IMG/VR virus record: IMGVR_UViG_3300029984_000001
Span: 62,001-126,000 of that record
Strand: one strand, 5' to 3'
DNA: 64,000 nucleotides
Position 1 is the first letter of the stretch. Each line of letters opens with the position of its first letter. This document shows positions 1 to 64,000 of the stretch, piece after piece. The notes below the pieces were generated by a model that was not told where the DNA came from, ran no database searches, and saw only the letters and a program-made list of their open reading frames with translations. A program made the position numbers and the translations under genes.

Positions 1-269
1 GATCCTTAAGAGTAGTTCTTGGATTTAAAAATTCTATTAAAGTAGTTAAAAAGTTAATTAATCATGATAGTGAAGAAGAAATATTAAAATTCATTTCAAA
101 TTGTGATGTATTTATTGAAACTAAAATAACGGGAATATGTGACAGAGATGGAGGTTTAGAAGGATATCATACTCTTAATAAAAATAATAAATCTTGCCGT
201 ATTTCTTTTTGTTGCACTGGTATGTATATACCAAATTCTGATAATACTAAGGCTGACCCCTTGGTATGA
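1..269 (+). CDS. 3' end of hypothetical protein (truncated by window edge)
   Basis: Frame starting at base 3 is open (SLRVVLGFKN...KADPLV) to TGA at 267-269; RBS of the next gene follows. Confidence 0.6.
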   Translation, partial: SLRVVLGFKNSIKVVKKLINHDSEEEILKFISNCDVFIETKITGICDRDGGLEGYHTLNKNNKSCRISFCCTGMYIPNSDNTKADPLV

Positions 270-294
270 ATCAATAAATTAGGAGGAATTATAA

Positions 295-897
295 ATGGAT
301 AAAAAAGGACATATTTGGTATATAAATGAAGAGGGAAAATATTGTAGATTATTTGAGTTTATGGTTTATATAATTAAACCCGTGACAATATCTGATATAA
401 TTAAATTTGAATTAGATTTTGATAATGGTCAAAAATTAATAAGAGAAGTGAATGAATGTAAAATAGAAGGACCTTATATTTTAGATCAACATTGTTTTGG
501 TGACAATGAATCTATTGTAATGAAACATCATAAATTAGGTAATTTGCAAGAGATAAATAAAGAAGAAATAATATCTGGTATAAAAGAAAAAATAAATGAA
601 ATAGAAAGATTAAAAGAACTTATAACATTATCAGAAGAAATCAATATGGGTAATATTTGTACTAATAATATAATTGTTGATTTTGGAATAACTAAATGTG
701 TATTCACAGATAGCGAAATTTATTATTTACACTCAATTAATAAAATAGGAATTTCTACAGATATAGATTGTACTGGTACAAGTTTTGAATTTGATGATAT
801 TAAAGAAGGTTATAAAATCATAGTATCATATAAAGATTCAGGTAATGAATCAATATATGATGAACCTCATTTATTAGTAGAATTTATAGAAAAATAA
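295..897 (+). CDS. hypothetical protein
   Basis: 200 aa ORF with AGGAGG RBS; no recognised motif. Confidence 0.75.
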   Translation: MDKKGHIWYINEEGKYCRLFEFMVYIIKPVTISDIIKFELDFDNGQKLIREVNECKIEGPYILDQHCFGDNESIVMKHHKLGNLQEINKEEIISGIKEKINEIERLKELITLSEEINMGNICTNNIIVDFGITKCVFTDSEIYYLHSINKIGISTDIDCTGTSFEFDDIKEGYKIIVSYKDSGNESIYDEPHLLVEFIEK

Positions 898-952
898 ATA
901 TACACAAACTATATAATGTTGAGAGGTTTTCTATATATAATTTATTATTTAT

Positions 953-974
953 AAAGAGGTGTAAAAACCTCTTT
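953..974 (+). terminator. intrinsic terminator
   Basis: AAAGAGGT-gtaaaa-ACCTCTTT followed by T-tract. Confidence 0.65.
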
Positions 975-998
975 ATTTTTTAATATCCGTTATAATTA

Positions 999-1007
999 TA
1001 TATTATA
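999..1007 (+). promoter_or_regulatory. putative early-type phage promoter TATATTATA
   Basis: Same intergenic motif at 36632, 38088, 46366, 48297, 51603, 55274, 58865, 61201; resembles phiKZ-type TATATTAC early promoter. Confidence 0.6.
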
Positions 1008-1084
1008 ATATTGAGAGGGGATGATTGTATTGTGATAGTTTTATTAAATAAAATATACTTTATACTGGAGGGAGAAAAATATAA

Positions 1085-2251
1085 ATGGGAAATTTTGAGG
1101 TAAAATGCTCGTATCCTAATAATCCGAATTTTACATATGAACCCACACTAGAAGTTATTAATATGGATGAGGACAAGAAATATAATATATTATATGAGGA
1201 TGGTTTTGTTCTTAGTGGAATTCAAAGTTCATTCAAGAAAGATCTGAAGAATCCATCAGGTATTTTCTCTACTAAATTTGGACAAGGTCTAGGAGATATA
1301 AATGCGTTTGATAATAGATACAAATGTACATGTGGTAATGTTAATCAAAGAATTCATAACGGAGCTATATGTCCAGATTGTGGGACTAAAGTAAAATATG
1401 TAGATGATAATTTAAATATATTTGGTTGGATGACTGTTCAAAATTATTGGATTATACATCCTAATCTATTTAAAGCAATAGCATCATATATTTCTCCTAA
1501 GAAATTTGAAAAGATTATAGGATATGAAGAGAAGAAAGATCAAAATGGGCATAAAATAATTGTAGAATATCAACCAGATAAGGAAAAGAAAGAAGAAAGA
1601 TATTTTGGTTTAGGGTTAATAGATTTTAAAGAGAAATTTGACGAGATCATGCAGTTCTATTATACTCCTAAGAAGAAAGAAAAATATGACCACATCATGA
1701 AGAATAGAGATAAAGTATTTACACAATCTATTGCCGTGTTCTCTAGTCTCCTCAGACCTACCGAAACGACGTCTGACAAATTTATATTCGAAAGTTCTAA
1801 TGCTCAGTATCATATGATGACTAAATTAGTTACTTTATTAAACGACAAGTACATAAGGAGTTCTTACGGTAAGAAAACAAAAAATCAATTACTATATGAT
1901 TTGTGTTTAAAATATCAAGAATTATATGGAGAGATTGAAAACATATTATCTTCTAAGAAAGGACAACTAAGACAATGCTTTGGTGGTAGATCTTCTTTTT
2001 CTAATAGAGATGTAATTATTAGTAACTGGAGACTTAGAGTAGATGAATGTATACTACCATACCAAGCAATGGTTGAATTGTTACAACAACGTATTGTAAA
2101 CATATTACAAAAGATGTATAGCATTTCATATTCAGATGCTTATAGTATTTGGATGCATGGACAAATGGTTGTGGATCAAAGACTAGTAAAAATCATTAGA
2201 GATATTATTAGAGTCGATAATGGAACGAAAGTTTTGCTAAACAGGAATCCT
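1085..2251 (+). CDS. non-virion RNA polymerase beta' N-terminal subunit, exon 1
   Basis: beta' Zn ribbon CTCG...CPDC, KKGQLR..FGGRSSFS (region C); ends at LLNRNP, the NRQP motif, where the intron begins. Confidence 0.9.
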
Positions 2252-3579
2252 AAATGTGTTGGGACTTCACTATAGTAATATAGTGTCGAATAACTCTCTT
2301 AATTGCTGGGAAGTTCACAAAAGTCTATAAACCATAATCTAATAGAGAAATGGTTACGAAAGTAGAAACAATATATAGACCTGTTCTAAGCTGAAATAAA
2401 AGCTTTAGGGAATCTAAAGTGCTAAGGAATATTAACAAGGAATAATCAGCAGGAATAATTAAAATATTAATTTAGAAATGTGTGTAATAAAATAATAACT
2501 AAAAGAGGTGATAAAATTTGAATCAATTTATGTATAGAGTACCACCATTAATAGAAGAATGGAGAAGAGTATCAGATTATATTCCTTATGTAAAACCATA
2601 TTATTTAGTGAGTAATTACGGGAAGGTTTATAGTGAATTTAGTATGTGTAATATGAATTTGACTAATGTGGGTAGAGGATATGAAAAAATAAAATTAGCA
2701 TGTATAAACGGATTCCAAGATTTTCTTATTCATAGATTAGTAATGATGTGTTTCAATCCAATAGAAAACCCTGAATCATATCAAGTAAATCATATGCTTG
2801 GTATAAAAACAATTAATGAAACATGTGTTCTAGAATGGTGTAATAATAGTGAGAATGGTTTACATTCATATAGAATGGGGTTAAGAAAACAAGGAGAAGA
2901 ACATGATTGGGCTAAATTGGATAACAATACAGTACATAAAATATGTCAAGCTTTACAAGAGAGAATGAACTATAAAGATGTATGTAATTTTGCTGGAATA
3001 GGTTATGATGAAAAGATGAAAGATATTATATCTTCAATTAAAAATAAGAAAATATGGAAATCTATATCATGTCTATATAATATTCCAGAATCCAGTAGAA
3101 ATGATCAACTATTCTCTGATAATGAAGCACATACTATATGCAAGTATATGGAAACTAATATGAATAATAAGGAAATATTAAAAAACATGGGATTTGATAT
3201 AAACAATCAAGATAAAAATAAGAAGGGAAGTTTATATAGAACTTTAAATAGAATAAGAAGTAAAGATAGATACACACACATTTCTAAAGATTATAATTTT
3301 TAATTATTCTTCAACGACTATCGAAAGCTATATACTAAGACAATATTCTTAGTTGAAAATAAGGTATGTATTAATAGTATATACACGAAGCAAGTAGAGT
3401 AGAGCCTAAGTTATTGAGGTGGAGGTTTTCAGTAATAATGATATAATCCCTCCTTAAATCGAACAAGGGAGTTGCCTATATATTTTGATATAGGTAAATT
3501 ATATAGTCTAGTATCCTACTTAACAGTAGGGAAGTTTATAAAGGAACTGTACTATTTAACGAATAGTATGAATGTAACG
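2252..3579 (+). mobile_element. group I intron (phage IA2-like) in RNAP beta' gene
   Basis: Exon ends in U (cct) pairing with IGS gggacttc; P aattgctgggaa, Q aatcagcagg, R tcaacgacta, S atatagtct; terminal G at 3579; splicing restores NRNP|TIAYGSI. Confidence 0.9.
2518..3303 (+). CDS. intron-encoded HNH homing endonuclease (NUMOD4/HNH-type)
   Basis: YLVSNYGKVYS, HRLVM, VNHMLGIKTIN...LEWC..SEN; lies in the P6 loop of the intron. Confidence 0.85.
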   Translation: MNQFMYRVPPLIEEWRRVSDYIPYVKPYYLVSNYGKVYSEFSMCNMNLTNVGRGYEKIKLACINGFQDFLIHRLVMMCFNPIENPESYQVNHMLGIKTINETCVLEWCNNSENGLHSYRMGLRKQGEEHDWAKLDNNTVHKICQALQERMNYKDVCNFAGIGYDEKMKDIISSIKNKKIWKSISCLYNIPESSRNDQLFSDNEAHTICKYMETNMNNKEILKNMGFDINNQDKNKKGSLYRTLNRIRSKDRYTHISKDYNF

Positions 3580-3918
3580 ACCATAGCATATGGAAGTATA
3601 CTTTATAGTAAAGTAATAGATATTTCGTTCGATTACTCATTACAAATCCCATTAGGTATATTAGGCTTATTAGCGGCAGACTTCGATGGTGATGTATTGA
3701 ATGTTTTATTGATTATCAATGAAGAATTCAGAGTACAAGCAGAAAGAATATTAAGTGCAAGAAACGCAATGTTCATTTCAAAGAATGATGGTAAACTTGC
3801 ATCGAATATGATAGCAAATAAAGATACTACTATAAATATAAATAGTTTAATATCTATGTCTAGAACTAACTACACCCAAGATCAAATAGACCAAATAAAC
3901 AGATTAAAAGCAATGTAG
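3580..3918 (+). CDS. RNA polymerase beta' N-terminal subunit, exon 2
   Basis: Catalytic ADFDGD motif; spliced product 389+112 = 501 aa. Confidence 0.9.
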   Translation, partial: TIAYGSILYSKVIDISFDYSLQIPLGILGLLAADFDGDVLNVLLIINEEFRVQAERILSARNAMFISKNDGKLASNMIANKDTTININSLISMSRTNYTQDQIDQINRLKAM

Positions 3919-3921
3919 TAA

Positions 3922-3946
3922 ATAGAGAGGAATAATTCCTCTCTAT
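3922..3946 (+). terminator. stem-loop terminator
   Basis: ATAGAGAGGAA-taa-TTCCTCTCTAT. Confidence 0.6.
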
Positions 3947-3974
3947 AATTTTAAAGAAAGAAGGTAATAAATAA

Positions 3975-4805
3975 ATGAAACAATTTATGACTTGAGATCC
4001 AGAAATAGAAAAGACTCACCCAAGAATAGGAGAATCTAATACCAGTACCAATAATACTTATATGCAAATAAATAGATATAAAAATTGTGATAATATTGGA
4101 GTGAAAATGATATCCATATTACCCAACGATGATATCAAATATTTTCAAAAAGAAAAATGTAAATACGAACACTTTAGAGATGGTGCTGTAAAATATCCTT
4201 ATGATAAATCTGTTGTAAGTATTGGTTATTTAGGAGAAGGTATATATAATCCGCAAAATCAACCTAGAGCTTATAATATATGGAAACACATGTTAACTAG
4301 ATGCGATTTCTCCTACAATACAAAAAGACCTACATATGAAACATCAATTCCAGATCCATATTTTCAATCTTTTCAAAATTTTGCAGAATGGTATAACTGT
4401 AATTATTATGAATTCCCAAATGAAAGAATGGACTTAGATAAAGATATTCTTTGTAAGAGAAACAAAATATATCATCCTAATTTATGTATATTTGTACCTC
4501 AATATATAAATACACTTGTAATAGGATGTGATAGTAAAAGAGGAGAGCTTCCTATAGGAGTTCAATTTGATAAAGGTAATTCAATCAATTCTTACATTAC
4601 TAAAGTAAGTGTAAATGGTGTTCAGAAATACTTAGGTTCTTATCCAACTCCAGAAGAAGCTTTTAATGTTTATAAAATTGCTAAAGAAGAAGAGATTAAA
4701 AGAATTGCTAATCTTTATTGGTTTGAAAAAGGTGGTAAAGACATTCCACAATTCGAGAAAGTTTATTTAGCTTTATTAGGTTATCAAGTAGAAATTACAG
4801 ATTAA
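3975..4805 (+). pseudogene. free-standing homing endonuclease-like gene (HNH-variant + AP2-like C-terminus) with in-frame TGA at codon 7
   Basis: ATG 3975 MKQFMT*DPEIEKTHPRIGE is in frame with ORF 4062 and aligns to the N-terminus of paralog 57594; DLDKDIL..NKIY.P..C.FVP and LGSYPTPEEAF motifs. Confidence 0.7.
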
Positions 4806-4825
4806 ATAATAGGAGGAAATTATAT

Positions 4826-5020
4826 ATGGATGCTATGTCAGTAAGAAAAGGGACAATTTTATTTAAACCTAAAACTGATTTTAAAATCAGATATGTTATT
4901 ATAGATTATGATACTAATTATATTTATTGTATAGATCTAAATGGAAAAAATAAAAATATAAGACCTGTAATCAAATTCTCATATACAGAATGTGATGAAA
5001 AAGGTTTAATCAAAGAATAA
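4826..5020 (+). CDS. hypothetical protein
   Basis: 64 aa ORF with AGGAGG RBS. Confidence 0.65.
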   Translation: MDAMSVRKGTILFKPKTDFKIRYVIIDYDTNYIYCIDLNGKNKNIRPVIKFSYTECDEKGLIKE

Positions 5021-5038
5021 AAATAGGGGGTATTAAAT

Positions 5039-5686
5039 ATGGATCACAAAACAAAAAGAGTTAATATAAATGGAGAGTTAGTTGATATAGATAATAATAT
5101 AGTAGAGTTAGTTTTACTATTAAATAATCATACAGACTTAAAAACACAATATTCTTGTGAGAATCTAAATGAGTCTGGTAGAATTCAAATAATGTTACGA
5201 CCTTCTGTAACAGATAGACAAGTATATGATTTCTTTAAAGAACATTCATGGTTACTTAAACATTGTGAAATAGTTAAGAGATTAAAGAGATATGATAGAA
5301 ATAATAATCTTGTAATGCAATGGATTATGTATATAGATTTATCTAACTATAATTTATTATTAGATAGAATGTATATTGCTCTTACTGATAAAATATTTTA
5401 TTACAATGCTTTTGTATATGATTATTCAGAAAATCCAATAGAGACTAAAATGGTTATTGGGTTGGGTTTAGATTATGAACAAAAAGAATATAATAGAGAA
5501 GAATTATTAAATGATATTATATCTAAACTCGATCTACAAGGTTATAAAGATAAAATTTGGATTGTTAAAATGAATAAATTATATTATGTCAGATTTAATG
5601 ATAAATGGTTTAATTCTAGTACTTTAAAAAATATGACAGAATTTATTAAAGATAATAGAAAGATATATTTAAAAGTAATTAAATAA
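5039..5686 (+). CDS. hypothetical protein
   Basis: 215 aa ORF with RBS; N-terminal D..I..LV..LN....T.YSC motif common in phage proteins. Confidence 0.7.
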   Translation: MDHKTKRVNINGELVDIDNNIVELVLLLNNHTDLKTQYSCENLNESGRIQIMLRPSVTDRQVYDFFKEHSWLLKHCEIVKRLKRYDRNNNLVMQWIMYIDLSNYNLLLDRMYIALTDKIFYYNAFVYDYSENPIETKMVIGLGLDYEQKEYNREELLNDIISKLDLQGYKDKIWIVKMNKLYYVRFNDKWFNSSTLKNMTEFIKDNRKIYLKVIK

Positions 5687-5704
5687 TATAATAGGGGTTT
5701 ATAA

Positions 5705-6048
5705 ATGAATAATATACAAAGTAAATTATGGGATATGAATATAACTTTAGACGAATTAATAAAATTAAATCTAAAATGTAAAGTAGATAGAAATTATAAA
5801 GCACATAAACATGATGATTGTTTTAATGGATATTGTGTATATGTAAAACATCCTGAAGATAGTGTTAATACTTGTAGAACAATGATTGGGATTACTAGAG
5901 ATGGTTTACTTATTTAGGAACTGGTGAACCTGATAAAGATTATCCAATGGAAGATATATCAGAAGTATTAGGAGAAATGACTTTATTTCGTGATTGGTTA
6001 TTGAGAAAAGAAATTAATGAAAATAAAGTTAAATATTATTTAATATAA
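5705..6048 (+). pseudogene. hypothetical gene with probable 1-nt frameshift near 5905
   Basis: ORF stops at 5917 but another frame continues (TYLGTGEPDKDYPMED...YYLI) to 6048, right before the next RBS. Confidence 0.45.
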
Positions 6049-6064
6049 TAGGGAGTGTGTTATA

Positions 6065-6760
6065 ATGGAAGGAAATTTATATATTAAAAAGAATAGTTTT
6101 GATAAATCTATTTATGAGAAACATGAAGAAGGTGGAAAAATAACACTTGAAAAGTATTTGTATTATGATGATAAACAAAGACTAATAAAGACTGTACATT
6201 TACATCCTACTAATAATGTATATACTAATGAATTCTTTGAATCAGAAGAATTTAACATGTTACAAACATTACATATTTATAGAAAAAATGGTATGCCTAT
6301 AAGCAAATCAAAAACTAGAGTAGATAAGAATTGTATAAAGAGATATGATGATAGATTTGAATATAATATTAAGAGTAAAGAATGGGAATTTAAAAGAGTA
6401 GAAGAACGTAATGAATTAGACTTATTAACATACGAAAAGACTGATTATGGAACTGATATACAAAAAGAATATAATCCAGAAGGATTTATTATTATGGAAC
6501 ATAATGTATCTAAAGATACTATAAAGAAATATCTATATGATCATAAAAACAGATTAGTAAAAGAAATACATAATAATGGATATGAACAGGTTATTTATTT
6601 TGATGATAATGGTGGAGTTAGATATAGTAAAACTATTAGTGAAAATGGAAATACTTATGAATTTAAAATAGAAAATTGTATAATAGATGGAAAAAAATAT
6701 AAAAGGGAAATAAATACTTATTCTAGTGGTAATACGACGATTATAGAAACTGAATTATAA
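6065..6760 (+). CDS. YD/RHS-like beta-repeat protein
   Basis: Repeats YYDDKQRLIK, YNPEGFII, YDHKNRLVKE, FDDNGGV. Confidence 0.55.
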   Translation: MEGNLYIKKNSFDKSIYEKHEEGGKITLEKYLYYDDKQRLIKTVHLHPTNNVYTNEFFESEEFNMLQTLHIYRKNGMPISKSKTRVDKNCIKRYDDRFEYNIKSKEWEFKRVEERNELDLLTYEKTDYGTDIQKEYNPEGFIIMEHNVSKDTIKKYLYDHKNRLVKEIHNNGYEQVIYFDDNGGVRYSKTISENGNTYEFKIENCIIDGKKYKREINTYSSGNTTIIETEL

Positions 6761-6764
6761 GGAG

Positions 6765-7247
6765 ATGATAAATATGGGTAAATTTTGGGATATTCTAAAA
6801 AAGAGACAAAATAATAGTATACATAATATTTATAATAGTATATATAATAAAATGAACATAAATCACGAGGAACTTCTAAAGGTAGAGTTCTGTATTAATA
6901 TGGCTAAGGGTAATGATTATTATAGAGACTCTGTTGTAATAAAGTCAGAGTATACAAATGATAATCATATGGAAGTAATTAAGTTTAAAGATAAATATAC
7001 AGTCATAAAAATGTATAATAACTATGATACTGGAAAATGGCAGTCTTGTTACATATTAGATAGAGAGATAAACAGAATGGTATTTACAAGTGAAGATCCT
7101 GATGTTGGGTCAATCAATTTATTCGACGAATATAACAATCAAAAGGTAGTTATAGTATCTTTATTAGTGGAAAAACTTTTACATAGTGTATTATCGGTAT
7201 ATGATATTACACACTCTAAACAACTTTACATAAAATCTATAATATAA
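6765..7247 (+). CDS. hypothetical protein
   Basis: ORF track; RBS AAGGAG. Confidence 0.7.
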   Translation: MINMGKFWDILKKRQNNSIHNIYNSIYNKMNINHEELLKVEFCINMAKGNDYYRDSVVIKSEYTNDNHMEVIKFKDKYTVIKMYNNYDTGKWQSCYILDREINRMVFTSEDPDVGSINLFDEYNNQKVVIVSLLVEKLLHSVLSVYDITHSKQLYIKSII

Positions 7248-7261
7248 AGGAGATATATGAT

Positions 7262-7825
7262 ATGATAGATATAGAAAATTTGATTATGAAAACATTTACA
7301 TATACAGTAGAAGATATTAAAAATGGATATGTATTAGAAGATGAAATAGAAAAATATATAAAAGAAAAATATTATAATGAAAGAAAAAGATATATACAAA
7401 AATATATGAATAGTATAGATTCTTTATCATTTTTTGATTCTGTTATTCAATGTACAATAATGTTTCAATGTATAGAATTAGATTGGTATGAAAATGAAAA
7501 AATAGAAACAGACATAGATTCTGATTATAAATTTGTGATTAGACATTTCAATACAGACTTATGTTACTTTTATGGTAATAGGAAAATCGAGTATAATCAT
7601 CTATCTATCAATATAAATGGTCAATTATTCGATTCAGCATTATTAACAACAGGTAAATATGATAAAGCATGGTGTGAATTAATTAAATTGTCTGGAGAAT
7701 TTTTATATCCTAATAAAGTAGTATCAGAACAAATAGTAGAAGAAAAATTAGTTTACTTATTATCAAGGTCTGTTTCAGATCAAAAATTTATTAGATTAAA
7801 TAGTATAGAAGAATTTAAAGAATAA
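7262..7825 (+). CDS. hypothetical protein
   Basis: ORF track; RBS AAAGGAG; followed by hairpin terminator. Confidence 0.7.
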   Translation: MIDIENLIMKTFTYTVEDIKNGYVLEDEIEKYIKEKYYNERKRYIQKYMNSIDSLSFFDSVIQCTIMFQCIELDWYENEKIETDIDSDYKFVIRHFNTDLCYFYGNRKIEYNHLSININGQLFDSALLTTGKYDKAWCELIKLSGEFLYPNKVVSEQIVEEKLVYLLSRSVSDQKFIRLNSIEEFKE

Positions 7826-7864
7826 AACTAAAAGGGATATTAATCCCTTTTATTTTTTATGAAA

Positions 7865-7876
7865 AACATTAGAATA
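7865..7876 (+). promoter_or_regulatory. AR9-type late promoter AACA-N6-TA
   Basis: AACAttagaaTA directly upstream of 7888. Confidence 0.65.
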
Positions 7877-7887
7877 ATAGAAAGGAA

Positions 7888-9213
7888 GTGTTATATTTGA
7901 TAGATAAAAATAGATTTAAAGTAGTCACTATAAAGGATATAAAAGAAGAATCAAAAAAAGAAAAACTAAAAGAATTACATAGTTATAATTTAAATGCTTC
8001 TTTATCAATACCTTCTGTTGTTAATGGATATAGTCTTGGAGTCGGATTAATAAAGAAATGGTTCTTCAATAGAATAAAAGAATCTTATTTTAAATATTGG
8101 ACAGTGGATGAATCTAATTATAATTCAGCTTTTGATAGAGCAGAACAATATAAAAATTTTAAAATACAAAAACCGTCTTTACTAATAACTCCTAGAGTTG
8201 ATACACAATGGAATAGAGAAGGATTAGATAATAACTTATTCGGAGTGAATACATATCTAAGAAGAAAAGTTGTAGAAAATTCTTTTTTTAAAGATCCTAT
8301 AAATAATATTTATTTAGATATGGATACAGAACAATTAAGAATAAATTTTACCTTTAGAGTGAGAGTATCATCTAGATCACATCAACTAAACTTATTAAAA
8401 ACAATGAATATGAAATGTAGAATAGGAGCTACAGAAACAGATTATCAAGATATGGATTTTCATATACCATTTGATTTGATGTGTCAAATAGCAAAAGATG
8501 TAGGTTATAAAGTTATAGATAATAAGATAGAAAATATGCAAGGTTTTATATCTTATTTAAATCAACATTCACAGATGCCTATATTATATAGATATAGAAA
8601 GATAAATGCTAAATATGAATTCTTTTTAAGAATGAAGCAGGTATATACCCATATAGATTGTAGAGATCAATTGGATGCTGATGATGGAGAACAATTAGAA
8701 CAAACCAAAACCAATTATATAATAACAATGAATTGTGTTTTAGATATGGAGATTCCTAAATTTTATGCTTATTGTTCTAAGAATAGTCATATTTTTAATA
8801 TCGATTCAGTTCATGAATATACAATACCTGTTAACACAATTCAATTCCCAGATATAAAAGATGTAAATGAAAAAGGTTGGAATAAATATTATGAAATTGA
8901 TATAGAAGAAGATGATTTAAATAAACCTTTAGCTTTCAACTTTGAAGAATTATTCTTAGAAGAAACAGGAGATATATCTATTATCAAGAATATCATAGAT
9001 CATAATAATGAGTGCTATATATCACCTTCTGTATTTATTGAGATGAAATTGTATAATAATGGTCAAGAAGTAGATTATACAATAAATTGGAAAAACTTCA
9101 CTATAGAGTCCAATAATTTACTTTTAAGCCATATTACACATATAGTCATGTATTTAGATAGGAAATATATAAATGACTATAAAATCAATATGGACATGCT
9201 GTCAGATAGCTAA
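7888..9213 (+). CDS. putative virion structural protein
   Basis: 441 aa, preceded by late-type promoter; no enzymatic motif. Confidence 0.55.
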   Translation: MLYLIDKNRFKVVTIKDIKEESKKEKLKELHSYNLNASLSIPSVVNGYSLGVGLIKKWFFNRIKESYFKYWTVDESNYNSAFDRAEQYKNFKIQKPSLLITPRVDTQWNREGLDNNLFGVNTYLRRKVVENSFFKDPINNIYLDMDTEQLRINFTFRVRVSSRSHQLNLLKTMNMKCRIGATETDYQDMDFHIPFDLMCQIAKDVGYKVIDNKIENMQGFISYLNQHSQMPILYRYRKINAKYEFFLRMKQVYTHIDCRDQLDADDGEQLEQTKTNYIITMNCVLDMEIPKFYAYCSKNSHIFNIDSVHEYTIPVNTIQFPDIKDVNEKGWNKYYEIDIEEDDLNKPLAFNFEELFLEETGDISIIKNIIDHNNECYISPSVFIEMKLYNNGQEVDYTINWKNFTIESNNLLLSHITHIVMYLDRKYINDYKINMDMLSDS

Positions 9214-9301
9214 AACATTATATCTGAGAACAATAAATAATAAAATAGTATTATATATTTAACTTCATAGTGAAAATAAATATATAAGGAGATGTTGTAT
9301 T

Positions 9302-9553
9302 ATGGAATTAATAATAGTATCTGAAAATACAGTTAATAAAGAGGTTTATTTAGGTGGCAAAAAAATAAATATTTATGATTTTGGTGAATTATCAAGAACA
9401 AATAGAATAGCTACAAACTTTAAAATGTCAGAATTGAATTTCATACCAAAGGTTCATACTGATGAAGTGTTGTATAAATATGGTATTGATGAAGAGATGT
9501 ATAAAAAGATCTGTAAGAATTTAGTTGAAAATATCAAATCAATCCTTTATTAA
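9302..9553 (+). CDS. hypothetical protein
   Basis: 83 aa ORF with RBS AAGGAG. Confidence 0.65.
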   Translation: MELIIVSENTVNKEVYLGGKKINIYDFGELSRTNRIATNFKMSELNFIPKVHTDEVLYKYGIDEEMYKKICKNLVENIKSILY

Positions 9554-9591
9554 TAAATCTTTCTTGTATATTTATAAAAATGGGGTGAAAT

Positions 9592-9614
9592 TCAGAAGGG
9601 AAATTCCCTTCTGA
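9592..9614. terminator. bidirectional terminator
   Basis: TCAGAAGGGAA-a-TTCCCTTCTGA between convergent genes. Confidence 0.6.
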
Positions 9615-9618
9615 GTTT

Positions 9619-10077
9619 TTATAATTCTTTACTTATATCAGTAGTTTTTATCTCTTCATCCGTATCATCAAAAGTGCATTCTTTTTCCATAAGTTGTTTT
9701 TTCTTTTCTTTGATTATATTGCTTATATTGAAATCATCCAAATCCATTTCAAATAATCTTAATATTGTACATTTTATTTCTTCTTTAGTAATTCTACCTA
9801 ATAATGAATCTTTAAAATAATCATCTTCTTGTATTTCATTGTAAAATCTATCACCTACCATATCAGCCAATTTCATCTTAAAAGCATCATCAGATATATC
9901 TTTTATAGATAATATCTCAACTGTTTCTGTAGCCAGTATTGTAATTAAACGTGAATATTCTATAATTAATTCTAGAGTAGTTTTAGAACCACCTTTTTTT
10001 ACTTTATAGATATAACCTCCTGCTGTAATACCACAAACTAGAATAATAGAAATAAATATCAATACATTAATGTCCAT
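9619..10077 (-). CDS. membrane protein, possible holin
   Basis: N-terminal TM helix followed by basic residues; helical acidic tail. Confidence 0.5.
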   Translation of the reverse strand: MDINVLIFISIILVCGITAGGYIYKVKKGGSKTTLELIIEYSRLITILATETVEILSIKDISDDAFKMKLADMVGDRFYNEIQEDDYFKDSLLGRITKEEIKCTILRLFEMDLDDFNISNIIKEKKKQLMEKECTFDDTDEEIKTTDISKEL

Positions 10078-10182
10078 AATTATAACATCTCCTTTTATTT
10101 TTAATTATTCTAAAGTTTCTATAATTATTTTTTAATCAAAAGTAAACTAATATTTAAATACAATAAATGGAGGTAATGATAA

Positions 10183-11328
10183 ATGGAAGAAGAAAAATAT
10201 CAATTATATATTAAAGGATTAATATCAAAAAGGATAGATGTAAAAACAGAATCATTATTAAAAACCGAATTTGTGGTTGAGAATGGAGAAGTAAAAAAAA
10301 CCTTTATATCGATAAGACCTAAGGAAAATATATCTATTGTAAATATTTCTGTAAATGGACAAGCATTACAAATAGTAAAAGCTAAAGATTTTAAAATAGT
10401 TTTACCTAAAGAATTTAATATTGAAACGGATGAAAAAAGAATGGACATATTTTTAGGTGAACACTCTATGAGAATATTATTGAATAATAGGTATGTAGAA
10501 TTAATAAGTAATGATGAAATATTATTTGTTTCTATTAAAGATGAAATTGATGATTTAAAAACTATAAAAAATGGAGAAGAAATTTGTATTCCGAGAGTAG
10601 AAACTTGTTTAAAATATAAAGGAAATGGGTGGGATTTGTCAGCAACACTTCATATTGATTTAGAAAATCAGCCTATAGAATTATTTAAACAATTTTATGA
10701 AGAATTAGAACCACCTACATATCAATTAAATCATGTTACATTATTAATGAATCAAAAGATTAATGACATAGTAGCATTAATATCTACTGAAAATTTAATG
10801 TGTATAATGCACGGATTAGTTTATAAAATTAATTCTTATGATATAATCAATGGTTATATACAATTATCTAGATTATCTGTATCTAATTTCGGAAACAATA
10901 TCAAAAGTGAATTAGATAGTCAAGCTATGCATTTTATAGAATTTCTAGATAATAAATACCTATTATTCACTAATATAAATTCTAATATTATATTCAATAA
11001 TATATTATTCGATGATAAATTAGAAATTATAGAAGGAGCACCAAATGTAGATAGAATAATTTCAATATATGAAACATTAGATGTAATGAATTCTGAAATG
11101 ATATCATTTTTAAATGAAGATAAAGAATCCATGGTAGAAATTTTAGATACTATAGTGGCTAAAAAAGTAAATGATATTAAAGAATTATTAGAAGCTGAAG
11201 AAGAATTATCTAAGACAGATTATGTAAAAAACCTTCACTTGATATATAATTATGGTATTCCAAGATTCCCTATAAAGATAAAATCTCAATCTAAATATGT
11301 ATTAGATGAAGTAGAAAAAATTTTATAA
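10183..11328 (+). CDS. hypothetical protein
   Basis: 381 aa ORF, RBS GGAGG. Confidence 0.75.
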   Translation: MEEEKYQLYIKGLISKRIDVKTESLLKTEFVVENGEVKKTFISIRPKENISIVNISVNGQALQIVKAKDFKIVLPKEFNIETDEKRMDIFLGEHSMRILLNNRYVELISNDEILFVSIKDEIDDLKTIKNGEEICIPRVETCLKYKGNGWDLSATLHIDLENQPIELFKQFYEELEPPTYQLNHVTLLMNQKINDIVALISTENLMCIMHGLVYKINSYDIINGYIQLSRLSVSNFGNNIKSELDSQAMHFIEFLDNKYLLFTNINSNIIFNNILFDDKLEIIEGAPNVDRIISIYETLDVMNSEMISFLNEDKESMVEILDTIVAKKVNDIKELLEAEEELSKTDYVKNLHLIYNYGIPRFPIKIKSQSKYVLDEVEKIL

Positions 11329-11332
11329 AATA

Positions 11333-11358
11333 TAAAGGATGGTTTTACCCATCCTTTA
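11333..11358. terminator. bidirectional terminator
   Basis: TAAAGGATGG-ttttac-CCATCCTTTA between convergent genes. Confidence 0.65.
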
Positions 11359-11365
11359 TTTTACC

Positions 11366-11764
11366 TTATTTATCTTTAGTATTATCTTTTAATATCTCAT
11401 CTATTGATTCTTGCAAATTTCCTTTAGATTTACCGATAAATCTAAATAATATTTTTAATATCTGTCCATTAAATATCATCTCCAATATTTTTGTACTGAA
11501 AGCCCCAATTAAAAATAATATTGTAAATGAAAATGTTAATCCAAATTTCTCTATACCATAAGACACTCCTGCCACTAATACACAAGATAAAGTTAATGCA
11601 GTAGGAATCATACTACCTAATTTCATTTTCCTTTTTTTCTTATTATATAGATCATATGATTCCTTTGCATAAACGCCTATTAATATAGGAACGAATGCTA
11701 TAGAGAATTGCAAAATCATGTTTAATGATTGAGATACTATAAGATCGAAGTTCATATTGTTCAT
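11366..11764 (-). CDS. three-TM membrane protein, holin-like
   Basis: Three hydrophobic segments, basic loop; start moved to the Met after GGAGG. Confidence 0.55.
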   Translation of the reverse strand: MNNMNFDLIVSQSLNMILQFSIAFVPILIGVYAKESYDLYNKKKRKMKLGSMIPTALTLSCVLVAGVSYGIEKFGLTFSFTILFLIGAFSTKILEMIFNGQILKILFRFIGKSKGNLQESIDEILKDNTKDK

Positions 11765-11787
11765 ATGGTATAGCACCTCCATTTATA

Positions 11788-12795
11788 TTATCTTTTAATC
11801 AAGTTTTCATCATCTACTTCCACTTCTAAATCAGAAGTTAAATTTTGTATTTTTATACCACAAATAAATATAACTAATGTAAGTGTTATATTAAATATAC
11901 TGTGTAATGTCTCAGTATTTATTTGCATTTCAAAACTTTTTTCTATTGATAAATAATTTACCTCATTCATCATTATAGCATCATACAAAGAAAAACCTTG
12001 CACAATGACTATCTGTCTATTTTCTTGATTGTAAATTCCTAAATTAGTAACCTTTTGATTTCCTAATAAATCGGAATCATCATTTATACGTCTAGGATTT
12101 AAAATCTCATATGTTTTTAGACCATCTTTTCCTTCAGCTTTAAATACTGATTTAAGTCCATCTAATGAAGCAGTTTTTAATTTTATATGATTTATATTTT
12201 CACTAGGTAGATATTCAAAGAATATAGGTTCATCACCTTTATATTGTGTCGATAATTTTTCAAATGCATCATACCCTAATTCATAATTATAATGTTTTTC
12301 TAATTCAGTATCAAATGATCTTTTTTCATCACCACTATCAGACATACAATTTATAGACTTATCATAAAAAATCAAGCCTTTAAGTTTTATGAATAAATTC
12401 TTTTGCCATGTCGATATAGCAAAAAAATCATTATTATCATTATCTTTATTAATAAATTTACCTTTCATATTTTTATCAAAAATATTTAGTAAACTACTGT
12501 CTAAAGACATATTTTCCATATCATACTTTAATAAATCTTTATTAGATCCATAATATGAAGTAGTATCTTTTATTATATTATCTTTTATATAACTAGTTTG
12601 TATATCTGCTTTATTTTGGTTCTCTTTTAGTACAGTTACTACATAATTCCATTCAGTTTCAAATTTTGTCTCTTTAATATTCTGAATATTACTATATGAA
12701 ATGGCTGTAGAGTATAAAGACAGAAAAGATATTAATATTGTTGTAAATAATAAAATGGATATTTGTTTTACTTTTATTTTATCTTTTAATGACAT
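11788..12795 (-). CDS. two-TM membrane protein with large soluble loop
   Basis: TM near both ends, about 265 aa soluble region between; late-type promoter at 12839-12850 (-). Confidence 0.65.
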   Translation of the reverse strand: MSLKDKIKVKQISILLFTTILISFLSLYSTAISYSNIQNIKETKFETEWNYVVTVLKENQNKADIQTSYIKDNIIKDTTSYYGSNKDLLKYDMENMSLDSSLLNIFDKNMKGKFINKDNDNNDFFAISTWQKNLFIKLKGLIFYDKSINCMSDSGDEKRSFDTELEKHYNYELGYDAFEKLSTQYKGDEPIFFEYLPSENINHIKLKTASLDGLKSVFKAEGKDGLKTYEILNPRRINDDSDLLGNQKVTNLGIYNQENRQIVIVQGFSLYDAIMMNEVNYLSIEKSFEMQINTETLHSIFNITLTLVIFICGIKIQNLTSDLEVEVDDENLIKR

Positions 12796-12911
12796 AATAA
12801 ATCCCCCTTTCAATAATCTTAAAATATAGAATCCTCCTTAACTAAATGTTTTGTATTAATCTAGCATAAAATATAGATATGGTTATATTTACCATATCTA
12901 TATAATATTTA

Positions 12912-14150
12912 TTATATATTAAATTTCGATATTATATCTTTTAAAGCCAATACTTCACTCCTTAAACCACCTAATTCTGATTTTAAATTGACGATTTCAT
13001 TCTCATTAAAATTATCATTATCATATTCATCATAGGTAGTCAATGGTAAATTCTTATAAACGACAAATTTAAAAGTAGTCTTATCAGTCACATCCCATGT
13101 ATTTCCTGTGGGTGGTTTAATAAAAGTATTATCTCCAGATATAAAGTAATCTACACTCTCATCTAGTTCTATACCATTCTTAGTTACTTTTAAAGAATCC
13201 TTCTCACTATCAAATCCTGGTATATTAATATTAACATAATTTGTTGGTTTTGTAAAAGTCTCTATATTTTCTATCCTTTTTACTAATCTCTTTCTATTAG
13301 AGAATAACACTTTCCATTCCTGAGTATTAAAACACCATTCTTTTATTTCTCCATATGTTGTATTTATCATCAAATCTTTATCTTGTCTTAAATCTAAAGC
13401 AAGATCATTAGCTCCTTTAAATATCCTAACTCCATTTATAGATTCACAATCTAAAGAGCTATCTGATAAAGTTTCTGCATATACAAATATAAAAGTAACC
13501 ACATCATCTTTTTTATTAGCATCAATAATAGAATCACTAAGTATTAATTGATCTTTTCCTAGAGCATATACATCTATGTCTAATTTCTCTTTTCTTAATA
13601 TGACTAATATCGGAAAAGTATATATATCGTAGTTTGGTATAGGATATGGAATATCTATTAGTTTTTGTTTATCATACTTCAATTGTACATGCTTAGTGTC
13701 ACATCTCAATATAACTTTAGAACCTTTTTTCATTAGAGACTCTATATTAGATTGTAAAGTAGAACCATCATTCATATATATATATTGAGCTAATGTTTTA
13801 GGTGCATATTTGATTCCATTGTTTTCTATTACCATAGGGATTAACTCTTCTGCTGATATAATTAAATCTTGTACAGTTTCAAAATCTATTATATTTAACC
13901 AACCTAAATCATTATAATATCTATACATCTGATTATCATTTACTACAATATATATTATATTCTCTTGTGGTGTAGAATTTAATCTATCAGAATCTGTTAT
14001 ATATTGTCTAGTACAAGATAAACTAAATCTAAGTTTATTATCAATATCATATACAACATTTTTAGTGTCAGTTGCATATATTAATTGATTTTGTTTTAAT
14101 TTAATTGAATTAAAATTAAGATATAATGATTTTATCAATGTAATTTCCAT
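12912..14150 (-). CDS. virion structural (tail/baseplate-associated) protein
   Basis: Repeated IP..D...D.L.V..NG....DY.IS domain shared with 14165, 21871 and 27819. Confidence 0.6.
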   Translation of the reverse strand: MEITLIKSLYLNFNSIKLKQNQLIYATDTKNVVYDIDNKLRFSLSCTRQYITDSDRLNSTPQENIIYIVVNDNQMYRYYNDLGWLNIIDFETVQDLIISAEELIPMVIENNGIKYAPKTLAQYIYMNDGSTLQSNIESLMKKGSKVILRCDTKHVQLKYDKQKLIDIPYPIPNYDIYTFPILVILRKEKLDIDVYALGKDQLILSDSIIDANKKDDVVTFIFVYAETLSDSSLDCESINGVRIFKGANDLALDLRQDKDLMINTTYGEIKEWCFNTQEWKVLFSNRKRLVKRIENIETFTKPTNYVNINIPGFDSEKDSLKVTKNGIELDESVDYFISGDNTFIKPPTGNTWDVTDKTTFKFVVYKNLPLTTYDEYDNDNFNENEIVNLKSELGGLRSEVLALKDIISKFNI

Positions 14151-14164
14151 ATATTAACCTCCTT

Positions 14165-16675
14165 TTATATTTTCCAAATATCATAGTATGGGTAAAGACC
14201 ATAATGTGTATAATCTTGATCAATTATATAAGATGTATTGGATATATAATTATAAGTATCGATATAACTGATCACACCATTATCAATTTCGCCTATAAAT
14301 CGATGTATCTCGCTTTTAAAACTACCTGTTACCGAATCGTATACTAATATAGTACGTTCACTATTGGTTGCTATCCATATATCAATTTGTATAGATATTG
14401 TTGTATGACCAGTATTATACATCAAAGAATAATATTCATCTTTTGATAATACTTTATTATTAAAAATATTAAAATATTTATCAGTATTACTGGAATTTAT
14501 ACCTATGGCATATGCACTTGTTATAACACTGTAGTTATATATAGTATTAATTTCATTATAATATACAGAAGTATCTTTTTTATAACCATGTATGCCCATA
14601 TAGCTTATAAATTCTAAAGGATTATTACATAAATTGGTTGAATTAGCAACAATATAATCATTAGATGGATATGGTAAATGTATATTAGAACCAGAATCAC
14701 TTGCTTTATATTGATATGAATAAATTTCTTTATCTAATAACATATCATATATTTTATATTCAAATTTTTCAATTTGTTTGTTATCACTAGAAGATTTAGC
14801 ATCGTGATTATATCTATAGTCATACATTATATTAATAAATCTATCTCCATAAGGGGAATTAATAACAGAAACATTAAAAGAATCAGTACTATCTGTACTA
14901 GTATATTCAGTATATCTACCAGCGATATGTGGAGCTGTTGGTGCACCATATAATGCTAATATTTCGTTTCCAGATGATAATGAATATTTAGTAAATCTAC
15001 TTATAGTAGGTAAAACTGTTGTTGTTAATGAAATATCTAGACCAGTATCATCATAATGAAGCGTTGGAGTTTCATCTGCTCTTGTGGTACATTTCATATA
15101 TATAATATCATCTTTTATAGAAATAATCTCTGGTCCAATTCCCACATTACTATTGCCCCACGTTGTATCACTTTCAGGTATTGTAGATTTATATGTTAAA
15201 GATAAATCACTATTTACTGAATATATCTCAAATCTATATGGTATAGCAATTTCGCAACCTTTTCCTGTAGATGAATATGAATATAAATTACTATAAAAAT
15301 TGTTTAGGTTAGCCAAAGCTTTTATTAGATATAATTTATTATTAACAGCATCTAATATTAGATAATTATCATTATAAAAATCAGATGTTCGCTGTTTTGA
15401 ATGTCCTTTTGAATCATACCCATATGTATATAGTTCAGTTGTAGCATGTCCCACTCCATCGTAAAAATCTCTTACAAATACATTATTTGTTTTATTGAAT
15501 AACTTAGTACCATAAATCCAATATCCATTCCATTCTTTTAGTGTATTGTCTATCGTTATTGGTCTAGCTTTATTTCTATAACCAGATCCTAAAAAAGTTT
15601 CCTTTTTCTTTTTACAATCTAATAAATATAAATTTTCATCATGTACTACATATACTTGAGCATAATTTTTAATTCGAACAATCTGAGGTACACCACTACA
15701 CGCTATGCTAGTAATCCAAGTGGGATTTTTTGGATTAGGGTCAGTGACTACATCACTATTACCTAAACGATTACTAGCCTTGTAAAAAAAATAGCTACCA
15801 TACTTTAATAAAGTTATCGGAATATAAGGTTTTAAATCTCCTGCAACTATATCATCTTCCCCTTGTTTGATTCTAACATTACCCCATCCATTTACATTAA
15901 CAGTAGGTAATTCTCCACATTCAACATTTAAAACTATTTTTATCTCCATACCATCATAATAAGTCTGTACTCCTGGTATATCAATTGTGACATTATAATT
16001 AATATTTGTACTGGTTGCATTACATACACCAAATAGATCTCCCAGTATAGCTTTTTCGTAGGCTGTCTTAACAGCTTTAGGAGTAGAAGCCATAGTTTCA
16101 TTTGTTGATGATACACTACTTGATAGTTGTACTATACCTTCTACAGATAAACTGGCTTTGTTTATAACTGTTTGTAGTGATTGAATAAATGTATTACTCA
16201 TAGATGAATAATTTATAGAACCAGCTTTAATTACTTTACCATCTATTGTATAATTTTTTTCCAGTTCATTAATAAATAGAGACATAAATCTGGAATCCAT
16301 TGCTGAGAATGGAATAGTGCCGTCATATATCAATTTACCATCTATCCTAACATTATCTAAAAGTATAGCTTTAAACACTACAAAATCAAATATAAGAGGA
16401 ATTGCACCTGTACCTTTCCATGTTTTTCCTGTTAATGATTCTATATATCCACTATCTGTACTTATTGTATAATCGTTTATATACTCAATATAAGACCCAT
16501 TTACATGAACCATTAGAAGGTCTATATTTTTATTATACAATGGAATATCGATTACAACCTTACTCACTTCTGTTGTTATAGTTTTACTCTTCTTAAGAAA
16601 ACCAATGCCACCTTGAGTGCTTTTTATGATTTTTTGAAGTGAATCACTACAATCTTCTATTTGTAATTTTCCCAT
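14165..16675 (-). CDS. tail fibre / receptor-binding protein
   Basis: Phage tail-fibre repeat ASLSVEGIVQLSSSVSSTNETMASTPKAVKTAY; Tyr/Ser/Asn-rich C-terminus; late promoter 16705-16716 (-). Confidence 0.8.
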   Translation of the reverse strand: MGKLQIEDCSDSLQKIIKSTQGGIGFLKKSKTITTEVSKVVIDIPLYNKNIDLLMVHVNGSYIEYINDYTISTDSGYIESLTGKTWKGTGAIPLIFDFVVFKAILLDNVRIDGKLIYDGTIPFSAMDSRFMSLFINELEKNYTIDGKVIKAGSINYSSMSNTFIQSLQTVINKASLSVEGIVQLSSSVSSTNETMASTPKAVKTAYEKAILGDLFGVCNATSTNINYNVTIDIPGVQTYYDGMEIKIVLNVECGELPTVNVNGWGNVRIKQGEDDIVAGDLKPYIPITLLKYGSYFFYKASNRLGNSDVVTDPNPKNPTWITSIACSGVPQIVRIKNYAQVYVVHDENLYLLDCKKKKETFLGSGYRNKARPITIDNTLKEWNGYWIYGTKLFNKTNNVFVRDFYDGVGHATTELYTYGYDSKGHSKQRTSDFYNDNYLILDAVNNKLYLIKALANLNNFYSNLYSYSSTGKGCEIAIPYRFEIYSVNSDLSLTYKSTIPESDTTWGNSNVGIGPEIISIKDDIIYMKCTTRADETPTLHYDDTGLDISLTTTVLPTISRFTKYSLSSGNEILALYGAPTAPHIAGRYTEYTSTDSTDSFNVSVINSPYGDRFINIMYDYRYNHDAKSSSDNKQIEKFEYKIYDMLLDKEIYSYQYKASDSGSNIHLPYPSNDYIVANSTNLCNNPLEFISYMGIHGYKKDTSVYYNEINTIYNYSVITSAYAIGINSSNTDKYFNIFNNKVLSKDEYYSLMYNTGHTTISIQIDIWIATNSERTILVYDSVTGSFKSEIHRFIGEIDNGVISYIDTYNYISNTSYIIDQDYTHYGLYPYYDIWKI

Positions 16676-16756
16676 AAATATATTCTCCTTTCAAAGTTAA
16701 TTTTTACTAATATGTTCAAAATCCATAAAATAATGAGGGTTATAAACCCTCATTTA

Positions 16757-17206
16757 TTATTCTTTAATAAAATCACTAAATACTTTTTTAAATATATGAT
16801 TAAGTAATGAATATATTTTTTGATCTTGGAATACCAGATTCTCTATATTTTCATTTAAAGAGTGTTCCAAATAATATATATTATTTGTTGATAAATCTTT
16901 AATCCTTAGGTTCATCATCCATGATATCTTATCTATATCTAGTCTTATAGAATATTCTTTATCGTCTATATATATTATGTTTTTTAATTTTAGATTACTT
17001 CTTATATGAATATCTCCTATATTAATATTATGATTATGATATTCTAATAATATAAATAGATTTTCGAAAGATAATTGTAAATTATTTATATACTTATATT
17101 TGTATTTAAATATATACATTATTCTTATATAAAGTTTTTTGATAAAATTAAATTTTAAATTCCTTGTATTAAATATTAGAGTAGTTTTAGCAAACCAAAT
17201 ATTCAT
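16757..17206 (-). CDS. hypothetical protein
   Basis: ORF track; overlapping stop/start operon. Confidence 0.6.
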   Translation of the reverse strand: MNIWFAKTTLIFNTRNLKFNFIKKLYIRIMYIFKYKYKYINNLQLSFENLFILLEYHNHNINIGDIHIRSNLKLKNIIYIDDKEYSIRLDIDKISWMMNLRIKDLSTNNIYYLEHSLNENIENLVFQDQKIYSLLNHIFKKVFSDFIKE

Positions 17207-17514
17207 TATATTTTGTATACCTCCCTTAATTGAATTATTTGATTGAACCTCTTATCTATTAATTTATTAAGTTCTTTATTTTTACTTTTATAAGTAAAAT
17301 TACTATTAACTACATATTTGAGTATATGATTATTATGTACATCTGTAAAATTAATTTTGAAATAAGTGTCATTATGACAAATCTCTAGAATATTATATTG
17401 GTCAAATAATATCAAAGTAGAAGGTTCTGAATATACAATACCTTTTTCAGATTGTATATTCATATCCTTTACATATTTTATTATAGTATTAAATTCTTCT
17501 AAATTATATTGCAT
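17206..17514 (-). CDS. hypothetical protein
   Basis: ORF track; translational coupling. Confidence 0.6.
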   Translation of the reverse strand: MQYNLEEFNTIIKYVKDMNIQSEKGIVYSEPSTLILFDQYNILEICHNDTYFKINFTDVHNNHILKYVVNSNFTYKSKNKELNKLIDKRFNQIIQLREVYKI

Positions 17515-17951
17515 TAAAGATTTATTAGATCCTTATATATTGTACTAGAAGAATATTCATCAGTTTTCTCATCATAATTTATACAGAAGTAAGGATCTTT
17601 TATATAATCAGTAAATACTGTTAGAGCAAGTGGATGTTTGTCTATAATTATACCATCGAATTTAACATTATATTTCATCTCTTTATAACCGTTTTCATCT
17701 TTAATAGAATGTCCAGAGAATGTACAACCATTAAATGTATCTATGTATCTACATAATAAGAATTGATCTGTAATTATAAATATGTAATCATTTGCCAAAA
17801 CATTTAACAATAATATTTCAGTTTGCAGATCTTTATCTTCTTCTATTTTTCTTGATAATATTTCTAATCTCTTCTTGATAGTATTTCTAGATTCCTCTCT
17901 ATTTAATTCGATAATTTCCCTTTTCTTATTTAATAACCCTTTAATATTCAT
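17514..17951 (-). CDS. hypothetical protein
   Basis: ORF track; RBS GGAGAG. Confidence 0.65.
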   Translation of the reverse strand: MNIKGLLNKKREIIELNREESRNTIKKRLEILSRKIEEDKDLQTEILLLNVLANDYIFIITDQFLLCRYIDTFNGCTFSGHSIKDENGYKEMKYNVKFDGIIIDKHPLALTVFTDYIKDPYFCINYDEKTDEYSSSTIYKDLINL

Positions 17952-17993
17952 TTAATCTCTCTCCATTCATTTTTTTATTTAGGCTTGTCCAAT

Positions 17994-18734
17994 TTATTTG
18001 TTATGATAACTAGATAAATCTCTCCTCATTAATCCAACCTTTCCTATAGTCATATCGTATAATCTATTATAACAAACATCCTCATTTTGAATATATTCAG
18101 ATTGTCCTAAATAATTAAAGTATACCACAGGTTCAAAATATGATATTACTGAATACATTTCATTCTTTATCATAACAGTAACTTTTCTTTTTTCTAAATC
18201 TATAGACTTAATATATCCAATCTCTTTACTCATATCTATAGTCATTGTTTTTTCAATATTATATGAATTATCATAAGGAAATTCTATTTTAAACATGTTT
18301 GTTTGTAATAATTCTTTAATCCTTGGATTGTCTAAACTTTTTTCTAACTCTTCTTTAGATAATAATCTATAATTTCTATCTATAACAGGTTTCCATGCTA
18401 AATCCAATTCTAATTCTTGATATCTTTTATTGATACTATTTAAATGTGATAATATTTCTTTAGCTTTTAAATTTATAACCTCACCAGTCACTGGTAATCC
18501 ATTAAATTCTATTGAAATTTCCTTAGTATCTTTATTATCTATATTAATTTCAAAAGATTCAACTGTAACTTTATTGTTTGGAATTGGAAACTCATATTTC
18601 ATTTTAGGACACTCCTCTTTTATAATTTTTATAATATCTTCTACTGCCTTTTTATTATTATTATCCCCGCAATTTGAAAAATCATATATAATATCAGATG
18701 ATGTTTCTTTTGAAATCTCTTTATCGTTCTCCAT
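17994..18734 (-). CDS. hypothetical protein
   Basis: 246 aa ORF, RBS GGAGG. Confidence 0.7.
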   Translation of the reverse strand: MENDKEISKETSSDIIYDFSNCGDNNNKKAVEDIIKIIKEECPKMKYEFPIPNNKVTVESFEINIDNKDTKEISIEFNGLPVTGEVINLKAKEILSHLNSINKRYQELELDLAWKPVIDRNYRLLSKEELEKSLDNPRIKELLQTNMFKIEFPYDNSYNIEKTMTIDMSKEIGYIKSIDLEKRKVTVMIKNEMYSVISYFEPVVYFNYLGQSEYIQNEDVCYNRLYDMTIGKVGLMRRDLSSYHNK

Positions 18735-19005
18735 TATTTTTTACCTCCAATCCATTTATTTTTAATTTACCATTTATTGGTTTATAATCTCCTAGAAATT
18801 TAAATCTTTCAAATGTACAAATACTAGGCATATGAATTGGTGAATCTCGCATTCTCATTTCATTTGAAATATAGAATTGATAATCATACATTCTATATTG
18901 TATTTTATTTAAAATATTTTTTAAAACTTTTATATGTATTTTCTTACCTAATAATTTAATACAGAATATTTTATATATTCCTATAATTTTATATTTTGAA
19001 TTCAT
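18721..19005 (-). CDS. hypothetical protein
   Basis: ORF track. Confidence 0.5.
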   Translation of the reverse strand: MNSKYKIIGIYKIFCIKLLGKKIHIKVLKNILNKIQYRMYDYQFYISNEMRMRDSPIHMPSICTFERFKFLGDYKPINGKLKINGLEVKNNGER

Positions 19006-19021
19006 ATTTACAATATTAATA

Positions 19022-19759
19022 TCAATTCCTCCTTAATAAATACTCTTTATACATATTTTCAGTTATGATTCTATTATAATAAGTATGTACTGTAGAAAAG
19101 AAAGTAGTTTCACATTGATTAATAAAATCTAAATGAAATTTATCATGTAATAAATCTAAAGTATATTCTGTATATTCCACTTTCTTTTTACTTACTTGGA
19201 GTATTATACATCCTCCTAATTCTATACCTTTTACAAATTTAAGCATATATCTATAAGCAGCCAGTTGCATGAAGTATTTATAACCTATTTGATTACTTGT
19301 TTTAAAGTCTACTAAATAAACCACATCATTTATTTTACAGAGCATATCTAATGTACCACCACAATAAGCACAGGTTAATCTTTCTTCCATAGATATTATT
19401 TCTATTTTATTATGAGAAGTCATATCATTATACCACATTTCAAAGGATTTAATACCATTATCTATTTTCTTTATATTAGTATCATCAAAATCTTTTATAT
19501 CACCTATATTATAATCACCAGTTTCTACATACTTCTCTATACCATTATGAGTTTGTGTTCCTAGATAAGCAGCTTTATCTCTTTCATCTGTATATTTTCT
19601 TCTTTGATATAATCCTATATTATTAGCCCACTTCATAAGATACTCTTCATGTATAAGAGATAATATGTGTGTAACCCTAGGTACATTAATTCCATTATAA
19701 GTGTAATGATCTGAATCTATTACATCTTTATTTAAATTATCTAATAATTTATTTATCAT
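19022..19759 (-). CDS. PD-(D/E)xK (Cas4/RecB-like) exonuclease
   Basis: PRVTHIL, GTQTH, GTLDML, LVDFKTS, QLAAY motifs; start moved to MINK after GAGGAG. Confidence 0.85.
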   Translation of the reverse strand: MINKLLDNLNKDVIDSDHYTYNGINVPRVTHILSLIHEEYLMKWANNIGLYQRRKYTDERDKAAYLGTQTHNGIEKYVETGDYNIGDIKDFDDTNIKKIDNGIKSFEMWYNDMTSHNKIEIISMEERLTCAYCGGTLDMLCKINDVVYLVDFKTSNQIGYKYFMQLAAYRYMLKFVKGIELGGCIILQVSKKKVEYTEYTLDLLHDKFHLDFINQCETTFFSTVHTYYNRIITENMYKEYLLRRN

Positions 19760-20180
19760 TAATATATTTCTCCTCATATAATTTAATAATAGTTTTACAT
19801 ATTTTTTCAAATATTTCTTTATTATTTTCGTTTAAATATTTCACTTTATAACTACATCTAGGACCAGAACAAAATTCTAAAATAAATGTAATATTTTGAT
19901 TTGTTATAATAGCTTGTTCTGTAATTCCTATAGGAATAGTACTATTGTAATGAGATGGTATGGGTGCAGGCACAACATTTGATTTTACAAGCCATTTCTC
20001 ATTATCTACAAATATCTCTTTAAATATTGTATTGTCATCCCCATAATTATATAATGAGAATATAATAAAATTTAATGTCATAACATCGAAATCTTCTGGA
20101 TTATCTTCAGTTTTATACTCTTTATAAAAATATTCTGTTAGTCCTAATATTGTATTATATGTATTTTTATCTATACTCAT
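19749..20180 (-). CDS. hypothetical protein
   Basis: ORF track, RBS AAGGAG. Confidence 0.7.
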   Translation of the reverse strand: MSIDKNTYNTILGLTEYFYKEYKTEDNPEDFDVMTLNFIIFSLYNYGDDNTIFKEIFVDNEKWLVKSNVVPAPIPSHYNSTIPIGITEQAIITNQNITFILEFCSGPRCSYKVKYLNENNKEIFEKICKTIIKLYEEKYINDK

Positions 20181-20193
20181 ATATTATATCTCC

Positions 20194-20820
20194 TTATTTA
20201 CTCATAAAATTAAACTTTATAAAAGTTACTCTAGCTTCACCAGCATCTGAAATAGTTATTTCTATATTATATCCTATAGTAGAAATATAATTGAATATTT
20301 TATTATAATCGTAACTACCATTTGATCCGCAACTATATGATAATTCTTTAACTTCAATTTCTATCCCTTTTTTATATAATACAGATTTCTTAATCTGAAC
20401 TATTAATTCATTTGTCTGTATATCTATAATATCTTTTTCAGTTATCTTATCAGGATTAATACCTGTTGGTCTAATGTCGCATTTATCTTTTTCATCATAA
20501 TTATCAAAATGTCTTCTATAATCAGGACAATGATACTCACTATAATCTACATCTTTATTTTCTCTATCAAAAAAGTATTTAGTACAATTAATTTCAAGAT
20601 AATATTTAATAGTATCTTCAGTATAAGCTATTATTAAACCTTCTGATTCTAATGAGCTTAATAATGTAGCTATTTGTAATTCTTCATTCTTTTCCAAAGC
20701 TAATTTATAGACTGGTTGTTGAGTTAGAGCTGCTGGTAATTTATTACCAAAATATTTACTTTTTTCATCTTCAATTAACTCTAACGTTCTCTTTAATATA
20801 TTCTCTGTATATAGGTTCAT
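20194..20820 (-). CDS. hypothetical protein
   Basis: ORF track, RBS AAGGAGG. Confidence 0.75.
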   Translation of the reverse strand: MNLYTENILKRTLELIEDEKSKYFGNKLPAALTQQPVYKLALEKNEELQIATLLSSLESEGLIIAYTEDTIKYYLEINCTKYFFDRENKDVDYSEYHCPDYRRHFDNYDEKDKCDIRPTGINPDKITEKDIIDIQTNELIVQIKKSVLYKKGIEIEVKELSYSCGSNGSYDYNKIFNYISTIGYNIEITISDAGEARVTFIKFNFMSK

Positions 20821-20882
20821 TTTAATTCCTCCTTAAATAATTTACTATAAAGTTGTACTATTGCTAAGTATTTACAATATTG

Positions 20883-20894
20883 AACATTTAGATA
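20883..20894 (+). promoter_or_regulatory. AR9-type late promoter AACA-N6-TA
   Basis: AACAtttagaTA upstream of 20920. Confidence 0.65.
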
Positions 20895-20919
20895 ATTATA
20901 AATTAAAGGAGGTTATTTT

Positions 20920-21789
20920 ATGACAGGAGGATTGCAAAGAATACCATCTACCCCATTAGATTATAAATATAAACATAAAGCTGGTCCTAATGAATTACTG
21001 GTTAATTACGATGGAGATGGAAAAATAAACAGATTATATATAACGGATAAAGATATAAATTTTATAGATATAACTGAACAAATCATAGATTTAATAAACA
21101 ATGCTGACGCTAAAAATTCTACTGTAAATATAGAGAATTATGGTACAGTAAATCTACAAGATTTTGTAAACCTACTATACAATAAGACAAACAATTCAGT
21201 ACAAATGATTGATTTAGGTATGAATATCAAATATATAGAGAAAGAGAATACTATAGATAATAAATCTTTATCTATAAAAAATAAATCTGTACAGATTTAT
21301 GGATTTGATACAGCCGCTGACAATACTAGTCCTGTAAAAATAGGTAATACTATTATATGGGTTGGTAATAGTACTAATATTAATAATAGTGGAGATAACT
21401 CTTCTGAAAATCCCACAGATGGTAATATATATTCTTGTACTACACAAAATATTGTTGCAGGAAAAGTATATTTACAAGCATCATTGAGACAAAAAACTAT
21501 CTTTCCTCAAAGAGATTTTAGAGTTATATTACCCAAAACACAAGATGAGTTTAGTCAAATACAATGGAATATTAAAACAAATAATACTGTACCTATTATC
21601 ACATTTTCAGATAATTGTTTATGGAAATCAATTGCAAATTCAAAGTTAAAAGAAAATGTAAATCATATATATAAATTTGTTACATATGATCATGGTACTA
21701 CATGGCTAGCTTCATCTGAAGTATATCAATTTAATAATAGTGATATTAATAACGCAACAGAATACTATACAGTAGTAGTTGATAAATAA
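20920..21789 (+). CDS. putative virion/tail-fibre-associated protein
   Basis: Late promoter; C-terminal YKFVTYDHGTTW motif typical of fibre tip domains. Confidence 0.6.
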   Translation: MTGGLQRIPSTPLDYKYKHKAGPNELLVNYDGDGKINRLYITDKDINFIDITEQIIDLINNADAKNSTVNIENYGTVNLQDFVNLLYNKTNNSVQMIDLGMNIKYIEKENTIDNKSLSIKNKSVQIYGFDTAADNTSPVKIGNTIIWVGNSTNINNSGDNSSENPTDGNIYSCTTQNIVAGKVYLQASLRQKTIFPQRDFRVILPKTQDEFSQIQWNIKTNNTVPIITFSDNCLWKSIANSKLKENVNHIYKFVTYDHGTTWLASSEVYQFNNSDINNATEYYTVVVDK

Positions 21790-21831
21790 ACCTATATCAG
21801 CTCTCAAAAGGAGCTGATATTTTACCAATTG

Positions 21832-21843
21832 AACATATTAATA
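21832..21843 (+). promoter_or_regulatory. AR9-type late promoter AACA-N6-TA
   Basis: AACAtattaaTA after terminator, upstream of 21871. Confidence 0.65.
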
Positions 21844-21870
21844 ATTTTAGAGTAGGAAAGGAGTATTATT

Positions 21871-24648
21871 ATGATTAATTTAGATATCAAAAAAATGAAA
21901 GAGAAAGAAATCTCAACTCAACCTATTATAGCAGGTCAAATAATTATATCAACTGATATATATAGAAAAGTATATTATGATGATTCAGATTTCTCTAGGA
22001 TAGAAATTACTAATTCATGTATTTTCTTTACAAATTATAATTCAATAATGGATGCATATGATAGTATACTCATTAATAAATTATATGTAGATTTATCTAC
22101 TACAAAAATATATGGTATAAATGTAGATCATTTCATAAATATATTAAATACAACTCAAGTTAATACTATCATTAGTTCTTTAGACTCATATAAAGTGTGT
22201 GTTATTAAATCTATAGATAATAGATTAGCAGCAATTGTATCTACACAAAATCAAATATTAACAGAAACAGGATTAACTTTAGATGAATCCTTAGATCCGA
22301 CTAAATTATTAACTGTTGTTAGAGTTAAATTTGTATATGTTACAGTAAAGATTGATAATACAAGAACAATCTATATACCATTTCCAAAAGAGAATTTTGA
22401 CTTTGCTAATGGAGATATGTTATGTGTGGTAAAAAATGATTTTGAATATCAATCAAAGCGATATATAATAAATGGTAGTTATTTAGTATTAAAAGATGAA
22501 GAAGTTTCATTTATGAAAGATGAAATGCTTACCCTAATATTTTATTACAAGACATCTTATGATCTAAATTCATTAGTTGCATTAGGAAGTCAAAATATTA
22601 TAGATGGATCTATTACAACAGAAAAACTATCTCCATATTTAGAATTTTCGGCTGATTATATAACTGAAACTGGAGAAAAAATATTCTTCACTCCGAACGA
22701 AAAAGAGAAATTAAAGAATATAGAAGAATATGCTACTCATTATACTCATCCAAACACTCATCCAGCAGAAATGATAACCGAATCAGATCAAAGAATGTTT
22801 ATTAGTAAGAATACTTTATTAAAGATATTAACTACCGATAATGGTTATAGTAAATCTCAAATAGATTCTATGTTTACTAATCTTATTGGAGGAGCACCCG
22901 AATTATTAAATCAACTAAATGAATTGGCAACAGCGATAAATGGTGATGCTAATTATGGTGCTAATACTGCAAAATTAATAAACGCAAGAGTATTACAAAT
23001 TGATTTTGATAAATTAGTTTTAGTTGTAGCCAAGAAAGTAAATAATAATGATTATGTAAGATGTGGTATATATGGTACTCCTAATAAAACTAATATAACA
23101 GGAGTCGGAGAATTATATACATTAGATGTAGATGATTCTACATTACTTGAATATGTTGATGGTATGAAAGTTATTTTAAAGATAAAATCGGGTGAAGGTA
23201 ATATTTCTGATCCTTATTTAAGAATTAATTCTTTATCTCAAAAATCTATGGTAACTCCAGATGGATTATCATTATTAGAAGGCGATTTATCACCTGAAGG
23301 TATATATGAATTTAGATATAATGGAACAAAAGATTCTTTTATGTTACAGGGTAAGGGAGGTGTTAATATCCTTGGTACTACCCTTAGTAAGTATCAAATA
23401 TCGGCAGGTGAAAATATAACTAAAGGTCAATTGATGGATAAATTGGAAGATGGTACAATCTGTTCTAAAAGACCACATCTAAAAATGATGTCTTTACATG
23501 AGACAGAACAACCTATCTTCTATTCTAATGGACAGGTTGAAATAGTTGAAATAGATAAAGATTCGACTCTTGTTCTTTGGAAATATGATAATTCATTAAG
23601 AGCTAAAGTCGTTAATCTTAAAAATATTTATATTGACATAGATAATACAAGTTATACAGAATTAGCATCTAATTGTTCTTTATTTACATTAACAAAGATA
23701 GGATCTAATTATATAGTATCTTATTCCACTACAGATAATATATTGAATGTGAAACATTTACAGATAAATGATTCTCAAATAAATATTATATCTGGTTCTC
23801 AATATATTAAATCGGAAACAAGTTCTATATTACAATTATATACTATTGATATTGGATCTAATAAAGTAATATTATTATGGAGAGTTGGTACTGATACCAA
23901 ATGTACTTATTTTAATTTTTCTACTAATATATTATCAGTTATGTCTAATAGAACTTATCCTAATTATACATTTAATAAGATTTGTAAAATAAGTAATAAT
24001 CAAATTATGTGTAGTATATTATCAGGTAGAACTATAATTTGTTTTATTATAATAGTAAACGATGCTGATATGTCTTTTTGTGATTTACAAGAGAATTTCT
24101 ATACAGACGCTACAGATTTATTAAGCAATCTATCTATGGTAGCTATAGATGATACTTCTGTTTATATGAGTTGGACCAATTCACAATCCTCTAAATATTT
24201 TTATATGAATGTAAAAGTAAATATACAAGGAGGATTAATAAGTGGATTATTATTACATAAAGATATCACCTCTTCTAATATTCAATCTTATTTAATATAT
24301 AAACAATTAAAATTGGAAGCTGGATATTTCTTATCTTTATCAGATTATAATAGTCAAATACCTACAACTGTCTCTGGGTCAGGAAAAGATTGTATCAAAC
24401 TATTGATATCTAAGAATGCAAATCCATTTGATCAAGTTGATATATTTTCTAATACTTATAATTTAGGATATAACTATAGTTTTACTATTCTGAATAATAA
24501 AAGAGTTGTTATAGTATTCAATTCAAAACAATCTATTGGAGATGTATCGCATTTATATTTCATGGTGTGTGATATAATAAAAAATCCATTTGCGATTGCT
24601 TTGCAATCAGGAGTAGGTGGAGATACTATAAGAGTTAGAGAATGGTAA
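21871..24648 (+). CDS. tail fibre protein
   Basis: YTHPNTHPAEMI and GGAPELLNQLNELATAINGDANY fibre motifs; YVDGMKV domain; beta-rich C-terminus. Confidence 0.8.
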   Translation: MINLDIKKMKEKEISTQPIIAGQIIISTDIYRKVYYDDSDFSRIEITNSCIFFTNYNSIMDAYDSILINKLYVDLSTTKIYGINVDHFINILNTTQVNTIISSLDSYKVCVIKSIDNRLAAIVSTQNQILTETGLTLDESLDPTKLLTVVRVKFVYVTVKIDNTRTIYIPFPKENFDFANGDMLCVVKNDFEYQSKRYIINGSYLVLKDEEVSFMKDEMLTLIFYYKTSYDLNSLVALGSQNIIDGSITTEKLSPYLEFSADYITETGEKIFFTPNEKEKLKNIEEYATHYTHPNTHPAEMITESDQRMFISKNTLLKILTTDNGYSKSQIDSMFTNLIGGAPELLNQLNELATAINGDANYGANTAKLINARVLQIDFDKLVLVVAKKVNNNDYVRCGIYGTPNKTNITGVGELYTLDVDDSTLLEYVDGMKVILKIKSGEGNISDPYLRINSLSQKSMVTPDGLSLLEGDLSPEGIYEFRYNGTKDSFMLQGKGGVNILGTTLSKYQISAGENITKGQLMDKLEDGTICSKRPHLKMMSLHETEQPIFYSNGQVEIVEIDKDSTLVLWKYDNSLRAKVVNLKNIYIDIDNTSYTELASNCSLFTLTKIGSNYIVSYSTTDNILNVKHLQINDSQINIISGSQYIKSETSSILQLYTIDIGSNKVILLWRVGTDTKCTYFNFSTNILSVMSNRTYPNYTFNKICKISNNQIMCSILSGRTIICFIIIVNDADMSFCDLQENFYTDATDLLSNLSMVAIDDTSVYMSWTNSQSSKYFYMNVKVNIQGGLISGLLLHKDITSSNIQSYLIYKQLKLEAGYFLSLSDYNSQIPTTVSGSGKDCIKLLISKNANPFDQVDIFSNTYNLGYNYSFTILNNKRVVIVFNSKQSIGDVSHLYFMVCDIIKNPFAIALQSGVGGDTIRVREW

Positions 24649-24684
24649 ACCATTCTCTATTTCTTTTTTAAGGAGGTATGATTA

Positions 24685-27600
24685 ATGGGTCAATTTTTAC
24701 AACAAATAATAAAAGAATCTAAAAATGTACATGGGAGAGATATAAATTTAGGTGTAATGCCAGATTATCTGAAGGATGATGTTATAACATCTATGAAAAA
24801 TCAAGGTATGTCTGAAAAAGATATAGATTTGACTGTTAATAGTACCGATGAAGATGAAAAATATTCACTACAATCAAAAGGGGTATTATCTGCAAATGAT
24901 AATGTATTTCCTGAAAGATTTGAAAAAGAAAAAATAGAATTAATTAAAAAATCTGAAAATATAGTAGAAGAATATAAAAATTATATTAATTTTGAATTTG
25001 ATAAAATAATTAAAGGTAATAGTAATGAAGATCGTATTGGTCCTGAGGGTGCTATTATAAATATATTCTCAGAATTAACTGATAACGAGAAAGGTAATCT
25101 CCCAGAAGAAAAAGTAAAAAGATTTTTATTAGAATCTTTCTTTGAAATTTCAGAAGATCCTAAACAGATAAAAAAATTATTACAATTAAGAATAAATTAT
25201 AATAATAAGATTATAACACTACTTCAGAAAATGCTTAGAACAAATTATCAAATTCTTGGAATATCTTCGGAGGAAGCGGAATCTTTAACTAAAGGATTAT
25301 CTCATTCTGATTCAAAAATATCAGGTTCCAATATAAAGATGATAAAAGAGCTAATTATAAAAAATGAAAAGAAATTTAAACCTAGACCAGATATGGTAGA
25401 TCTTAGATCATTAGGATTTGGTGTTGCTTTTATAACTAATGAAGATTTAAGAGATGTAGAAAGATATGGTAAAATCGATCGTTTAATACATTTATTAATG
25501 AGATATGATTGTGTCGTATTAGGACATGGGTCAGATCATAGTTCAGAATGGACAGATAAAGTTGTTCAACACCAAGATCATGTTAAAAATCTAAATAAAG
25601 AATATAGTAATGTCGATAAACAAATCAAAATGATGAAAAAACAATTAGAAAAACAATATGATAATGATACATTTAAAAGATTATTATCAAGTGGAGATTC
25701 TGTATTAGAAAGAATAATAAATTATGATCATGAAGATGATCATGGTAAAAAATTTATACTGAATTGGTATCATATAAAAGAATCAGATATTCCTAAATTT
25801 AAAGATGCAGCTAAAGATATATTAGATTATAATAAAAATATAAAAGAATTAGAAGATAAAAGAACTGAACGGGTTAAAGATATGGAATCAATACAGGATA
25901 AAGAAAAGGAAATTAATTCTGAGGAAGAAAAAAATAGAAAATGGGGCATACAAAATATCAAGACTGAGCATGGTGGACCTTATACTGATATAAATGAATT
26001 ATGTGAACAATTAATAAAAGAAGGATTTAAAAAGATATTTTTAATGTCATGTAATCCAGGTCATTATAAATTATCTAATGACGTTTTAAAACATAAAGGT
26101 GTAATTATTCATAATGCAGAAAATACATTATTTGCCGAAAGTTCTGTAGATAACAATGAAAATAATGAAATTGTAACAGAATCTTTAGATTGGGATATAA
26201 CTTCTACTGAATTAAAATTAATAGATTTTTGTGAAGCTAATGAAATAGATTATAATAATCAACAACTATTAGAAGAATCATATTTCTATTTAATGGAAAA
26301 TCAAGAGTATTTAGAAGAAGGTATAATAGGAGATTTATGGCAAGGATTAAAAACACTTGTTAAGAAAATATTACAAGCATTAATTTATTTATTTAAAAAT
26401 GCTATAGCTTTTGTTAGAGCTTTGTTTAATAAGATAAGACAATTCTTTACAGGAGTAAGTAATCCAGATGCAGAATTCCATAATAATAAAGTATCATTTA
26501 TTTCGTTAGAATCTGCTCAAGTAAAAGAAGTAAATGTAAATAACTTTAACCAATTAAAAGTTGCTGTTATAAAGAGTTGTGCTTCTATATCTAAAGAAAT
26601 AGATATATTATCTCAAAAACAAACAAGTATGACAAAACAGACTCAATCTTATATAGAAAAGAAAGGAAGAGATAATATGAATGAAATGGTTGATATGTCA
26701 TTAATTATTCCATACAATGAAGCAGACACCGAAATTATAAAAGAAGATACTCAAGAAATTATAGATCCAAATGATAGACCTGATATTGTAAAAGAAGCTT
26801 TAAAAATGATTACAAAAAGAAGGATAGCTTATTTACAAGAATCAGATACGACTACAGTCAATCAGTTAACTAAATCATATTCAGACACTTATTTATATTC
26901 ATTAGTAGATAAAACTTATAATGAACAATTAATGAAATTTATAAGAACGTCACATGAAATTGATAAAACAGAAGACTCTTTTAAAGATATAGAATACGAT
27001 GTTAAGAGAAGACAAACAAGTGCTGCTATATTAAATATATTAAAGTCTGATAATATAGTATTAATGATATCTGAAAATAATTTACCTTTACCTAGAACAT
27101 TTAAGGTTATTACTGCGACTGATATTAGACCAGGAGAAACTAAAAAGAAAAAAGTGTTTATAGACGTAACTACTCTTATTACAAACGATAATGGAGTATA
27201 TAAATGTAATCCTAGGTCTATAGATATATTATTAGCTTATTTAGTAAATGGAGCTACTCAGTATATCTATTATGCTGATCCTAAGAGAATAATAATGGAT
27301 AGAAATATGATATCAGAAGGAGCTTGGTGTTTTAGTAAGTTATTTACTTATGTAATTGATTATCTAGTTAAAGTATCAGTTAATGGTAATATGAGAGATC
27401 AAATAATGTATATATCTTCTGTATATTATTTGAAAACAGTATTGAATAAAGATTTATCAGACAGCCATTATAAAATATGTAAAGATATATCTGGATTAAG
27501 TGATAGAGAAATTGAAATTTTAAATATAAAGTTTGAGAATGAAAATTATACTAATATAAAAACATTTATACATGGAATATCTGACCTATGTGTAAATGAT

Positions 27601-27819
27601 AAAATTACCCTAGATGTAATAGTGAATAAATGGATATATTTATATGGACAAGGGACACAATTTGCATTAGAATTATTTCCTGCATTTGCCAATATGATTA
27701 CAAACGCATATAATGGGCAATTCTTAAATAATCAACCAGCAATTGAAAAGCAATGTGGAACTCATATGGTAAACTTCTCTAAAGGTGTATTAAATATTAT
27801 AGAAAGTGCTATTAAATAA
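24685..27819 (+). CDS. large virion protein (internal-head-like, with protease-like dyad)
   Basis: Many hydrophobic-x-E|S/G/A candidate prohead-protease sites (IIKES, LFAES, IVTES, LLEES, YLEEG, ISLES, YLQES); VVLGHG and IFLMSC motifs. Confidence 0.6.
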   Translation: MGQFLQQIIKESKNVHGRDINLGVMPDYLKDDVITSMKNQGMSEKDIDLTVNSTDEDEKYSLQSKGVLSANDNVFPERFEKEKIELIKKSENIVEEYKNYINFEFDKIIKGNSNEDRIGPEGAIINIFSELTDNEKGNLPEEKVKRFLLESFFEISEDPKQIKKLLQLRINYNNKIITLLQKMLRTNYQILGISSEEAESLTKGLSHSDSKISGSNIKMIKELIIKNEKKFKPRPDMVDLRSLGFGVAFITNEDLRDVERYGKIDRLIHLLMRYDCVVLGHGSDHSSEWTDKVVQHQDHVKNLNKEYSNVDKQIKMMKKQLEKQYDNDTFKRLLSSGDSVLERIINYDHEDDHGKKFILNWYHIKESDIPKFKDAAKDILDYNKNIKELEDKRTERVKDMESIQDKEKEINSEEEKNRKWGIQNIKTEHGGPYTDINELCEQLIKEGFKKIFLMSCNPGHYKLSNDVLKHKGVIIHNAENTLFAESSVDNNENNEIVTESLDWDITSTELKLIDFCEANEIDYNNQQLLEESYFYLMENQEYLEEGIIGDLWQGLKTLVKKILQALIYLFKNAIAFVRALFNKIRQFFTGVSNPDAEFHNNKVSFISLESAQVKEVNVNNFNQLKVAVIKSCASISKEIDILSQKQTSMTKQTQSYIEKKGRDNMNEMVDMSLIIPYNEADTEIIKEDTQEIIDPNDRPDIVKEALKMITKRRIAYLQESDTTTVNQLTKSYSDTYLYSLVDKTYNEQLMKFIRTSHEIDKTEDSFKDIEYDVKRRQTSAAILNILKSDNIVLMISENNLPLPRTFKVITATDIRPGETKKKKVFIDVTTLITNDNGVYKCNPRSIDILLAYLVNGATQYIYYADPKRIIMDRNMISEGAWCFSKLFTYVIDYLVKVSVNGNMRDQIMYISSVYYLKTVLNKDLSDSHYKICKDISGLSDREIEILNIKFENENYTNIKTFIHGISDLCVNDKITLDVIVNKWIYLYGQGTQFALELFPAFANMITNAYNGQFLNNQPAIEKQCGTHMVNFSKGVLNIIESAIK

Positions 27820-30041
27820 TGAAAGATATTATAATAGATAGAATTAATGAACTTAAATTCTATACAGAAAGTAATATAAAGAATTTAGCAAACTCTAAAA
27901 TACCTTATAGAGTAGATCTAAATCCTATAGAAAAATATTCTTATAGATTAGACGGGAAGATTTATAACCCTGCCGTTGAATTCTCTAAAATATTAGTCTC
28001 ACAAGATTTACCATATACTAATATACCAAATTCCACATCAAATACTTATATCTTATCTTTTCAAGATGCTGTGTTACAAAAAGATATATATCCAATATTA
28101 TTATTCATAAATGGTAAGTTTATAAAATGGTCAGATATTACATTAGTAAAAGATGATTTTTATTCATATTTGATAATTAAGAATATGAAAGATGTAGGAG
28201 AAATTTATACACTAGATATAATAGTAATACCTGAAATAAATACTATTTATACAGAAAATGTAACTTCACCTAAATCTAATTGTATATTCTTTTTTGATTC
28301 TAATACAGATTTATTCGTATCATCACCATCATCTGGTAAGATGTATACAACAATTTCTTTAAATAATATTCCAGATATAGATATATATAAGAATACTGTT
28401 TACTCTGATAATAAATTTAATCTACCATTAGATTATAAGTATGAAATAGATAACTTGTTTGTATTTAACGATGGTTTAATATATGATTCTTCAAGTGTAA
28501 CTGCACATATATTAAATACATTTAATGTGTCCACCCCAAAGTCAATATTTGTTAGTATATTAGCATTTGCTTATAAAATTGGTAATACCCCAAAAGATAA
28601 TGAAAATACTATTATAAATAAAAATATTGCGACTAATAGATTATTAGCTAATCAGAATATAGATTTTTTTAATTCTATATCCGAAAGATTAGATTTTGAG
28701 ATGACCAATTCTAAAGATATAGAAACTAATATGAGTAATAGTCTAAGATATATAATGGATTACAATCCTCAGTTAATGAATCAGATATATAAAACTAAAT
28801 CTAATATATCTACACAATCATATACTGGTAAAGAATTAATAGGATGTATGCAAACAGATGGTTTTGTACATTTATCTAGAAGACGAAATAATATCATAGA
28901 TTGCTATTTTATAATATTTAAAAATGGATTTTTATATGAGCATTATAAATCTTCTATCTATAAAAATAATGAATACTTATTTAGATTAGATAACGTGAAA
29001 TATACTGATATCTTTGAAATATTATGTGTATCTAATGTTGATAATGGTATAACAGGAATTAAATTATGGTCTGGTGAAGATGATATTATTACATTAAGTC
29101 CGTCTATAAATATAGATGATATGATATTAGCATCACCCACACCTCATACACATTTATATAATCATGAAAGGAATGATAATATTATTTATAATGTAGAGTT
29201 TGAAGCTATTAGAGTATCTGAAGATAAAGTAGACTTAAAATTAAAAGATTCATATTATTATGATAAAACATTATACATTGGATCTAAGCACCAATTTAGA
29301 TATCATTGTATATATAACAATAAATCTACATCTATAACAGAAATAATATTACCTGATGAATTTAAAATGTGTAGTGAAAAAAGATGTTATATGATATTCA
29401 TAAATGGTAAGTATATAGATATATCTTCATATGATGTGACCATATATAATTCAGAAGATCCTTTCTATAATATAGGAGTATATCTAGATCAAGAGATATT
29501 ACCTAATGATAAAATAGAAGTTATATATGTCGGAAATATATTATCAAAAGTATATGAGAATATAGACGCAATAAATAACTCTGGTAACATATTATTAGAT
29601 TCTAGTAAATTGAAATATCCATTTGATAATGAATTATACATGATATTTATAGACGGAAGAAAGACAATTCTAACAGAAATAAATAATATTGACTCTAATA
29701 GATTCAATATAAAAACTACATCAGGACAAATTGTTAACAAAGTATCTATAATACAATTTATCGAGGAAGATGAAATTTTGTATTCATACTTTAAAGATAA
29801 TTCTAATTTATTATCTTCTATAATTAATAAATTAACAGAAGATGATATTAAATCGTTATATTCAACATCTAATATATCTACGAATTATGTATCTAACGAC
29901 ATTGATTTAAAATATAGAATGATGAGAATTGTAAAAGATTATTGGATGAAATCTTATATTAATACAGGAGACGAAATTCCTATCCATTTTAATGACTATT
30001 ATGAAGATGGAGAAATTATAGATACTGGTAATTTATCTTGA
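27819..30041 (+). CDS. virion structural (baseplate-like) protein
   Basis: Repeated (L/M)(L/I)FING(K/R) beta domains typical of jumbo phage structural proteins; coupled to 24685. Confidence 0.65.
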   Translation: MKDIIIDRINELKFYTESNIKNLANSKIPYRVDLNPIEKYSYRLDGKIYNPAVEFSKILVSQDLPYTNIPNSTSNTYILSFQDAVLQKDIYPILLFINGKFIKWSDITLVKDDFYSYLIIKNMKDVGEIYTLDIIVIPEINTIYTENVTSPKSNCIFFFDSNTDLFVSSPSSGKMYTTISLNNIPDIDIYKNTVYSDNKFNLPLDYKYEIDNLFVFNDGLIYDSSSVTAHILNTFNVSTPKSIFVSILAFAYKIGNTPKDNENTIINKNIATNRLLANQNIDFFNSISERLDFEMTNSKDIETNMSNSLRYIMDYNPQLMNQIYKTKSNISTQSYTGKELIGCMQTDGFVHLSRRRNNIIDCYFIIFKNGFLYEHYKSSIYKNNEYLFRLDNVKYTDIFEILCVSNVDNGITGIKLWSGEDDIITLSPSINIDDMILASPTPHTHLYNHERNDNIIYNVEFEAIRVSEDKVDLKLKDSYYYDKTLYIGSKHQFRYHCIYNNKSTSITEIILPDEFKMCSEKRCYMIFINGKYIDISSYDVTIYNSEDPFYNIGVYLDQEILPNDKIEVIYVGNILSKVYENIDAINNSGNILLDSSKLKYPFDNELYMIFIDGRKTILTEINNIDSNRFNIKTTSGQIVNKVSIIQFIEEDEILYSYFKDNSNLLSSIINKLTEDDIKSLYSTSNISTNYVSNDIDLKYRMMRIVKDYWMKSYINTGDEIPIHFNDYYEDGEIIDTGNLS

Positions 30042-30141
30042 TGATTAAATAATTATGCTCCTAAATTTCATTATTATAATATAGAAGGTACTTAATTGTA
30101 CCTTCTTATTTTATCCTTAACTTACGAATGAGGTGATTATA

Positions 30142-31344
30142 TTGAAAGAGTTTATGAGAAGAGTTTCTTTAGAAGAAGAGATATATGATATGAATAGATA
30201 TAATATAAATACTAGACCTATTTTACGTGAAATACATACCGCTGATGTTCATTTTGGTGCATTAGATCCAAAAATACAATATGATATACTAGAAGAACAA
30301 TTTCTTAATAAATTAGAAGAAATAGAATTCGATGTATTATCTATAAATGGAGATTTATTCAATCGAAAAGGAATGACTAATTCGCCTATAACTTCATACG
30401 CTGCAATGTATGTGGCTAGATGTGTAAATATATGTAAAAAGAAAAGTAATAATCCTACAATGGTTATAATAGATGGTACAGATTCTCATGATGCAGGTCA
30501 ATTATCTTTATTTTATCATTATTTAAAAGATCCAGATATAGATATGAGAATAGTTACCAAAGTACAATTTGAATATATTAAAGGTGCTAAGATACTCTGT
30601 ATACCAGAGATGTATAATATGGGAGAAGATTATTATAATCATTTTTTAAAACATAGTGGATTATATGACGGAGTATTCATGCATGGTATGATTAAAGGAG
30701 CAGTTCATCAAGATGGAAGTGAAGGTATCAACTCATATAAAGCTCCGACATTCAGTATAAATGATTTTAATAACTGTTTAGGACCTATTATATGTGGACA
30801 TGTACATATTCCAGGATGTTTTAATAGGTATATTTATTATACAGGTTCCCCATTAAGATATGCTCATGGACAAGAAGAAGAAAAAGGTTTTATATTCTTA
30901 TTACATAATCTGAATGACCAATCTCATTATGTCCATTTTGAACCTATAAAGTCTTTTATATATGAGACTATTTTTTTAGATGATATTATTAATTCTGACC
31001 CTAAAGTTATATCTGACTTTATATGGCAATTAAAAAGTAAGGGTGTAGATAATTTAAGAATTAAATTCAATAAACCTTTGTCTGAAAATGGACTTAATAA
31101 TCTGGGAATTCTGAAAACATATTTTAGAAATATAAATTATATAAAATTTGATTATAATAATAAAGAAAAAATAGAAGAACAAAAAATGATTAATGAATTA
31201 AATGATAAATTCTCTGAATATGATTTTATATTTGATGATAATTTATCTGCTGAACAGCAATTTGTAATGTATGTAAATCATAAAGAAAAAAGTGAGTTTA
31301 TTACTGTAGATGAATTTAAACAGATCTTAAATGATGAATATTGA
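30142..31344 (+). CDS. SbcD/Mre11-like metallophosphoesterase nuclease
   Basis: HTADVHFG, NGDLFN, GTDSHD, MHG, CGHVH, YTGSP motifs; TTG start after GAGGTG. Confidence 0.88.
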   Translation: MKEFMRRVSLEEEIYDMNRYNINTRPILREIHTADVHFGALDPKIQYDILEEQFLNKLEEIEFDVLSINGDLFNRKGMTNSPITSYAAMYVARCVNICKKKSNNPTMVIIDGTDSHDAGQLSLFYHYLKDPDIDMRIVTKVQFEYIKGAKILCIPEMYNMGEDYYNHFLKHSGLYDGVFMHGMIKGAVHQDGSEGINSYKAPTFSINDFNNCLGPIICGHVHIPGCFNRYIYYTGSPLRYAHGQEEEKGFIFLLHNLNDQSHYVHFEPIKSFIYETIFLDDIINSDPKVISDFIWQLKSKGVDNLRIKFNKPLSENGLNNLGILKTYFRNINYIKFDYNNKEKIEEQKMINELNDKFSEYDFIFDDNLSAEQQFVMYVNHKEKSEFITVDEFKQILNDEY

Positions 31345-31453
31345 TATTTGAATTATTACTCTTAAGCTATCTATAATAGAATACTGGAAATAATTTAATA
31401 TTATAAGATCATAAACATATCAATACTTTAGATAGGGTTTTGGAGGGGTTTGA

Positions 31454-33235
31454 ATGAATGTTGCTAGACGACAAAAATTTATGAATAATGGAAGTAGAAC
31501 TGTATCTTTTTCTGATAAGAAAGTAGAAATAGTTTTTGATATAGGAATGCTTGATTTAATGTGTTCTTATGTTTTATCTGAAAATAGAACTATTAAAAAG
31601 AGTCAATTAATAAATATGAGAAATCTGTTTGAATGTATAGATTTAGAATTATATAGAACAGATATAGAAAAAAAGAAAAGAATAGATTTTATAAGAAAAG
31701 GATTAGAGGGAAGAATACTAAGAAATCTAAAAGAATATACATTAATATTGCAATATATTAATGGTGGTTTTCTAGATACAAATAATTTAGATGTAGATAT
31801 AACATCTGCTACTATTTTAAACTCTGACGAGATGCATTTTATAAATGAAACTGTATCCTCAGCATTAAAATATACCTTTATATATAACGATGTAGATAGA
31901 ATGTATAGTGTATTAACAAGATTTAAAGCTGCTGATTATGTATCAAAACAATATATGGTAAATGAACTTGAGGGAATTATTGCTGATATGCAAAATAAAT
32001 TCAGACGAGTTAGAGCTGACTCTACAAATGAATTGGAATTTAGATTAAAACCAGAAATATTAGAAGATTCTTTTAGAGATATTTATGATAAGTTAACAAA
32101 TCCATCTTCTAAATTAGTAACAGGATGGCAAGGTTTTAATGAAATGCTTGGTGGAGGTTTCTTTGGAACTAGACTTTACATGTTATTAGGGCTAACAGGA
32201 GGAGGAAAATCTTTAACACTATTGGATATATGTCTTCAATTAAAGAAATATAATAAGAATTTCAAATGTAAAGATCCATCTAAAAAACCTTGTATTGTGT
32301 ATCTTACAATGGAGAATACAGTTGAAGAGACTGTAGAAAGATTATTCGAAATGTCAACAGGAAGAGAAATTCAAGGATTATCATTTGAAGAGGCTTTACA
32401 TTTACTTGTAACAGATGGAGAGTTATATTTATCAGACGAATCTCCAATAGATATAATAATAAGATATAAAGCTAATAAATCTGTTGATACTGGATATTTA
32501 TATGAGATGACTGAAGATTTAGAAGATGAAGGAATGGAAGTAATTGCAGTAGTTCAAGATCATATTGGAAGAATGAGATCTACTCAAAATCTTACAGAAA
32601 CTAGATTAGAATTAGGAACTGTAGCAAATGAAATGAAAACATTCTCTCAATTAAAAGAAATTCCATTTATCACAAATTTCCATCTGAATAGAGAAGCAGC
32701 CGCAAAAATAGATGAGGCTACTAATTGTAATAAATCAGATTTAATTAGAGTATTAGGTAGAGCTAATGTTGCAGAATCTCAAGTTATGATTAATAATATA
32801 GATGGTTGTTATATGATAAATCAAGAATGGGATCAAAATGGTAATAAATGGTTAGGTGTAATGAGAACAAAGAAAAGGTTTAAAGCGAGTGATAGAGCTG
32901 TTATATTCATGCCATATACATCTCCTAATTCCCCTAAACTATTAGAAGATTATTATGCTACAATACCAGTATTTAGAGATTCACTTAGAGAAAATGTTAT
33001 TGGATACAACCAACCACAAAAGAAATCTAATAATAAAATACAACCAAATCCTTATAATGGAAATATAAGATCTATTGACGAGGTAATAGGTTCACAAAAT
33101 AAATTTGTAGATACAAGAACAGAAATAAACATATTCGATATAGAAAAATTAGCAGATTCATCTTGTGGACATAGAGCTGATTTGGTTAAAGATATAATAC
33201 CATTGAAAAAATTTATGACAAGAGTACCTGCATAG
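31454..33235 (+). CDS. DnaB-like replicative helicase
   Basis: TGWQGFNEMLGGGF, Walker A GLTGGGKS, YLTMEN, VQDHI, HLNR; AACA-N6-TA at 31414-31425. Confidence 0.88.
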   Translation: MNVARRQKFMNNGSRTVSFSDKKVEIVFDIGMLDLMCSYVLSENRTIKKSQLINMRNLFECIDLELYRTDIEKKKRIDFIRKGLEGRILRNLKEYTLILQYINGGFLDTNNLDVDITSATILNSDEMHFINETVSSALKYTFIYNDVDRMYSVLTRFKAADYVSKQYMVNELEGIIADMQNKFRRVRADSTNELEFRLKPEILEDSFRDIYDKLTNPSSKLVTGWQGFNEMLGGGFFGTRLYMLLGLTGGGKSLTLLDICLQLKKYNKNFKCKDPSKKPCIVYLTMENTVEETVERLFEMSTGREIQGLSFEEALHLLVTDGELYLSDESPIDIIIRYKANKSVDTGYLYEMTEDLEDEGMEVIAVVQDHIGRMRSTQNLTETRLELGTVANEMKTFSQLKEIPFITNFHLNREAAAKIDEATNCNKSDLIRVLGRANVAESQVMINNIDGCYMINQEWDQNGNKWLGVMRTKKRFKASDRAVIFMPYTSPNSPKLLEDYYATIPVFRDSLRENVIGYNQPQKKSNNKIQPNPYNGNIRSIDEVIGSQNKFVDTRTEINIFDIEKLADSSCGHRADLVKDIIPLKKFMTRVPA

Positions 33236-33244
33236 AGGTACTCT
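33221..33244. terminator. terminator overlapping helicase stop
   Basis: AGAGTACCT-gcatag-AGGTACTCT then T-tract. Confidence 0.6.
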
Positions 33245-33247
33245 TTT

Positions 33248-33661
33248 TTATGATATTTTGTTTCTTAATTTAGTTAGAATAGTTTGATTATTTTTATATA
33301 TATCTGATAACATTTCTGCTAAAACATCAGCATGCATCATTCTTATTTTTTTCTTATTGAAATCTTTCATATCACATATATTATTTAAAAATAGAATAAT
33401 ATAATCTAGTTCAGTAGAACCATATATATCATGAGCTAATATAGCAGGTGATTGTTCATATTTTATATATTGTTCTTCATCTAGTATTACCATTTTAGAT
33501 AAAGAGAATATTTCTTTTTTATAGTCACATAATACATTATGTGTTATAAGATAAGTATCTCCTATTAATTGATATATTGATAATAAGTCGTAAGTAATTT
33601 CAGAAGTAGGTTTAGAATTTATAAATTCATTGAGAGTGTATGTTATATCTGGGTTACTCAT
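33248..33661 (-). CDS. baseplate wedge-like protein (T4 gp53/LysM-like)
   Basis: PAILAHDIYGSTELDYIILFLN motif. Confidence 0.65.
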   Translation of the reverse strand: MSNPDITYTLNEFINSKPTSEITYDLLSIYQLIGDTYLITHNVLCDYKKEIFSLSKMVILDEEQYIKYEQSPAILAHDIYGSTELDYIILFLNNICDMKDFNKKKIRMMHADVLAEMLSDIYKNNQTILTKLRNKIS

Positions 33662-33665
33662 ATAA

Positions 33666-34019
33666 TTATATCCTCCTTAATATTAATGGTTTATCTATAT
33701 TTCCACCTAAGAATGTAATGGCAAAAGTTTCACCTTTCAGACCTTTATAAGATGAATCTTTATGTCTATATAATTCTTGAGGAATTAAGACAGATATGTA
33801 ATTTGTACTCTTACAGTACTTATCTCGCACGTTAAAACCTTTTAATGTTTTATTCATAATATTGGACACATTTATTTTATTTTTTGTTTCTGTGATTTTT
33901 TGCTTGTCTGTAAAGGGTTGCATGGAAGGTATAGATATCTTAACTTCATTCCCATAGACAAAATCTTCAAGAGCAATACATATTTCAATACTAGTATTTT
34001 TCATGTCACTATTTTCCAT
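33666..34019 (-). CDS. baseplate spike/hub OB-fold-like protein
   Basis: C-terminal GETFAITFLGGNIDKPLI resembles gp5/GpV/VgrG OB motif; late promoter 34046-34057 (-). Confidence 0.55.
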   Translation of the reverse strand: MENSDMKNTSIEICIALEDFVYGNEVKISIPSMQPFTDKQKITETKNKINVSNIMNKTLKGFNVRDKYCKSTNYISVLIPQELYRHKDSSYKGLKGETFAITFLGGNIDKPLILRRI

Positions 34020-34095
34020 AATTTACACCACCTTAAACTTATTATTATTAAAATGTTCAAATTCATAAAAAATATAAAGAAAGAAGGAATTAGAA

Positions 34096-34548
34096 ATGGT
34101 AAAAGAAAAAATTGATATAAATGAAGTAATATATGAATTATTAAATGAATTAGGATTAGCAATATCAAATGAAAATTATATAATATTACAATCTGGAGAA
34201 TCTATTAAATTTAATGGAAAGGATATTAGATTTTCATATGAAGATAGATTCATTATAGATGGTAAAAAAGAAATATGGTTTGATCCTATAAATAATTCAG
34301 AACTTATACAAAATCTATATAATCAATATGTTGTAGACCATTATGAAAATGAGGGTATAAAGATATTATCCACTAAAGTTATGAGAGATAATAACTCTTA
34401 TAAGAATAAATTATGTGTTAATTTTATAGATGAGAATGATAGTACCAAGGGACAAATGGTAACGGATTTTTATACTAATATAAACATAGGTTATATTCAA
34501 ATAATGTTAATAAATGTAATGGTTGTAACTCATTTAGATAATAACTAA
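34096..34548 (+). CDS. hypothetical protein
   Basis: ORF track, RBS AAGGA. Confidence 0.7.
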   Translation: MVKEKIDINEVIYELLNELGLAISNENYIILQSGESIKFNGKDIRFSYEDRFIIDGKKEIWFDPINNSELIQNLYNQYVVDHYENEGIKILSTKVMRDNNSYKNKLCVNFIDENDSTKGQMVTDFYTNINIGYIQIMLINVMVVTHLDNN

Positions 34549-34563
34549 AAAGGACTGATATAA

Positions 34564-35799
34564 TTGTATAATGAAATATTAAATAGAGGTCAAGGATTTA
34601 CGGTAGATGAATCAATGAAATTCTTTGCAGACCCATATCAACAATTATTTCAGATAGATGGTGAAGCAGGGACAGGTAAATCCACGGTATTAAAACATAT
34701 AATAGCTAGAAATAGAATACCTTTAGAACGCATATTAGCCATGTCATATACTGGAGCAGCCGCAGTTATTTTAAAACTAAGTGGTTTCCCTAATGCTAAA
34801 ACATTACATTCAGGATTATATCATCCAGTAGATACATATATGACAGATAAACAGACAAATCAAATAATTTACAATACATATTATAATAGACCCAAGACCA
34901 CTACAGGATTTACACCTAAAATAAAAAGTAATTTTGATAATATTGATTTAATGATAATAGATGAAGCTCCAACTGTACCTATGTCAATGAGAAAAGATAT
35001 TATGAAACATGGAATAAAAGTTATAGCTTCAGGAGATCTTTTCCAATTACCTCCATTATTTGAGAAACCTGCATTTTTAACAGATGGTGTAGTACATCAT
35101 TTAACTGAACCTATGAGACAAGGTACTAACTCAAATATATTATATCTCGCAAGAAGAGCCAGAAGAGGTTTACCTATAAACTATGGATATTATGGAGATT
35201 GTTATGTAACAGATGAAGATGACTTGACTGATACAATGATTATGAGATCTGATATAGTAATATGTGGAACTAATAAAAAAAGAGATGAAATTAATAAAAG
35301 AGTTAGAGAAATAAAAGGTACTTGTAATAGTGAATTACCATTAAGAGGAGAAAGAGTAGTATGTAGAAAGAATAATTATAAAACTGTAATAGATGGAATT
35401 AATTTAGCAAATGGGTTGATAGGAACCGTAATGAATAATCCTGGAGTAGATAATTATGATAATAATACTTTTAAAATAGATTTTCAACCATTATTATTTC
35501 CAGGAATATTTAGTGATCTAAGATGCGATTATAAATATTTTATGGCTCCTTATAGTGAAAAAGAAAAAATTAAACAAGATAAATATAGTCTTGGTGAAAA
35601 ATTTGAATTCTCTTATGCAAGTACATGTCATCTTGCACAAGGTGCTTCACTTGCTAACGGTATTTATATCGAAGAATATATGTCACCAGAATTAAATGAT
35701 AGACTTAATTATGTAGGAATTAGTAGATTTCGGCAAGGTATGATATATATAAAAAGAAAAATTAGATTATACAATTGTGGAAGTTGGGATAGAGGTTAA
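34564..35799 (+). CDS. SF1B Dda/RecD-like DNA helicase
   Basis: GEAGTGKS, IIDEA, GDLFQLPP, TCHLAQG, YVGISR. Confidence 0.88.
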   Translation: MYNEILNRGQGFTVDESMKFFADPYQQLFQIDGEAGTGKSTVLKHIIARNRIPLERILAMSYTGAAAVILKLSGFPNAKTLHSGLYHPVDTYMTDKQTNQIIYNTYYNRPKTTTGFTPKIKSNFDNIDLMIIDEAPTVPMSMRKDIMKHGIKVIASGDLFQLPPLFEKPAFLTDGVVHHLTEPMRQGTNSNILYLARRARRGLPINYGYYGDCYVTDEDDLTDTMIMRSDIVICGTNKKRDEINKRVREIKGTCNSELPLRGERVVCRKNNYKTVIDGINLANGLIGTVMNNPGVDNYDNNTFKIDFQPLLFPGIFSDLRCDYKYFMAPYSEKEKIKQDKYSLGEKFEFSYASTCHLAQGASLANGIYIEEYMSPELNDRLNYVGISRFRQGMIYIKRKIRLYNCGSWDRG

Positions 35800-35840
35800 A
35801 ATCTCTATCTCTATTAATAAATTAAAAATGGGGGATTAGA

Positions 35841-36611
35841 ATGCCAAAGAGATTTAATTGTAAAAATGAAGAGGAAATGAGGACAGATATTAATAATAGA
35901 TTAGCAATATTGTGTGCACTAACAGGTTCTCATAATTATAACCTTAATACTAAAAATTCAGATAGAGATTCAAAAATATTTATAATGCCCAACATAGATG
36001 ATATCTATAATCATAAAATATTCACAAAATCATATAATATTGAATTCAATAATAATGATTTTTCTGTATATGATATTAGAAGATTACCAGATTTATTATG
36101 TAAATCTAATTGTAATTTTATGGAAATGTTATTTACTGTTGATTTGAGTATACATGAAATGTTTACTAAAGAAATAGAAGAAATATATAATATGAAAGAT
36201 GAGATAGCCAGATTTAATTTGTCATTCTTATACACTTCATTATATAATAATGCTAGATTATTTCAAGATGAATATATCAAAAAGGGTAATATGAAATCAG
36301 CATCACATTGTTTGAGATTATTAAGAACACTTCAGAAATATGCTTTGAACGATTTTACTGATTTTAAAAAAGCGTTATGGTTTGAAAACAATCCTAAAGA
36401 TTTAATCATGTATATAAAAACAGGAGAATATGACGAAAATAGATATTCATTCTCTAGTATTAATATACCTAAACTACTATCAGATGAATTTAGGAAAGCT
36501 GAAAAGTTTGAATCTAAATATAAACAATATGATTATGTACAAGAAACAGAAGATAAATTAAATAAAATAGTTAAAGACATGGTTCTTAAATATATAAAGA
36601 GTATGTTATAA
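35841..36611 (+). CDS. nucleotidyltransferase (Pol beta superfamily, RlaP/NrdC.11-like)
   Basis: GSHNYNLNTKNSDRD motif; K.N.N..E.L and HCLRLL downstream. Confidence 0.75.
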   Translation: MPKRFNCKNEEEMRTDINNRLAILCALTGSHNYNLNTKNSDRDSKIFIMPNIDDIYNHKIFTKSYNIEFNNNDFSVYDIRRLPDLLCKSNCNFMEMLFTVDLSIHEMFTKEIEEIYNMKDEIARFNLSFLYTSLYNNARLFQDEYIKKGNMKSASHCLRLLRTLQKYALNDFTDFKKALWFENNPKDLIMYIKTGEYDENRYSFSSINIPKLLSDEFRKAEKFESKYKQYDYVQETEDKLNKIVKDMVLKYIKSML

Positions 36612-36682
36612 ACTAAAAATATTTATAATTATATATTATATAACTGAATAAATAATAATATATTTTGAAAGGTAGTGTTTTA

Positions 36683-37054
36683 ATGAACAATTTTATGAAG
36701 AGAGACGAAATAATTAATGAGGATTTATTAAAAGAGGGGTTAATCAACCCAGATGCTTTACTCAACAAAAAAGAGAAATCTTATATGATACTATACTTTG
36801 CGACAGAACCAGTATCAAAAGAAGAAGAAAAAAGCTGGCATGTTGCTGTAGGAAGAGAAGAAGCATATAATTTTATCAAAGGAATGATAAGTTGTATAGA
36901 TTTAGAATCAACGAAAGTAGTTGTAGGAGGAACGACATATGAAGATGCTAAAAATGCCTATCAATTCATGAAATACATATCACAGTTCATGAATGATCCA
37001 ACGTTTAATATCGACGAATACTATACTCCAGATGAAGATGAGAAAGGAGAATAA
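36683..37054 (+). CDS. hypothetical acidic protein
   Basis: Start at MNNFMKR after GAAAGG; TATATTATA at 36632. Confidence 0.7.
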   Translation: MNNFMKRDEIINEDLLKEGLINPDALLNKKEKSYMILYFATEPVSKEEEKSWHVAVGREEAYNFIKGMISCIDLESTKVVVGGTTYEDAKNAYQFMKYISQFMNDPTFNIDEYYTPDEDEKGE

Positions 37055-37059
37055 TATTA

Positions 37060-37506
37060 ATGGCTAATGATTATAATTATTTCACTCAGAATATACAAAG
37101 AATGGGTGAAGAATTTTTAATGTTAAAGAATTCAAAAGATTTTCAAAGAGAAGCTCCAGCTATATTTAGACAATTAGCAAGAAGACAAATAGATTTAGAA
37201 ATGTACGGACACTTCTTTCTAGAAAAACAATTCTTAGAAAGTTGTATTAATGTTGCGAATGAGGAAATTTTACTAAATAAAGCAAGTGCAATAGGATTAG
37301 GGTATTATGTAGATTCTATGACATATCTGAATGGAGGTGTAGATCCTTATTTTCTAACCATCTTAAAAATGTATAGAGAGAAATGTGATGTTTATTCAAT
37401 TGTACATCAACATTTATGTATGTTAAGGGATACTGGGAATATTAATTATATAAAGAGTCTAGCAAGTATTCTAACAACAAATAGGACATTAGGAAATGCA
37501 TTGTAA
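37060..37506 (+). CDS. hypothetical protein
   Basis: ORF track, RBS AAAGGAG. Confidence 0.75.
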   Translation: MANDYNYFTQNIQRMGEEFLMLKNSKDFQREAPAIFRQLARRQIDLEMYGHFFLEKQFLESCINVANEEILLNKASAIGLGYYVDSMTYLNGGVDPYFLTILKMYREKCDVYSIVHQHLCMLRDTGNINYIKSLASILTTNRTLGNAL

Positions 37507-37560
37507 AATTTAAACCCTAAACATAAGAATAAATTTATGTTTATAGGAGGTTTAATTTTT

Positions 37561-38058
37561 ATGGCAAGTATAGATGATCTAATTAAATTATACAGAGATA
37601 CATTTGGTGATGAGGAATTAATCGTCATATCAGATAATGTTAAGGTTTTTAAAAATGCAGAAGGTCGTAGATTAATATTCGATGAGGATAGTAGAATGAT
37701 TCATTCTATTGCAGTTAATACTGATGGGTCTAACTTTGGAGTTCAGAATCTATTTCAATTCGAATCATTAATGTACGATCAAGTTCAATTCATGAATAAT
37801 TATGGTGGTGGAAAAGAACTGTCTGTTTTATTAGATAAATTAAAAGAAATTAACGTTATCGATGAAGATAAAAGATTAGAATTAGTTAATTACTTTAAAA
37901 GTCGATTTGCATTCGTTGATGGATATGGTAATAAACCATATGAAGATGTTAATGACAAAGACCGATCATATATTGATAAAGAACGTATACCTACGAATGA
38001 TGATGGTGAGATATTAACAAGTAAAGATACTTTATCAATAAATAAAATAAGACACTAA
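37561..38058 (+). CDS. hypothetical protein
   Basis: Start at MASID after AGGAGG. Confidence 0.75.
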   Translation: MASIDDLIKLYRDTFGDEELIVISDNVKVFKNAEGRRLIFDEDSRMIHSIAVNTDGSNFGVQNLFQFESLMYDQVQFMNNYGGGKELSVLLDKLKEINVIDEDKRLELVNYFKSRFAFVDGYGNKPYEDVNDKDRSYIDKERIPTNDDGEILTSKDTLSINKIRH

Positions 38059-38141
38059 AAAATTAAAACTAAAACTATTTATAACTATATATTATAATAA
38101 TGAAAATACATAACCAAAAAACAAATTTAGGAGGAATAAAT

Positions 38142-38963
38142 ATGTATAATGGACAACAAGGAAATCAATTCGGAATGGGTGGAACTTATTATGCACCACA
38201 AAAGAAAATAGAAATGCATCAAGCATTAACTGCTGAAGAAGAAGCAATGTTAAAGAATCAAAATAGATCTAATCTAAGTTTTAAACTAGATCAAATGGAA
38301 GTGCTTACAGGTATTTGTACACATAAAAGTAATACAACTAAAATGCCAGATATAACTTTATTAGGTGGAACTAGAGTTAAATGTAACATATGTCAAGAAG
38401 AATGGGATTTATTAGAGGATTTAGAATTATTTAAATCAGCCGTAGGTATTGTTATATCAGGATTACAAACAATGAAAACATGGTGGATTGATATCCCACC
38501 AGAAACTGCTAGAGAATACTTCCCAATTATACCATTATTAAAGAAAGCTCCTGCTGGTCTTCAAATGTCTATGCAATGTTGGAGACAATATGAAGAAGCT
38601 AGACAAGTAAATACAAGCAATGGAAATAACTCATTTAACATGTGGAATAACATAATGACAGGTGGATTTAATCCAATGCAACAACAACAAATGATGATGC
38701 AACAACAAATGATGCAACAACAAATGCAACAACAACAATATGGATACGACCCAAATCTAGCAATGAGTAATATGTATGCTGGAAATAATATGATGGGTGG
38801 CAATCCAATGGTACAAAACCAAGATCCAGGAAACTTCACTCCAGGTGCTGGTGGTTATGCTCCAGGAACAACAGGTATGATGAATAATATGGGTAATGGT
38901 CAAGGACAAACTGAAACTAGTGTAAGTAATACTGTACAAGTAACTAAAGTAATGAGTATGTAG
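38142..38963 (+). CDS. Zn-finger protein with Q/M/N/G-rich low-complexity tail
   Basis: CTH...CNIC ligands; QQQQMMMQQQMMQQQMQQQQYGY; AGGAGG before ATG 38142; own promoter and terminator. Confidence 0.8.
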   Translation: MYNGQQGNQFGMGGTYYAPQKKIEMHQALTAEEEAMLKNQNRSNLSFKLDQMEVLTGICTHKSNTTKMPDITLLGGTRVKCNICQEEWDLLEDLELFKSAVGIVISGLQTMKTWWIDIPPETAREYFPIIPLLKKAPAGLQMSMQCWRQYEEARQVNTSNGNNSFNMWNNIMTGGFNPMQQQQMMMQQQMMQQQMQQQQYGYDPNLAMSNMYAGNNMMGGNPMVQNQDPGNFTPGAGGYAPGTTGMMNNMGNGQGQTETSVSNTVQVTKVMSM

Positions 38964-39071
38964 TATAATATTTTTAAATAAATATAATGATGGGGTTCGT
39001 TCTCCATCATTATTTTTTACCTTCATTATAAACTATATAATGACAAAAAATAATTGAAGGAAGTGATGTAA

Positions 39072-40649
39072 TTGGCTATGCTGAAAAAAATGGATAAGAC
39101 AATGGAAGAAAATATTAGAGGATACGGTAATGAGATTATAACAAAGTTATTCCCTGATAATATAAGAGTCAATATAGGAATGTATATTGGTTCAAAAGGA
39201 AATTCTGGTTATTTAAATATGATACGGGAAGTTTTTCAAAATGCTTTTGATGAAGTTATGAGAGCAACAAGAGGTAAATCTCCTTGTAGTATAATAAGGA
39301 TTTTCTTTGATGAAAGAACTTTAGATTGTATGGTACAAGATGATGGTAGAGGTTTACCGTTTGAAAAGATGCATGACATATATGCTGAATTATCTACATC
39401 ATCTAATTATGAGAAGGAATTAGGAGACTACAGCTCAGGCAAACATGGGTTAGGTGGAAAAATTACGAATGCCCTTTGTGATAAATTTTCAGCAGAGTCT
39501 TATCAATTAGGAGATGCAAGAAAAATAGAATTTGAAGATGCAGTTGTTAATAAAAAAGGAATTTATAAGATACCTTATAAAAATAATCAACAAGGTACAT
39601 TAGTTTTATTTCATCCTTCAATAGAAATAATGGGTGGAATTAATCTAACTTGTGAAGAAGTATTAGCAATGATGAGAGGTATAGTATTCTTAGGTAAATT
39701 AGGTAGAATAGTAGAATTTCATGGTATTACTAATATGGGTAAACAAGTTGAAACTACTATAGTTAATGAATATGGAATACTAACAGATTTACTTGGTAGA
39801 GTTAAATCTCAATTGATTACACCAATTTTAATTGGTGGTGATGATGGTAACTGTAAAGCTGATATAGCATTTACATATGATGGTGAAGATACTTTGGAAG
39901 AGATACATAGTTATGCTAACTATTCTCCAACTACAGATGGTACACATGTTAAAGGATTTAAAGCTGGTATATCAAAATTCTTTATGGATTATATGAATAA
40001 GATTTATTTAGCCAAAGCGGGTTCTTTAAAAGGAAAGAAATCTAAATCTAATGCTAAACCATTACAAGTCGTAGCTTCAGATGTAAGTTGTGGATTAAAA
40101 GCTATTGTATCAGCATGTGCATTGATTCCTATCTTTGGAGGACAAGCTAAAGAAACAATAACTAATGAAGAACTTGAGACATTCATAAAAGATTTAGTAA
40201 TTAAAGCATTACAATCTTGGAGTAAAGAGAAGCCTATGGAATTAAATAAGATTTGTAATTATCTTAAAGATATAGCTATACTTCGGACTAAAGATGAAGT
40301 AGAAAAGATAAAGATTGGTTCTAAATATAAGACAGATGCTTTAAGTGGTGGACTTCCAAAGAAGTACCTAAGACCACAAGGAACTAAAGATCTAGAATTT
40401 ATAATAGTTGAAGGGGATTCAGCTTTAGGACCAGGAAGAGCAACAAGATGTAAATCTAGACAAGGTATGTTACCAATTAGAGGAAAGATGCCTAATATCT
40501 TTAATATGACAGATAGAAATAGAAAAGAGTTCTTAGAGAATGATGAAATTGCAGCATTTATTAATATCATATCTGGTGGTACAGGAAAATTCGGTGAAAA
40601 ATTTATGCCTAGTGATACTAAATACACTAAGATTATTATCATGTCGGAT
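39072..40649 (+). CDS. gyrB: DNA gyrase/topo IV subunit B, exon 1
   Basis: GMYIG, EVFQNAFDE, DDGRGLP, GKHGLG, GTHVKGF, VEGDSA, PIRGK, IIIMSD. Confidence 0.92.
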
Positions 40650-41802
40650 AAAATGTGTGTCCCTTCTCTATAGTAATATAGAGTCGAATAACCTATTAAA
40701 TGCTGGAAAGTCCACAAAAGTTCATAAACCATTATTATAATAAGAAATGGTTACGAAAGTAGAAACAATATATGAACCTGACATATGCTGAAATAAAAGC
40801 TTTAGTTGAGATTCTAAAGTGCTAAGTGTTATTGACAAGGGATTCTCAGCAGTAAAATAATTTGCTTAAATAAAATAATTAATAAAAAGGAGGTGAAAAA
40901 TATGAATGTTTTTATGCAACGATGTTTTGATTATTTTCCTATAAATATATCAAATCCTACTATAGAAATAGTTAGATATCCAGAGATGTGGAAACCTTTG
41001 AATATAATTGGAATAAAATATAATACATATAATATTAGCACAAAAGGTAGAATCTATTCAATACCAAAACAGAGATTATTAAATCCTCAATGTAATTCTG
41101 ATGGATATATGAAAATAAAATTATTAACAAATATTGAATCAAGAGAAGAGTTCAGTTTACATAGATTAGTTTTAATGACATTCTTTCCAATTTTCTATAT
41201 GAATGAATTAGAAGTGAATCATATAAATGGTAAAAAAGATGATAATGATATTGCAAACTTAGAATGGTGTAGTAGATCTCAAAATATACATCATAGTTAT
41301 TTACTTGGGTCTAGAAGTCAAATTGGTGTAAATAATGGTAATGCTAAATTTAATGAAAATGATGTAAGAAGAATATGTGAATATAGACAACAAGGATTAG
41401 TTGCAAGTCAAATATGTAAAGCTATGGATTTGGATTGTGAACCTAATAAGAGACATAGACGAGTAGAAAATATATTATTCGGAGTTACATGGAAACATAT
41501 ATCATCGCAATATGGAATATAAGTTTAAGCAACTTATTTTATTCAACGACTATCGAAAGCTATATACTAAGACAATATTCTTAGTTGAAAATAAGGTATA
41601 TATTAACAATATATACACGAAGCAAGTAGAGTAGAGCCAAGTGGTAGAACCGTTCCGTAATAAGGATATAAGAGTTCTTTAAATCGAAGTGATAGGTTGC
41701 CTATATATGATATAGGTAAATGATATAGTCTTAACACCTACTTAACAGTAGGGAAGTTCATAAGAGAACTGTATTATCTAACGAATAGTATGAAAACAAT
41801 TG
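40650..41802 (+). mobile_element. group I intron in gyrB
   Basis: Exon ends ggaU pairing IGS gtcc; P/Q/R/S elements near-identical to intron 1; terminal G 41802; splicing restores IIIMSD|ADKDGDHI. Confidence 0.9.
40902..41522 (+). CDS. intron-encoded HNH homing endonuclease
   Basis: HRLVL, VNHINGKKDDN...NLEWCSRSQN; in the P6 loop. Confidence 0.88.
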   Translation: MNVFMQRCFDYFPINISNPTIEIVRYPEMWKPLNIIGIKYNTYNISTKGRIYSIPKQRLLNPQCNSDGYMKIKLLTNIESREEFSLHRLVLMTFFPIFYMNELEVNHINGKKDDNDIANLEWCSRSQNIHHSYLLGSRSQIGVNNGNAKFNENDVRRICEYRQQGLVASQICKAMDLDCEPNKRHRRVENILFGVTWKHISSQYGI

Positions 41803-42654
41803 GCAGATAAAGATGGAGATCATATAGCTGTACTTGTATTAAAAGTCTTTATGGTATTATATCCAAGATTAGTTGAAGCTGGAATGGTATACAGAGCAAT
41901 AGCTCCATTATATGGTATACCAAATGCTAGGAATAAAAACAAAGTAGATAAATTCTTTACTACAAGATTAGAATATACTGAATGGTTATATAAAAATTTT
42001 AGTAAGAATAATACTATATTAAAACCAGATGGTAAAAAGTTAAGTAACGTTGAAGCAGAAGAAATATTATATAAAAACTCAGATTATACATATGATTTAA
42101 ACGTATTCTCAAATAGTTATGCAATAAATCCTATATTATTAGAACAAGTAATATATAATATTGTAAAAGCAAACCAATCAAAAAAGGATTTATATACCTT
42201 TATGAAAAAATCTATAGAATCTGATAAGAACTTTAGATTCATCAAAGTTGACAAAGTGAATAACATTGTTACTATAAAAGGTGAATATGAAGAACTTGAT
42301 CAAACTATAATTTTAAATAAAGTATTTATGACTGACTTAGAACAATTACTACAACATGTAGCTAATAATGTTTTATTATCTTTTATAATAAATGATAATC
42401 CTTGTAGCTTATATGAATTAGTTACTAAATTTGAAAATAGTGCACCAAAGCATATAAGACGGTATAAAGGATTGGGACAAATGAAAGATCTAGAATTACA
42501 ATCAACAACACTACATCCTGATATGGATAGAACTCTAATAAGATATACAATATTATCTGCTGCTGATTTTATTACAAAAATGAGATATTTAGAAACTGAT
42601 AAATGTAGATTGCTTGTTGGAAGAGTTAATACTAGAGAAGACGTAATGGATTAG
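41803..42654 (+). CDS. gyrB: DNA gyrase/topo IV subunit B, exon 2
   Basis: ADKDGDHI, APLY, RYKGLGQM, TTLHPDMDRTL. Confidence 0.92.
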   Translation, partial: ADKDGDHIAVLVLKVFMVLYPRLVEAGMVYRAIAPLYGIPNARNKNKVDKFFTTRLEYTEWLYKNFSKNNTILKPDGKKLSNVEAEEILYKNSDYTYDLNVFSNSYAINPILLEQVIYNIVKANQSKKDLYTFMKKSIESDKNFRFIKVDKVNNIVTIKGEYEELDQTIILNKVFMTDLEQLLQHVANNVLLSFIINDNPCSLYELVTKFENSAPKHIRRYKGLGQMKDLELQSTTLHPDMDRTLIRYTILSAADFITKMRYLETDKCRLLVGRVNTREDVMD

Positions 42655-42667
42655 GAGGAATATAATA

Positions 42668-45052
42668 ATGCCAGAAAAGATTATTGAAGTAGATGCATTA
42701 CAAAAATCTATAGATGATTATGGAAGTTATGCAATATACGCATTAGCTACAAGAGTAACAGCAGATTATAGGGATGGACTTAAACAAGTCCATCGTAGAA
42801 TATTAATGGCTGCAACTAGATTAGGTGCATTACCAGGAACATTAAAGAAATCATCCAGAGTAGTAGGAGAAACATTAAAAGAACATCCTCATGGAGATAC
42901 ATCTGTATATGATGCTATAAAAATATTAGCAAATGATTTTGATACTTATATACCTTTAATTTATGGGGAAGGGAATTGGGGTTCTATTGATGGAGATTCT
43001 CAAGCTGCATCGAGATATACTGATTTATATTTATCTCAATTTTCACTTGATAATTATATCTCTGACATTAAATCTACACCACAAATAGTAGACTGGGTTC
43101 CAACATTTGATAATGATGATATGGAGGTACAATATTTATCTTCTAGATCTCCAGTAATATTAATAAATGGTAACTATGCGATTGGTATAGGTATGATGTC
43201 TGTAATATCAAAACACAATAATATTGAAGTATATGATGCAGCTATAAGATTATTAAGAGATCCTAATTACGAGGTTGTGTTACCTCCAGATCAGTGTGCT
43301 GAATGTGACATTATAAATACAGATTGGAAAGCAATAGCTAATACTGGACATGGAAGTTATATCGTAAGAGGAAGAATGATTGTAATTCCAGAAGTAAATA
43401 ATAAAATGATTAGAGACAATAAAAAGTATTTAGGATTACCTGCTGTAGAAATAATATCAACACCAGATTATGTAACATTAAATGCTATTAGAGAAAAAAT
43501 AACTAAATTATTAGAAGATAAAGTATTACCTCAAGTAATAGATATATGTTCTGATGAATCTAAAGGACCTAAAGAGATGGGTTGTTTGATTATTTTAAAG
43601 AAAGGTTCTGATCCTAAATTTGTTATGGATATGATATACAGACATACAGAAATGCAACACACTGTAACTGAAAATTATCAGATCTTATATAAATACAATT
43701 CGGTTGTTTGGGGACAAAAACGAATTCTTCAAGAATGGCTTGAGTGGGATAGACTTAGACTAACTAGAAAATATTATAATATACTTCAAAATATAAGAAC
43801 CCAATTATCAAAGAAAGATGCATATGTAAAATGTCTATCATCAAATAAAATAGAGAAAATAATTAGCATGATAAGAAAGAAAAAAGACACTGATATGAAT
43901 TCATCAATAGAATGGTTAGTATCTAATATAGGTCTAACTACAGGACAATCTAAATTTATATTAGAACAAAAAATATATAAATTATCTGAAGGATATTTAG
44001 CACAATATAAATATGAAGTACAAGAATGTTTAAAGGATATAAACAATTATGAACAGAAAATTCTTAATACTGATATATTAGATAATGATATAGAGGCAGA
44101 ATTATTAGAAATGAAAATGAAATATGGTAAGAAAAGAAATTGTACCTTCATAGATAAATCTGTTATAAATAATATTCCTAAAGGAGAATTTAAACTTATC
44201 ATAACAGCTAAGAATTTCATAAAGAAAATTCCAGCCAATGATCCAGTAGGTTCTTTAAAAGATGATAGGGCTGTTCAAATATTAAAGATAGACAATACAC
44301 AAAATATTTTAATATTTGATACTATAGGAAAAGTGTATAAGTTACCAGTGCATAAACTTCCTATATCAGATAAAGCTTCTAATGGTTGTGATATAAGATT
44401 GATTATAAAGAATCTTTCTGCAAATATTTGTACAGTTATGTCTGAACCCGTATTACAAGATTTGATGAAAAGAAAAATAAAACACTTTATAGTAGTTCAA
44501 TCTAGATTAGGTAATATAAAGAAACTCGATATAGAAGATGTTTTAGGAGCTACCCCATCAGGATTGATATATGCTAAGATTGTTGGAGATAATGACTTTA
44601 TAAATGATGTTGTGATATGTCCTGACGGATTGGATATAATTGCTTATAGTGATAATAAAGCGTTAAGATATAATATATCACAAGTACCTCATTTAAAGAG
44701 AAGTACATCAGGATCTAAATCAATGAAAGCTGATTTTATAGATGGGTTAGTAGTATTAAATCCTAACATGACAGATTTAGTTGTGTTAACAGAAAAAGGA
44801 TATATAAATAAATTTGATGCTTTAGGACTACTTACATTACAAAGAGGAAAATCTGGAGGTAATGTAATTAAATTAGCTAAAGGAGATAAAATTAAGTATA
44901 TATTCGGTGCTGATGAAACTTATCATATACAAGCTGTTACTTCTAATGAAACGATAGAAATAAATATAAGTGATATAAAACCACAAAGCTCAATATCATC
45001 AGGACAAAAACTTCTTAAAGATAATGTCATAGCAGCTAGATTACATAAATAA
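42668..45052 (+). CDS. gyrA: DNA gyrase/topo IV subunit A
   Basis: DGLKQVHRRIL, HPHGDTS, catalytic AASRYT, C-terminal beta-pinwheel blades. Confidence 0.92.
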   Translation: MPEKIIEVDALQKSIDDYGSYAIYALATRVTADYRDGLKQVHRRILMAATRLGALPGTLKKSSRVVGETLKEHPHGDTSVYDAIKILANDFDTYIPLIYGEGNWGSIDGDSQAASRYTDLYLSQFSLDNYISDIKSTPQIVDWVPTFDNDDMEVQYLSSRSPVILINGNYAIGIGMMSVISKHNNIEVYDAAIRLLRDPNYEVVLPPDQCAECDIINTDWKAIANTGHGSYIVRGRMIVIPEVNNKMIRDNKKYLGLPAVEIISTPDYVTLNAIREKITKLLEDKVLPQVIDICSDESKGPKEMGCLIILKKGSDPKFVMDMIYRHTEMQHTVTENYQILYKYNSVVWGQKRILQEWLEWDRLRLTRKYYNILQNIRTQLSKKDAYVKCLSSNKIEKIISMIRKKKDTDMNSSIEWLVSNIGLTTGQSKFILEQKIYKLSEGYLAQYKYEVQECLKDINNYEQKILNTDILDNDIEAELLEMKMKYGKKRNCTFIDKSVINNIPKGEFKLIITAKNFIKKIPANDPVGSLKDDRAVQILKIDNTQNILIFDTIGKVYKLPVHKLPISDKASNGCDIRLIIKNLSANICTVMSEPVLQDLMKRKIKHFIVVQSRLGNIKKLDIEDVLGATPSGLIYAKIVGDNDFINDVVICPDGLDIIAYSDNKALRYNISQVPHLKRSTSGSKSMKADFIDGLVVLNPNMTDLVVLTEKGYINKFDALGLLTLQRGKSGGNVIKLAKGDKIKYIFGADETYHIQAVTSNETIEINISDIKPQSSISSGQKLLKDNVIAARLHK

Positions 45053-45105
45053 AACAAAAGAGGAGTAAAACCCTCTTTCTTTTTTATATGATACACTTAT
45101 TCTTG

Positions 45106-45117
45106 AACAATATAATA
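45106..45117 (+). promoter_or_regulatory. AR9-type late promoter AACA-N6-TA
   Basis: AACAatataaTA upstream of 45135. Confidence 0.65.
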
Positions 45118-45134
45118 AGAATAGAGGTGTTTAT

Positions 45135-46310
45135 ATGAAAATTGAAAGTGTAGTCAAAGATAAATTATATACTTTAGTAAGTAAACAATATGAATTGAAT
45201 AAAGATAAATTAAAAAAATGTTTTGGTAGATTCGTTGAAAAAAGACAAGAAGATCTGTATGATATAGCCCCTGCTTCAAGAATATATTTTGGACAAGAAG
45301 ATATAGACGATTTCTTTAATTCCTTAGGTATGGCAGAAAAAGATGTCGTGGAGATTGTAAAAAATACATATTATTATCCTATAGCCAACTTCAATCCTAG
45401 AGCAGCTAAAGATTCGTTCACTTGTACTATATTATGCTTAGTAAGATATAGTTTATTACATAAACTAGAAAAAGAATTAGAAATGTATACTGCTTATATG
45501 TCATTCTCTGGTAAATTCTACCCATCAATACATTATTCATCTTTTCCTAAAGTACAACCTTCTGAATATAGACATGTAATAGAATATGTTGTTAATCATG
45601 AATTAAGTGGAAGGTTTGATATAAAGAAAGAGGGTAATGTATTTAAAGCTGTGCGTTCTATAGGAAGTACTTGGTATAATACTTATGGTAGTAAATTCAA
45701 ATCATTTGATGATGAAGATGTAGTTTATGTGATTCAACAATTACATAATAGAATCAAATCATTTATACAAAATATTGCTGAAGTATACTATGATGTATAT
45801 GCAAAGAAAGATACATATTTAACATATGATAGTGATAATTTATCAGATACCAGTTATCATCTGGCTGATAATGATTCATTAAGAATGGAAAGAATATTAG
45901 AAAAGTCTATGACTTATATGAATAATAATAGAGTTAATTATACATGGTGTATATCATCATCAGATCAATATGTAAGTGCTGACGAATTAAGAGAAATAAT
46001 GACATCTATAATAAATGAATCTAGTAATATACCAGATATGAGAGAATTTATAAGATGTATGTTGACAGTATTCTTTTCTCAATCAGACACTAAAGATATT
46101 AATGATCCACATTTTTTAGCTTTATCTATTGTTCCTAAACCAAATACAAAGGATCAATATGAAATAAGAAAGAAAGAAATTGTAGAGAAATGGTTAGATG
46201 AAAATTCACCACAATATAGAAAGAGAAGAAATAGACCTGCTACAGCATCTTCTTATCAAAAAGCTGTAGTGAAATATGTAGCTCTATGTGTATATAATGT
46301 AAACAAGTAA
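45135..46310 (+). CDS. hypothetical late protein, probably virion
   Basis: 391 aa; own late promoter and terminator (46308-46331). Confidence 0.6.
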   Translation: MKIESVVKDKLYTLVSKQYELNKDKLKKCFGRFVEKRQEDLYDIAPASRIYFGQEDIDDFFNSLGMAEKDVVEIVKNTYYYPIANFNPRAAKDSFTCTILCLVRYSLLHKLEKELEMYTAYMSFSGKFYPSIHYSSFPKVQPSEYRHVIEYVVNHELSGRFDIKKEGNVFKAVRSIGSTWYNTYGSKFKSFDDEDVVYVIQQLHNRIKSFIQNIAEVYYDVYAKKDTYLTYDSDNLSDTSYHLADNDSLRMERILEKSMTYMNNNRVNYTWCISSSDQYVSADELREIMTSIINESSNIPDMREFIRCMLTVFFSQSDTKDINDPHFLALSIVPKPNTKDQYEIRKKEIVEKWLDENSPQYRKRRNRPATASSYQKAVVKYVALCVYNVNK

Positions 46311-46414
46311 GGGAACTAATTAGTTCCCTTATATTTTAGATTGTAAAAGTAAATTAATATAGTTATATATTATAGATATGAATAAAATATATTATTTAAA
46401 GGAGATGTATTAAA

Positions 46415-46702
46415 ATGAAAAACAAATTTAATCTTATTTTAAACTTAGAAGGTGCTACTGAAAAAGATGTATCTAGTATTATTGGATGTTTGTTAAATGA
46501 GGATGTAAAAGAAATAGAATCTTTAGGTATGAAAATTACATTTGTTAGTTTAGAAAAATACCTTTTAGGTTTTACTGATTTTTCATACAGAAAATTATTA
46601 TGTACAGATTTAGAAACAGGTAAATTAATAATAGATATTACAATGAATCATGATATGGTCACCGATTTCAAAACTGCTATAAGAACTGAATTAAAATTAT
46701 AA
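46415..46702 (+). CDS. hypothetical protein
   Basis: RBS AAAGGAG; TATATTATA at 46366. Confidence 0.7.
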   Translation: MKNKFNLILNLEGATEKDVSSIIGCLLNEDVKEIESLGMKITFVSLEKYLLGFTDFSYRKLLCTDLETGKLIIDITMNHDMVTDFKTAIRTELKL

Positions 46703-46806
46703 CATAATTAATAGAATAGAGATTGAGAAATCAATATCTATAATATACATAAGAAATGATTGATATAAGAGAGGTAAAATGTTTATTATGAAGGAGAATG
46801 ATAAAA

Positions 46807-46935
46807 ATGGGAATCTTGTTAAAAATGAAAGGTGGAAAATATACTAATGAAGATTTAAGAAATAATATAAATAAGGATACTAAGATAATAGATTTAATAA
46901 TAAACAATAGGAGTGATATAGATGGAAAAAATTAA
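46807..46935 (+). CDS. small hypothetical protein (42 aa)
   Basis: AAGGAG RBS; overlaps start of next gene; not in ORF track. Confidence 0.35.
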   Translation: MGILLKMKGGKYTNEDLRNNINKDTKIIDLIINNRSDIDGKN

Positions 46936-47476
46936 AATACCTACTTATTCAAATTTAGTAGGAATAAAAAGTACACAAAAAGAAATGAAGGATGCTGTTT
47001 CAAAATATATACATACAAAAGATAAAGAGAAAATAAAAACAATATTATTAGAAATGAAAGATAGATTTCCTAATGCTAAAAAGATGATAGATGCTATAGA
47101 CAAAATAATAAATGATGAATATATTCTTAATAAATGTGTAGTAAATGAGACTTGTAACACTGGTCTATATACAAATATCAGTGTAACATTATGTCCATTA
47201 AGAGATGAAGAACAATCTGGTTTTAAGTTTTCATTATCATCTCCATTATATTATTCAATATATGAAGAATGGAAACTAGAAAATAAAAATAAGAATGTAT
47301 ATGATTTTATTAAAGAGAATGATATAGAAACTATTTTTATCACAGTAAATACAAATACTAACTTTAGACTTAAAATTTATAATGGGAATAAAAATGATTT
47401 GCTGTATGTTAATTATAAACCAAAATACGATCCACAATATAAAGATATACAATTTATGGAAAGCTTATTCAAATAA
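46922..47476 (+). CDS. hypothetical protein
   Basis: ORF track, RBS AGGAG. Confidence 0.7.
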   Translation: MEKIKIPTYSNLVGIKSTQKEMKDAVSKYIHTKDKEKIKTILLEMKDRFPNAKKMIDAIDKIINDEYILNKCVVNETCNTGLYTNISVTLCPLRDEEQSGFKFSLSSPLYYSIYEEWKLENKNKNVYDFIKENDIETIFITVNTNTNFRLKIYNGNKNDLLYVNYKPKYDPQYKDIQFMESLFK

Positions 47477-47543
47477 AAATGGGAGCTTAGTCTCCTCTTT
47501 ATTTTTTCTCTTTAAAAACATATTATTAAAGAGGAGGGATTAT

Positions 47544-48281
47544 ATGGCTGATAAAATTGATAATAAATTAAGAAAAGAAATAGAAGCTATTATATATAAA
47601 TTCTTTGATAAGATGGATAAGTCTGAAACTAATAGTGAGTATTATAAAAATCTATTTGCAAAAATGAGTAATGATGATTTTTATAAATTTGCTTCTCTAG
47701 ATTTCCCGTATAGATTTCATCATAAACCTTGGGTAGTTGAACCTACTATGGGTGATATAAAAGAAGCTTTAAATTTTATAGGAGTTCCTTTAATGGAGAA
47801 AGTTTCACTACCTTATATATATAAAGATGAAAACGGGGTAGCAGTAAACTCTAAAGAAGCTTTAGTCATTTATCCTCCTATGAAGAAGATGCAACAATTC
47901 ATTACACATAAAAACTCTGTTGCTATAGATATAGATAATAGAGATATGAAAAATGGTCAATTGTCTGGTGCAGATAAAGGGGGAAAAACTACAGATAGAG
48001 AGTTAGAATCTTTGGGAATACTTGGATTAGATCATTGTCTTGAAGAGTTTTCTGGTCCTAAAGCAGATAGTATGGAAAGTAAATCTTTAATGTATAATAC
48101 TATTTCTACAACTGGTCAAGTATCTAGCAAAGATATACAAACAGATAATACAGATTCATTATCTAGAAATCTCATGAGTGTATATCTAATGGGTGCTAAT
48201 ATAAATAGTAATATAGTCAACCAAGATTATATGTTGCCTTATACAATGAAAGAGAAATCTAGGTCAATAGAAAGGATTTAA
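47544..48281 (+). CDS. virion RNA polymerase beta C-terminal fragment (phiKZ gp149-like)
   Basis: KKMQQ..K...RDMKNGQLSGADKGGKTTDRELESL..LG....EEF...KADS parallels the RpoB C-terminus (QQP..G...GGQRFGEMEVWAL..YGA...L.E....KSDD); late promoter at 47517-47528. Confidence 0.7.
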   Translation: MADKIDNKLRKEIEAIIYKFFDKMDKSETNSEYYKNLFAKMSNDDFYKFASLDFPYRFHHKPWVVEPTMGDIKEALNFIGVPLMEKVSLPYIYKDENGVAVNSKEALVIYPPMKKMQQFITHKNSVAIDIDNRDMKNGQLSGADKGGKTTDRELESLGILGLDHCLEEFSGPKADSMESKSLMYNTISTTGQVSSKDIQTDNTDSLSRNLMSVYLMGANINSNIVNQDYMLPYTMKEKSRSIERI

Positions 48282-48375
48282 AAAATATTACAATTATATA
48301 TTATAACTGTGTAATGATAATTAATTTATATAATGTGTTTAACTTTTATATAAGAAGTCTATGGAGGTGAATTAG

Positions 48376-48501
48376 ATGAGTAATAATGGAAAAGAAACTG
48401 GCATTATTCAAGAACAAGGATTTATTGTTCCTGGAGGGTTTGACAAAATCTCTGATGAAGAAAAAGAAAGATTAGAAAAAGAAAGCAGAGATAAAAAATA
48501 A
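48376..48501 (+). CDS. small hypothetical protein (41 aa)
   Basis: GGAGGTG RBS, TATATTATA at 48297, terminator hairpin after stop. Confidence 0.55.
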   Translation: MSNNGKETGIIQEQGFIVPGGFDKISDEEKERLEKESRDKK

Positions 48502-48630
48502 TGTGTTAAAAAGATACTAGGAAAACTAGTATCTTATTTTATTATAAAGGAGGTATCAAACAGAACGTTATATCTTATTCTTAAGATATAACAATCATAC
48601 AGAGTGTATAAAGGAAAGGATTTGATTTAA

Positions 48631-49398
48631 ATGAATAAGAAACTTTTTATAGTTTACAATATAATTTTAATATCATTAATAATATTTACAGGAGTAGTTT
48701 TACATAAAAATGAAGAATTAAAAACTACTAATACACAATTAGTAGTAAAATCATGGGAAACAGATAAACAGCTAAGTCAAGTTAAAAATGAAATGAATGC
48801 TTATAAAACATTATACACTTCTCAAGAAGGTGATATAAAAGATTATATAGTTTTATATAAGAAAACTAAAACAGAATTAGATAACCTAAAATCACAAATT
48901 TACATATCTAAAGAAAAAGAGAAAAATGCTTCTAGAGGTGATTACATAAATAAAAATCTTAGTGATTATGCAATAATGACTGTAGATGAGATGAACGAAT
49001 GGATAGCAAAGAGAGCACCTAAAGGTAGTCCTTTTATTGGAAAAGGAGAAGTATTTTTAAAGACAGGAGCTGCTAATAAGATAGACCCTAAGCTAATAGT
49101 AGCATTAGCTGGAAATGAATCTGGATGGGGGATGTCTAAATTAGCTAGAGATAAAGGTAATTATTTTAGTATTACCGCATATAATGATAATCCTTATACC
49201 TCAGCAAAAGCATTCAATGGGGATTTTCAAACAAACATATCAGATGGTGTTGCATGGATAAAGAGTAATTTTTATGATAAAGGGAAAACTTCTTTAGCCC
49301 AAATGCAATCTGAAAATAATAAAGCTTATGCCCAAAATAATGATGGTAGTCCTAATAAAGAATGGACTTCTGTTATTTGTAATATAGTTTACCATTAA
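48631..49398 (+). CDS. membrane-anchored N-acetylglucosaminidase (GH73-like peptidoglycan hydrolase)
   Basis: N-terminal TM, coiled coil, ASRG linker, ALAGNESGWG.S.LA..K.N.F.I.AY. Confidence 0.8.
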   Translation: MNKKLFIVYNIILISLIIFTGVVLHKNEELKTTNTQLVVKSWETDKQLSQVKNEMNAYKTLYTSQEGDIKDYIVLYKKTKTELDNLKSQIYISKEKEKNASRGDYINKNLSDYAIMTVDEMNEWIAKRAPKGSPFIGKGEVFLKTGAANKIDPKLIVALAGNESGWGMSKLARDKGNYFSITAYNDNPYTSAKAFNGDFQTNISDGVAWIKSNFYDKGKTSLAQMQSENNKAYAQNNDGSPNKEWTSVICNIVYH

Positions 49399-49442
49399 AA
49401 ATTTATAATATATATTATTTAAAAATGAAGGAGAGATAAATT

Positions 49443-50633
49443 ATGGAAAATTTAAGAAGATTAAACGTTCAATTAATAGGTATAGGTGGAGCAGGAAATA
49501 AAGGTACAATTAATGTTGTAGAAAAAGGTGTACTAGAAAAAGATGATATATTCTTAATCAATTCAACAATGAGAGATGTAGCTCCAGATTATAAAGATAT
49601 AGCATATATCTATGATACTGTAGGTGGTTCTGGTAAAGATATGAAATTTGCTGAATCTTTAGCAAAAAAAGAATTAGAAAGAGGAACTTTGGGTCAACAA
49701 TTAAATGAATGGGTAAAACCAGATACAGATATTGTAGTCATTACAGGAAGTACAGAAGGTGGTACTAATGCTGGTTCTATTTCAGTAATTACTGATTTCA
49801 TATATGATGAATTAGATATTCCAGTGGTTAATATATTATTAACAGGATTTATGAAAGATGCAAGAGGAGTTAAAAATACAATAGATGTATTCAAGAAACT
49901 TAGAATAAAAGAAATAGGTGTCCAAACTATATCCAGTTCAAAGTGTCTAGAAGGTAAAGATATAGTTAAAGCACAACAACACGCTAATGATGAATTAGCT
50001 CAAAGAATATCTATATTAATAACTAAAGGTATTGTTGATAGTGATGATAATATAGATAATACTGACTTATATAATACAGCAGCATTCCCTGGATATATGA
50101 CTATAGAACATATTCCATTACCAAAATTAAAAGATATGAATGCTTTTAATGAAACTTTAAATACAATGATAAATGGTTCTAAGTCGTTAGATATAGATCC
50201 AGAAGAAGATAAAAAGAAAGTTGGTAAAAGAGCAGTATTTATAAACTTAAAAGATGAAAAAGAAAAAATGTTTGTAGATTTTGAATTTGAATCTTTAAAA
50301 GAATATTATGGTGAACCTTATGATAAATTTGATCATATTCAATTTGAAAAAGATCAAGAAAGTTATATATCAGTAATACTTACAGGTATGAATATGCCAT
50401 TGGCTGAATTAATAGATATGGAAAATAAATATAAAATGTTAAATTCTTCTGTAAATAAAGAGGTAGATACATTCGATGAAGTTGTTGCTGATATGAAAAG
50501 TGATGTAGATGATGGTATGTTTGACATAGGTAGAAAAAGAAGAAGACCTAAAGAGAATGTTTCGGGTCCAGAACATATGAAAAAATATGGAGTTAAACAA
50601 GAAGAAAAAGCTAAAGATGATATTTATAAATAA
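49443..50633 (+). CDS. tubulin/FtsZ-family GTPase (TubZ/PhuZ-like)
   Basis: GIGGAGNK, GGSGKD, signature variant EGGTNAG, T7 loop NIDNTD. Confidence 0.85.
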   Translation: MENLRRLNVQLIGIGGAGNKGTINVVEKGVLEKDDIFLINSTMRDVAPDYKDIAYIYDTVGGSGKDMKFAESLAKKELERGTLGQQLNEWVKPDTDIVVITGSTEGGTNAGSISVITDFIYDELDIPVVNILLTGFMKDARGVKNTIDVFKKLRIKEIGVQTISSSKCLEGKDIVKAQQHANDELAQRISILITKGIVDSDDNIDNTDLYNTAAFPGYMTIEHIPLPKLKDMNAFNETLNTMINGSKSLDIDPEEDKKKVGKRAVFINLKDEKEKMFVDFEFESLKEYYGEPYDKFDHIQFEKDQESYISVILTGMNMPLAELIDMENKYKMLNSSVNKEVDTFDEVVADMKSDVDDGMFDIGRKRRRPKENVSGPEHMKKYGVKQEEKAKDDIYK

Positions 50634-50651
50634 AAGGAGATTGATAAATAT

Positions 50652-51536
50652 ATGTTTGAAAACTTGATAGAACATGTTAAGAAACAACCAATCCCAGAAA
50701 AACATTATATAGATATGACTGAATCTAGATTAATGAATCCTAATTTATTGTCTGACAAAATAAAAGATATATCACTATTAGAAGATAATGAATTGCTTCA
50801 ATTACTAATAATTGATTATCCTACTATACTAGAAGAGATAGTTGAGAAGAAGAACGTTGTATATATTAATCTATTCAAGAAACCTAGATTCTTAACCATA
50901 TTTACTAATGCTGTGAGTTATAATATATCAAGAGGAAAACCTTTAGAACCACAAAATAGGATATATATAAATATAATCATATATGATTATATTTGCCATA
51001 CAGAAAAAGATATGATGTTAAAATCATTAATGGCTAATTTATCTAAGATAGTAAATAGAGATATGATTCCTATGATTATGGCTATAGGAATCCCAGAAGA
51101 GTTAGCATGTACAATTTCTATAGCAAGATATTCATCTAGACAAGAATATATTAATATAAAAAGAGTTAATCTAATTATACTTGGTTCTCCATTAGAATTA
51201 ATGACAGAACAAATGATAGTGGATTTAATAAGTGTTATATATGATAAGATGCCAATATTATTTGAAACAATAATGTTTGATCACACTATAGATAATGATA
51301 ACACTGAAGATGAGGGTGAAATCTACAGTAGAATTTCAAATGCAATATTAACTCATTTAGAGAATATGACTTTGGAAAATATCACTACAGTGTTAAAGAT
51401 GTATTCAAATGATTATGTGTTATTACATTCAAATGAAGATGTAAGATTTAGTTTAAGAAGCATAAACAATACTGATTTTCCAAGGATTAACCAAACGGTT
51501 GATTCAATGATTATGAAGGGTGAATACATTCCATAA
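50652..51536 (+). CDS. hypothetical helical protein co-transcribed with tubulin
   Basis: ORF track, RBS AAAGGAG, terminator after. Confidence 0.75.
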   Translation: MFENLIEHVKKQPIPEKHYIDMTESRLMNPNLLSDKIKDISLLEDNELLQLLIIDYPTILEEIVEKKNVVYINLFKKPRFLTIFTNAVSYNISRGKPLEPQNRIYINIIIYDYICHTEKDMMLKSLMANLSKIVNRDMIPMIMAIGIPEELACTISIARYSSRQEYINIKRVNLIILGSPLELMTEQMIVDLISVIYDKMPILFETIMFDHTIDNDNTEDEGEIYSRISNAILTHLENMTLENITTVLKMYSNDYVLLHSNEDVRFSLRSINNTDFPRINQTVDSMIMKGEYIP

Positions 51537-51657
51537 TATAAAAGAAGCAAAAGGGTATAAAAACCCTTTTGTTTTTTGTGTAAATATTTAAAATTATAAT
51601 TGTATATTATAATAGTGAATAAATATATAATAATTTTAAAGAAGGAAGTGTATTAAT

Positions 51658-52488
51658 ATGGAAAAAGATAATGTAAAATCGTCTAAAGAAATTGAAAGTA
51701 ATATAAAAGAAATAGGGTTAGAAAAAATTAATATAATAATAGATGATGTACGAATACAAAATAATAACCCAAATGTAGAAGGTGATAGAGATTTATCTAT
51801 TTTATCATTAGAATCTAGTATAGATAAAGAATATATTAAAGAATTTAATAGAGTAAAACCTTTAACAAACAATGAACTGAACGAAATAAAAAAGTATGCA
51901 GATGAACAATTAGAAGAGATTGGTTTAGAAAAAGGATTATTAGATAAATTTATAGATGGATATAAAATAAGATTTAATACCACTAAAGTAGGTTTTAATG
52001 AAATAGATGCACCTATTCACAGAACAACATTATTACATTATGCAGGTATAAATAATATTCAATCGCAAATGAATGGTGGGTATAATAACAATATTAATTA
52101 TACTAATGTATATTATACAAATCCATATGTAGATTATAATGAAAGTACCCTTAATACATTATTATTACTACTCAGCGATAATATGTTTGATACATCACCA
52201 TCTGAAAGAAAGTTTAAAAAAATAAGAATATATTTTTGTAGAGATAACAATAAAAATGTAAATCTTGTTATATCCTTTAGATCATTTTATAAATCTTTAT
52301 GGGATCAAGCTCCAGAAGGATTTGTAAGACAAATATCTATCCCTTTAGTTATGAATGGTGAAATAGAAAATAAAATATCAATGTTTAAACAAGATATATC
52401 AGCAGGATATTCAATAGATAATGATTGGTTAAATATATTAGTAGAAAAAATAAAAGAATGGTTTGGAATAGAAATAAATTTAGTATAA
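51658..52488 (+). CDS. hypothetical protein
   Basis: TATATTATA at 51603; RBS. Confidence 0.7.
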   Translation: MEKDNVKSSKEIESNIKEIGLEKINIIIDDVRIQNNNPNVEGDRDLSILSLESSIDKEYIKEFNRVKPLTNNELNEIKKYADEQLEEIGLEKGLLDKFIDGYKIRFNTTKVGFNEIDAPIHRTTLLHYAGINNIQSQMNGGYNNNINYTNVYYTNPYVDYNESTLNTLLLLLSDNMFDTSPSERKFKKIRIYFCRDNNKNVNLVISFRSFYKSLWDQAPEGFVRQISIPLVMNGEIENKISMFKQDISAGYSIDNDWLNILVEKIKEWFGIEINLV

Positions 52489-52503
52489 AGGAAGTGTATT
52501 AAC

Positions 52504-53040
52504 ATGAAAAATGAAATACAAAAATGTATAGTGCGGTTAACTAATAAATTATCAGAAAGTAATTTATCTGAATGCTCATCTGATTTTAAAGTAAATAAAA
52601 ATAAAAAGGCTTTTGATGAATTTTATAAAGTCTTATCACAACATATAGATTTTAACAATTTAACTAAAAAAGAAGTCGAAGAATTAGGATTTAAATTATA
52701 TGATAAAGAGTATAGTTTATGGCGTATACCTTTATATCTATACCCAATTTTACCAGAAGGTTTAGAAATAAAATCTATTGATAATATTAAAAGAATAGTA
52801 GGTAAAGATAATATAGATCCAGATCATAGGTCTGGATATATTGCTTATAATATAAATATAAACAATGATATAAATAAAGTAAACATATTAGATAAATACA
52901 ATAATTTATTAAAAGATGGTTGGGGACACATAAGATTAGAAATTATAGAAGATGAAGAATTTGGTAAAGCTATGGTTGAAGATGGAGATGGTAGACCAGT
53001 TTCATTTTCTTATAATAAAGATACTGGAAATTGGGAATAA
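52504..53040 (+). CDS. hypothetical protein
   Basis: ORF track. Confidence 0.7.
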   Translation: MKNEIQKCIVRLTNKLSESNLSECSSDFKVNKNKKAFDEFYKVLSQHIDFNNLTKKEVEELGFKLYDKEYSLWRIPLYLYPILPEGLEIKSIDNIKRIVGKDNIDPDHRSGYIAYNININNDINKVNILDKYNNLLKDGWGHIRLEIIEDEEFGKAMVEDGDGRPVSFSYNKDTGNWE

Positions 53041-53058
53041 TTAAAAGGGGGTGTATAT

Positions 53059-53322
53059 ATGAAAAATAAAAATTTTCCATTGAAAGGAAAAATAATAAAT
53101 ACAAATAATTCTGAATTTAATATTGAAGATATACCAATATTAAATAGTAGTATTACTATATTTTCTGATTTACCAGAAATAGATTCAAATATTAAAAAGA
53201 TGAATGAAAATATATTTATATCAAAACCAATAAAAATATCAGAGTCTCATATAGATTTTCTAACTAGAATGACATTGGAGAGTTTATTTAAAAACTTAAA
53301 AGAAAGTGATAGAGAAATATAA
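53059..53322 (+). CDS. hypothetical protein
   Basis: ORF track. Confidence 0.55.
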   Translation: MKNKNFPLKGKIINTNNSEFNIEDIPILNSSITIFSDLPEIDSNIKKMNENIFISKPIKISESHIDFLTRMTLESLFKNLKESDREI

Positions 53323-53354
53323 TTTAGATAAAATATTAGGAGGATTTGATTGAT

Positions 53355-53513
53355 ATGAAAAAAGAAATACAAGACCATATTAAATATCTAAAAAGTCTAA
53401 CTATCGAAGAGAAGAATCAAAAGTTTGATAAATTTTTAAATGGATTAAAAGATTTAAATTTAGATTTAAATAATGAATTGAAAATATTAAAAACGATAAG
53501 AGGTGAATATTAA
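53355..53513 (+). CDS. small hypothetical protein (52 aa)
   Basis: AGGAGG RBS; MKKEIQDHIK... Confidence 0.5.
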   Translation: MKKEIQDHIKYLKSLTIEEKNQKFDKFLNGLKDLNLDLNNELKILKTIRGEY

Positions 53514-53514
53514 G

Positions 53515-53667
53515 ATGAATAATGTTAAAATAACCAATGAAAACATTATACAAGGAAATTCAACATCAAATACTATAGTAATAGGATTCAATGAAATTTC
53601 AAATAATATTCCAATAGAAATAAATTCTATTGGAATGAGATTGTTTTTATTGAATAGAAAAATATAA
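53515..53667 (+). CDS. small hypothetical protein (50 aa)
   Basis: GAGGTG RBS; MNNVKITNE... Confidence 0.4.
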   Translation: MNNVKITNENIIQGNSTSNTIVIGFNEISNNIPIEINSIGMRLFLLNRKI

Positions 53668-53733
53668 TTTCTTAAAAATATTAGGGTGCCCACTCACCCT
53701 TTTATTTTTTTGTAAAATAAGGAGTGATAATAT

Positions 53734-53946
53734 ATGGATGCTTTTGAAAAACATATAGCTAAATGTATTCAGAATAGGGATAATTATAAACCATATAAAC
53801 CTGTATATAAAAAAGATATTATTCAAATTGATCCTAAAGATATACCATTACCAAAATTTAGAAAATTTGAACAGAGATATTTAGTTGATGAAAATGGAAA
53901 TGAAATAAAACTACCAGACTTATTTGAAAGAGAACAAGAAAAATAA
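53734..53946 (+). CDS. hypothetical protein
   Basis: ORF track, RBS AAGGAG. Confidence 0.65.
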   Translation: MDAFEKHIAKCIQNRDNYKPYKPVYKKDIIQIDPKDIPLPKFRKFEQRYLVDENGNEIKLPDLFEREQEK

Positions 53947-54013
53947 GTATACATTTTATTTTTTATTACATACTAGGAAACTATAAACTAATATAAATTA
54001 GGAGGTTTAAACT

Positions 54014-55258
54014 ATGAGTTTATTAGCACAAAGATTTAGAGATATTACATCTAAAAGTAAAGACAAAACTATGTCTATGGAAGCTAAAGGTAATATATGT
54101 TATTCAACAGGATTTGTTACTTTTGATTTCTTAAATGGTTATTTAGTTCACGTACAAAATGAAAAGAAGAATTTAAATTATAAGTATTATAATTGTGGGA
54201 TTCAAGATGGAACAATGAATTTATTCATTGGTAGATCACAATCTGGTAAAACTACATTTGCAATGCAAAGTGGATTTAATATTATTAAAGATTATCCTAC
54301 AGCATGTTTTTTTCATGATGATGTAGAGGGTGGAATTAATGACGCTAGAAAGAGAGTACTTACAGGACTTCCAATGGAAGCATTAAAAGAGAAATATATA
54401 TGTAGAGATGCAGGAGTACATACAGAAAACTTCTATGAAAGAATTAGAATGATATATGAAGAAAAATTGAATAACTATAAGGATTATTCTTATGATACTG
54501 GGGTTTTGGGTGAGTCTGGAGACCCATTAATAAAATTAGAACCTACAGTATATTTATTAGACTCAATGGCGATGTTGTGTTCTAAAGATTTAGCAGATGA
54601 AGCAGGACTTCCATCACCAATGCAAATTCCTGGTATTGCTAAGAAAAACACTACAATGCTTAGACAAATTACACCAATGCTTAAAGCTGCAAATATCATA
54701 TTATTTGTCATCAATCATCTTTTACCAGAAATTTCTATTATGCCAAAGAAGGGTCAATTGAGATATCTTAAACCTGGAGAAAGAATTACAGCAGGTGAAA
54801 CACAAATATTACTTGCAAGTAATACTATAAGATTTGATGATAGTAAATTGAAAGAAAAAGATGGGATGGGATTTGAAGGTGCATTTGTAGACGTATCATT
54901 AGTTAAATCAAGACAAAACATTTCAGGTAGAGCTGTAACTATGGTATTTGATCCTAAGATTGGTTATGATCCAGATTTATCATTATTAGCTTTATTAAAA
55001 GCTAATGGAAAAATTAACGGTCAAGGACAAGGTATGTATTTATTTGATAGAGACGATGTTAAGTTCTCCCAAAAGAAATTCAAAGAAAAATTAAATGATG
55101 AAAATGAAACAGAATTCTATGATCTTGTTATGTCTTCAGTTATGGAAGTTCTTAAATCTATGGTTATTGAGAATGATGATAGTAAGATATTGAATAGAAA
55201 TGAAAGATTCTCTAGTGGTATATTGGCTAAAATGAATAGTATGGTCAAAGCCGCATAA
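54014..55258 (+). CDS. RecA/UvsX-like recombinase
   Basis: STGFVTFD, GRSQSGKTT, DDVEGG, LLDSMA, LFVINHL, LVKSR. Confidence 0.88.
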   Translation: MSLLAQRFRDITSKSKDKTMSMEAKGNICYSTGFVTFDFLNGYLVHVQNEKKNLNYKYYNCGIQDGTMNLFIGRSQSGKTTFAMQSGFNIIKDYPTACFFHDDVEGGINDARKRVLTGLPMEALKEKYICRDAGVHTENFYERIRMIYEEKLNNYKDYSYDTGVLGESGDPLIKLEPTVYLLDSMAMLCSKDLADEAGLPSPMQIPGIAKKNTTMLRQITPMLKAANIILFVINHLLPEISIMPKKGQLRYLKPGERITAGETQILLASNTIRFDDSKLKEKDGMGFEGAFVDVSLVKSRQNISGRAVTMVFDPKIGYDPDLSLLALLKANGKINGQGQGMYLFDRDDVKFSQKKFKEKLNDENETEFYDLVMSSVMEVLKSMVIENDDSKILNRNERFSSGILAKMNSMVKAA

Positions 55259-55375
55259 AAATCATTTGAATTATATATTATATATGTGTATAGTGGTTGA
55301 AATATACTACTATACATTTTATCATTGATGTTAGGAGGTATATTTAGTATATAGATTTTGAGGGGAGTGTATTAA

Positions 55376-57544
55376 TTGAACAATGTATTAGAGATTAATA
55401 GAAATATTGTAGAAATTATAGAGAAAGAAAAAACTAGAATACCTAATATGGAAAGATTATTAGGATATTCTGCAAATATGCCATCGAACTCTGCTAACAG
55501 TGGATCTCGTCGCTTATTAATGGTTTCACAAGCATCACAAAGACTTGAGGTTTATAATTCTCAAAGACCTCTTTTATCTACTGGATCAGAAAATCAGATA
55601 GGACATTATTCTTCAGAATTTGTTAAGACTGAAGATGAATTGAAAGTAATCGCTAGAGTAGAAAAATATAGATTTGTACCTGGACATAATTATTTTCTAT
55701 TAGTACAGAATACTAGAACAGGGGAATTTGATTTTATACAAAGGATAGGACATAGTCATAATACAGAATCTTACGGATTCTTGTATAACAATACATATAT
55801 AGATAAAGTAAAACCAGGATACACAATACCAAAAGGAGTTCCAATTAAAAAATCTACTTCATATGATGATAATAATAATAGGGAGGATGGAGTTAATCTC
55901 GACGTTACTTATATAACTAATGAAGAAACAAAAGAGGATTCTATTGAAATATCAGATTATGGTGCTGAATTATTATCTGCCCCTTTAATAGAAAATTTCT
56001 CTACTTTCTTAAGTGAAAATGAAATACCTGTAAATACATATGGGAATGATACAGTATATAAAGCTATTCCAGATATAGGAGAAAAAATAGCTAATGGTAT
56101 AGTTATGGTTACTAGAGTTGAAAAGAAGAATGAAATAATGTTTGCACAGTCAACCGAAAATTTGAAAAAGATATTTATAGGAGATACTAGATTTTCTTTA
56201 AAAGGTGAAGTAGTAGATATAAATATATATTGTAATAATCCTGAATTTTTAAATACTAATCCTAATTATGCTCAGTTTAAATATTACTATGATCAACAAA
56301 TGGATTTTGCAAAAGAAATGGTAGACGCGATTGAAACATATACAGATGTAAAGAGACATTCTTATCAATTAGAAAAATTACATTATAGATTAAAACAACA
56401 ACTAGAAGAAGTTCCGTTCTCTAAAGATAAAAGTTTTAGTAATATTCTAATTGAAATTACTGCTGTAGAAATGAATCCTTTAAGAGTTGGTGATAAGATC
56501 ACAAATAGATATGGTGGTAAAGGAGTTATATCTGAAATAAGACCAAGACATATGATGCCATATACTATTGTCAATGGAGAGAAAATTTATGCAGATATAA
56601 TTTATAATTCTAATACATGTGTTAATAGAGTTAACCCTGGACAACTATTTGAGATGTCTATAAACTTCATTGGTCAAAATATAACTTCTAGAATAAATGC
56701 AGGCGATAATATAAATTCTCTAATGGAAATGTACTATAATTTTATAAGAATAGTCGCACCAGACATGTATAAATTTGTTAGAGAGAAATTTAAAGTAGAT
56801 GAATTAGGTTCAATGGTACAAATATTAGAATCTATTAAAAGAGATGGTGGAATTAATGTATCACAAAAACCTATAACAGAAGTAATGACAGTAGATAAAT
56901 TGAAAGAATTGTATGATGTATTACCTTGGATAGAACAGTATAAAGTAATTGTCCCTCAAGTAAACAGTAATGGGGATATTAGATACATTTACGCTAGAAG
57001 AAGAATGGTAATATCAAAACAATACATGTATAGATTAAAACAGTATGCAGAAGAGAAATTCTCTGTTACTTCTTTATCTACCACTAATATCAGAAATGAA
57101 AATAGTAAGAACTCTTTGAAGAAGAACCATAAATCTCCTTACTCAAAAACCCCTACTCGCTTCACCTCGGAGATGGAGGTTCATGACATGATTCATTTAG
57201 GTGCAGAGAATGTTATTACAATATTAATGATACATTCAGCATCTCCAGCTGCACGGCGTCTTTGTGAACAGTTGTTAACAGGAGATCCGTTTAAAGTTGA
57301 TATAAGATTAGATGAAAATTGTAGAAACCGTTCAGTGGAGATAGTTAATACATATTTAAGAACCATAGGATTGAAATTGAACTTTAAGAAAATTCCTAGG
57401 GTTAAAACACAATTTATGACTAGAAGTATAGATTTTATGGAAAGATGTAAAGAGGATGAAAAGTTAACATTTATGCATCGTGATTCATTTGATACCAAAA
57501 GAAAATTTTGTCATAGAGGTAGAAGTAAATTAAAAAGAGATTAA
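55376..57544 (+). CDS. non-virion RNA polymerase beta C-terminal subunit
   Basis: NSGSRRLLMVSQASQ, GVNL, EDSI, GDKITNRYGGKGVIS, RVNPGQLFE, YMYRLKQ, EMEV. Confidence 0.92.
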   Translation: MNNVLEINRNIVEIIEKEKTRIPNMERLLGYSANMPSNSANSGSRRLLMVSQASQRLEVYNSQRPLLSTGSENQIGHYSSEFVKTEDELKVIARVEKYRFVPGHNYFLLVQNTRTGEFDFIQRIGHSHNTESYGFLYNNTYIDKVKPGYTIPKGVPIKKSTSYDDNNNREDGVNLDVTYITNEETKEDSIEISDYGAELLSAPLIENFSTFLSENEIPVNTYGNDTVYKAIPDIGEKIANGIVMVTRVEKKNEIMFAQSTENLKKIFIGDTRFSLKGEVVDINIYCNNPEFLNTNPNYAQFKYYYDQQMDFAKEMVDAIETYTDVKRHSYQLEKLHYRLKQQLEEVPFSKDKSFSNILIEITAVEMNPLRVGDKITNRYGGKGVISEIRPRHMMPYTIVNGEKIYADIIYNSNTCVNRVNPGQLFEMSINFIGQNITSRINAGDNINSLMEMYYNFIRIVAPDMYKFVREKFKVDELGSMVQILESIKRDGGINVSQKPITEVMTVDKLKELYDVLPWIEQYKVIVPQVNSNGDIRYIYARRRMVISKQYMYRLKQYAEEKFSVTSLSTTNIRNENSKNSLKKNHKSPYSKTPTRFTSEMEVHDMIHLGAENVITILMIHSASPAARRLCEQLLTGDPFKVDIRLDENCRNRSVEIVNTYLRTIGLKLNFKKIPRVKTQFMTRSIDFMERCKEDEKLTFMHRDSFDTKRKFCHRGRSKLKRD

Positions 57545-57593
57545 ATATTAGATAGGATTAATCTCCTATCTAATACAAAAAAGAGGTGATAAA

Positions 57594-58448
57594 ATGGAAA
57601 TGAAAAAATTCATGACTAGAGATGAAAAGATTAATCCAGATTTATTATTGAGATATCCACGTATAGGTGAGACTAGTATAAATAAAAGAGGAAGTACATT
57701 AGAAATAGTAGATTATAGAAAATGGGATCAAGTAGATGTAATGGTAATAACTAGATTAGAATCTGGTGAATTCAAATATTATAGATCAAATAATTGTGAA
57801 TATAGTTGTTTCATCAAAGGTTCAATAGGATCACCTTTTGACAAATCTACTTGTGGTGTTGGATATATGGGAATTGGGTCTTATTCATCTATCACACACC
57901 CAAAACTTCATATGTTTTGGAGTGGTATGTTATTTAGAGGATATAATGATAAGTATTATGGAAATAATACTTATATGGATGTAACAGTAGATTTTAGATT
58001 TCATAATTTTCAATATTTTGCAGAGTGGGCTGAACAGAACTATTATGAAATCAATGGAGAAAGAATGACCTTGGATAAAGATGTATTATTTAAAGGTAAT
58101 AAAATATACAGTCCAGAAACTTGTTGTTTTCTCCCTAATAACCTAAATGTAATGTTTACAAAAAGACAAATCGATAGAGGAGAATTACCAATAGGTGTAA
58201 CACGTAAGGATGATTGTACACAAAATCCTTATAGAGTTTCTATGTCTGTGGATGGGAAGGGTGCTGTTCATATTGGGACATTTCCAACTCCAGAAAAAGC
58301 ATTCATTGCTTATAAAGAAGCAAAGGAAGAAGAGATAGAAAAACAAGCAAATATATACTTGAATGAGAAAGGCGGACAATTTATTCCACAGTTTAGAGAC
58401 ATTGTTTATCCAGCTTTATTACGTTATAAAGTCGAGATTACAGATTAA
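57594..58448 (+). CDS. free-standing homing endonuclease-like protein (HNH-variant + AP2-like)
   Basis: Paralog of 3975; LDKDVL.K.NKIYSPETCCFLP..LN, HIGTFPTPEKAF..YK.AKE. Confidence 0.75.
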   Translation: MEMKKFMTRDEKINPDLLLRYPRIGETSINKRGSTLEIVDYRKWDQVDVMVITRLESGEFKYYRSNNCEYSCFIKGSIGSPFDKSTCGVGYMGIGSYSSITHPKLHMFWSGMLFRGYNDKYYGNNTYMDVTVDFRFHNFQYFAEWAEQNYYEINGERMTLDKDVLFKGNKIYSPETCCFLPNNLNVMFTKRQIDRGELPIGVTRKDDCTQNPYRVSMSVDGKGAVHIGTFPTPEKAFIAYKEAKEEEIEKQANIYLNEKGGQFIPQFRDIVYPALLRYKVEITD

Positions 58449-58466
58449 AAGGAAAGAAGGTTTAAT

Positions 58467-58856
58467 ATGGATAATATAAATACTAAATTTACTACTTGTG
58501 TTTTTATGAAAGTGTTTACTCCTACTGAAGAATTAGTAAAAGTAGAAAGAGCTATTTCTAAATCAATTATAAGAGAAGAAGGTACTGATTATTTTCATGT
58601 AACAACTAAAAATACTATAATAATAAAACATTTAACTTCTATGTATAATGGGATTAAAAGTGGTGATCCTTTTCGGGTAAAGACTTATTTAGGTTTAATA
58701 GAATCTAACCAACTACTAGCTAATTTTGCAAATGAAAATTGTTACGTTGAAATAAATGAAATTAAACATATATTACAAATTAAATCAATAGAAAAATTAG
58801 AGGAGGGTCATGTAAAAGTAACATTCATTCTTGCTGGTTTTAAAATTAAATTTTAA
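58467..58856 (+). CDS. hypothetical protein
   Basis: ORF track. Confidence 0.65.
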   Translation: MDNINTKFTTCVFMKVFTPTEELVKVERAISKSIIREEGTDYFHVTTKNTIIIKHLTSMYNGIKSGDPFRVKTYLGLIESNQLLANFANENCYVEINEIKHILQIKSIEKLEEGHVKVTFILAGFKIKF

Positions 58857-58896
58857 ATAGATTATATATTATAAATATGAAGAAAGGAGGTTTAAT

Positions 58897-61197
58897 ATGG
58901 ACGAGAATTTAAAATTAATCTTTGATAATTTAATGAAAGGGATTCTTCCTACTGATGATGATAAATTGTTTGTTAATACCTATATAAAAAATATATTAGA
59001 TACAGTGAATTTATCGGAGAGACAAATAGAAGATTCTAAAATAGTATTACAAATTTGTAATACTATTTTTAGTTGTACAGATTTAAAGTTTGTTAATAGT
59101 CAGGTATGGGATTTATTGATGGAGAGGTATAAAATATACCATCCAGATAATTTTCAAGTAGGAAGTTTTGATATTGATTTTAAATCAACAATTAAACAAC
59201 AAAATCAGGAGTCAAAAGAAAATATGAAAGTCTTTATGGTGCGTCTTGACAAGACTCAGGAAGATAAAATGTTGTTCAAAGAAGAATTAGCAAGTTCTTC
59301 GTATAAAGCACCTGAAGAGACCTATTACAAAACATTTATGAAACGTGAAGGTGCTTATATTAATAAAAGGAATACGAATACTCCTCATAATTATCAAAAA
59401 CTTGTTGGTACTTTAGATAAAGTAAAGTTTGTATTAAATCAACAAGCAATAGAAAAAGGTGTATTTACTGATTCTAATGTAAAAGTATTAGAAAGGGATT
59501 TCTTTGGTGTTCATATACAACAAGGAATATTAAATCCTAAAAGAATAATAAGAATATTGTTAGAGTTGAAAATTGATGGTGTATCTGCTGAATGTGATGT
59601 AGGAACATGTGTTGATAGTGGACGTTCAAGAGGAGATATGGAATCGGATAAAGCTACAGATCTAACACCAATATTAAAAGGATATAGATTTCCAAATGCT
59701 CCTATATCTTTATATAAAGAACCAAGATTTGGAATGAAGTTTGAAGCTATAATTACTAAACCTGACTTAAATACTTTCAATTATATTAAGAATTATTCTT
59801 ATAAGAATTGTAGAACAGGCATAATAGGATTATTCTCTGGTTCAGATGCATATCAACATCAAAACCTGATTACTCTAGTACCTTTAGCAACATCATTAGA
59901 AGGTGTATTTAAAGATAGAGTAGAAGAGATTGAATTTTTAAATATGTGTTATGCTACTAAAGTTCCTTTAAAGTATGCTGTTATAGAAGGAGACTTAACA
60001 ACTATTCTATTCCAAGTAAAAAGATTCGTTGAAGAAGCAGAAGCTATGAGACCTTATATGGGATACATGTATGATGGAGTGGTATTATCTTATTTGGATC
60101 AAGATATAATAGATAAACTACCTAGATCTAATTACATAAATAAACATACTATAGCTATTAAATTTAATCCAGAGAAAGCTCAAACTACAATTAGAGCTTT
60201 AACTATAACTGTTGGACAAGATGGAGTTATAACTCCTATGATTCATTATGATATAATTAGCTTTATGGGAACTACTCATACCAAATCATCTATACACTCT
60301 TATGAAAGATATAAACAATTAGGTTTCAGATACGGTAATATTGGAGATGCAGAGTATGTAAATGATGTAATGCCATATGTTACTAAACCTGATAATCATT
60401 TTAATGCTGAGATAGATAAAGCTAATGAACCTATACCTTTTCCTACACATTGTCCAGAATGTCAAACTAAACTTATAGAATCTAAATCTGGAAAGAATAT
60501 GATATGTGATAATATCGGATGTAAAGGTAGAGCTTTAAGTAGAGTAGTAAATATGATGAAAAAATTAAATTTAAAAGATTTTGCTGAAGCTGCTTTTGAA
60601 AAAATCAAGATATATTCTTTAACTGAATTATTGAATCTCAGATATGAAGATGTATTAAAGTTTGGTCTAGGAGAAGTGAACTCTCAAAAGTTTATGGATC
60701 GAATGAATTCTATTAAAACAGAACCTATATATGATTATGAAATTCTAGGGTCTTTAGGTATTGATAATATGGGAAGAGGTAAATGGAAATTGATCTTGAA
60801 TAAATATACATTACAAGAAGTAATGTCTATGCCAGAAACTTTTAGATATTCTGCTATCGCTGAGATAAAAGGATTAGGTCCCGAAACAGCTCGTACTCTT
60901 AATGATAGAATGGAATTCTTTATGGAGGATTTGATTACTGTAGGATGTTTAAAGAATATAGTAATATCAAAAGGGGTTACTTTACCTAAAGTAAGAATGA
61001 CTGGATTTAGGGATGCTGAACTTATTGAGAAAGCTAAGAAACTTGGTTTTGATATAGGTGAAGGTTCAGTCACTAAAGATACAAATGTATTATTAGTACC
61101 AACACTAAGTCATGAAAGTCCTAAAGTTACAAAAGCAAAAAATGATGGTATACTTATTATGAGTAAACAAGATTTTATAAACCAATATAATTTATAA
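58897..61197 (+). CDS. ligA: NAD-dependent DNA ligase
   Basis: ELKIDG, SRGD, DGVV, AIKF, VGQDGVITP, CPEC..C....C Zn finger, HhH, BRCT (RMTGFRD...SVTKDT). Confidence 0.9.
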   Translation: MDENLKLIFDNLMKGILPTDDDKLFVNTYIKNILDTVNLSERQIEDSKIVLQICNTIFSCTDLKFVNSQVWDLLMERYKIYHPDNFQVGSFDIDFKSTIKQQNQESKENMKVFMVRLDKTQEDKMLFKEELASSSYKAPEETYYKTFMKREGAYINKRNTNTPHNYQKLVGTLDKVKFVLNQQAIEKGVFTDSNVKVLERDFFGVHIQQGILNPKRIIRILLELKIDGVSAECDVGTCVDSGRSRGDMESDKATDLTPILKGYRFPNAPISLYKEPRFGMKFEAIITKPDLNTFNYIKNYSYKNCRTGIIGLFSGSDAYQHQNLITLVPLATSLEGVFKDRVEEIEFLNMCYATKVPLKYAVIEGDLTTILFQVKRFVEEAEAMRPYMGYMYDGVVLSYLDQDIIDKLPRSNYINKHTIAIKFNPEKAQTTIRALTITVGQDGVITPMIHYDIISFMGTTHTKSSIHSYERYKQLGFRYGNIGDAEYVNDVMPYVTKPDNHFNAEIDKANEPIPFPTHCPECQTKLIESKSGKNMICDNIGCKGRALSRVVNMMKKLNLKDFAEAAFEKIKIYSLTELLNLRYEDVLKFGLGEVNSQKFMDRMNSIKTEPIYDYEILGSLGIDNMGRGKWKLILNKYTLQEVMSMPETFRYSAIAEIKGLGPETARTLNDRMEFFMEDLITVGCLKNIVISKGVTLPKVRMTGFRDAELIEKAKKLGFDIGEGSVTKDTNVLLVPTLSHESPKVTKAKNDGILIMSKQDFINQYNL

Positions 61198-61336
61198 TTA
61201 TATATTATAAAAGTGTAATAATAGATTAATATATTAATTTCATAAGGAGGGATGTATATGATTGTATAAAATTATACAACATATAACTTATTATTGATAT
61301 ATAAAATATTTATGGAAAATTTAGGAGGAATAAAAA

Positions 61337-61951
61337 ATGTTTAAATTTGAAGAAACTGATATCCCAATGAACTTTACAAATAAACTTAATGCAAAGGAAT
61401 TAGTATGGGAACCAACTGATAGTGCTGACTTCTTTAAAGTATTATTAATTTCAATAAGTGATTTCTTAAAAAGAAAAAAACAAAAAGGACAAGAAGTAGG
61501 ATTCTCTATACAAGACTTAGATGGTAAATTTAAACTTGGTGCTAAAGTAGGATATGAAGAACCATCACCAGATGAAACAACAGGAAACTGGGAATATTCA
61601 TTTACATTTGTTGAAGAAGATATGAAATCATGTAACATCATTTATGATATTGGCGATGCTGGATTCCAACACTTATTTATACAAGATGCTTATCAAGAAC
61701 AAAGAATGAGATTTGATAACTATCAACAAGTCTATGGTGGTATTCTAGATGCAGCTGAATGTCTATTCGAATTCTTAGATCAAAATGCAAGTGAAACTGC
61801 TGAAGTAGAATTAGAGTTAGAAGGATATTTCGTAGCTGGAGTTACTATTAAAGACGGAGAAAAAGATATGTCGTTGACACCATCAGGTGCAATGAAAACA
61901 TTAGTCAAAGGTGACGGGTCTACAGAACAACAAGAAATAACAGCAGCTTAA
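61337..61951 (+). CDS. acidic hypothetical protein, possible HU/IHF-like fold
   Basis: Strong RBS, own promoter (61201) and terminator (61969-61990); VELELEGYF...LTPSGAMKTLVK resembles the HU C-half. Confidence 0.6.
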   Translation: MFKFEETDIPMNFTNKLNAKELVWEPTDSADFFKVLLISISDFLKRKKQKGQEVGFSIQDLDGKFKLGAKVGYEEPSPDETTGNWEYSFTFVEEDMKSCNIIYDIGDAGFQHLFIQDAYQEQRMRFDNYQQVYGGILDAAECLFEFLDQNASETAEVELELEGYFVAGVTIKDGEKDMSLTPSGAMKTLVKGDGSTEQQEITAA

Positions 61952-62071
61952 TTTAATATATACATATGAGACTCCAGTTTTCTGGAGTCTTGATTTTATA
62001 CATAAGTACCTAAGATACAACTATTTAAGTTGTATCTTCTTATTTATATTTTTTATAAAGGAGTGATTTGT

Positions 62072-62692
62072 TTGAAAAAAATGACTATTAACGGGCAAGT
62101 ATATGATGCTATAACCGAACAAGAATTTATTAAAAACCCATCTTTATATGATGCAAATAATGCGGTGATAAATGGTAATTTAGTTTATCCAGTAAAGACA
62201 GGAAGTACTTTAAATATTCCTGGAGTGTATGCAAGAGGAATGTCTATGATACGATATGTTGAGCCTAAGAAAACCGAAGCATTTGCTTCTTCTAAAGTTA
62301 TCGATTTTGATAATGCAAAGACTATGTCTGATTTAATAGAAAAAACTAATGTATATAAAGAAATGGAGAAAGATATCTTAACAAGTCCTGATAATCTATA
62401 TAAACCAAAAGTTAAACCAGATGATTCTCCTGAGATAGCTTTAGTTAAAAATGCTATATGTGCTAAGGACTGTGATATTAATAAATATAAAAATCGTTGG
62501 GGTGTACATTTTAACAACGATAAAAGAGCGTTGGATGATAATAGTTTGACGTTATTAAAAGCTGTTAGAATAGCAAACAACATGGATATGAAGATAGAAT
62601 TAATTATATCGGATAAACATCCAGATGTTGCTAATCCTATGGGACGAGAATTTAGAACAGAATTAACAAGTAGTTATGTAAGTAACGATTAG
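62072..62692 (+). CDS. hypothetical protein with possible C-terminal XRE-like HTH
   Basis: TTG after AAAGGAG; SLTLLKAVRIANNMDMKIELII resembles HTH tail. Confidence 0.6.
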   Translation: MKKMTINGQVYDAITEQEFIKNPSLYDANNAVINGNLVYPVKTGSTLNIPGVYARGMSMIRYVEPKKTEAFASSKVIDFDNAKTMSDLIEKTNVYKEMEKDILTSPDNLYKPKVKPDDSPEIALVKNAICAKDCDINKYKNRWGVHFNNDKRALDDNSLTLLKAVRIANNMDMKIELIISDKHPDVANPMGREFRTELTSSYVSND

Positions 62693-62711
62693 ACTTTAAG
62701 GGGGGATAGTA

Positions 62712-64000
62712 TTGGATCAATCACTATTAATGAGTGAATATAGTAAGACAAGAGAACAATTCAATCCAAAATTATTTGAGAGAAAAAATGAAACTGTATT
62801 TAATCATATATTAAAAGTTTTGAAGTCTGTAGAGAGGGAAGGACAATTTACCTTTAAATTACATTCATATAGGTTAGTTACAAATTATGCAGAGATACAA
62901 TCTATATTATGTGACTATGAGAATCTGCATAAGAAAGGAAAGAATAAGAGAAAACTAAACATTTATGAATATATAAATTTAAAAGAAACCGATATGCATA
63001 TATTAATATCAAATTTCTATATGAAAATAAGAGATGAAGAAAAAATCTTAACAATTTATATAGGCATTCCTATCTATATAAACAAATATTATTTTAGAAT
63101 AAGTGGTAATTTATATTTACCTAATTTACAAATAGTAGACGGATCTACATTCAACTCATCAACATCTAAAAATGCAATTTCAGATAGTGTAATATTAAAA
63201 ACTATCTTAATGTCTCTTAAGACTTATAGAAATTCTTATCCTATAAAAACAACAGACGATATTGATATATACATTACTAATTTCTCTATGACTTCTTTCA
63301 GTAAAACTTTTCCTGTATTCAAATATATCTTAGCAAAATTTGGGTTATATAGAACTATGAGTTTTATGAACTTTGATTTTGTCAAAATATCTAAATCAGA
63401 TCCAAAGTATAATGATTATTACACATTCAAAAGTAATAAGATTTATATATCTGTACCTAAAGTATTATTTGATAATGATACAGTACTACAAGCATTTATA
63501 TATACATTATATGTAGTGTTTAAGAACAAACTTACTAAATATGATAATATATTTACTAGAACATTCTGGTTAGAATCATTAGGTGGTGAGTTTGGTAGTT
63601 ATACTAAAAATAAAGGTTTGAATTTATTAGAATCAATAGAAGGTGTATATGATTTAGATACTAAAGAGGCTTTACATTTACCAGAAGAATATAAACAGTC
63701 CGTATATCATATATTAAGATGGATTATAACTGAATTTAGTAATCTAATGGAAAGGGATAATCTTGATTTAGGGTGTAAGAGAATTAGATTAGAAGAATAT
63801 ATGGCATCTCTATATGCAATGAAATTTGCAAGTATAATTCATAGATTTGCAGATCTTGGACATAATCTTGATTTTGAAATAGCAGAAAAATATTTGAGAG
63901 GATTAAAACCTACATACTTACTAGACACAATGATTCAATGTAAATTTATTAATTGTAAGAATACAGTTAACGATATAGATACTTTCCAAGCTATTAAATA
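62712..64000 (+). CDS. non-virion RNA polymerase beta N-terminal subunit (runs off window)
   Basis: Not in ORF track; TTG after AGGGGGG; IGIPIYINKYYFRISGNLYLPNLQIVD (cf. RpoB GDIP...FIINGTERVIVSQL) and DNLDLGCKRIRL (cf. DIDHLGNRRVR). Confidence 0.85.
   Translation, partial: MDQSLLMSEYSKTREQFNPKLFERKNETVFNHILKVLKSVEREGQFTFKLHSYRLVTNYAEIQSILCDYENLHKKGKNKRKLNIYEYINLKETDMHILISNFYMKIRDEEKILTIYIGIPIYINKYYFRISGNLYLPNLQIVDGSTFNSSTSKNAISDSVILKTILMSLKTYRNSYPIKTTDDIDIYITNFSMTSFSKTFPVFKYILAKFGLYRTMSFMNFDFVKISKSDPKYNDYYTFKSNKIYISVPKVLFDNDTVLQAFIYTLYVVFKNKLTKYDNIFTRTFWLESLGGEFGSYTKNKGLNLLESIEGVYDLDTKEALHLPEEYKQSVYHILRWIITEFSNLMERDNLDLGCKRIRLEEYMASLYAMKFASIIHRFADLGHNLDFEIAEKYLRGLKPTYLLDTMIQCKFINCKNTVNDIDTFQAIK

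What the first reader, a model, noticed from the sequence alone, without database searches (positions are those of the whole stretch)
57401..57544. RNAP beta C-terminal tail is a tandem array of FMxR motifs
After the conserved end of beta (YLRTIGLKLNF) the protein continues KTQFMTRSIDFMERCKEDEKLTFMHRDSFDTKRKFCHRG: three exact copies and one degenerate copy in about 35 aa. Multivalent display suggests avid binding to an oligomeric partner. This is reminiscent of T4 gp55/gp33 coupling late transcription to the replication clamp (inference).
Basis: partly seen in the sequence, partly recalled or inferred. Interest (0 to 1): 0.65.

Follow-up and report, generated by a model that had tools for sequence, protein, structure and literature searches.

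The report
Shared address tag on phage DNA enzymes
The repeated FMxR motif in the tail of this jumbo-phage RNA polymerase subunit is real, and it is one copy of a short peptide tag that the phage also puts on the ends of its replication, repair and homing-endonuclease proteins; related phages carry a different tag at the same places, which points to an undescribed docking or addressing system.

Summary
ORF 55376..57544 is the beta C-terminal half of the non-virion RNA polymerase (ortholog of AR9 gp089). Its last 52 residues carry FMTR, FMER, FMHR and a degenerate FCHR.

The array is one instance of a proteome-wide motif:
- FM.R is the most over-represented 3-of-4 residue pattern in the 263.6-kb phage genome: 41 observed against about 3 expected, and 24-26 against 0.3-0.4 within the terminal 14-20 residues.
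- It sits at residues 4-7 of N-termini, in the last 5-15 residues of C-termini, or in loops.
- Every annotated carrier is DNA/RNA machinery: four of the five nvRNAP subunits, both DNA polymerase subunits, DnaB, an SF2 helicase, NAD ligase, SbcD and HNH homing endonucleases.
- Orthologs of virion RNAP subunits and virion proteins, and UvsX, primase and SbcC, lack it.

Five related IMG/VR phages each have a different motif at the same orthologous positions (for example PF.H, [VI]I[SKR]F, KIW). Cultured AR9 and PALS_2 have none.

Best reading: a lineage-co-evolving docking or address tag for one shared, unidentified phage partner. The tandem copies on RNAP give avidity. The T4 clamp analogy fits the logic, but no clamp or clamp-loader gene was detected.

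The parts
55376..57544 (+). Gene for the non-virion RNA polymerase beta subunit, C-terminal half (722 aa; TTG start)
   Evidence: ORF list. Pfam RNA_pol_Rpb2_6. PHROG 3295 E 5.6e-85 over aa 25-670. AR9 g089 'non-virion RNAP subunit', 31% identity over aa 27-669. Same gene order as AR9: UvsX upstream, NAD ligase downstream.
57386..57541 (+). 52-residue C-terminal tail (aa 671-722) beyond the conserved end of beta; basic, predicted disordered
   Evidence: Alignment A1: conservation stops at F670, K672 and K675. AF2 pLDDT below 50 and no secondary structure for 671-722. No significant match to any cultured phage.
57413..57424 (+). Tag copy 1, FMTR (aa 680-683)
57434..57445 (+). Tag copy 2, FMER (aa 687-690)
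57470..57481 (+). Tag copy 3, FMHR followed by D (aa 699-702); Arg coded by CGT, not AGA
57506..57517 (+). Degenerate copy, FCHR (aa 711-714), 12 residues after copy 3. The same 12-residue period is seen in the DNA polymerase array.
57546..57575 (.). Perfect 12-bp inverted repeat directly after the stop codon (hairpin between beta-C and the HNH gene)
57594..58448 (+). Free-standing HNH homing endonuclease gene with the tag at its N-terminus (FMTR at 57609..57620). It is an insertion not found at this place in relatives.
   Evidence: PHROG 953 E 2.8e-52
58897..61197 (+). NAD-dependent DNA ligase with tags at 59233..59244 and 59335..59346 (aa 113 and 147, a loop pair that carries each lineage's own motif in relatives) and at 60691..60702
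   Evidence: Pfam ligase domains, all four below Pfam's cut-offs, the identification resting on the AR9 g095 ortholog; AR9 g095 ortholog
30142..31344 (+). Mre11/SbcD-like nuclease with the tag at aa 4-7 (30151..30162)
   Evidence: AR9 g002 ortholog. N-terminal alignment across lineages.
31454..33235 (+). DnaB-like replicative helicase with the tag 7 residues from the C-terminus (33212..33223)
   Evidence: PHROG 19 and 3213; AR9 g007
2518..3303 (+). HNH homing endonuclease with the tag at aa 4-7 (2527..2538), lying inside the split nvRNAP beta'-N gene (1085..2275 plus 3472..3918)
36683..37054 (+). 123-aa protein of unknown function with the tag at aa 4-7 (36692..36703). Orthologs in G003 and G004 carry their own tags.
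40902..41522 (+). HNH homing endonuclease with the tag at aa 4-7 (40911..40922)
62712..64000 (+). nvRNAP beta N-terminal half (runs off the window). Its tag, FMMR at aa 521 of 579, lies just beyond the window.
   Evidence: PHROG 2943; AR9 g105 ortholog

Best explanation
The FMxR copies in the beta tail are instances of a short linear peptide tag; the extended form is K-x-F-M-x-R-[D/E/V]. This phage places the tag in flexible N-termini, C-termini or loops of the proteins that must work on its DNA. The carriers are four of the five non-virion RNA polymerase subunits, both DNA polymerase subunits, the DnaB and SF2 helicases, NAD ligase, the SbcD nuclease, several small unknown proteins and its resident homing endonucleases.

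The most likely mechanism is that each tag docks, probably as a short extended strand, into one pocket of a single partner. That partner is probably phage-encoded, and it marks the place where phage DNA is replicated and transcribed. The place could be a factory scaffold, the gate of a compartment or a DNA-bound hub. Tagged proteins would thereby be gathered there.

Multisubunit or bulky enzymes carry several copies: four on beta-C, four on the polymerase exonuclease subunit, and seven summed over the RNAP. These copies would raise avidity. Because tag and pocket only have to fit each other, they drift together. Every related lineage therefore uses a different tag at the same positions, and selfish homing endonucleases have acquired the local tag.

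Shown: the motif, its statistics, its placement, the carrier set and the co-variation across lineages. Inferred: binding, the single shared partner, that the partner is phage-encoded, and localisation as the purpose.
For: 1. Unbiased pattern scan. FM.R is the top-ranked pattern in the genome: 41 observed against 3.3 expected by composition and 3.0 in shuffles (maximum 9). In termini it is 24 against 0.27 (terminal 14 residues) or 26 against 0.43 (terminal 20).

2. The signal is at protein level, not DNA level.
- Of 60 genomic matches to the 12-nt pattern, 41 are in frame in sense ORFs, 2 more are in frame in short uncalled ORFs, 6 are in other frames and 9 are antisense.
- Arg is coded by both AGA and CGN, and the x codon varies.
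- There is no DNA tandem repeat.

3. Position. Sixteen copies lie in the first 12 residues, 11 of them exactly at aa 4-7, after well-spaced Shine-Dalgarno sites; 8 lie in the last 14 residues.

4. Carriers. All annotated carriers are DNA/RNA enzymes and map to AR9 g089, g105, g154, g226, g002, g007, g095, g132, g152, g156 and g271. Orthologs of two virion RNAP subunits, of virion proteins, and UvsX, primase and SbcC are untagged.

5. Co-variation.
- Five whole related genomes each have their own terminally enriched motif, equal to the repeat in their beta-C tail.
- A cross-matrix shows each motif enriched only in its own proteome.
- Orthologs carry the local motif at the same terminus or loop.
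- Being tagged in G000 predicts being tagged in each relative (Fisher p 6e-4 to 2e-11).
- In at least 18 further lineages the tail motif recurs in the ligase loop.

6. Purifying selection on the motif alone. A 75%-identical DNA polymerase keeps FMxR at three positions while the linkers differ.

7. The tags sit on add-ons. Tagged proteins exceed their AR9 orthologs by a median of 59 aa, against 9 aa for untagged ones (p 0.015). AR9 and PALS_2 show no comparable motif.

8. The tail is predicted unstructured.
Against: - No receptor was identified. Clade-specific proteins gave no informative Pfam or PHROG match, and one candidate looked tail-fibre-like.
- No chimallin-like shell, clamp or clamp loader was detected. 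The place or hub that the tag would address is therefore hypothetical.
- Binding and localisation are untested, and the phages are uncultivated.
- About half of the carriers have unknown function, so the statement that the tag occurs only on DNA machinery rests on the annotated half.
- My gene calls are home-made, so some N-termini may be mis-set.
- The motifs of relatives were defined partly by eye before counting. The FM.R and PF.H results, however, came from unbiased scans.
Confidence: 0.55

Rival explanations
1. Clamp-type coupler. The tags are processivity-hub binding peptides, like the C-terminal clamp-binding tails of T4 gp43, gp33 and gp55 or the bacterial and PIP-box motifs. They would tether RNAP and replisome enzymes to a ring or clamp-derived protein on DNA and so couple late transcription to replication.
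For: - The same tag is on the polymerase subunits, ligase, helicases and RNAP, at termini, which is typical of clamp clients.
- AR9-type nvRNAP reads promoters in the template strand (PMC9209446, abstract seen), so coupling to replication is plausible; that step is inference.
- Chimalliviruses have a clamp-derived hub, Rhc, that binds DNAP-C and co-purifies with nvRNAP (PMC13648698).
Against: - No beta-clamp, gp45-type or PCNA domain and no clamp-loader family was found in a genome rated 100% complete.
- The RNase H gene has no clamp domain.
- The motif matches no known clamp-binding consensus, and it changes completely between lineages at 40-55% protein identity.
- Homing endonucleases, SbcD and four separate RNAP core subunits are tagged, which tethering of a holoenzyme does not require.
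Confidence: 0.17
2. Homotypic stickers. The tags bind each other or a tag-rich scaffold weakly and drive a condensate of DNA enzymes. Multi-copy carriers would be scaffolds and single-copy carriers clients, with no dedicated receptor pocket.
For: - There are multivalent arrays with a regular 12-residue spacing on beta-C and on the polymerase.
- The tags pair aromatic or hydrophobic residues with Arg, Lys or His, in disordered and charged linkers.
Against: - The four-residue core is strictly conserved, including Met at position 2 and fixed spacing, in 41 copies.
- Each lineage has a sharply defined alternative core.
Both points suggest a structured pocket rather than generic stickers.
Confidence: 0.1
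3. Turnover or folding signal. The tags are degrons or chaperone-recognition peptides read by a protease, an unfoldase or the phage GroEL homolog. They would time or assist the supply of DNA enzymes.
For: - Terminal placement is typical of degrons.
- The genome encodes a GroEL homolog (AR9 g228 ortholog) and three AAA ATPase paralogs.
Against: - The AAA paralogs are not conserved in the clade.
- AR9 has the GroEL but no tags.
- Host proteases and chaperonins have conserved specificities, which fits poorly with a different code in each lineage.
- Tandem arrays and internal loop copies in ligase and polymerase are not degron-like.
Confidence: 0.08
4. No function. The array would be chance, shared ancestry of paralogs, read-through into an intron or homing-endonuclease remnant, or a nucleic-acid signal near gene ends that happens to be translated.
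For: - An HNH gene starting with the same motif lies 50 bp downstream, and a 14-nt near-repeat links the first tail copy to it.
- Several carriers are HNH paralogs.
Against: - Statistics.
- Frame and strand specificity and synonymous Arg codons.
- Most carriers are unrelated proteins.
- No Rfam intron or other RNA family in the window.
- All 33 distinct related beta-C proteins have tails of 62-104 residues without any downstream HNH gene, and orthologous co-variation is seen.
Confidence: 0.02

Closest known systems
T4 clamp-binding C-terminal peptides (gp43 polymerase, gp33 and gp55 late-transcription factors binding the gp45 clamp)
   Same: A short peptide at protein ends is shared by replication and transcription proteins of one phage, giving them a common docking partner. 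It is an add-on to otherwise conserved enzymes.
   Different: - Here the tag is on core RNAP subunits themselves.
- It occurs at N-termini, C-termini and loops, and in tandem arrays.
- It also marks helicases, a nuclease and homing endonucleases.
- Its sequence is unrelated and differs in each lineage.
- No clamp or clamp loader gene is detectable.
Selective protein import into the chimallivirus phage nucleus (PicA/Imp1)
   Same: - The set of proteins concerned is almost the same: polymerases, helicases, ligase, nvRNAP.
- The determinants differ between related phages.
- Homing endonucleases matter in competition between such phages.
   Different: - Reviews state that chimallivirus cargo is recognised through surface patches of folded proteins, not a terminal signal (PMC12908238).
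- AR9-like phages lack chimallin (PMC13282480).
- None of the clade-specific proteins tested here matched any PHROG or Pfam family of that system.
Terminal targeting peptides of prokaryotic protein compartments (encapsulin cargo-loading peptides, microcompartment encapsulation peptides) and eukaryotic NLS/PTS signals
   Same: Short, transferable, terminal or loop peptides recognised by one receptor and present on functionally related but unrelated proteins. This comparison rests on general knowledge.
   Different: No shell or receptor gene is identified here. The cargo is DNA/RNA machinery of a virus. The code turns over between close lineages.
AR9 nvRNAP beta C-terminal subunit gp089 (solved as part of the AR9 nvRNAP)
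   Same: It is the ortholog of the catalytic body: 31% identity, the same split of beta, the same gene neighbourhood.
   Different: AR9 gp089 ends about 19 residues after the conserved end with an acidic stretch and no repeats. The AR9 proteome shows no terminal tag.
Chimallivirus Rhc (RNase H fused to a clamp-derived domain)
   Same: It is a single phage protein that touches both the split DNA polymerase and the nvRNAP (PMC13648698). This shows that hubs shared between replication and transcription exist in msRNAP-encoding jumbo phages.
   Different: The RNase H of this phage is 238 aa and has no clamp-sized extra domain. No peptide motif has been described for Rhc partners.

Membership tests
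Non-virion multisubunit RNAP, beta C-terminal half (AR9 gp089 / PHROG 3295) | Homology to the Rpb2 domain 6 / beta catalytic region over the full subunit | tested here: met
   Pfam PF00562 E 6.6e-13. PHROG 3295 E 5.6e-85 over aa 25-670. tblastn to AR9 g089 at 31% over aa 27-669.
Non-virion multisubunit RNAP, beta C-terminal half (AR9 gp089 / PHROG 3295) | Non-virion rather than virion paralog | tested here: met
   The best AR9 match is g089, annotated as a non-virion subunit. The virion beta-C (g264) matches a different G000 protein. Absence from the virion itself is not testable.
Short linear motif (SLiM) shared by unrelated proteins | Short core, significantly over-represented, in non-homologous proteins | tested here: met
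   41 copies against 3 expected in 32 proteins, most of them unrelated by BLAST.
Short linear motif (SLiM) shared by unrelated proteins | Located in disordered or terminal regions | tested here: met
   24 of 41 copies lie within the terminal residues. The tail has pLDDT below 50. This is a monomer model, so the evidence is moderate.
Short linear motif (SLiM) shared by unrelated proteins | Motif conserved while flanks diverge; present at orthologous sites | tested here: met
   L065 polymerase at 75% identity. Orthologous positions in five lineages.
Short linear motif (SLiM) shared by unrelated proteins | Binds a defined domain of a partner | not testable with these tools
   No partner was identified. 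No complex prediction was run because no candidate pair could be justified.
Sliding-clamp binding motifs (T4 type, bacterial QL[SD]LF, PIP box) | Match to a known clamp-binding consensus | tested here: not met
   The core F-M-x-R, with its basic flank and acidic follower, fits none of the consensus sequences. The consensus sequences are from general knowledge.
Sliding-clamp binding motifs (T4 type, bacterial QL[SD]LF, PIP box) | A clamp and clamp loader available in the system | tested here: not met
   PF00712, PF02916, PF00705 and PF13177 have no match at E up to 1 (PF00712 at up to 0.001) in the complete genome, while control genomes do match. A very divergent clamp or the host clamp cannot be excluded.
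Chimallivirus nuclear import cargo | Phage encodes chimallin and PicA | tested here: inconclusive
   Ten large clade-specific proteins have no PHROG or Pfam match, and reviews say AR9-like phages lack chimallin. Chimallin and PicA profiles were not searched directly.
Chimallivirus nuclear import cargo | Recognition through folded surface patches, not a linear terminal signal | tested here: not met
   Here the shared feature is a linear terminal or loop peptide. The property of the family is taken from PMC12908238.
DNA-level tandem repeat or mobile-element read-through | Nucleotide repeat units, or continuation of the ORF into an intron or endonuclease remnant | tested here: not met
   TRF finds none. 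Rfam finds none. Tails are present in all relatives, which lack the downstream HNH gene.

The most novel reading that the evidence does not exclude
The tags are the entry password of a nucleus-like or otherwise closed replication compartment built without chimallin by this AR9-related clade of uncultivated jumbo phages. Every polypeptide that must reach the phage DNA carries it. The password and its gatekeeper diversify quickly, so that nucleases and homing endonucleases of hosts and rival phages are kept out, and resident homing endonucleases survive only by copying the local password. This would be the first linear import signal for a viral compartment in bacteria.
Probability: 0.2. Interest if true: 0.95.

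Novelty: new variant of a known kind. Interest (0 to 1): 0.8.

Why it matters
If the reading is right, one can list from sequence alone the proteins that a jumbo phage sends to its DNA. That list includes a dozen proteins of unknown function and the phage's own selfish endonucleases. It also shows that the code is rewritten in each lineage while the carrier set stays the same.

How large phages organise replication and transcription in space, and how they exclude foreign nucleases, would then become directly testable. A four-residue peptide is available as bait for finding the receptor, and tags can be swapped between lineages. The work would also give a portable tag for sending proteins to phage DNA. 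For RNA polymerase biology, it shows a core subunit that has acquired a multivalent recruitment tail. Six literature searches found no description of such a tag.

Tried and rejected
- Intron or RNA element under the tail: Rfam at gathering thresholds found nothing in the window.
- DNA tandem repeat: none found.
- Close homologs among cultured phages:
  - No DNA match for the region.
  - The tail as a protein gives only E=5 noise.
  - AR9, PALS_2 and AgentSmith orthologs have no repeat-bearing tail.
  - PALS_2 has an unrelated paralog-family C-terminus.
- Receptor hunt, none of which gave a candidate:
  - Pfam and PHROG scans of about 30 clade-specific proteins were uninformative. They only reclassified some as a Cas4-like nuclease, a GyrB piece, a lysin, a gp25-like baseplate protein and a PC4-like ssDNA-binding protein.
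  - An ESM Atlas look at the 740-aa protein at 27819..30038 suggested a tail-fibre-like protein at low confidence.
  - A scan of 71 six-way orthogroups for columns that are acidic where the tag ends in Arg or Lys and hydrophobic where it ends in Phe gave 12 scattered columns and no cluster.
  - A transmembrane and pI survey was uninformative.
- Clamp and hub searches:
  - Clamp and clamp-loader searches were negative.
  - The RNase H has no clamp domain.
  - The three AAA paralogs are not conserved in the clade.
- Single-protein searches of IMG/VR with DnaB and the DNA polymerase reached only near-identical contigs plus one 75% relative. Whole genomes of relatives were fetched instead.
- No complex prediction was run, since no pair could be named with reason. 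No reads tools were used.
Full report
**What is at the coordinates**

The window is bases 62001-126000 of a single 263,571-bp, 25.8% G+C IMG/VR virus record rated 100% complete. ORF 55376..57544 (+, 722 aa) is the C-terminal half of a split RNA polymerase beta subunit. The evidence:
- Pfam Rpb2 domain 6 and PHROG 3295, E 5.6e-85 over residues 25-670.
- The best cultured relatives are the Bacillus phages AR9 and PBS1, at 31% identity over residues 27-669.
- In AR9 the matching gene is g089, annotated as a non-virion RNAP subunit. It lies downstream of a UvsX-like recombinase gene, as here.

In an alignment of 30 orthologs the last conserved positions are F670, K672 and K675. The remaining 52 residues (57386..57541) hold FMTR, FMER, FMHR and FCHR at residues 680, 687, 699 and 711.

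**Chance, DNA repeats and read-through are excluded**

- FM.R is expected about three times in the whole proteome, yet three copies fall within 50 residues.
- Tandem Repeats Finder sees nothing.
- The copies use different codons, including CGT as well as AGA for Arg.
- Rfam finds no intron or other RNA family in the window.
- AlphaFold2, run with the 30-sequence alignment, gives pLDDT below 50 and no secondary structure for residues 671-722. This is weak evidence, because residues 558-656 are also poorly modelled in the absence of beta-prime.

**The array is one case of a genome-wide tag**

- In a home-made gene set of 307 ORFs, FM.R occurs 41 times in 32 proteins.
- An unbiased scan of all 3-of-4 residue patterns ranks it first. 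It is seen 41 times against 3.3 expected, and within the terminal 14 residues 24 times against 0.27.
- Within-protein shuffles give means of 3.0 overall and 0.43 in the terminal 20 residues (where 26 are observed), with maxima of 9 and 3.
- Sixteen copies lie in the first 12 residues, 11 of them exactly at residues 4-7, behind well-spaced Shine-Dalgarno sites and ATG or TTG starts. Eight lie within the last 14 residues.
- The extended form is K at -2, then F-M-x-R, then D, E or V, then often K.
- The signal is at protein level. Of 60 genomic matches to the corresponding 12-nt pattern, 41 are in frame in sense ORFs, 2 more are in frame in short uncalled ORFs, 6 are in other frames and 9 are antisense. 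Seven in-frame copies use CGN for Arg.

**Who carries the tag**

Every carrier that can be annotated acts on DNA or RNA. Orthology to annotated AR9 genes identifies them:
- nvRNAP: beta-C (this gene, g089), beta-N (g105), beta-prime-C (g154) and the fifth, promoter-specificity subunit (g226).
- DNA polymerase: the exonuclease-bearing subunit (g132), with copies at residues 78, 611, 623 and 635, and the catalytic subunit (g152).
- Helicases: DnaB (g007) and an SF2 helicase (g156).
- NAD ligase (g095) and an Mre11/SbcD nuclease (g002).
- A conserved protein of unknown function (g242).
- HNH homing endonucleases: five of six members of one family and two of five of another, counting a fragmented copy.

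About fifteen further carriers have no known function. Orthologs of two virion RNAP subunits (g264, g145) and of virion proteins are untagged. So are UvsX, primase, SbcC and nvRNAP beta-prime-N. Tagged proteins are longer than their AR9 orthologs by a median of 59 residues, against 9 for untagged ones (p 0.015). The tags therefore sit on add-ons.

**Relatives use other tags at the same places**

- A scan of IMG/VR found 46 loci (33 distinct proteins) with beta-C at 34-48% identity. All continue past the conserved end; the tails measured were 62-104 residues. Nearly all carry 2-4 copies of a short motif that differs from lineage to lineage; a few tails showed no clear repeat.
- I fetched five whole genomes, G001-G005. 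In G003 the top-ranked pattern of the unbiased scan is PF.H (28 against 1.8 expected; 13 against 0.13 in the terminal 14 residues). This is exactly the repeat of its beta-C tail.
- The other four genomes have terminally enriched motifs that match their tails: [VI]I[SKR]F, [ML]V[TSK]F, [VIM]MC[KH] and KIW or [IV]W[KH]K.
- A cross-matrix shows each motif enriched only in its own proteome. For example, FM.R counts 41 in G000 and 0-3 elsewhere, and PF.H counts 28 in G003 and 0-2 elsewhere.
- Orthologs carry the local motif at the same terminus or the same loop. Examples are the N-termini of SbcD and of the g226-like subunit, the C-termini of DnaB, beta-prime-C, the SF2 helicase and the g242-like protein, and the loop pair near residues 115 and 147 of the ligase. 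Further examples are the region near residues 600-635 of the polymerase exonuclease subunit and residues 370-390 of the catalytic subunit.
- Being tagged in G000 predicts being tagged in each relative (Fisher p from 6e-4 to 2.4e-11).
- In at least 18 further lineages the tail motif recurs in the ligase encoded just downstream.
- A polymerase that is 75% identical keeps FMxR at three positions while the linkers differ. Its contig comes from the same sample as G001, which uses a different tag.
- AR9 and Staphylococcus phage PALS_2 show no comparable motif. AR9 and AgentSmith beta-C have no such tail, and PALS_2 has an acidic tail without repeats.

**Interpretation**

A four-residue core is kept under selection, shown in flexible ends and loops of unrelated enzymes with one shared field of action, and replaced wholesale in each lineage while the carrier set stays the same. 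This is what a docking peptide for one co-evolving partner looks like. The tandem copies on beta-C would add avidity, as would those on the polymerase, which share the 12-residue spacing. The assembled nvRNAP would display seven copies.

I take the partner to be phage-encoded, because bacterial hubs have conserved pockets and the code changes between phages of similar base composition. I take the purpose to be gathering the DNA-transaction machinery where phage DNA is replicated and transcribed. Both points are inference.

Two observations fit an address for individual polypeptides better than a tether for a finished holoenzyme. Homing endonucleases have acquired the local tag, and four RNAP subunits are tagged separately. 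This too is inference.

**The clamp idea and other rivals**

However:
- The genome has no detectable beta-clamp, gp45-type clamp, PCNA or clamp-loader family, while control genomes do match.
- Its RNase H has no clamp-derived domain, unlike the chimallivirus hub Rhc.
- The motif fits no known clamp-binding consensus.

A divergent clamp or the host clamp cannot be excluded. Homotypic stickers, degron or chaperone signals, and non-functional explanations are treated as rivals with lower weight.

For the nucleus-like import idea, reviews state that chimallivirus cargo is recognised through folded surfaces and not through a terminal signal, and that AR9-like phages lack chimallin. A linear import signal here would therefore be new. 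No shell or gate protein was found.

**Limits**

- The receptor is unknown, and all attempts to find it failed.
- Gene calls are my own.
- The motifs of four relatives were refined by eye.
- Half of the carriers are unannotated.
- The phages are uncultivated.
- No complex prediction was run, because I could not name a pair with reason.
- Six literature searches found no description of such a tag. The library is incomplete, so this does not prove novelty.

**Verdict**

- The tail is the most conspicuous instance of a lineage-variable address tag on the DNA and RNA enzymes of a clade of AR9-related jumbo phages.
- I rate it as a new variant of a known kind (hub-binding or targeting peptides).
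- There is a real chance (about 0.2) that it marks a new kind of viral compartment import.

Noticed in passing
window 1085..2275, 2518..3303, 3472..3918: The nvRNAP beta-prime N-terminal gene is split. Both outer ORFs match one continuous protein in relatives, and the insert carries a tagged HNH endonuclease gene. AR9 g270/g271 has the same arrangement, so this is probably a group I intron or similar, although Rfam reported none.
   Followed up: partly
genome 185535..188395 (- strand; L010:5535-8395), outside the window: The PolB catalytic subunit is split in two ORFs (338 and 374 aa) by a 54-aa remnant of a tagged HNH gene. The split falls exactly at the loop that carries the tags in the unsplit orthologs of relatives.
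   Followed up: partly
window 57546..57575: A perfect 12-bp inverted repeat with a 6-nt loop lies directly after the beta-C stop codon. No T-run follows, so it does not look like a classical terminator.
   Followed up: no
window 57594..58856: The HNH gene and the 129-aa ORF 58467..58856 form an insertion between beta-C and the ligase. In G001-G005 the ligase follows beta-C directly. A 14-nt near-repeat links the first tail tag (57411..57424) to the tag of the HNH gene (57607..57620).
   Followed up: partly
genome 34721..38252 (L165-L167), outside the window: Three tandem paralogs of classical AAA ATPases (PF00004, E 1e-23 to 1e-26). They are not conserved in the related phages, and their function is unknown.
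   Followed up: no
genome 242668..243075 (L013:2668-3075), outside the window: A PC4-like ssDNA-binding protein has a C-terminal acidic tip with a [YF][YF]DP core that is conserved in all six lineages. This resembles the partner-binding tails of SSB proteins and is a second, non-variable, terminal motif in the same phages.
   Followed up: no
window 33212..33250: The coding sequence for the DnaB C-terminal tag overlaps a stem-loop followed by a T-run, read by eye from the sequence context printed. It looks like a terminator that shares bases with the tag codons.
   Followed up: no
L065 (IMGVR_UViG_3300030294_000015) and G001 (IMGVR_UViG_3300030294_000005): Two related phages from the same sample use different tags: FMxR in one and [VI]I[SKR]F in the other. 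This is what one would expect if the codes are kept orthogonal between competitors.
   Followed up: partly
Staphylococcus phage PALS_2 (W02) and G002 genome 105861..116888: PALS_2 has about a dozen small paralogs ending in [IV][KR]E[NST]FK. G002 has five consecutive proteins ending in PF.CI. These are family-specific C-termini unrelated to the tag described here.
   Followed up: no
genome 143043..156054, outside the window: A nine-member paralog family, five members of which are rich in YC.G, C.GG and CI.G patterns, accounts for the other over-represented patterns in the genome scan. They are probably fibre-like structural proteins.
   Followed up: no
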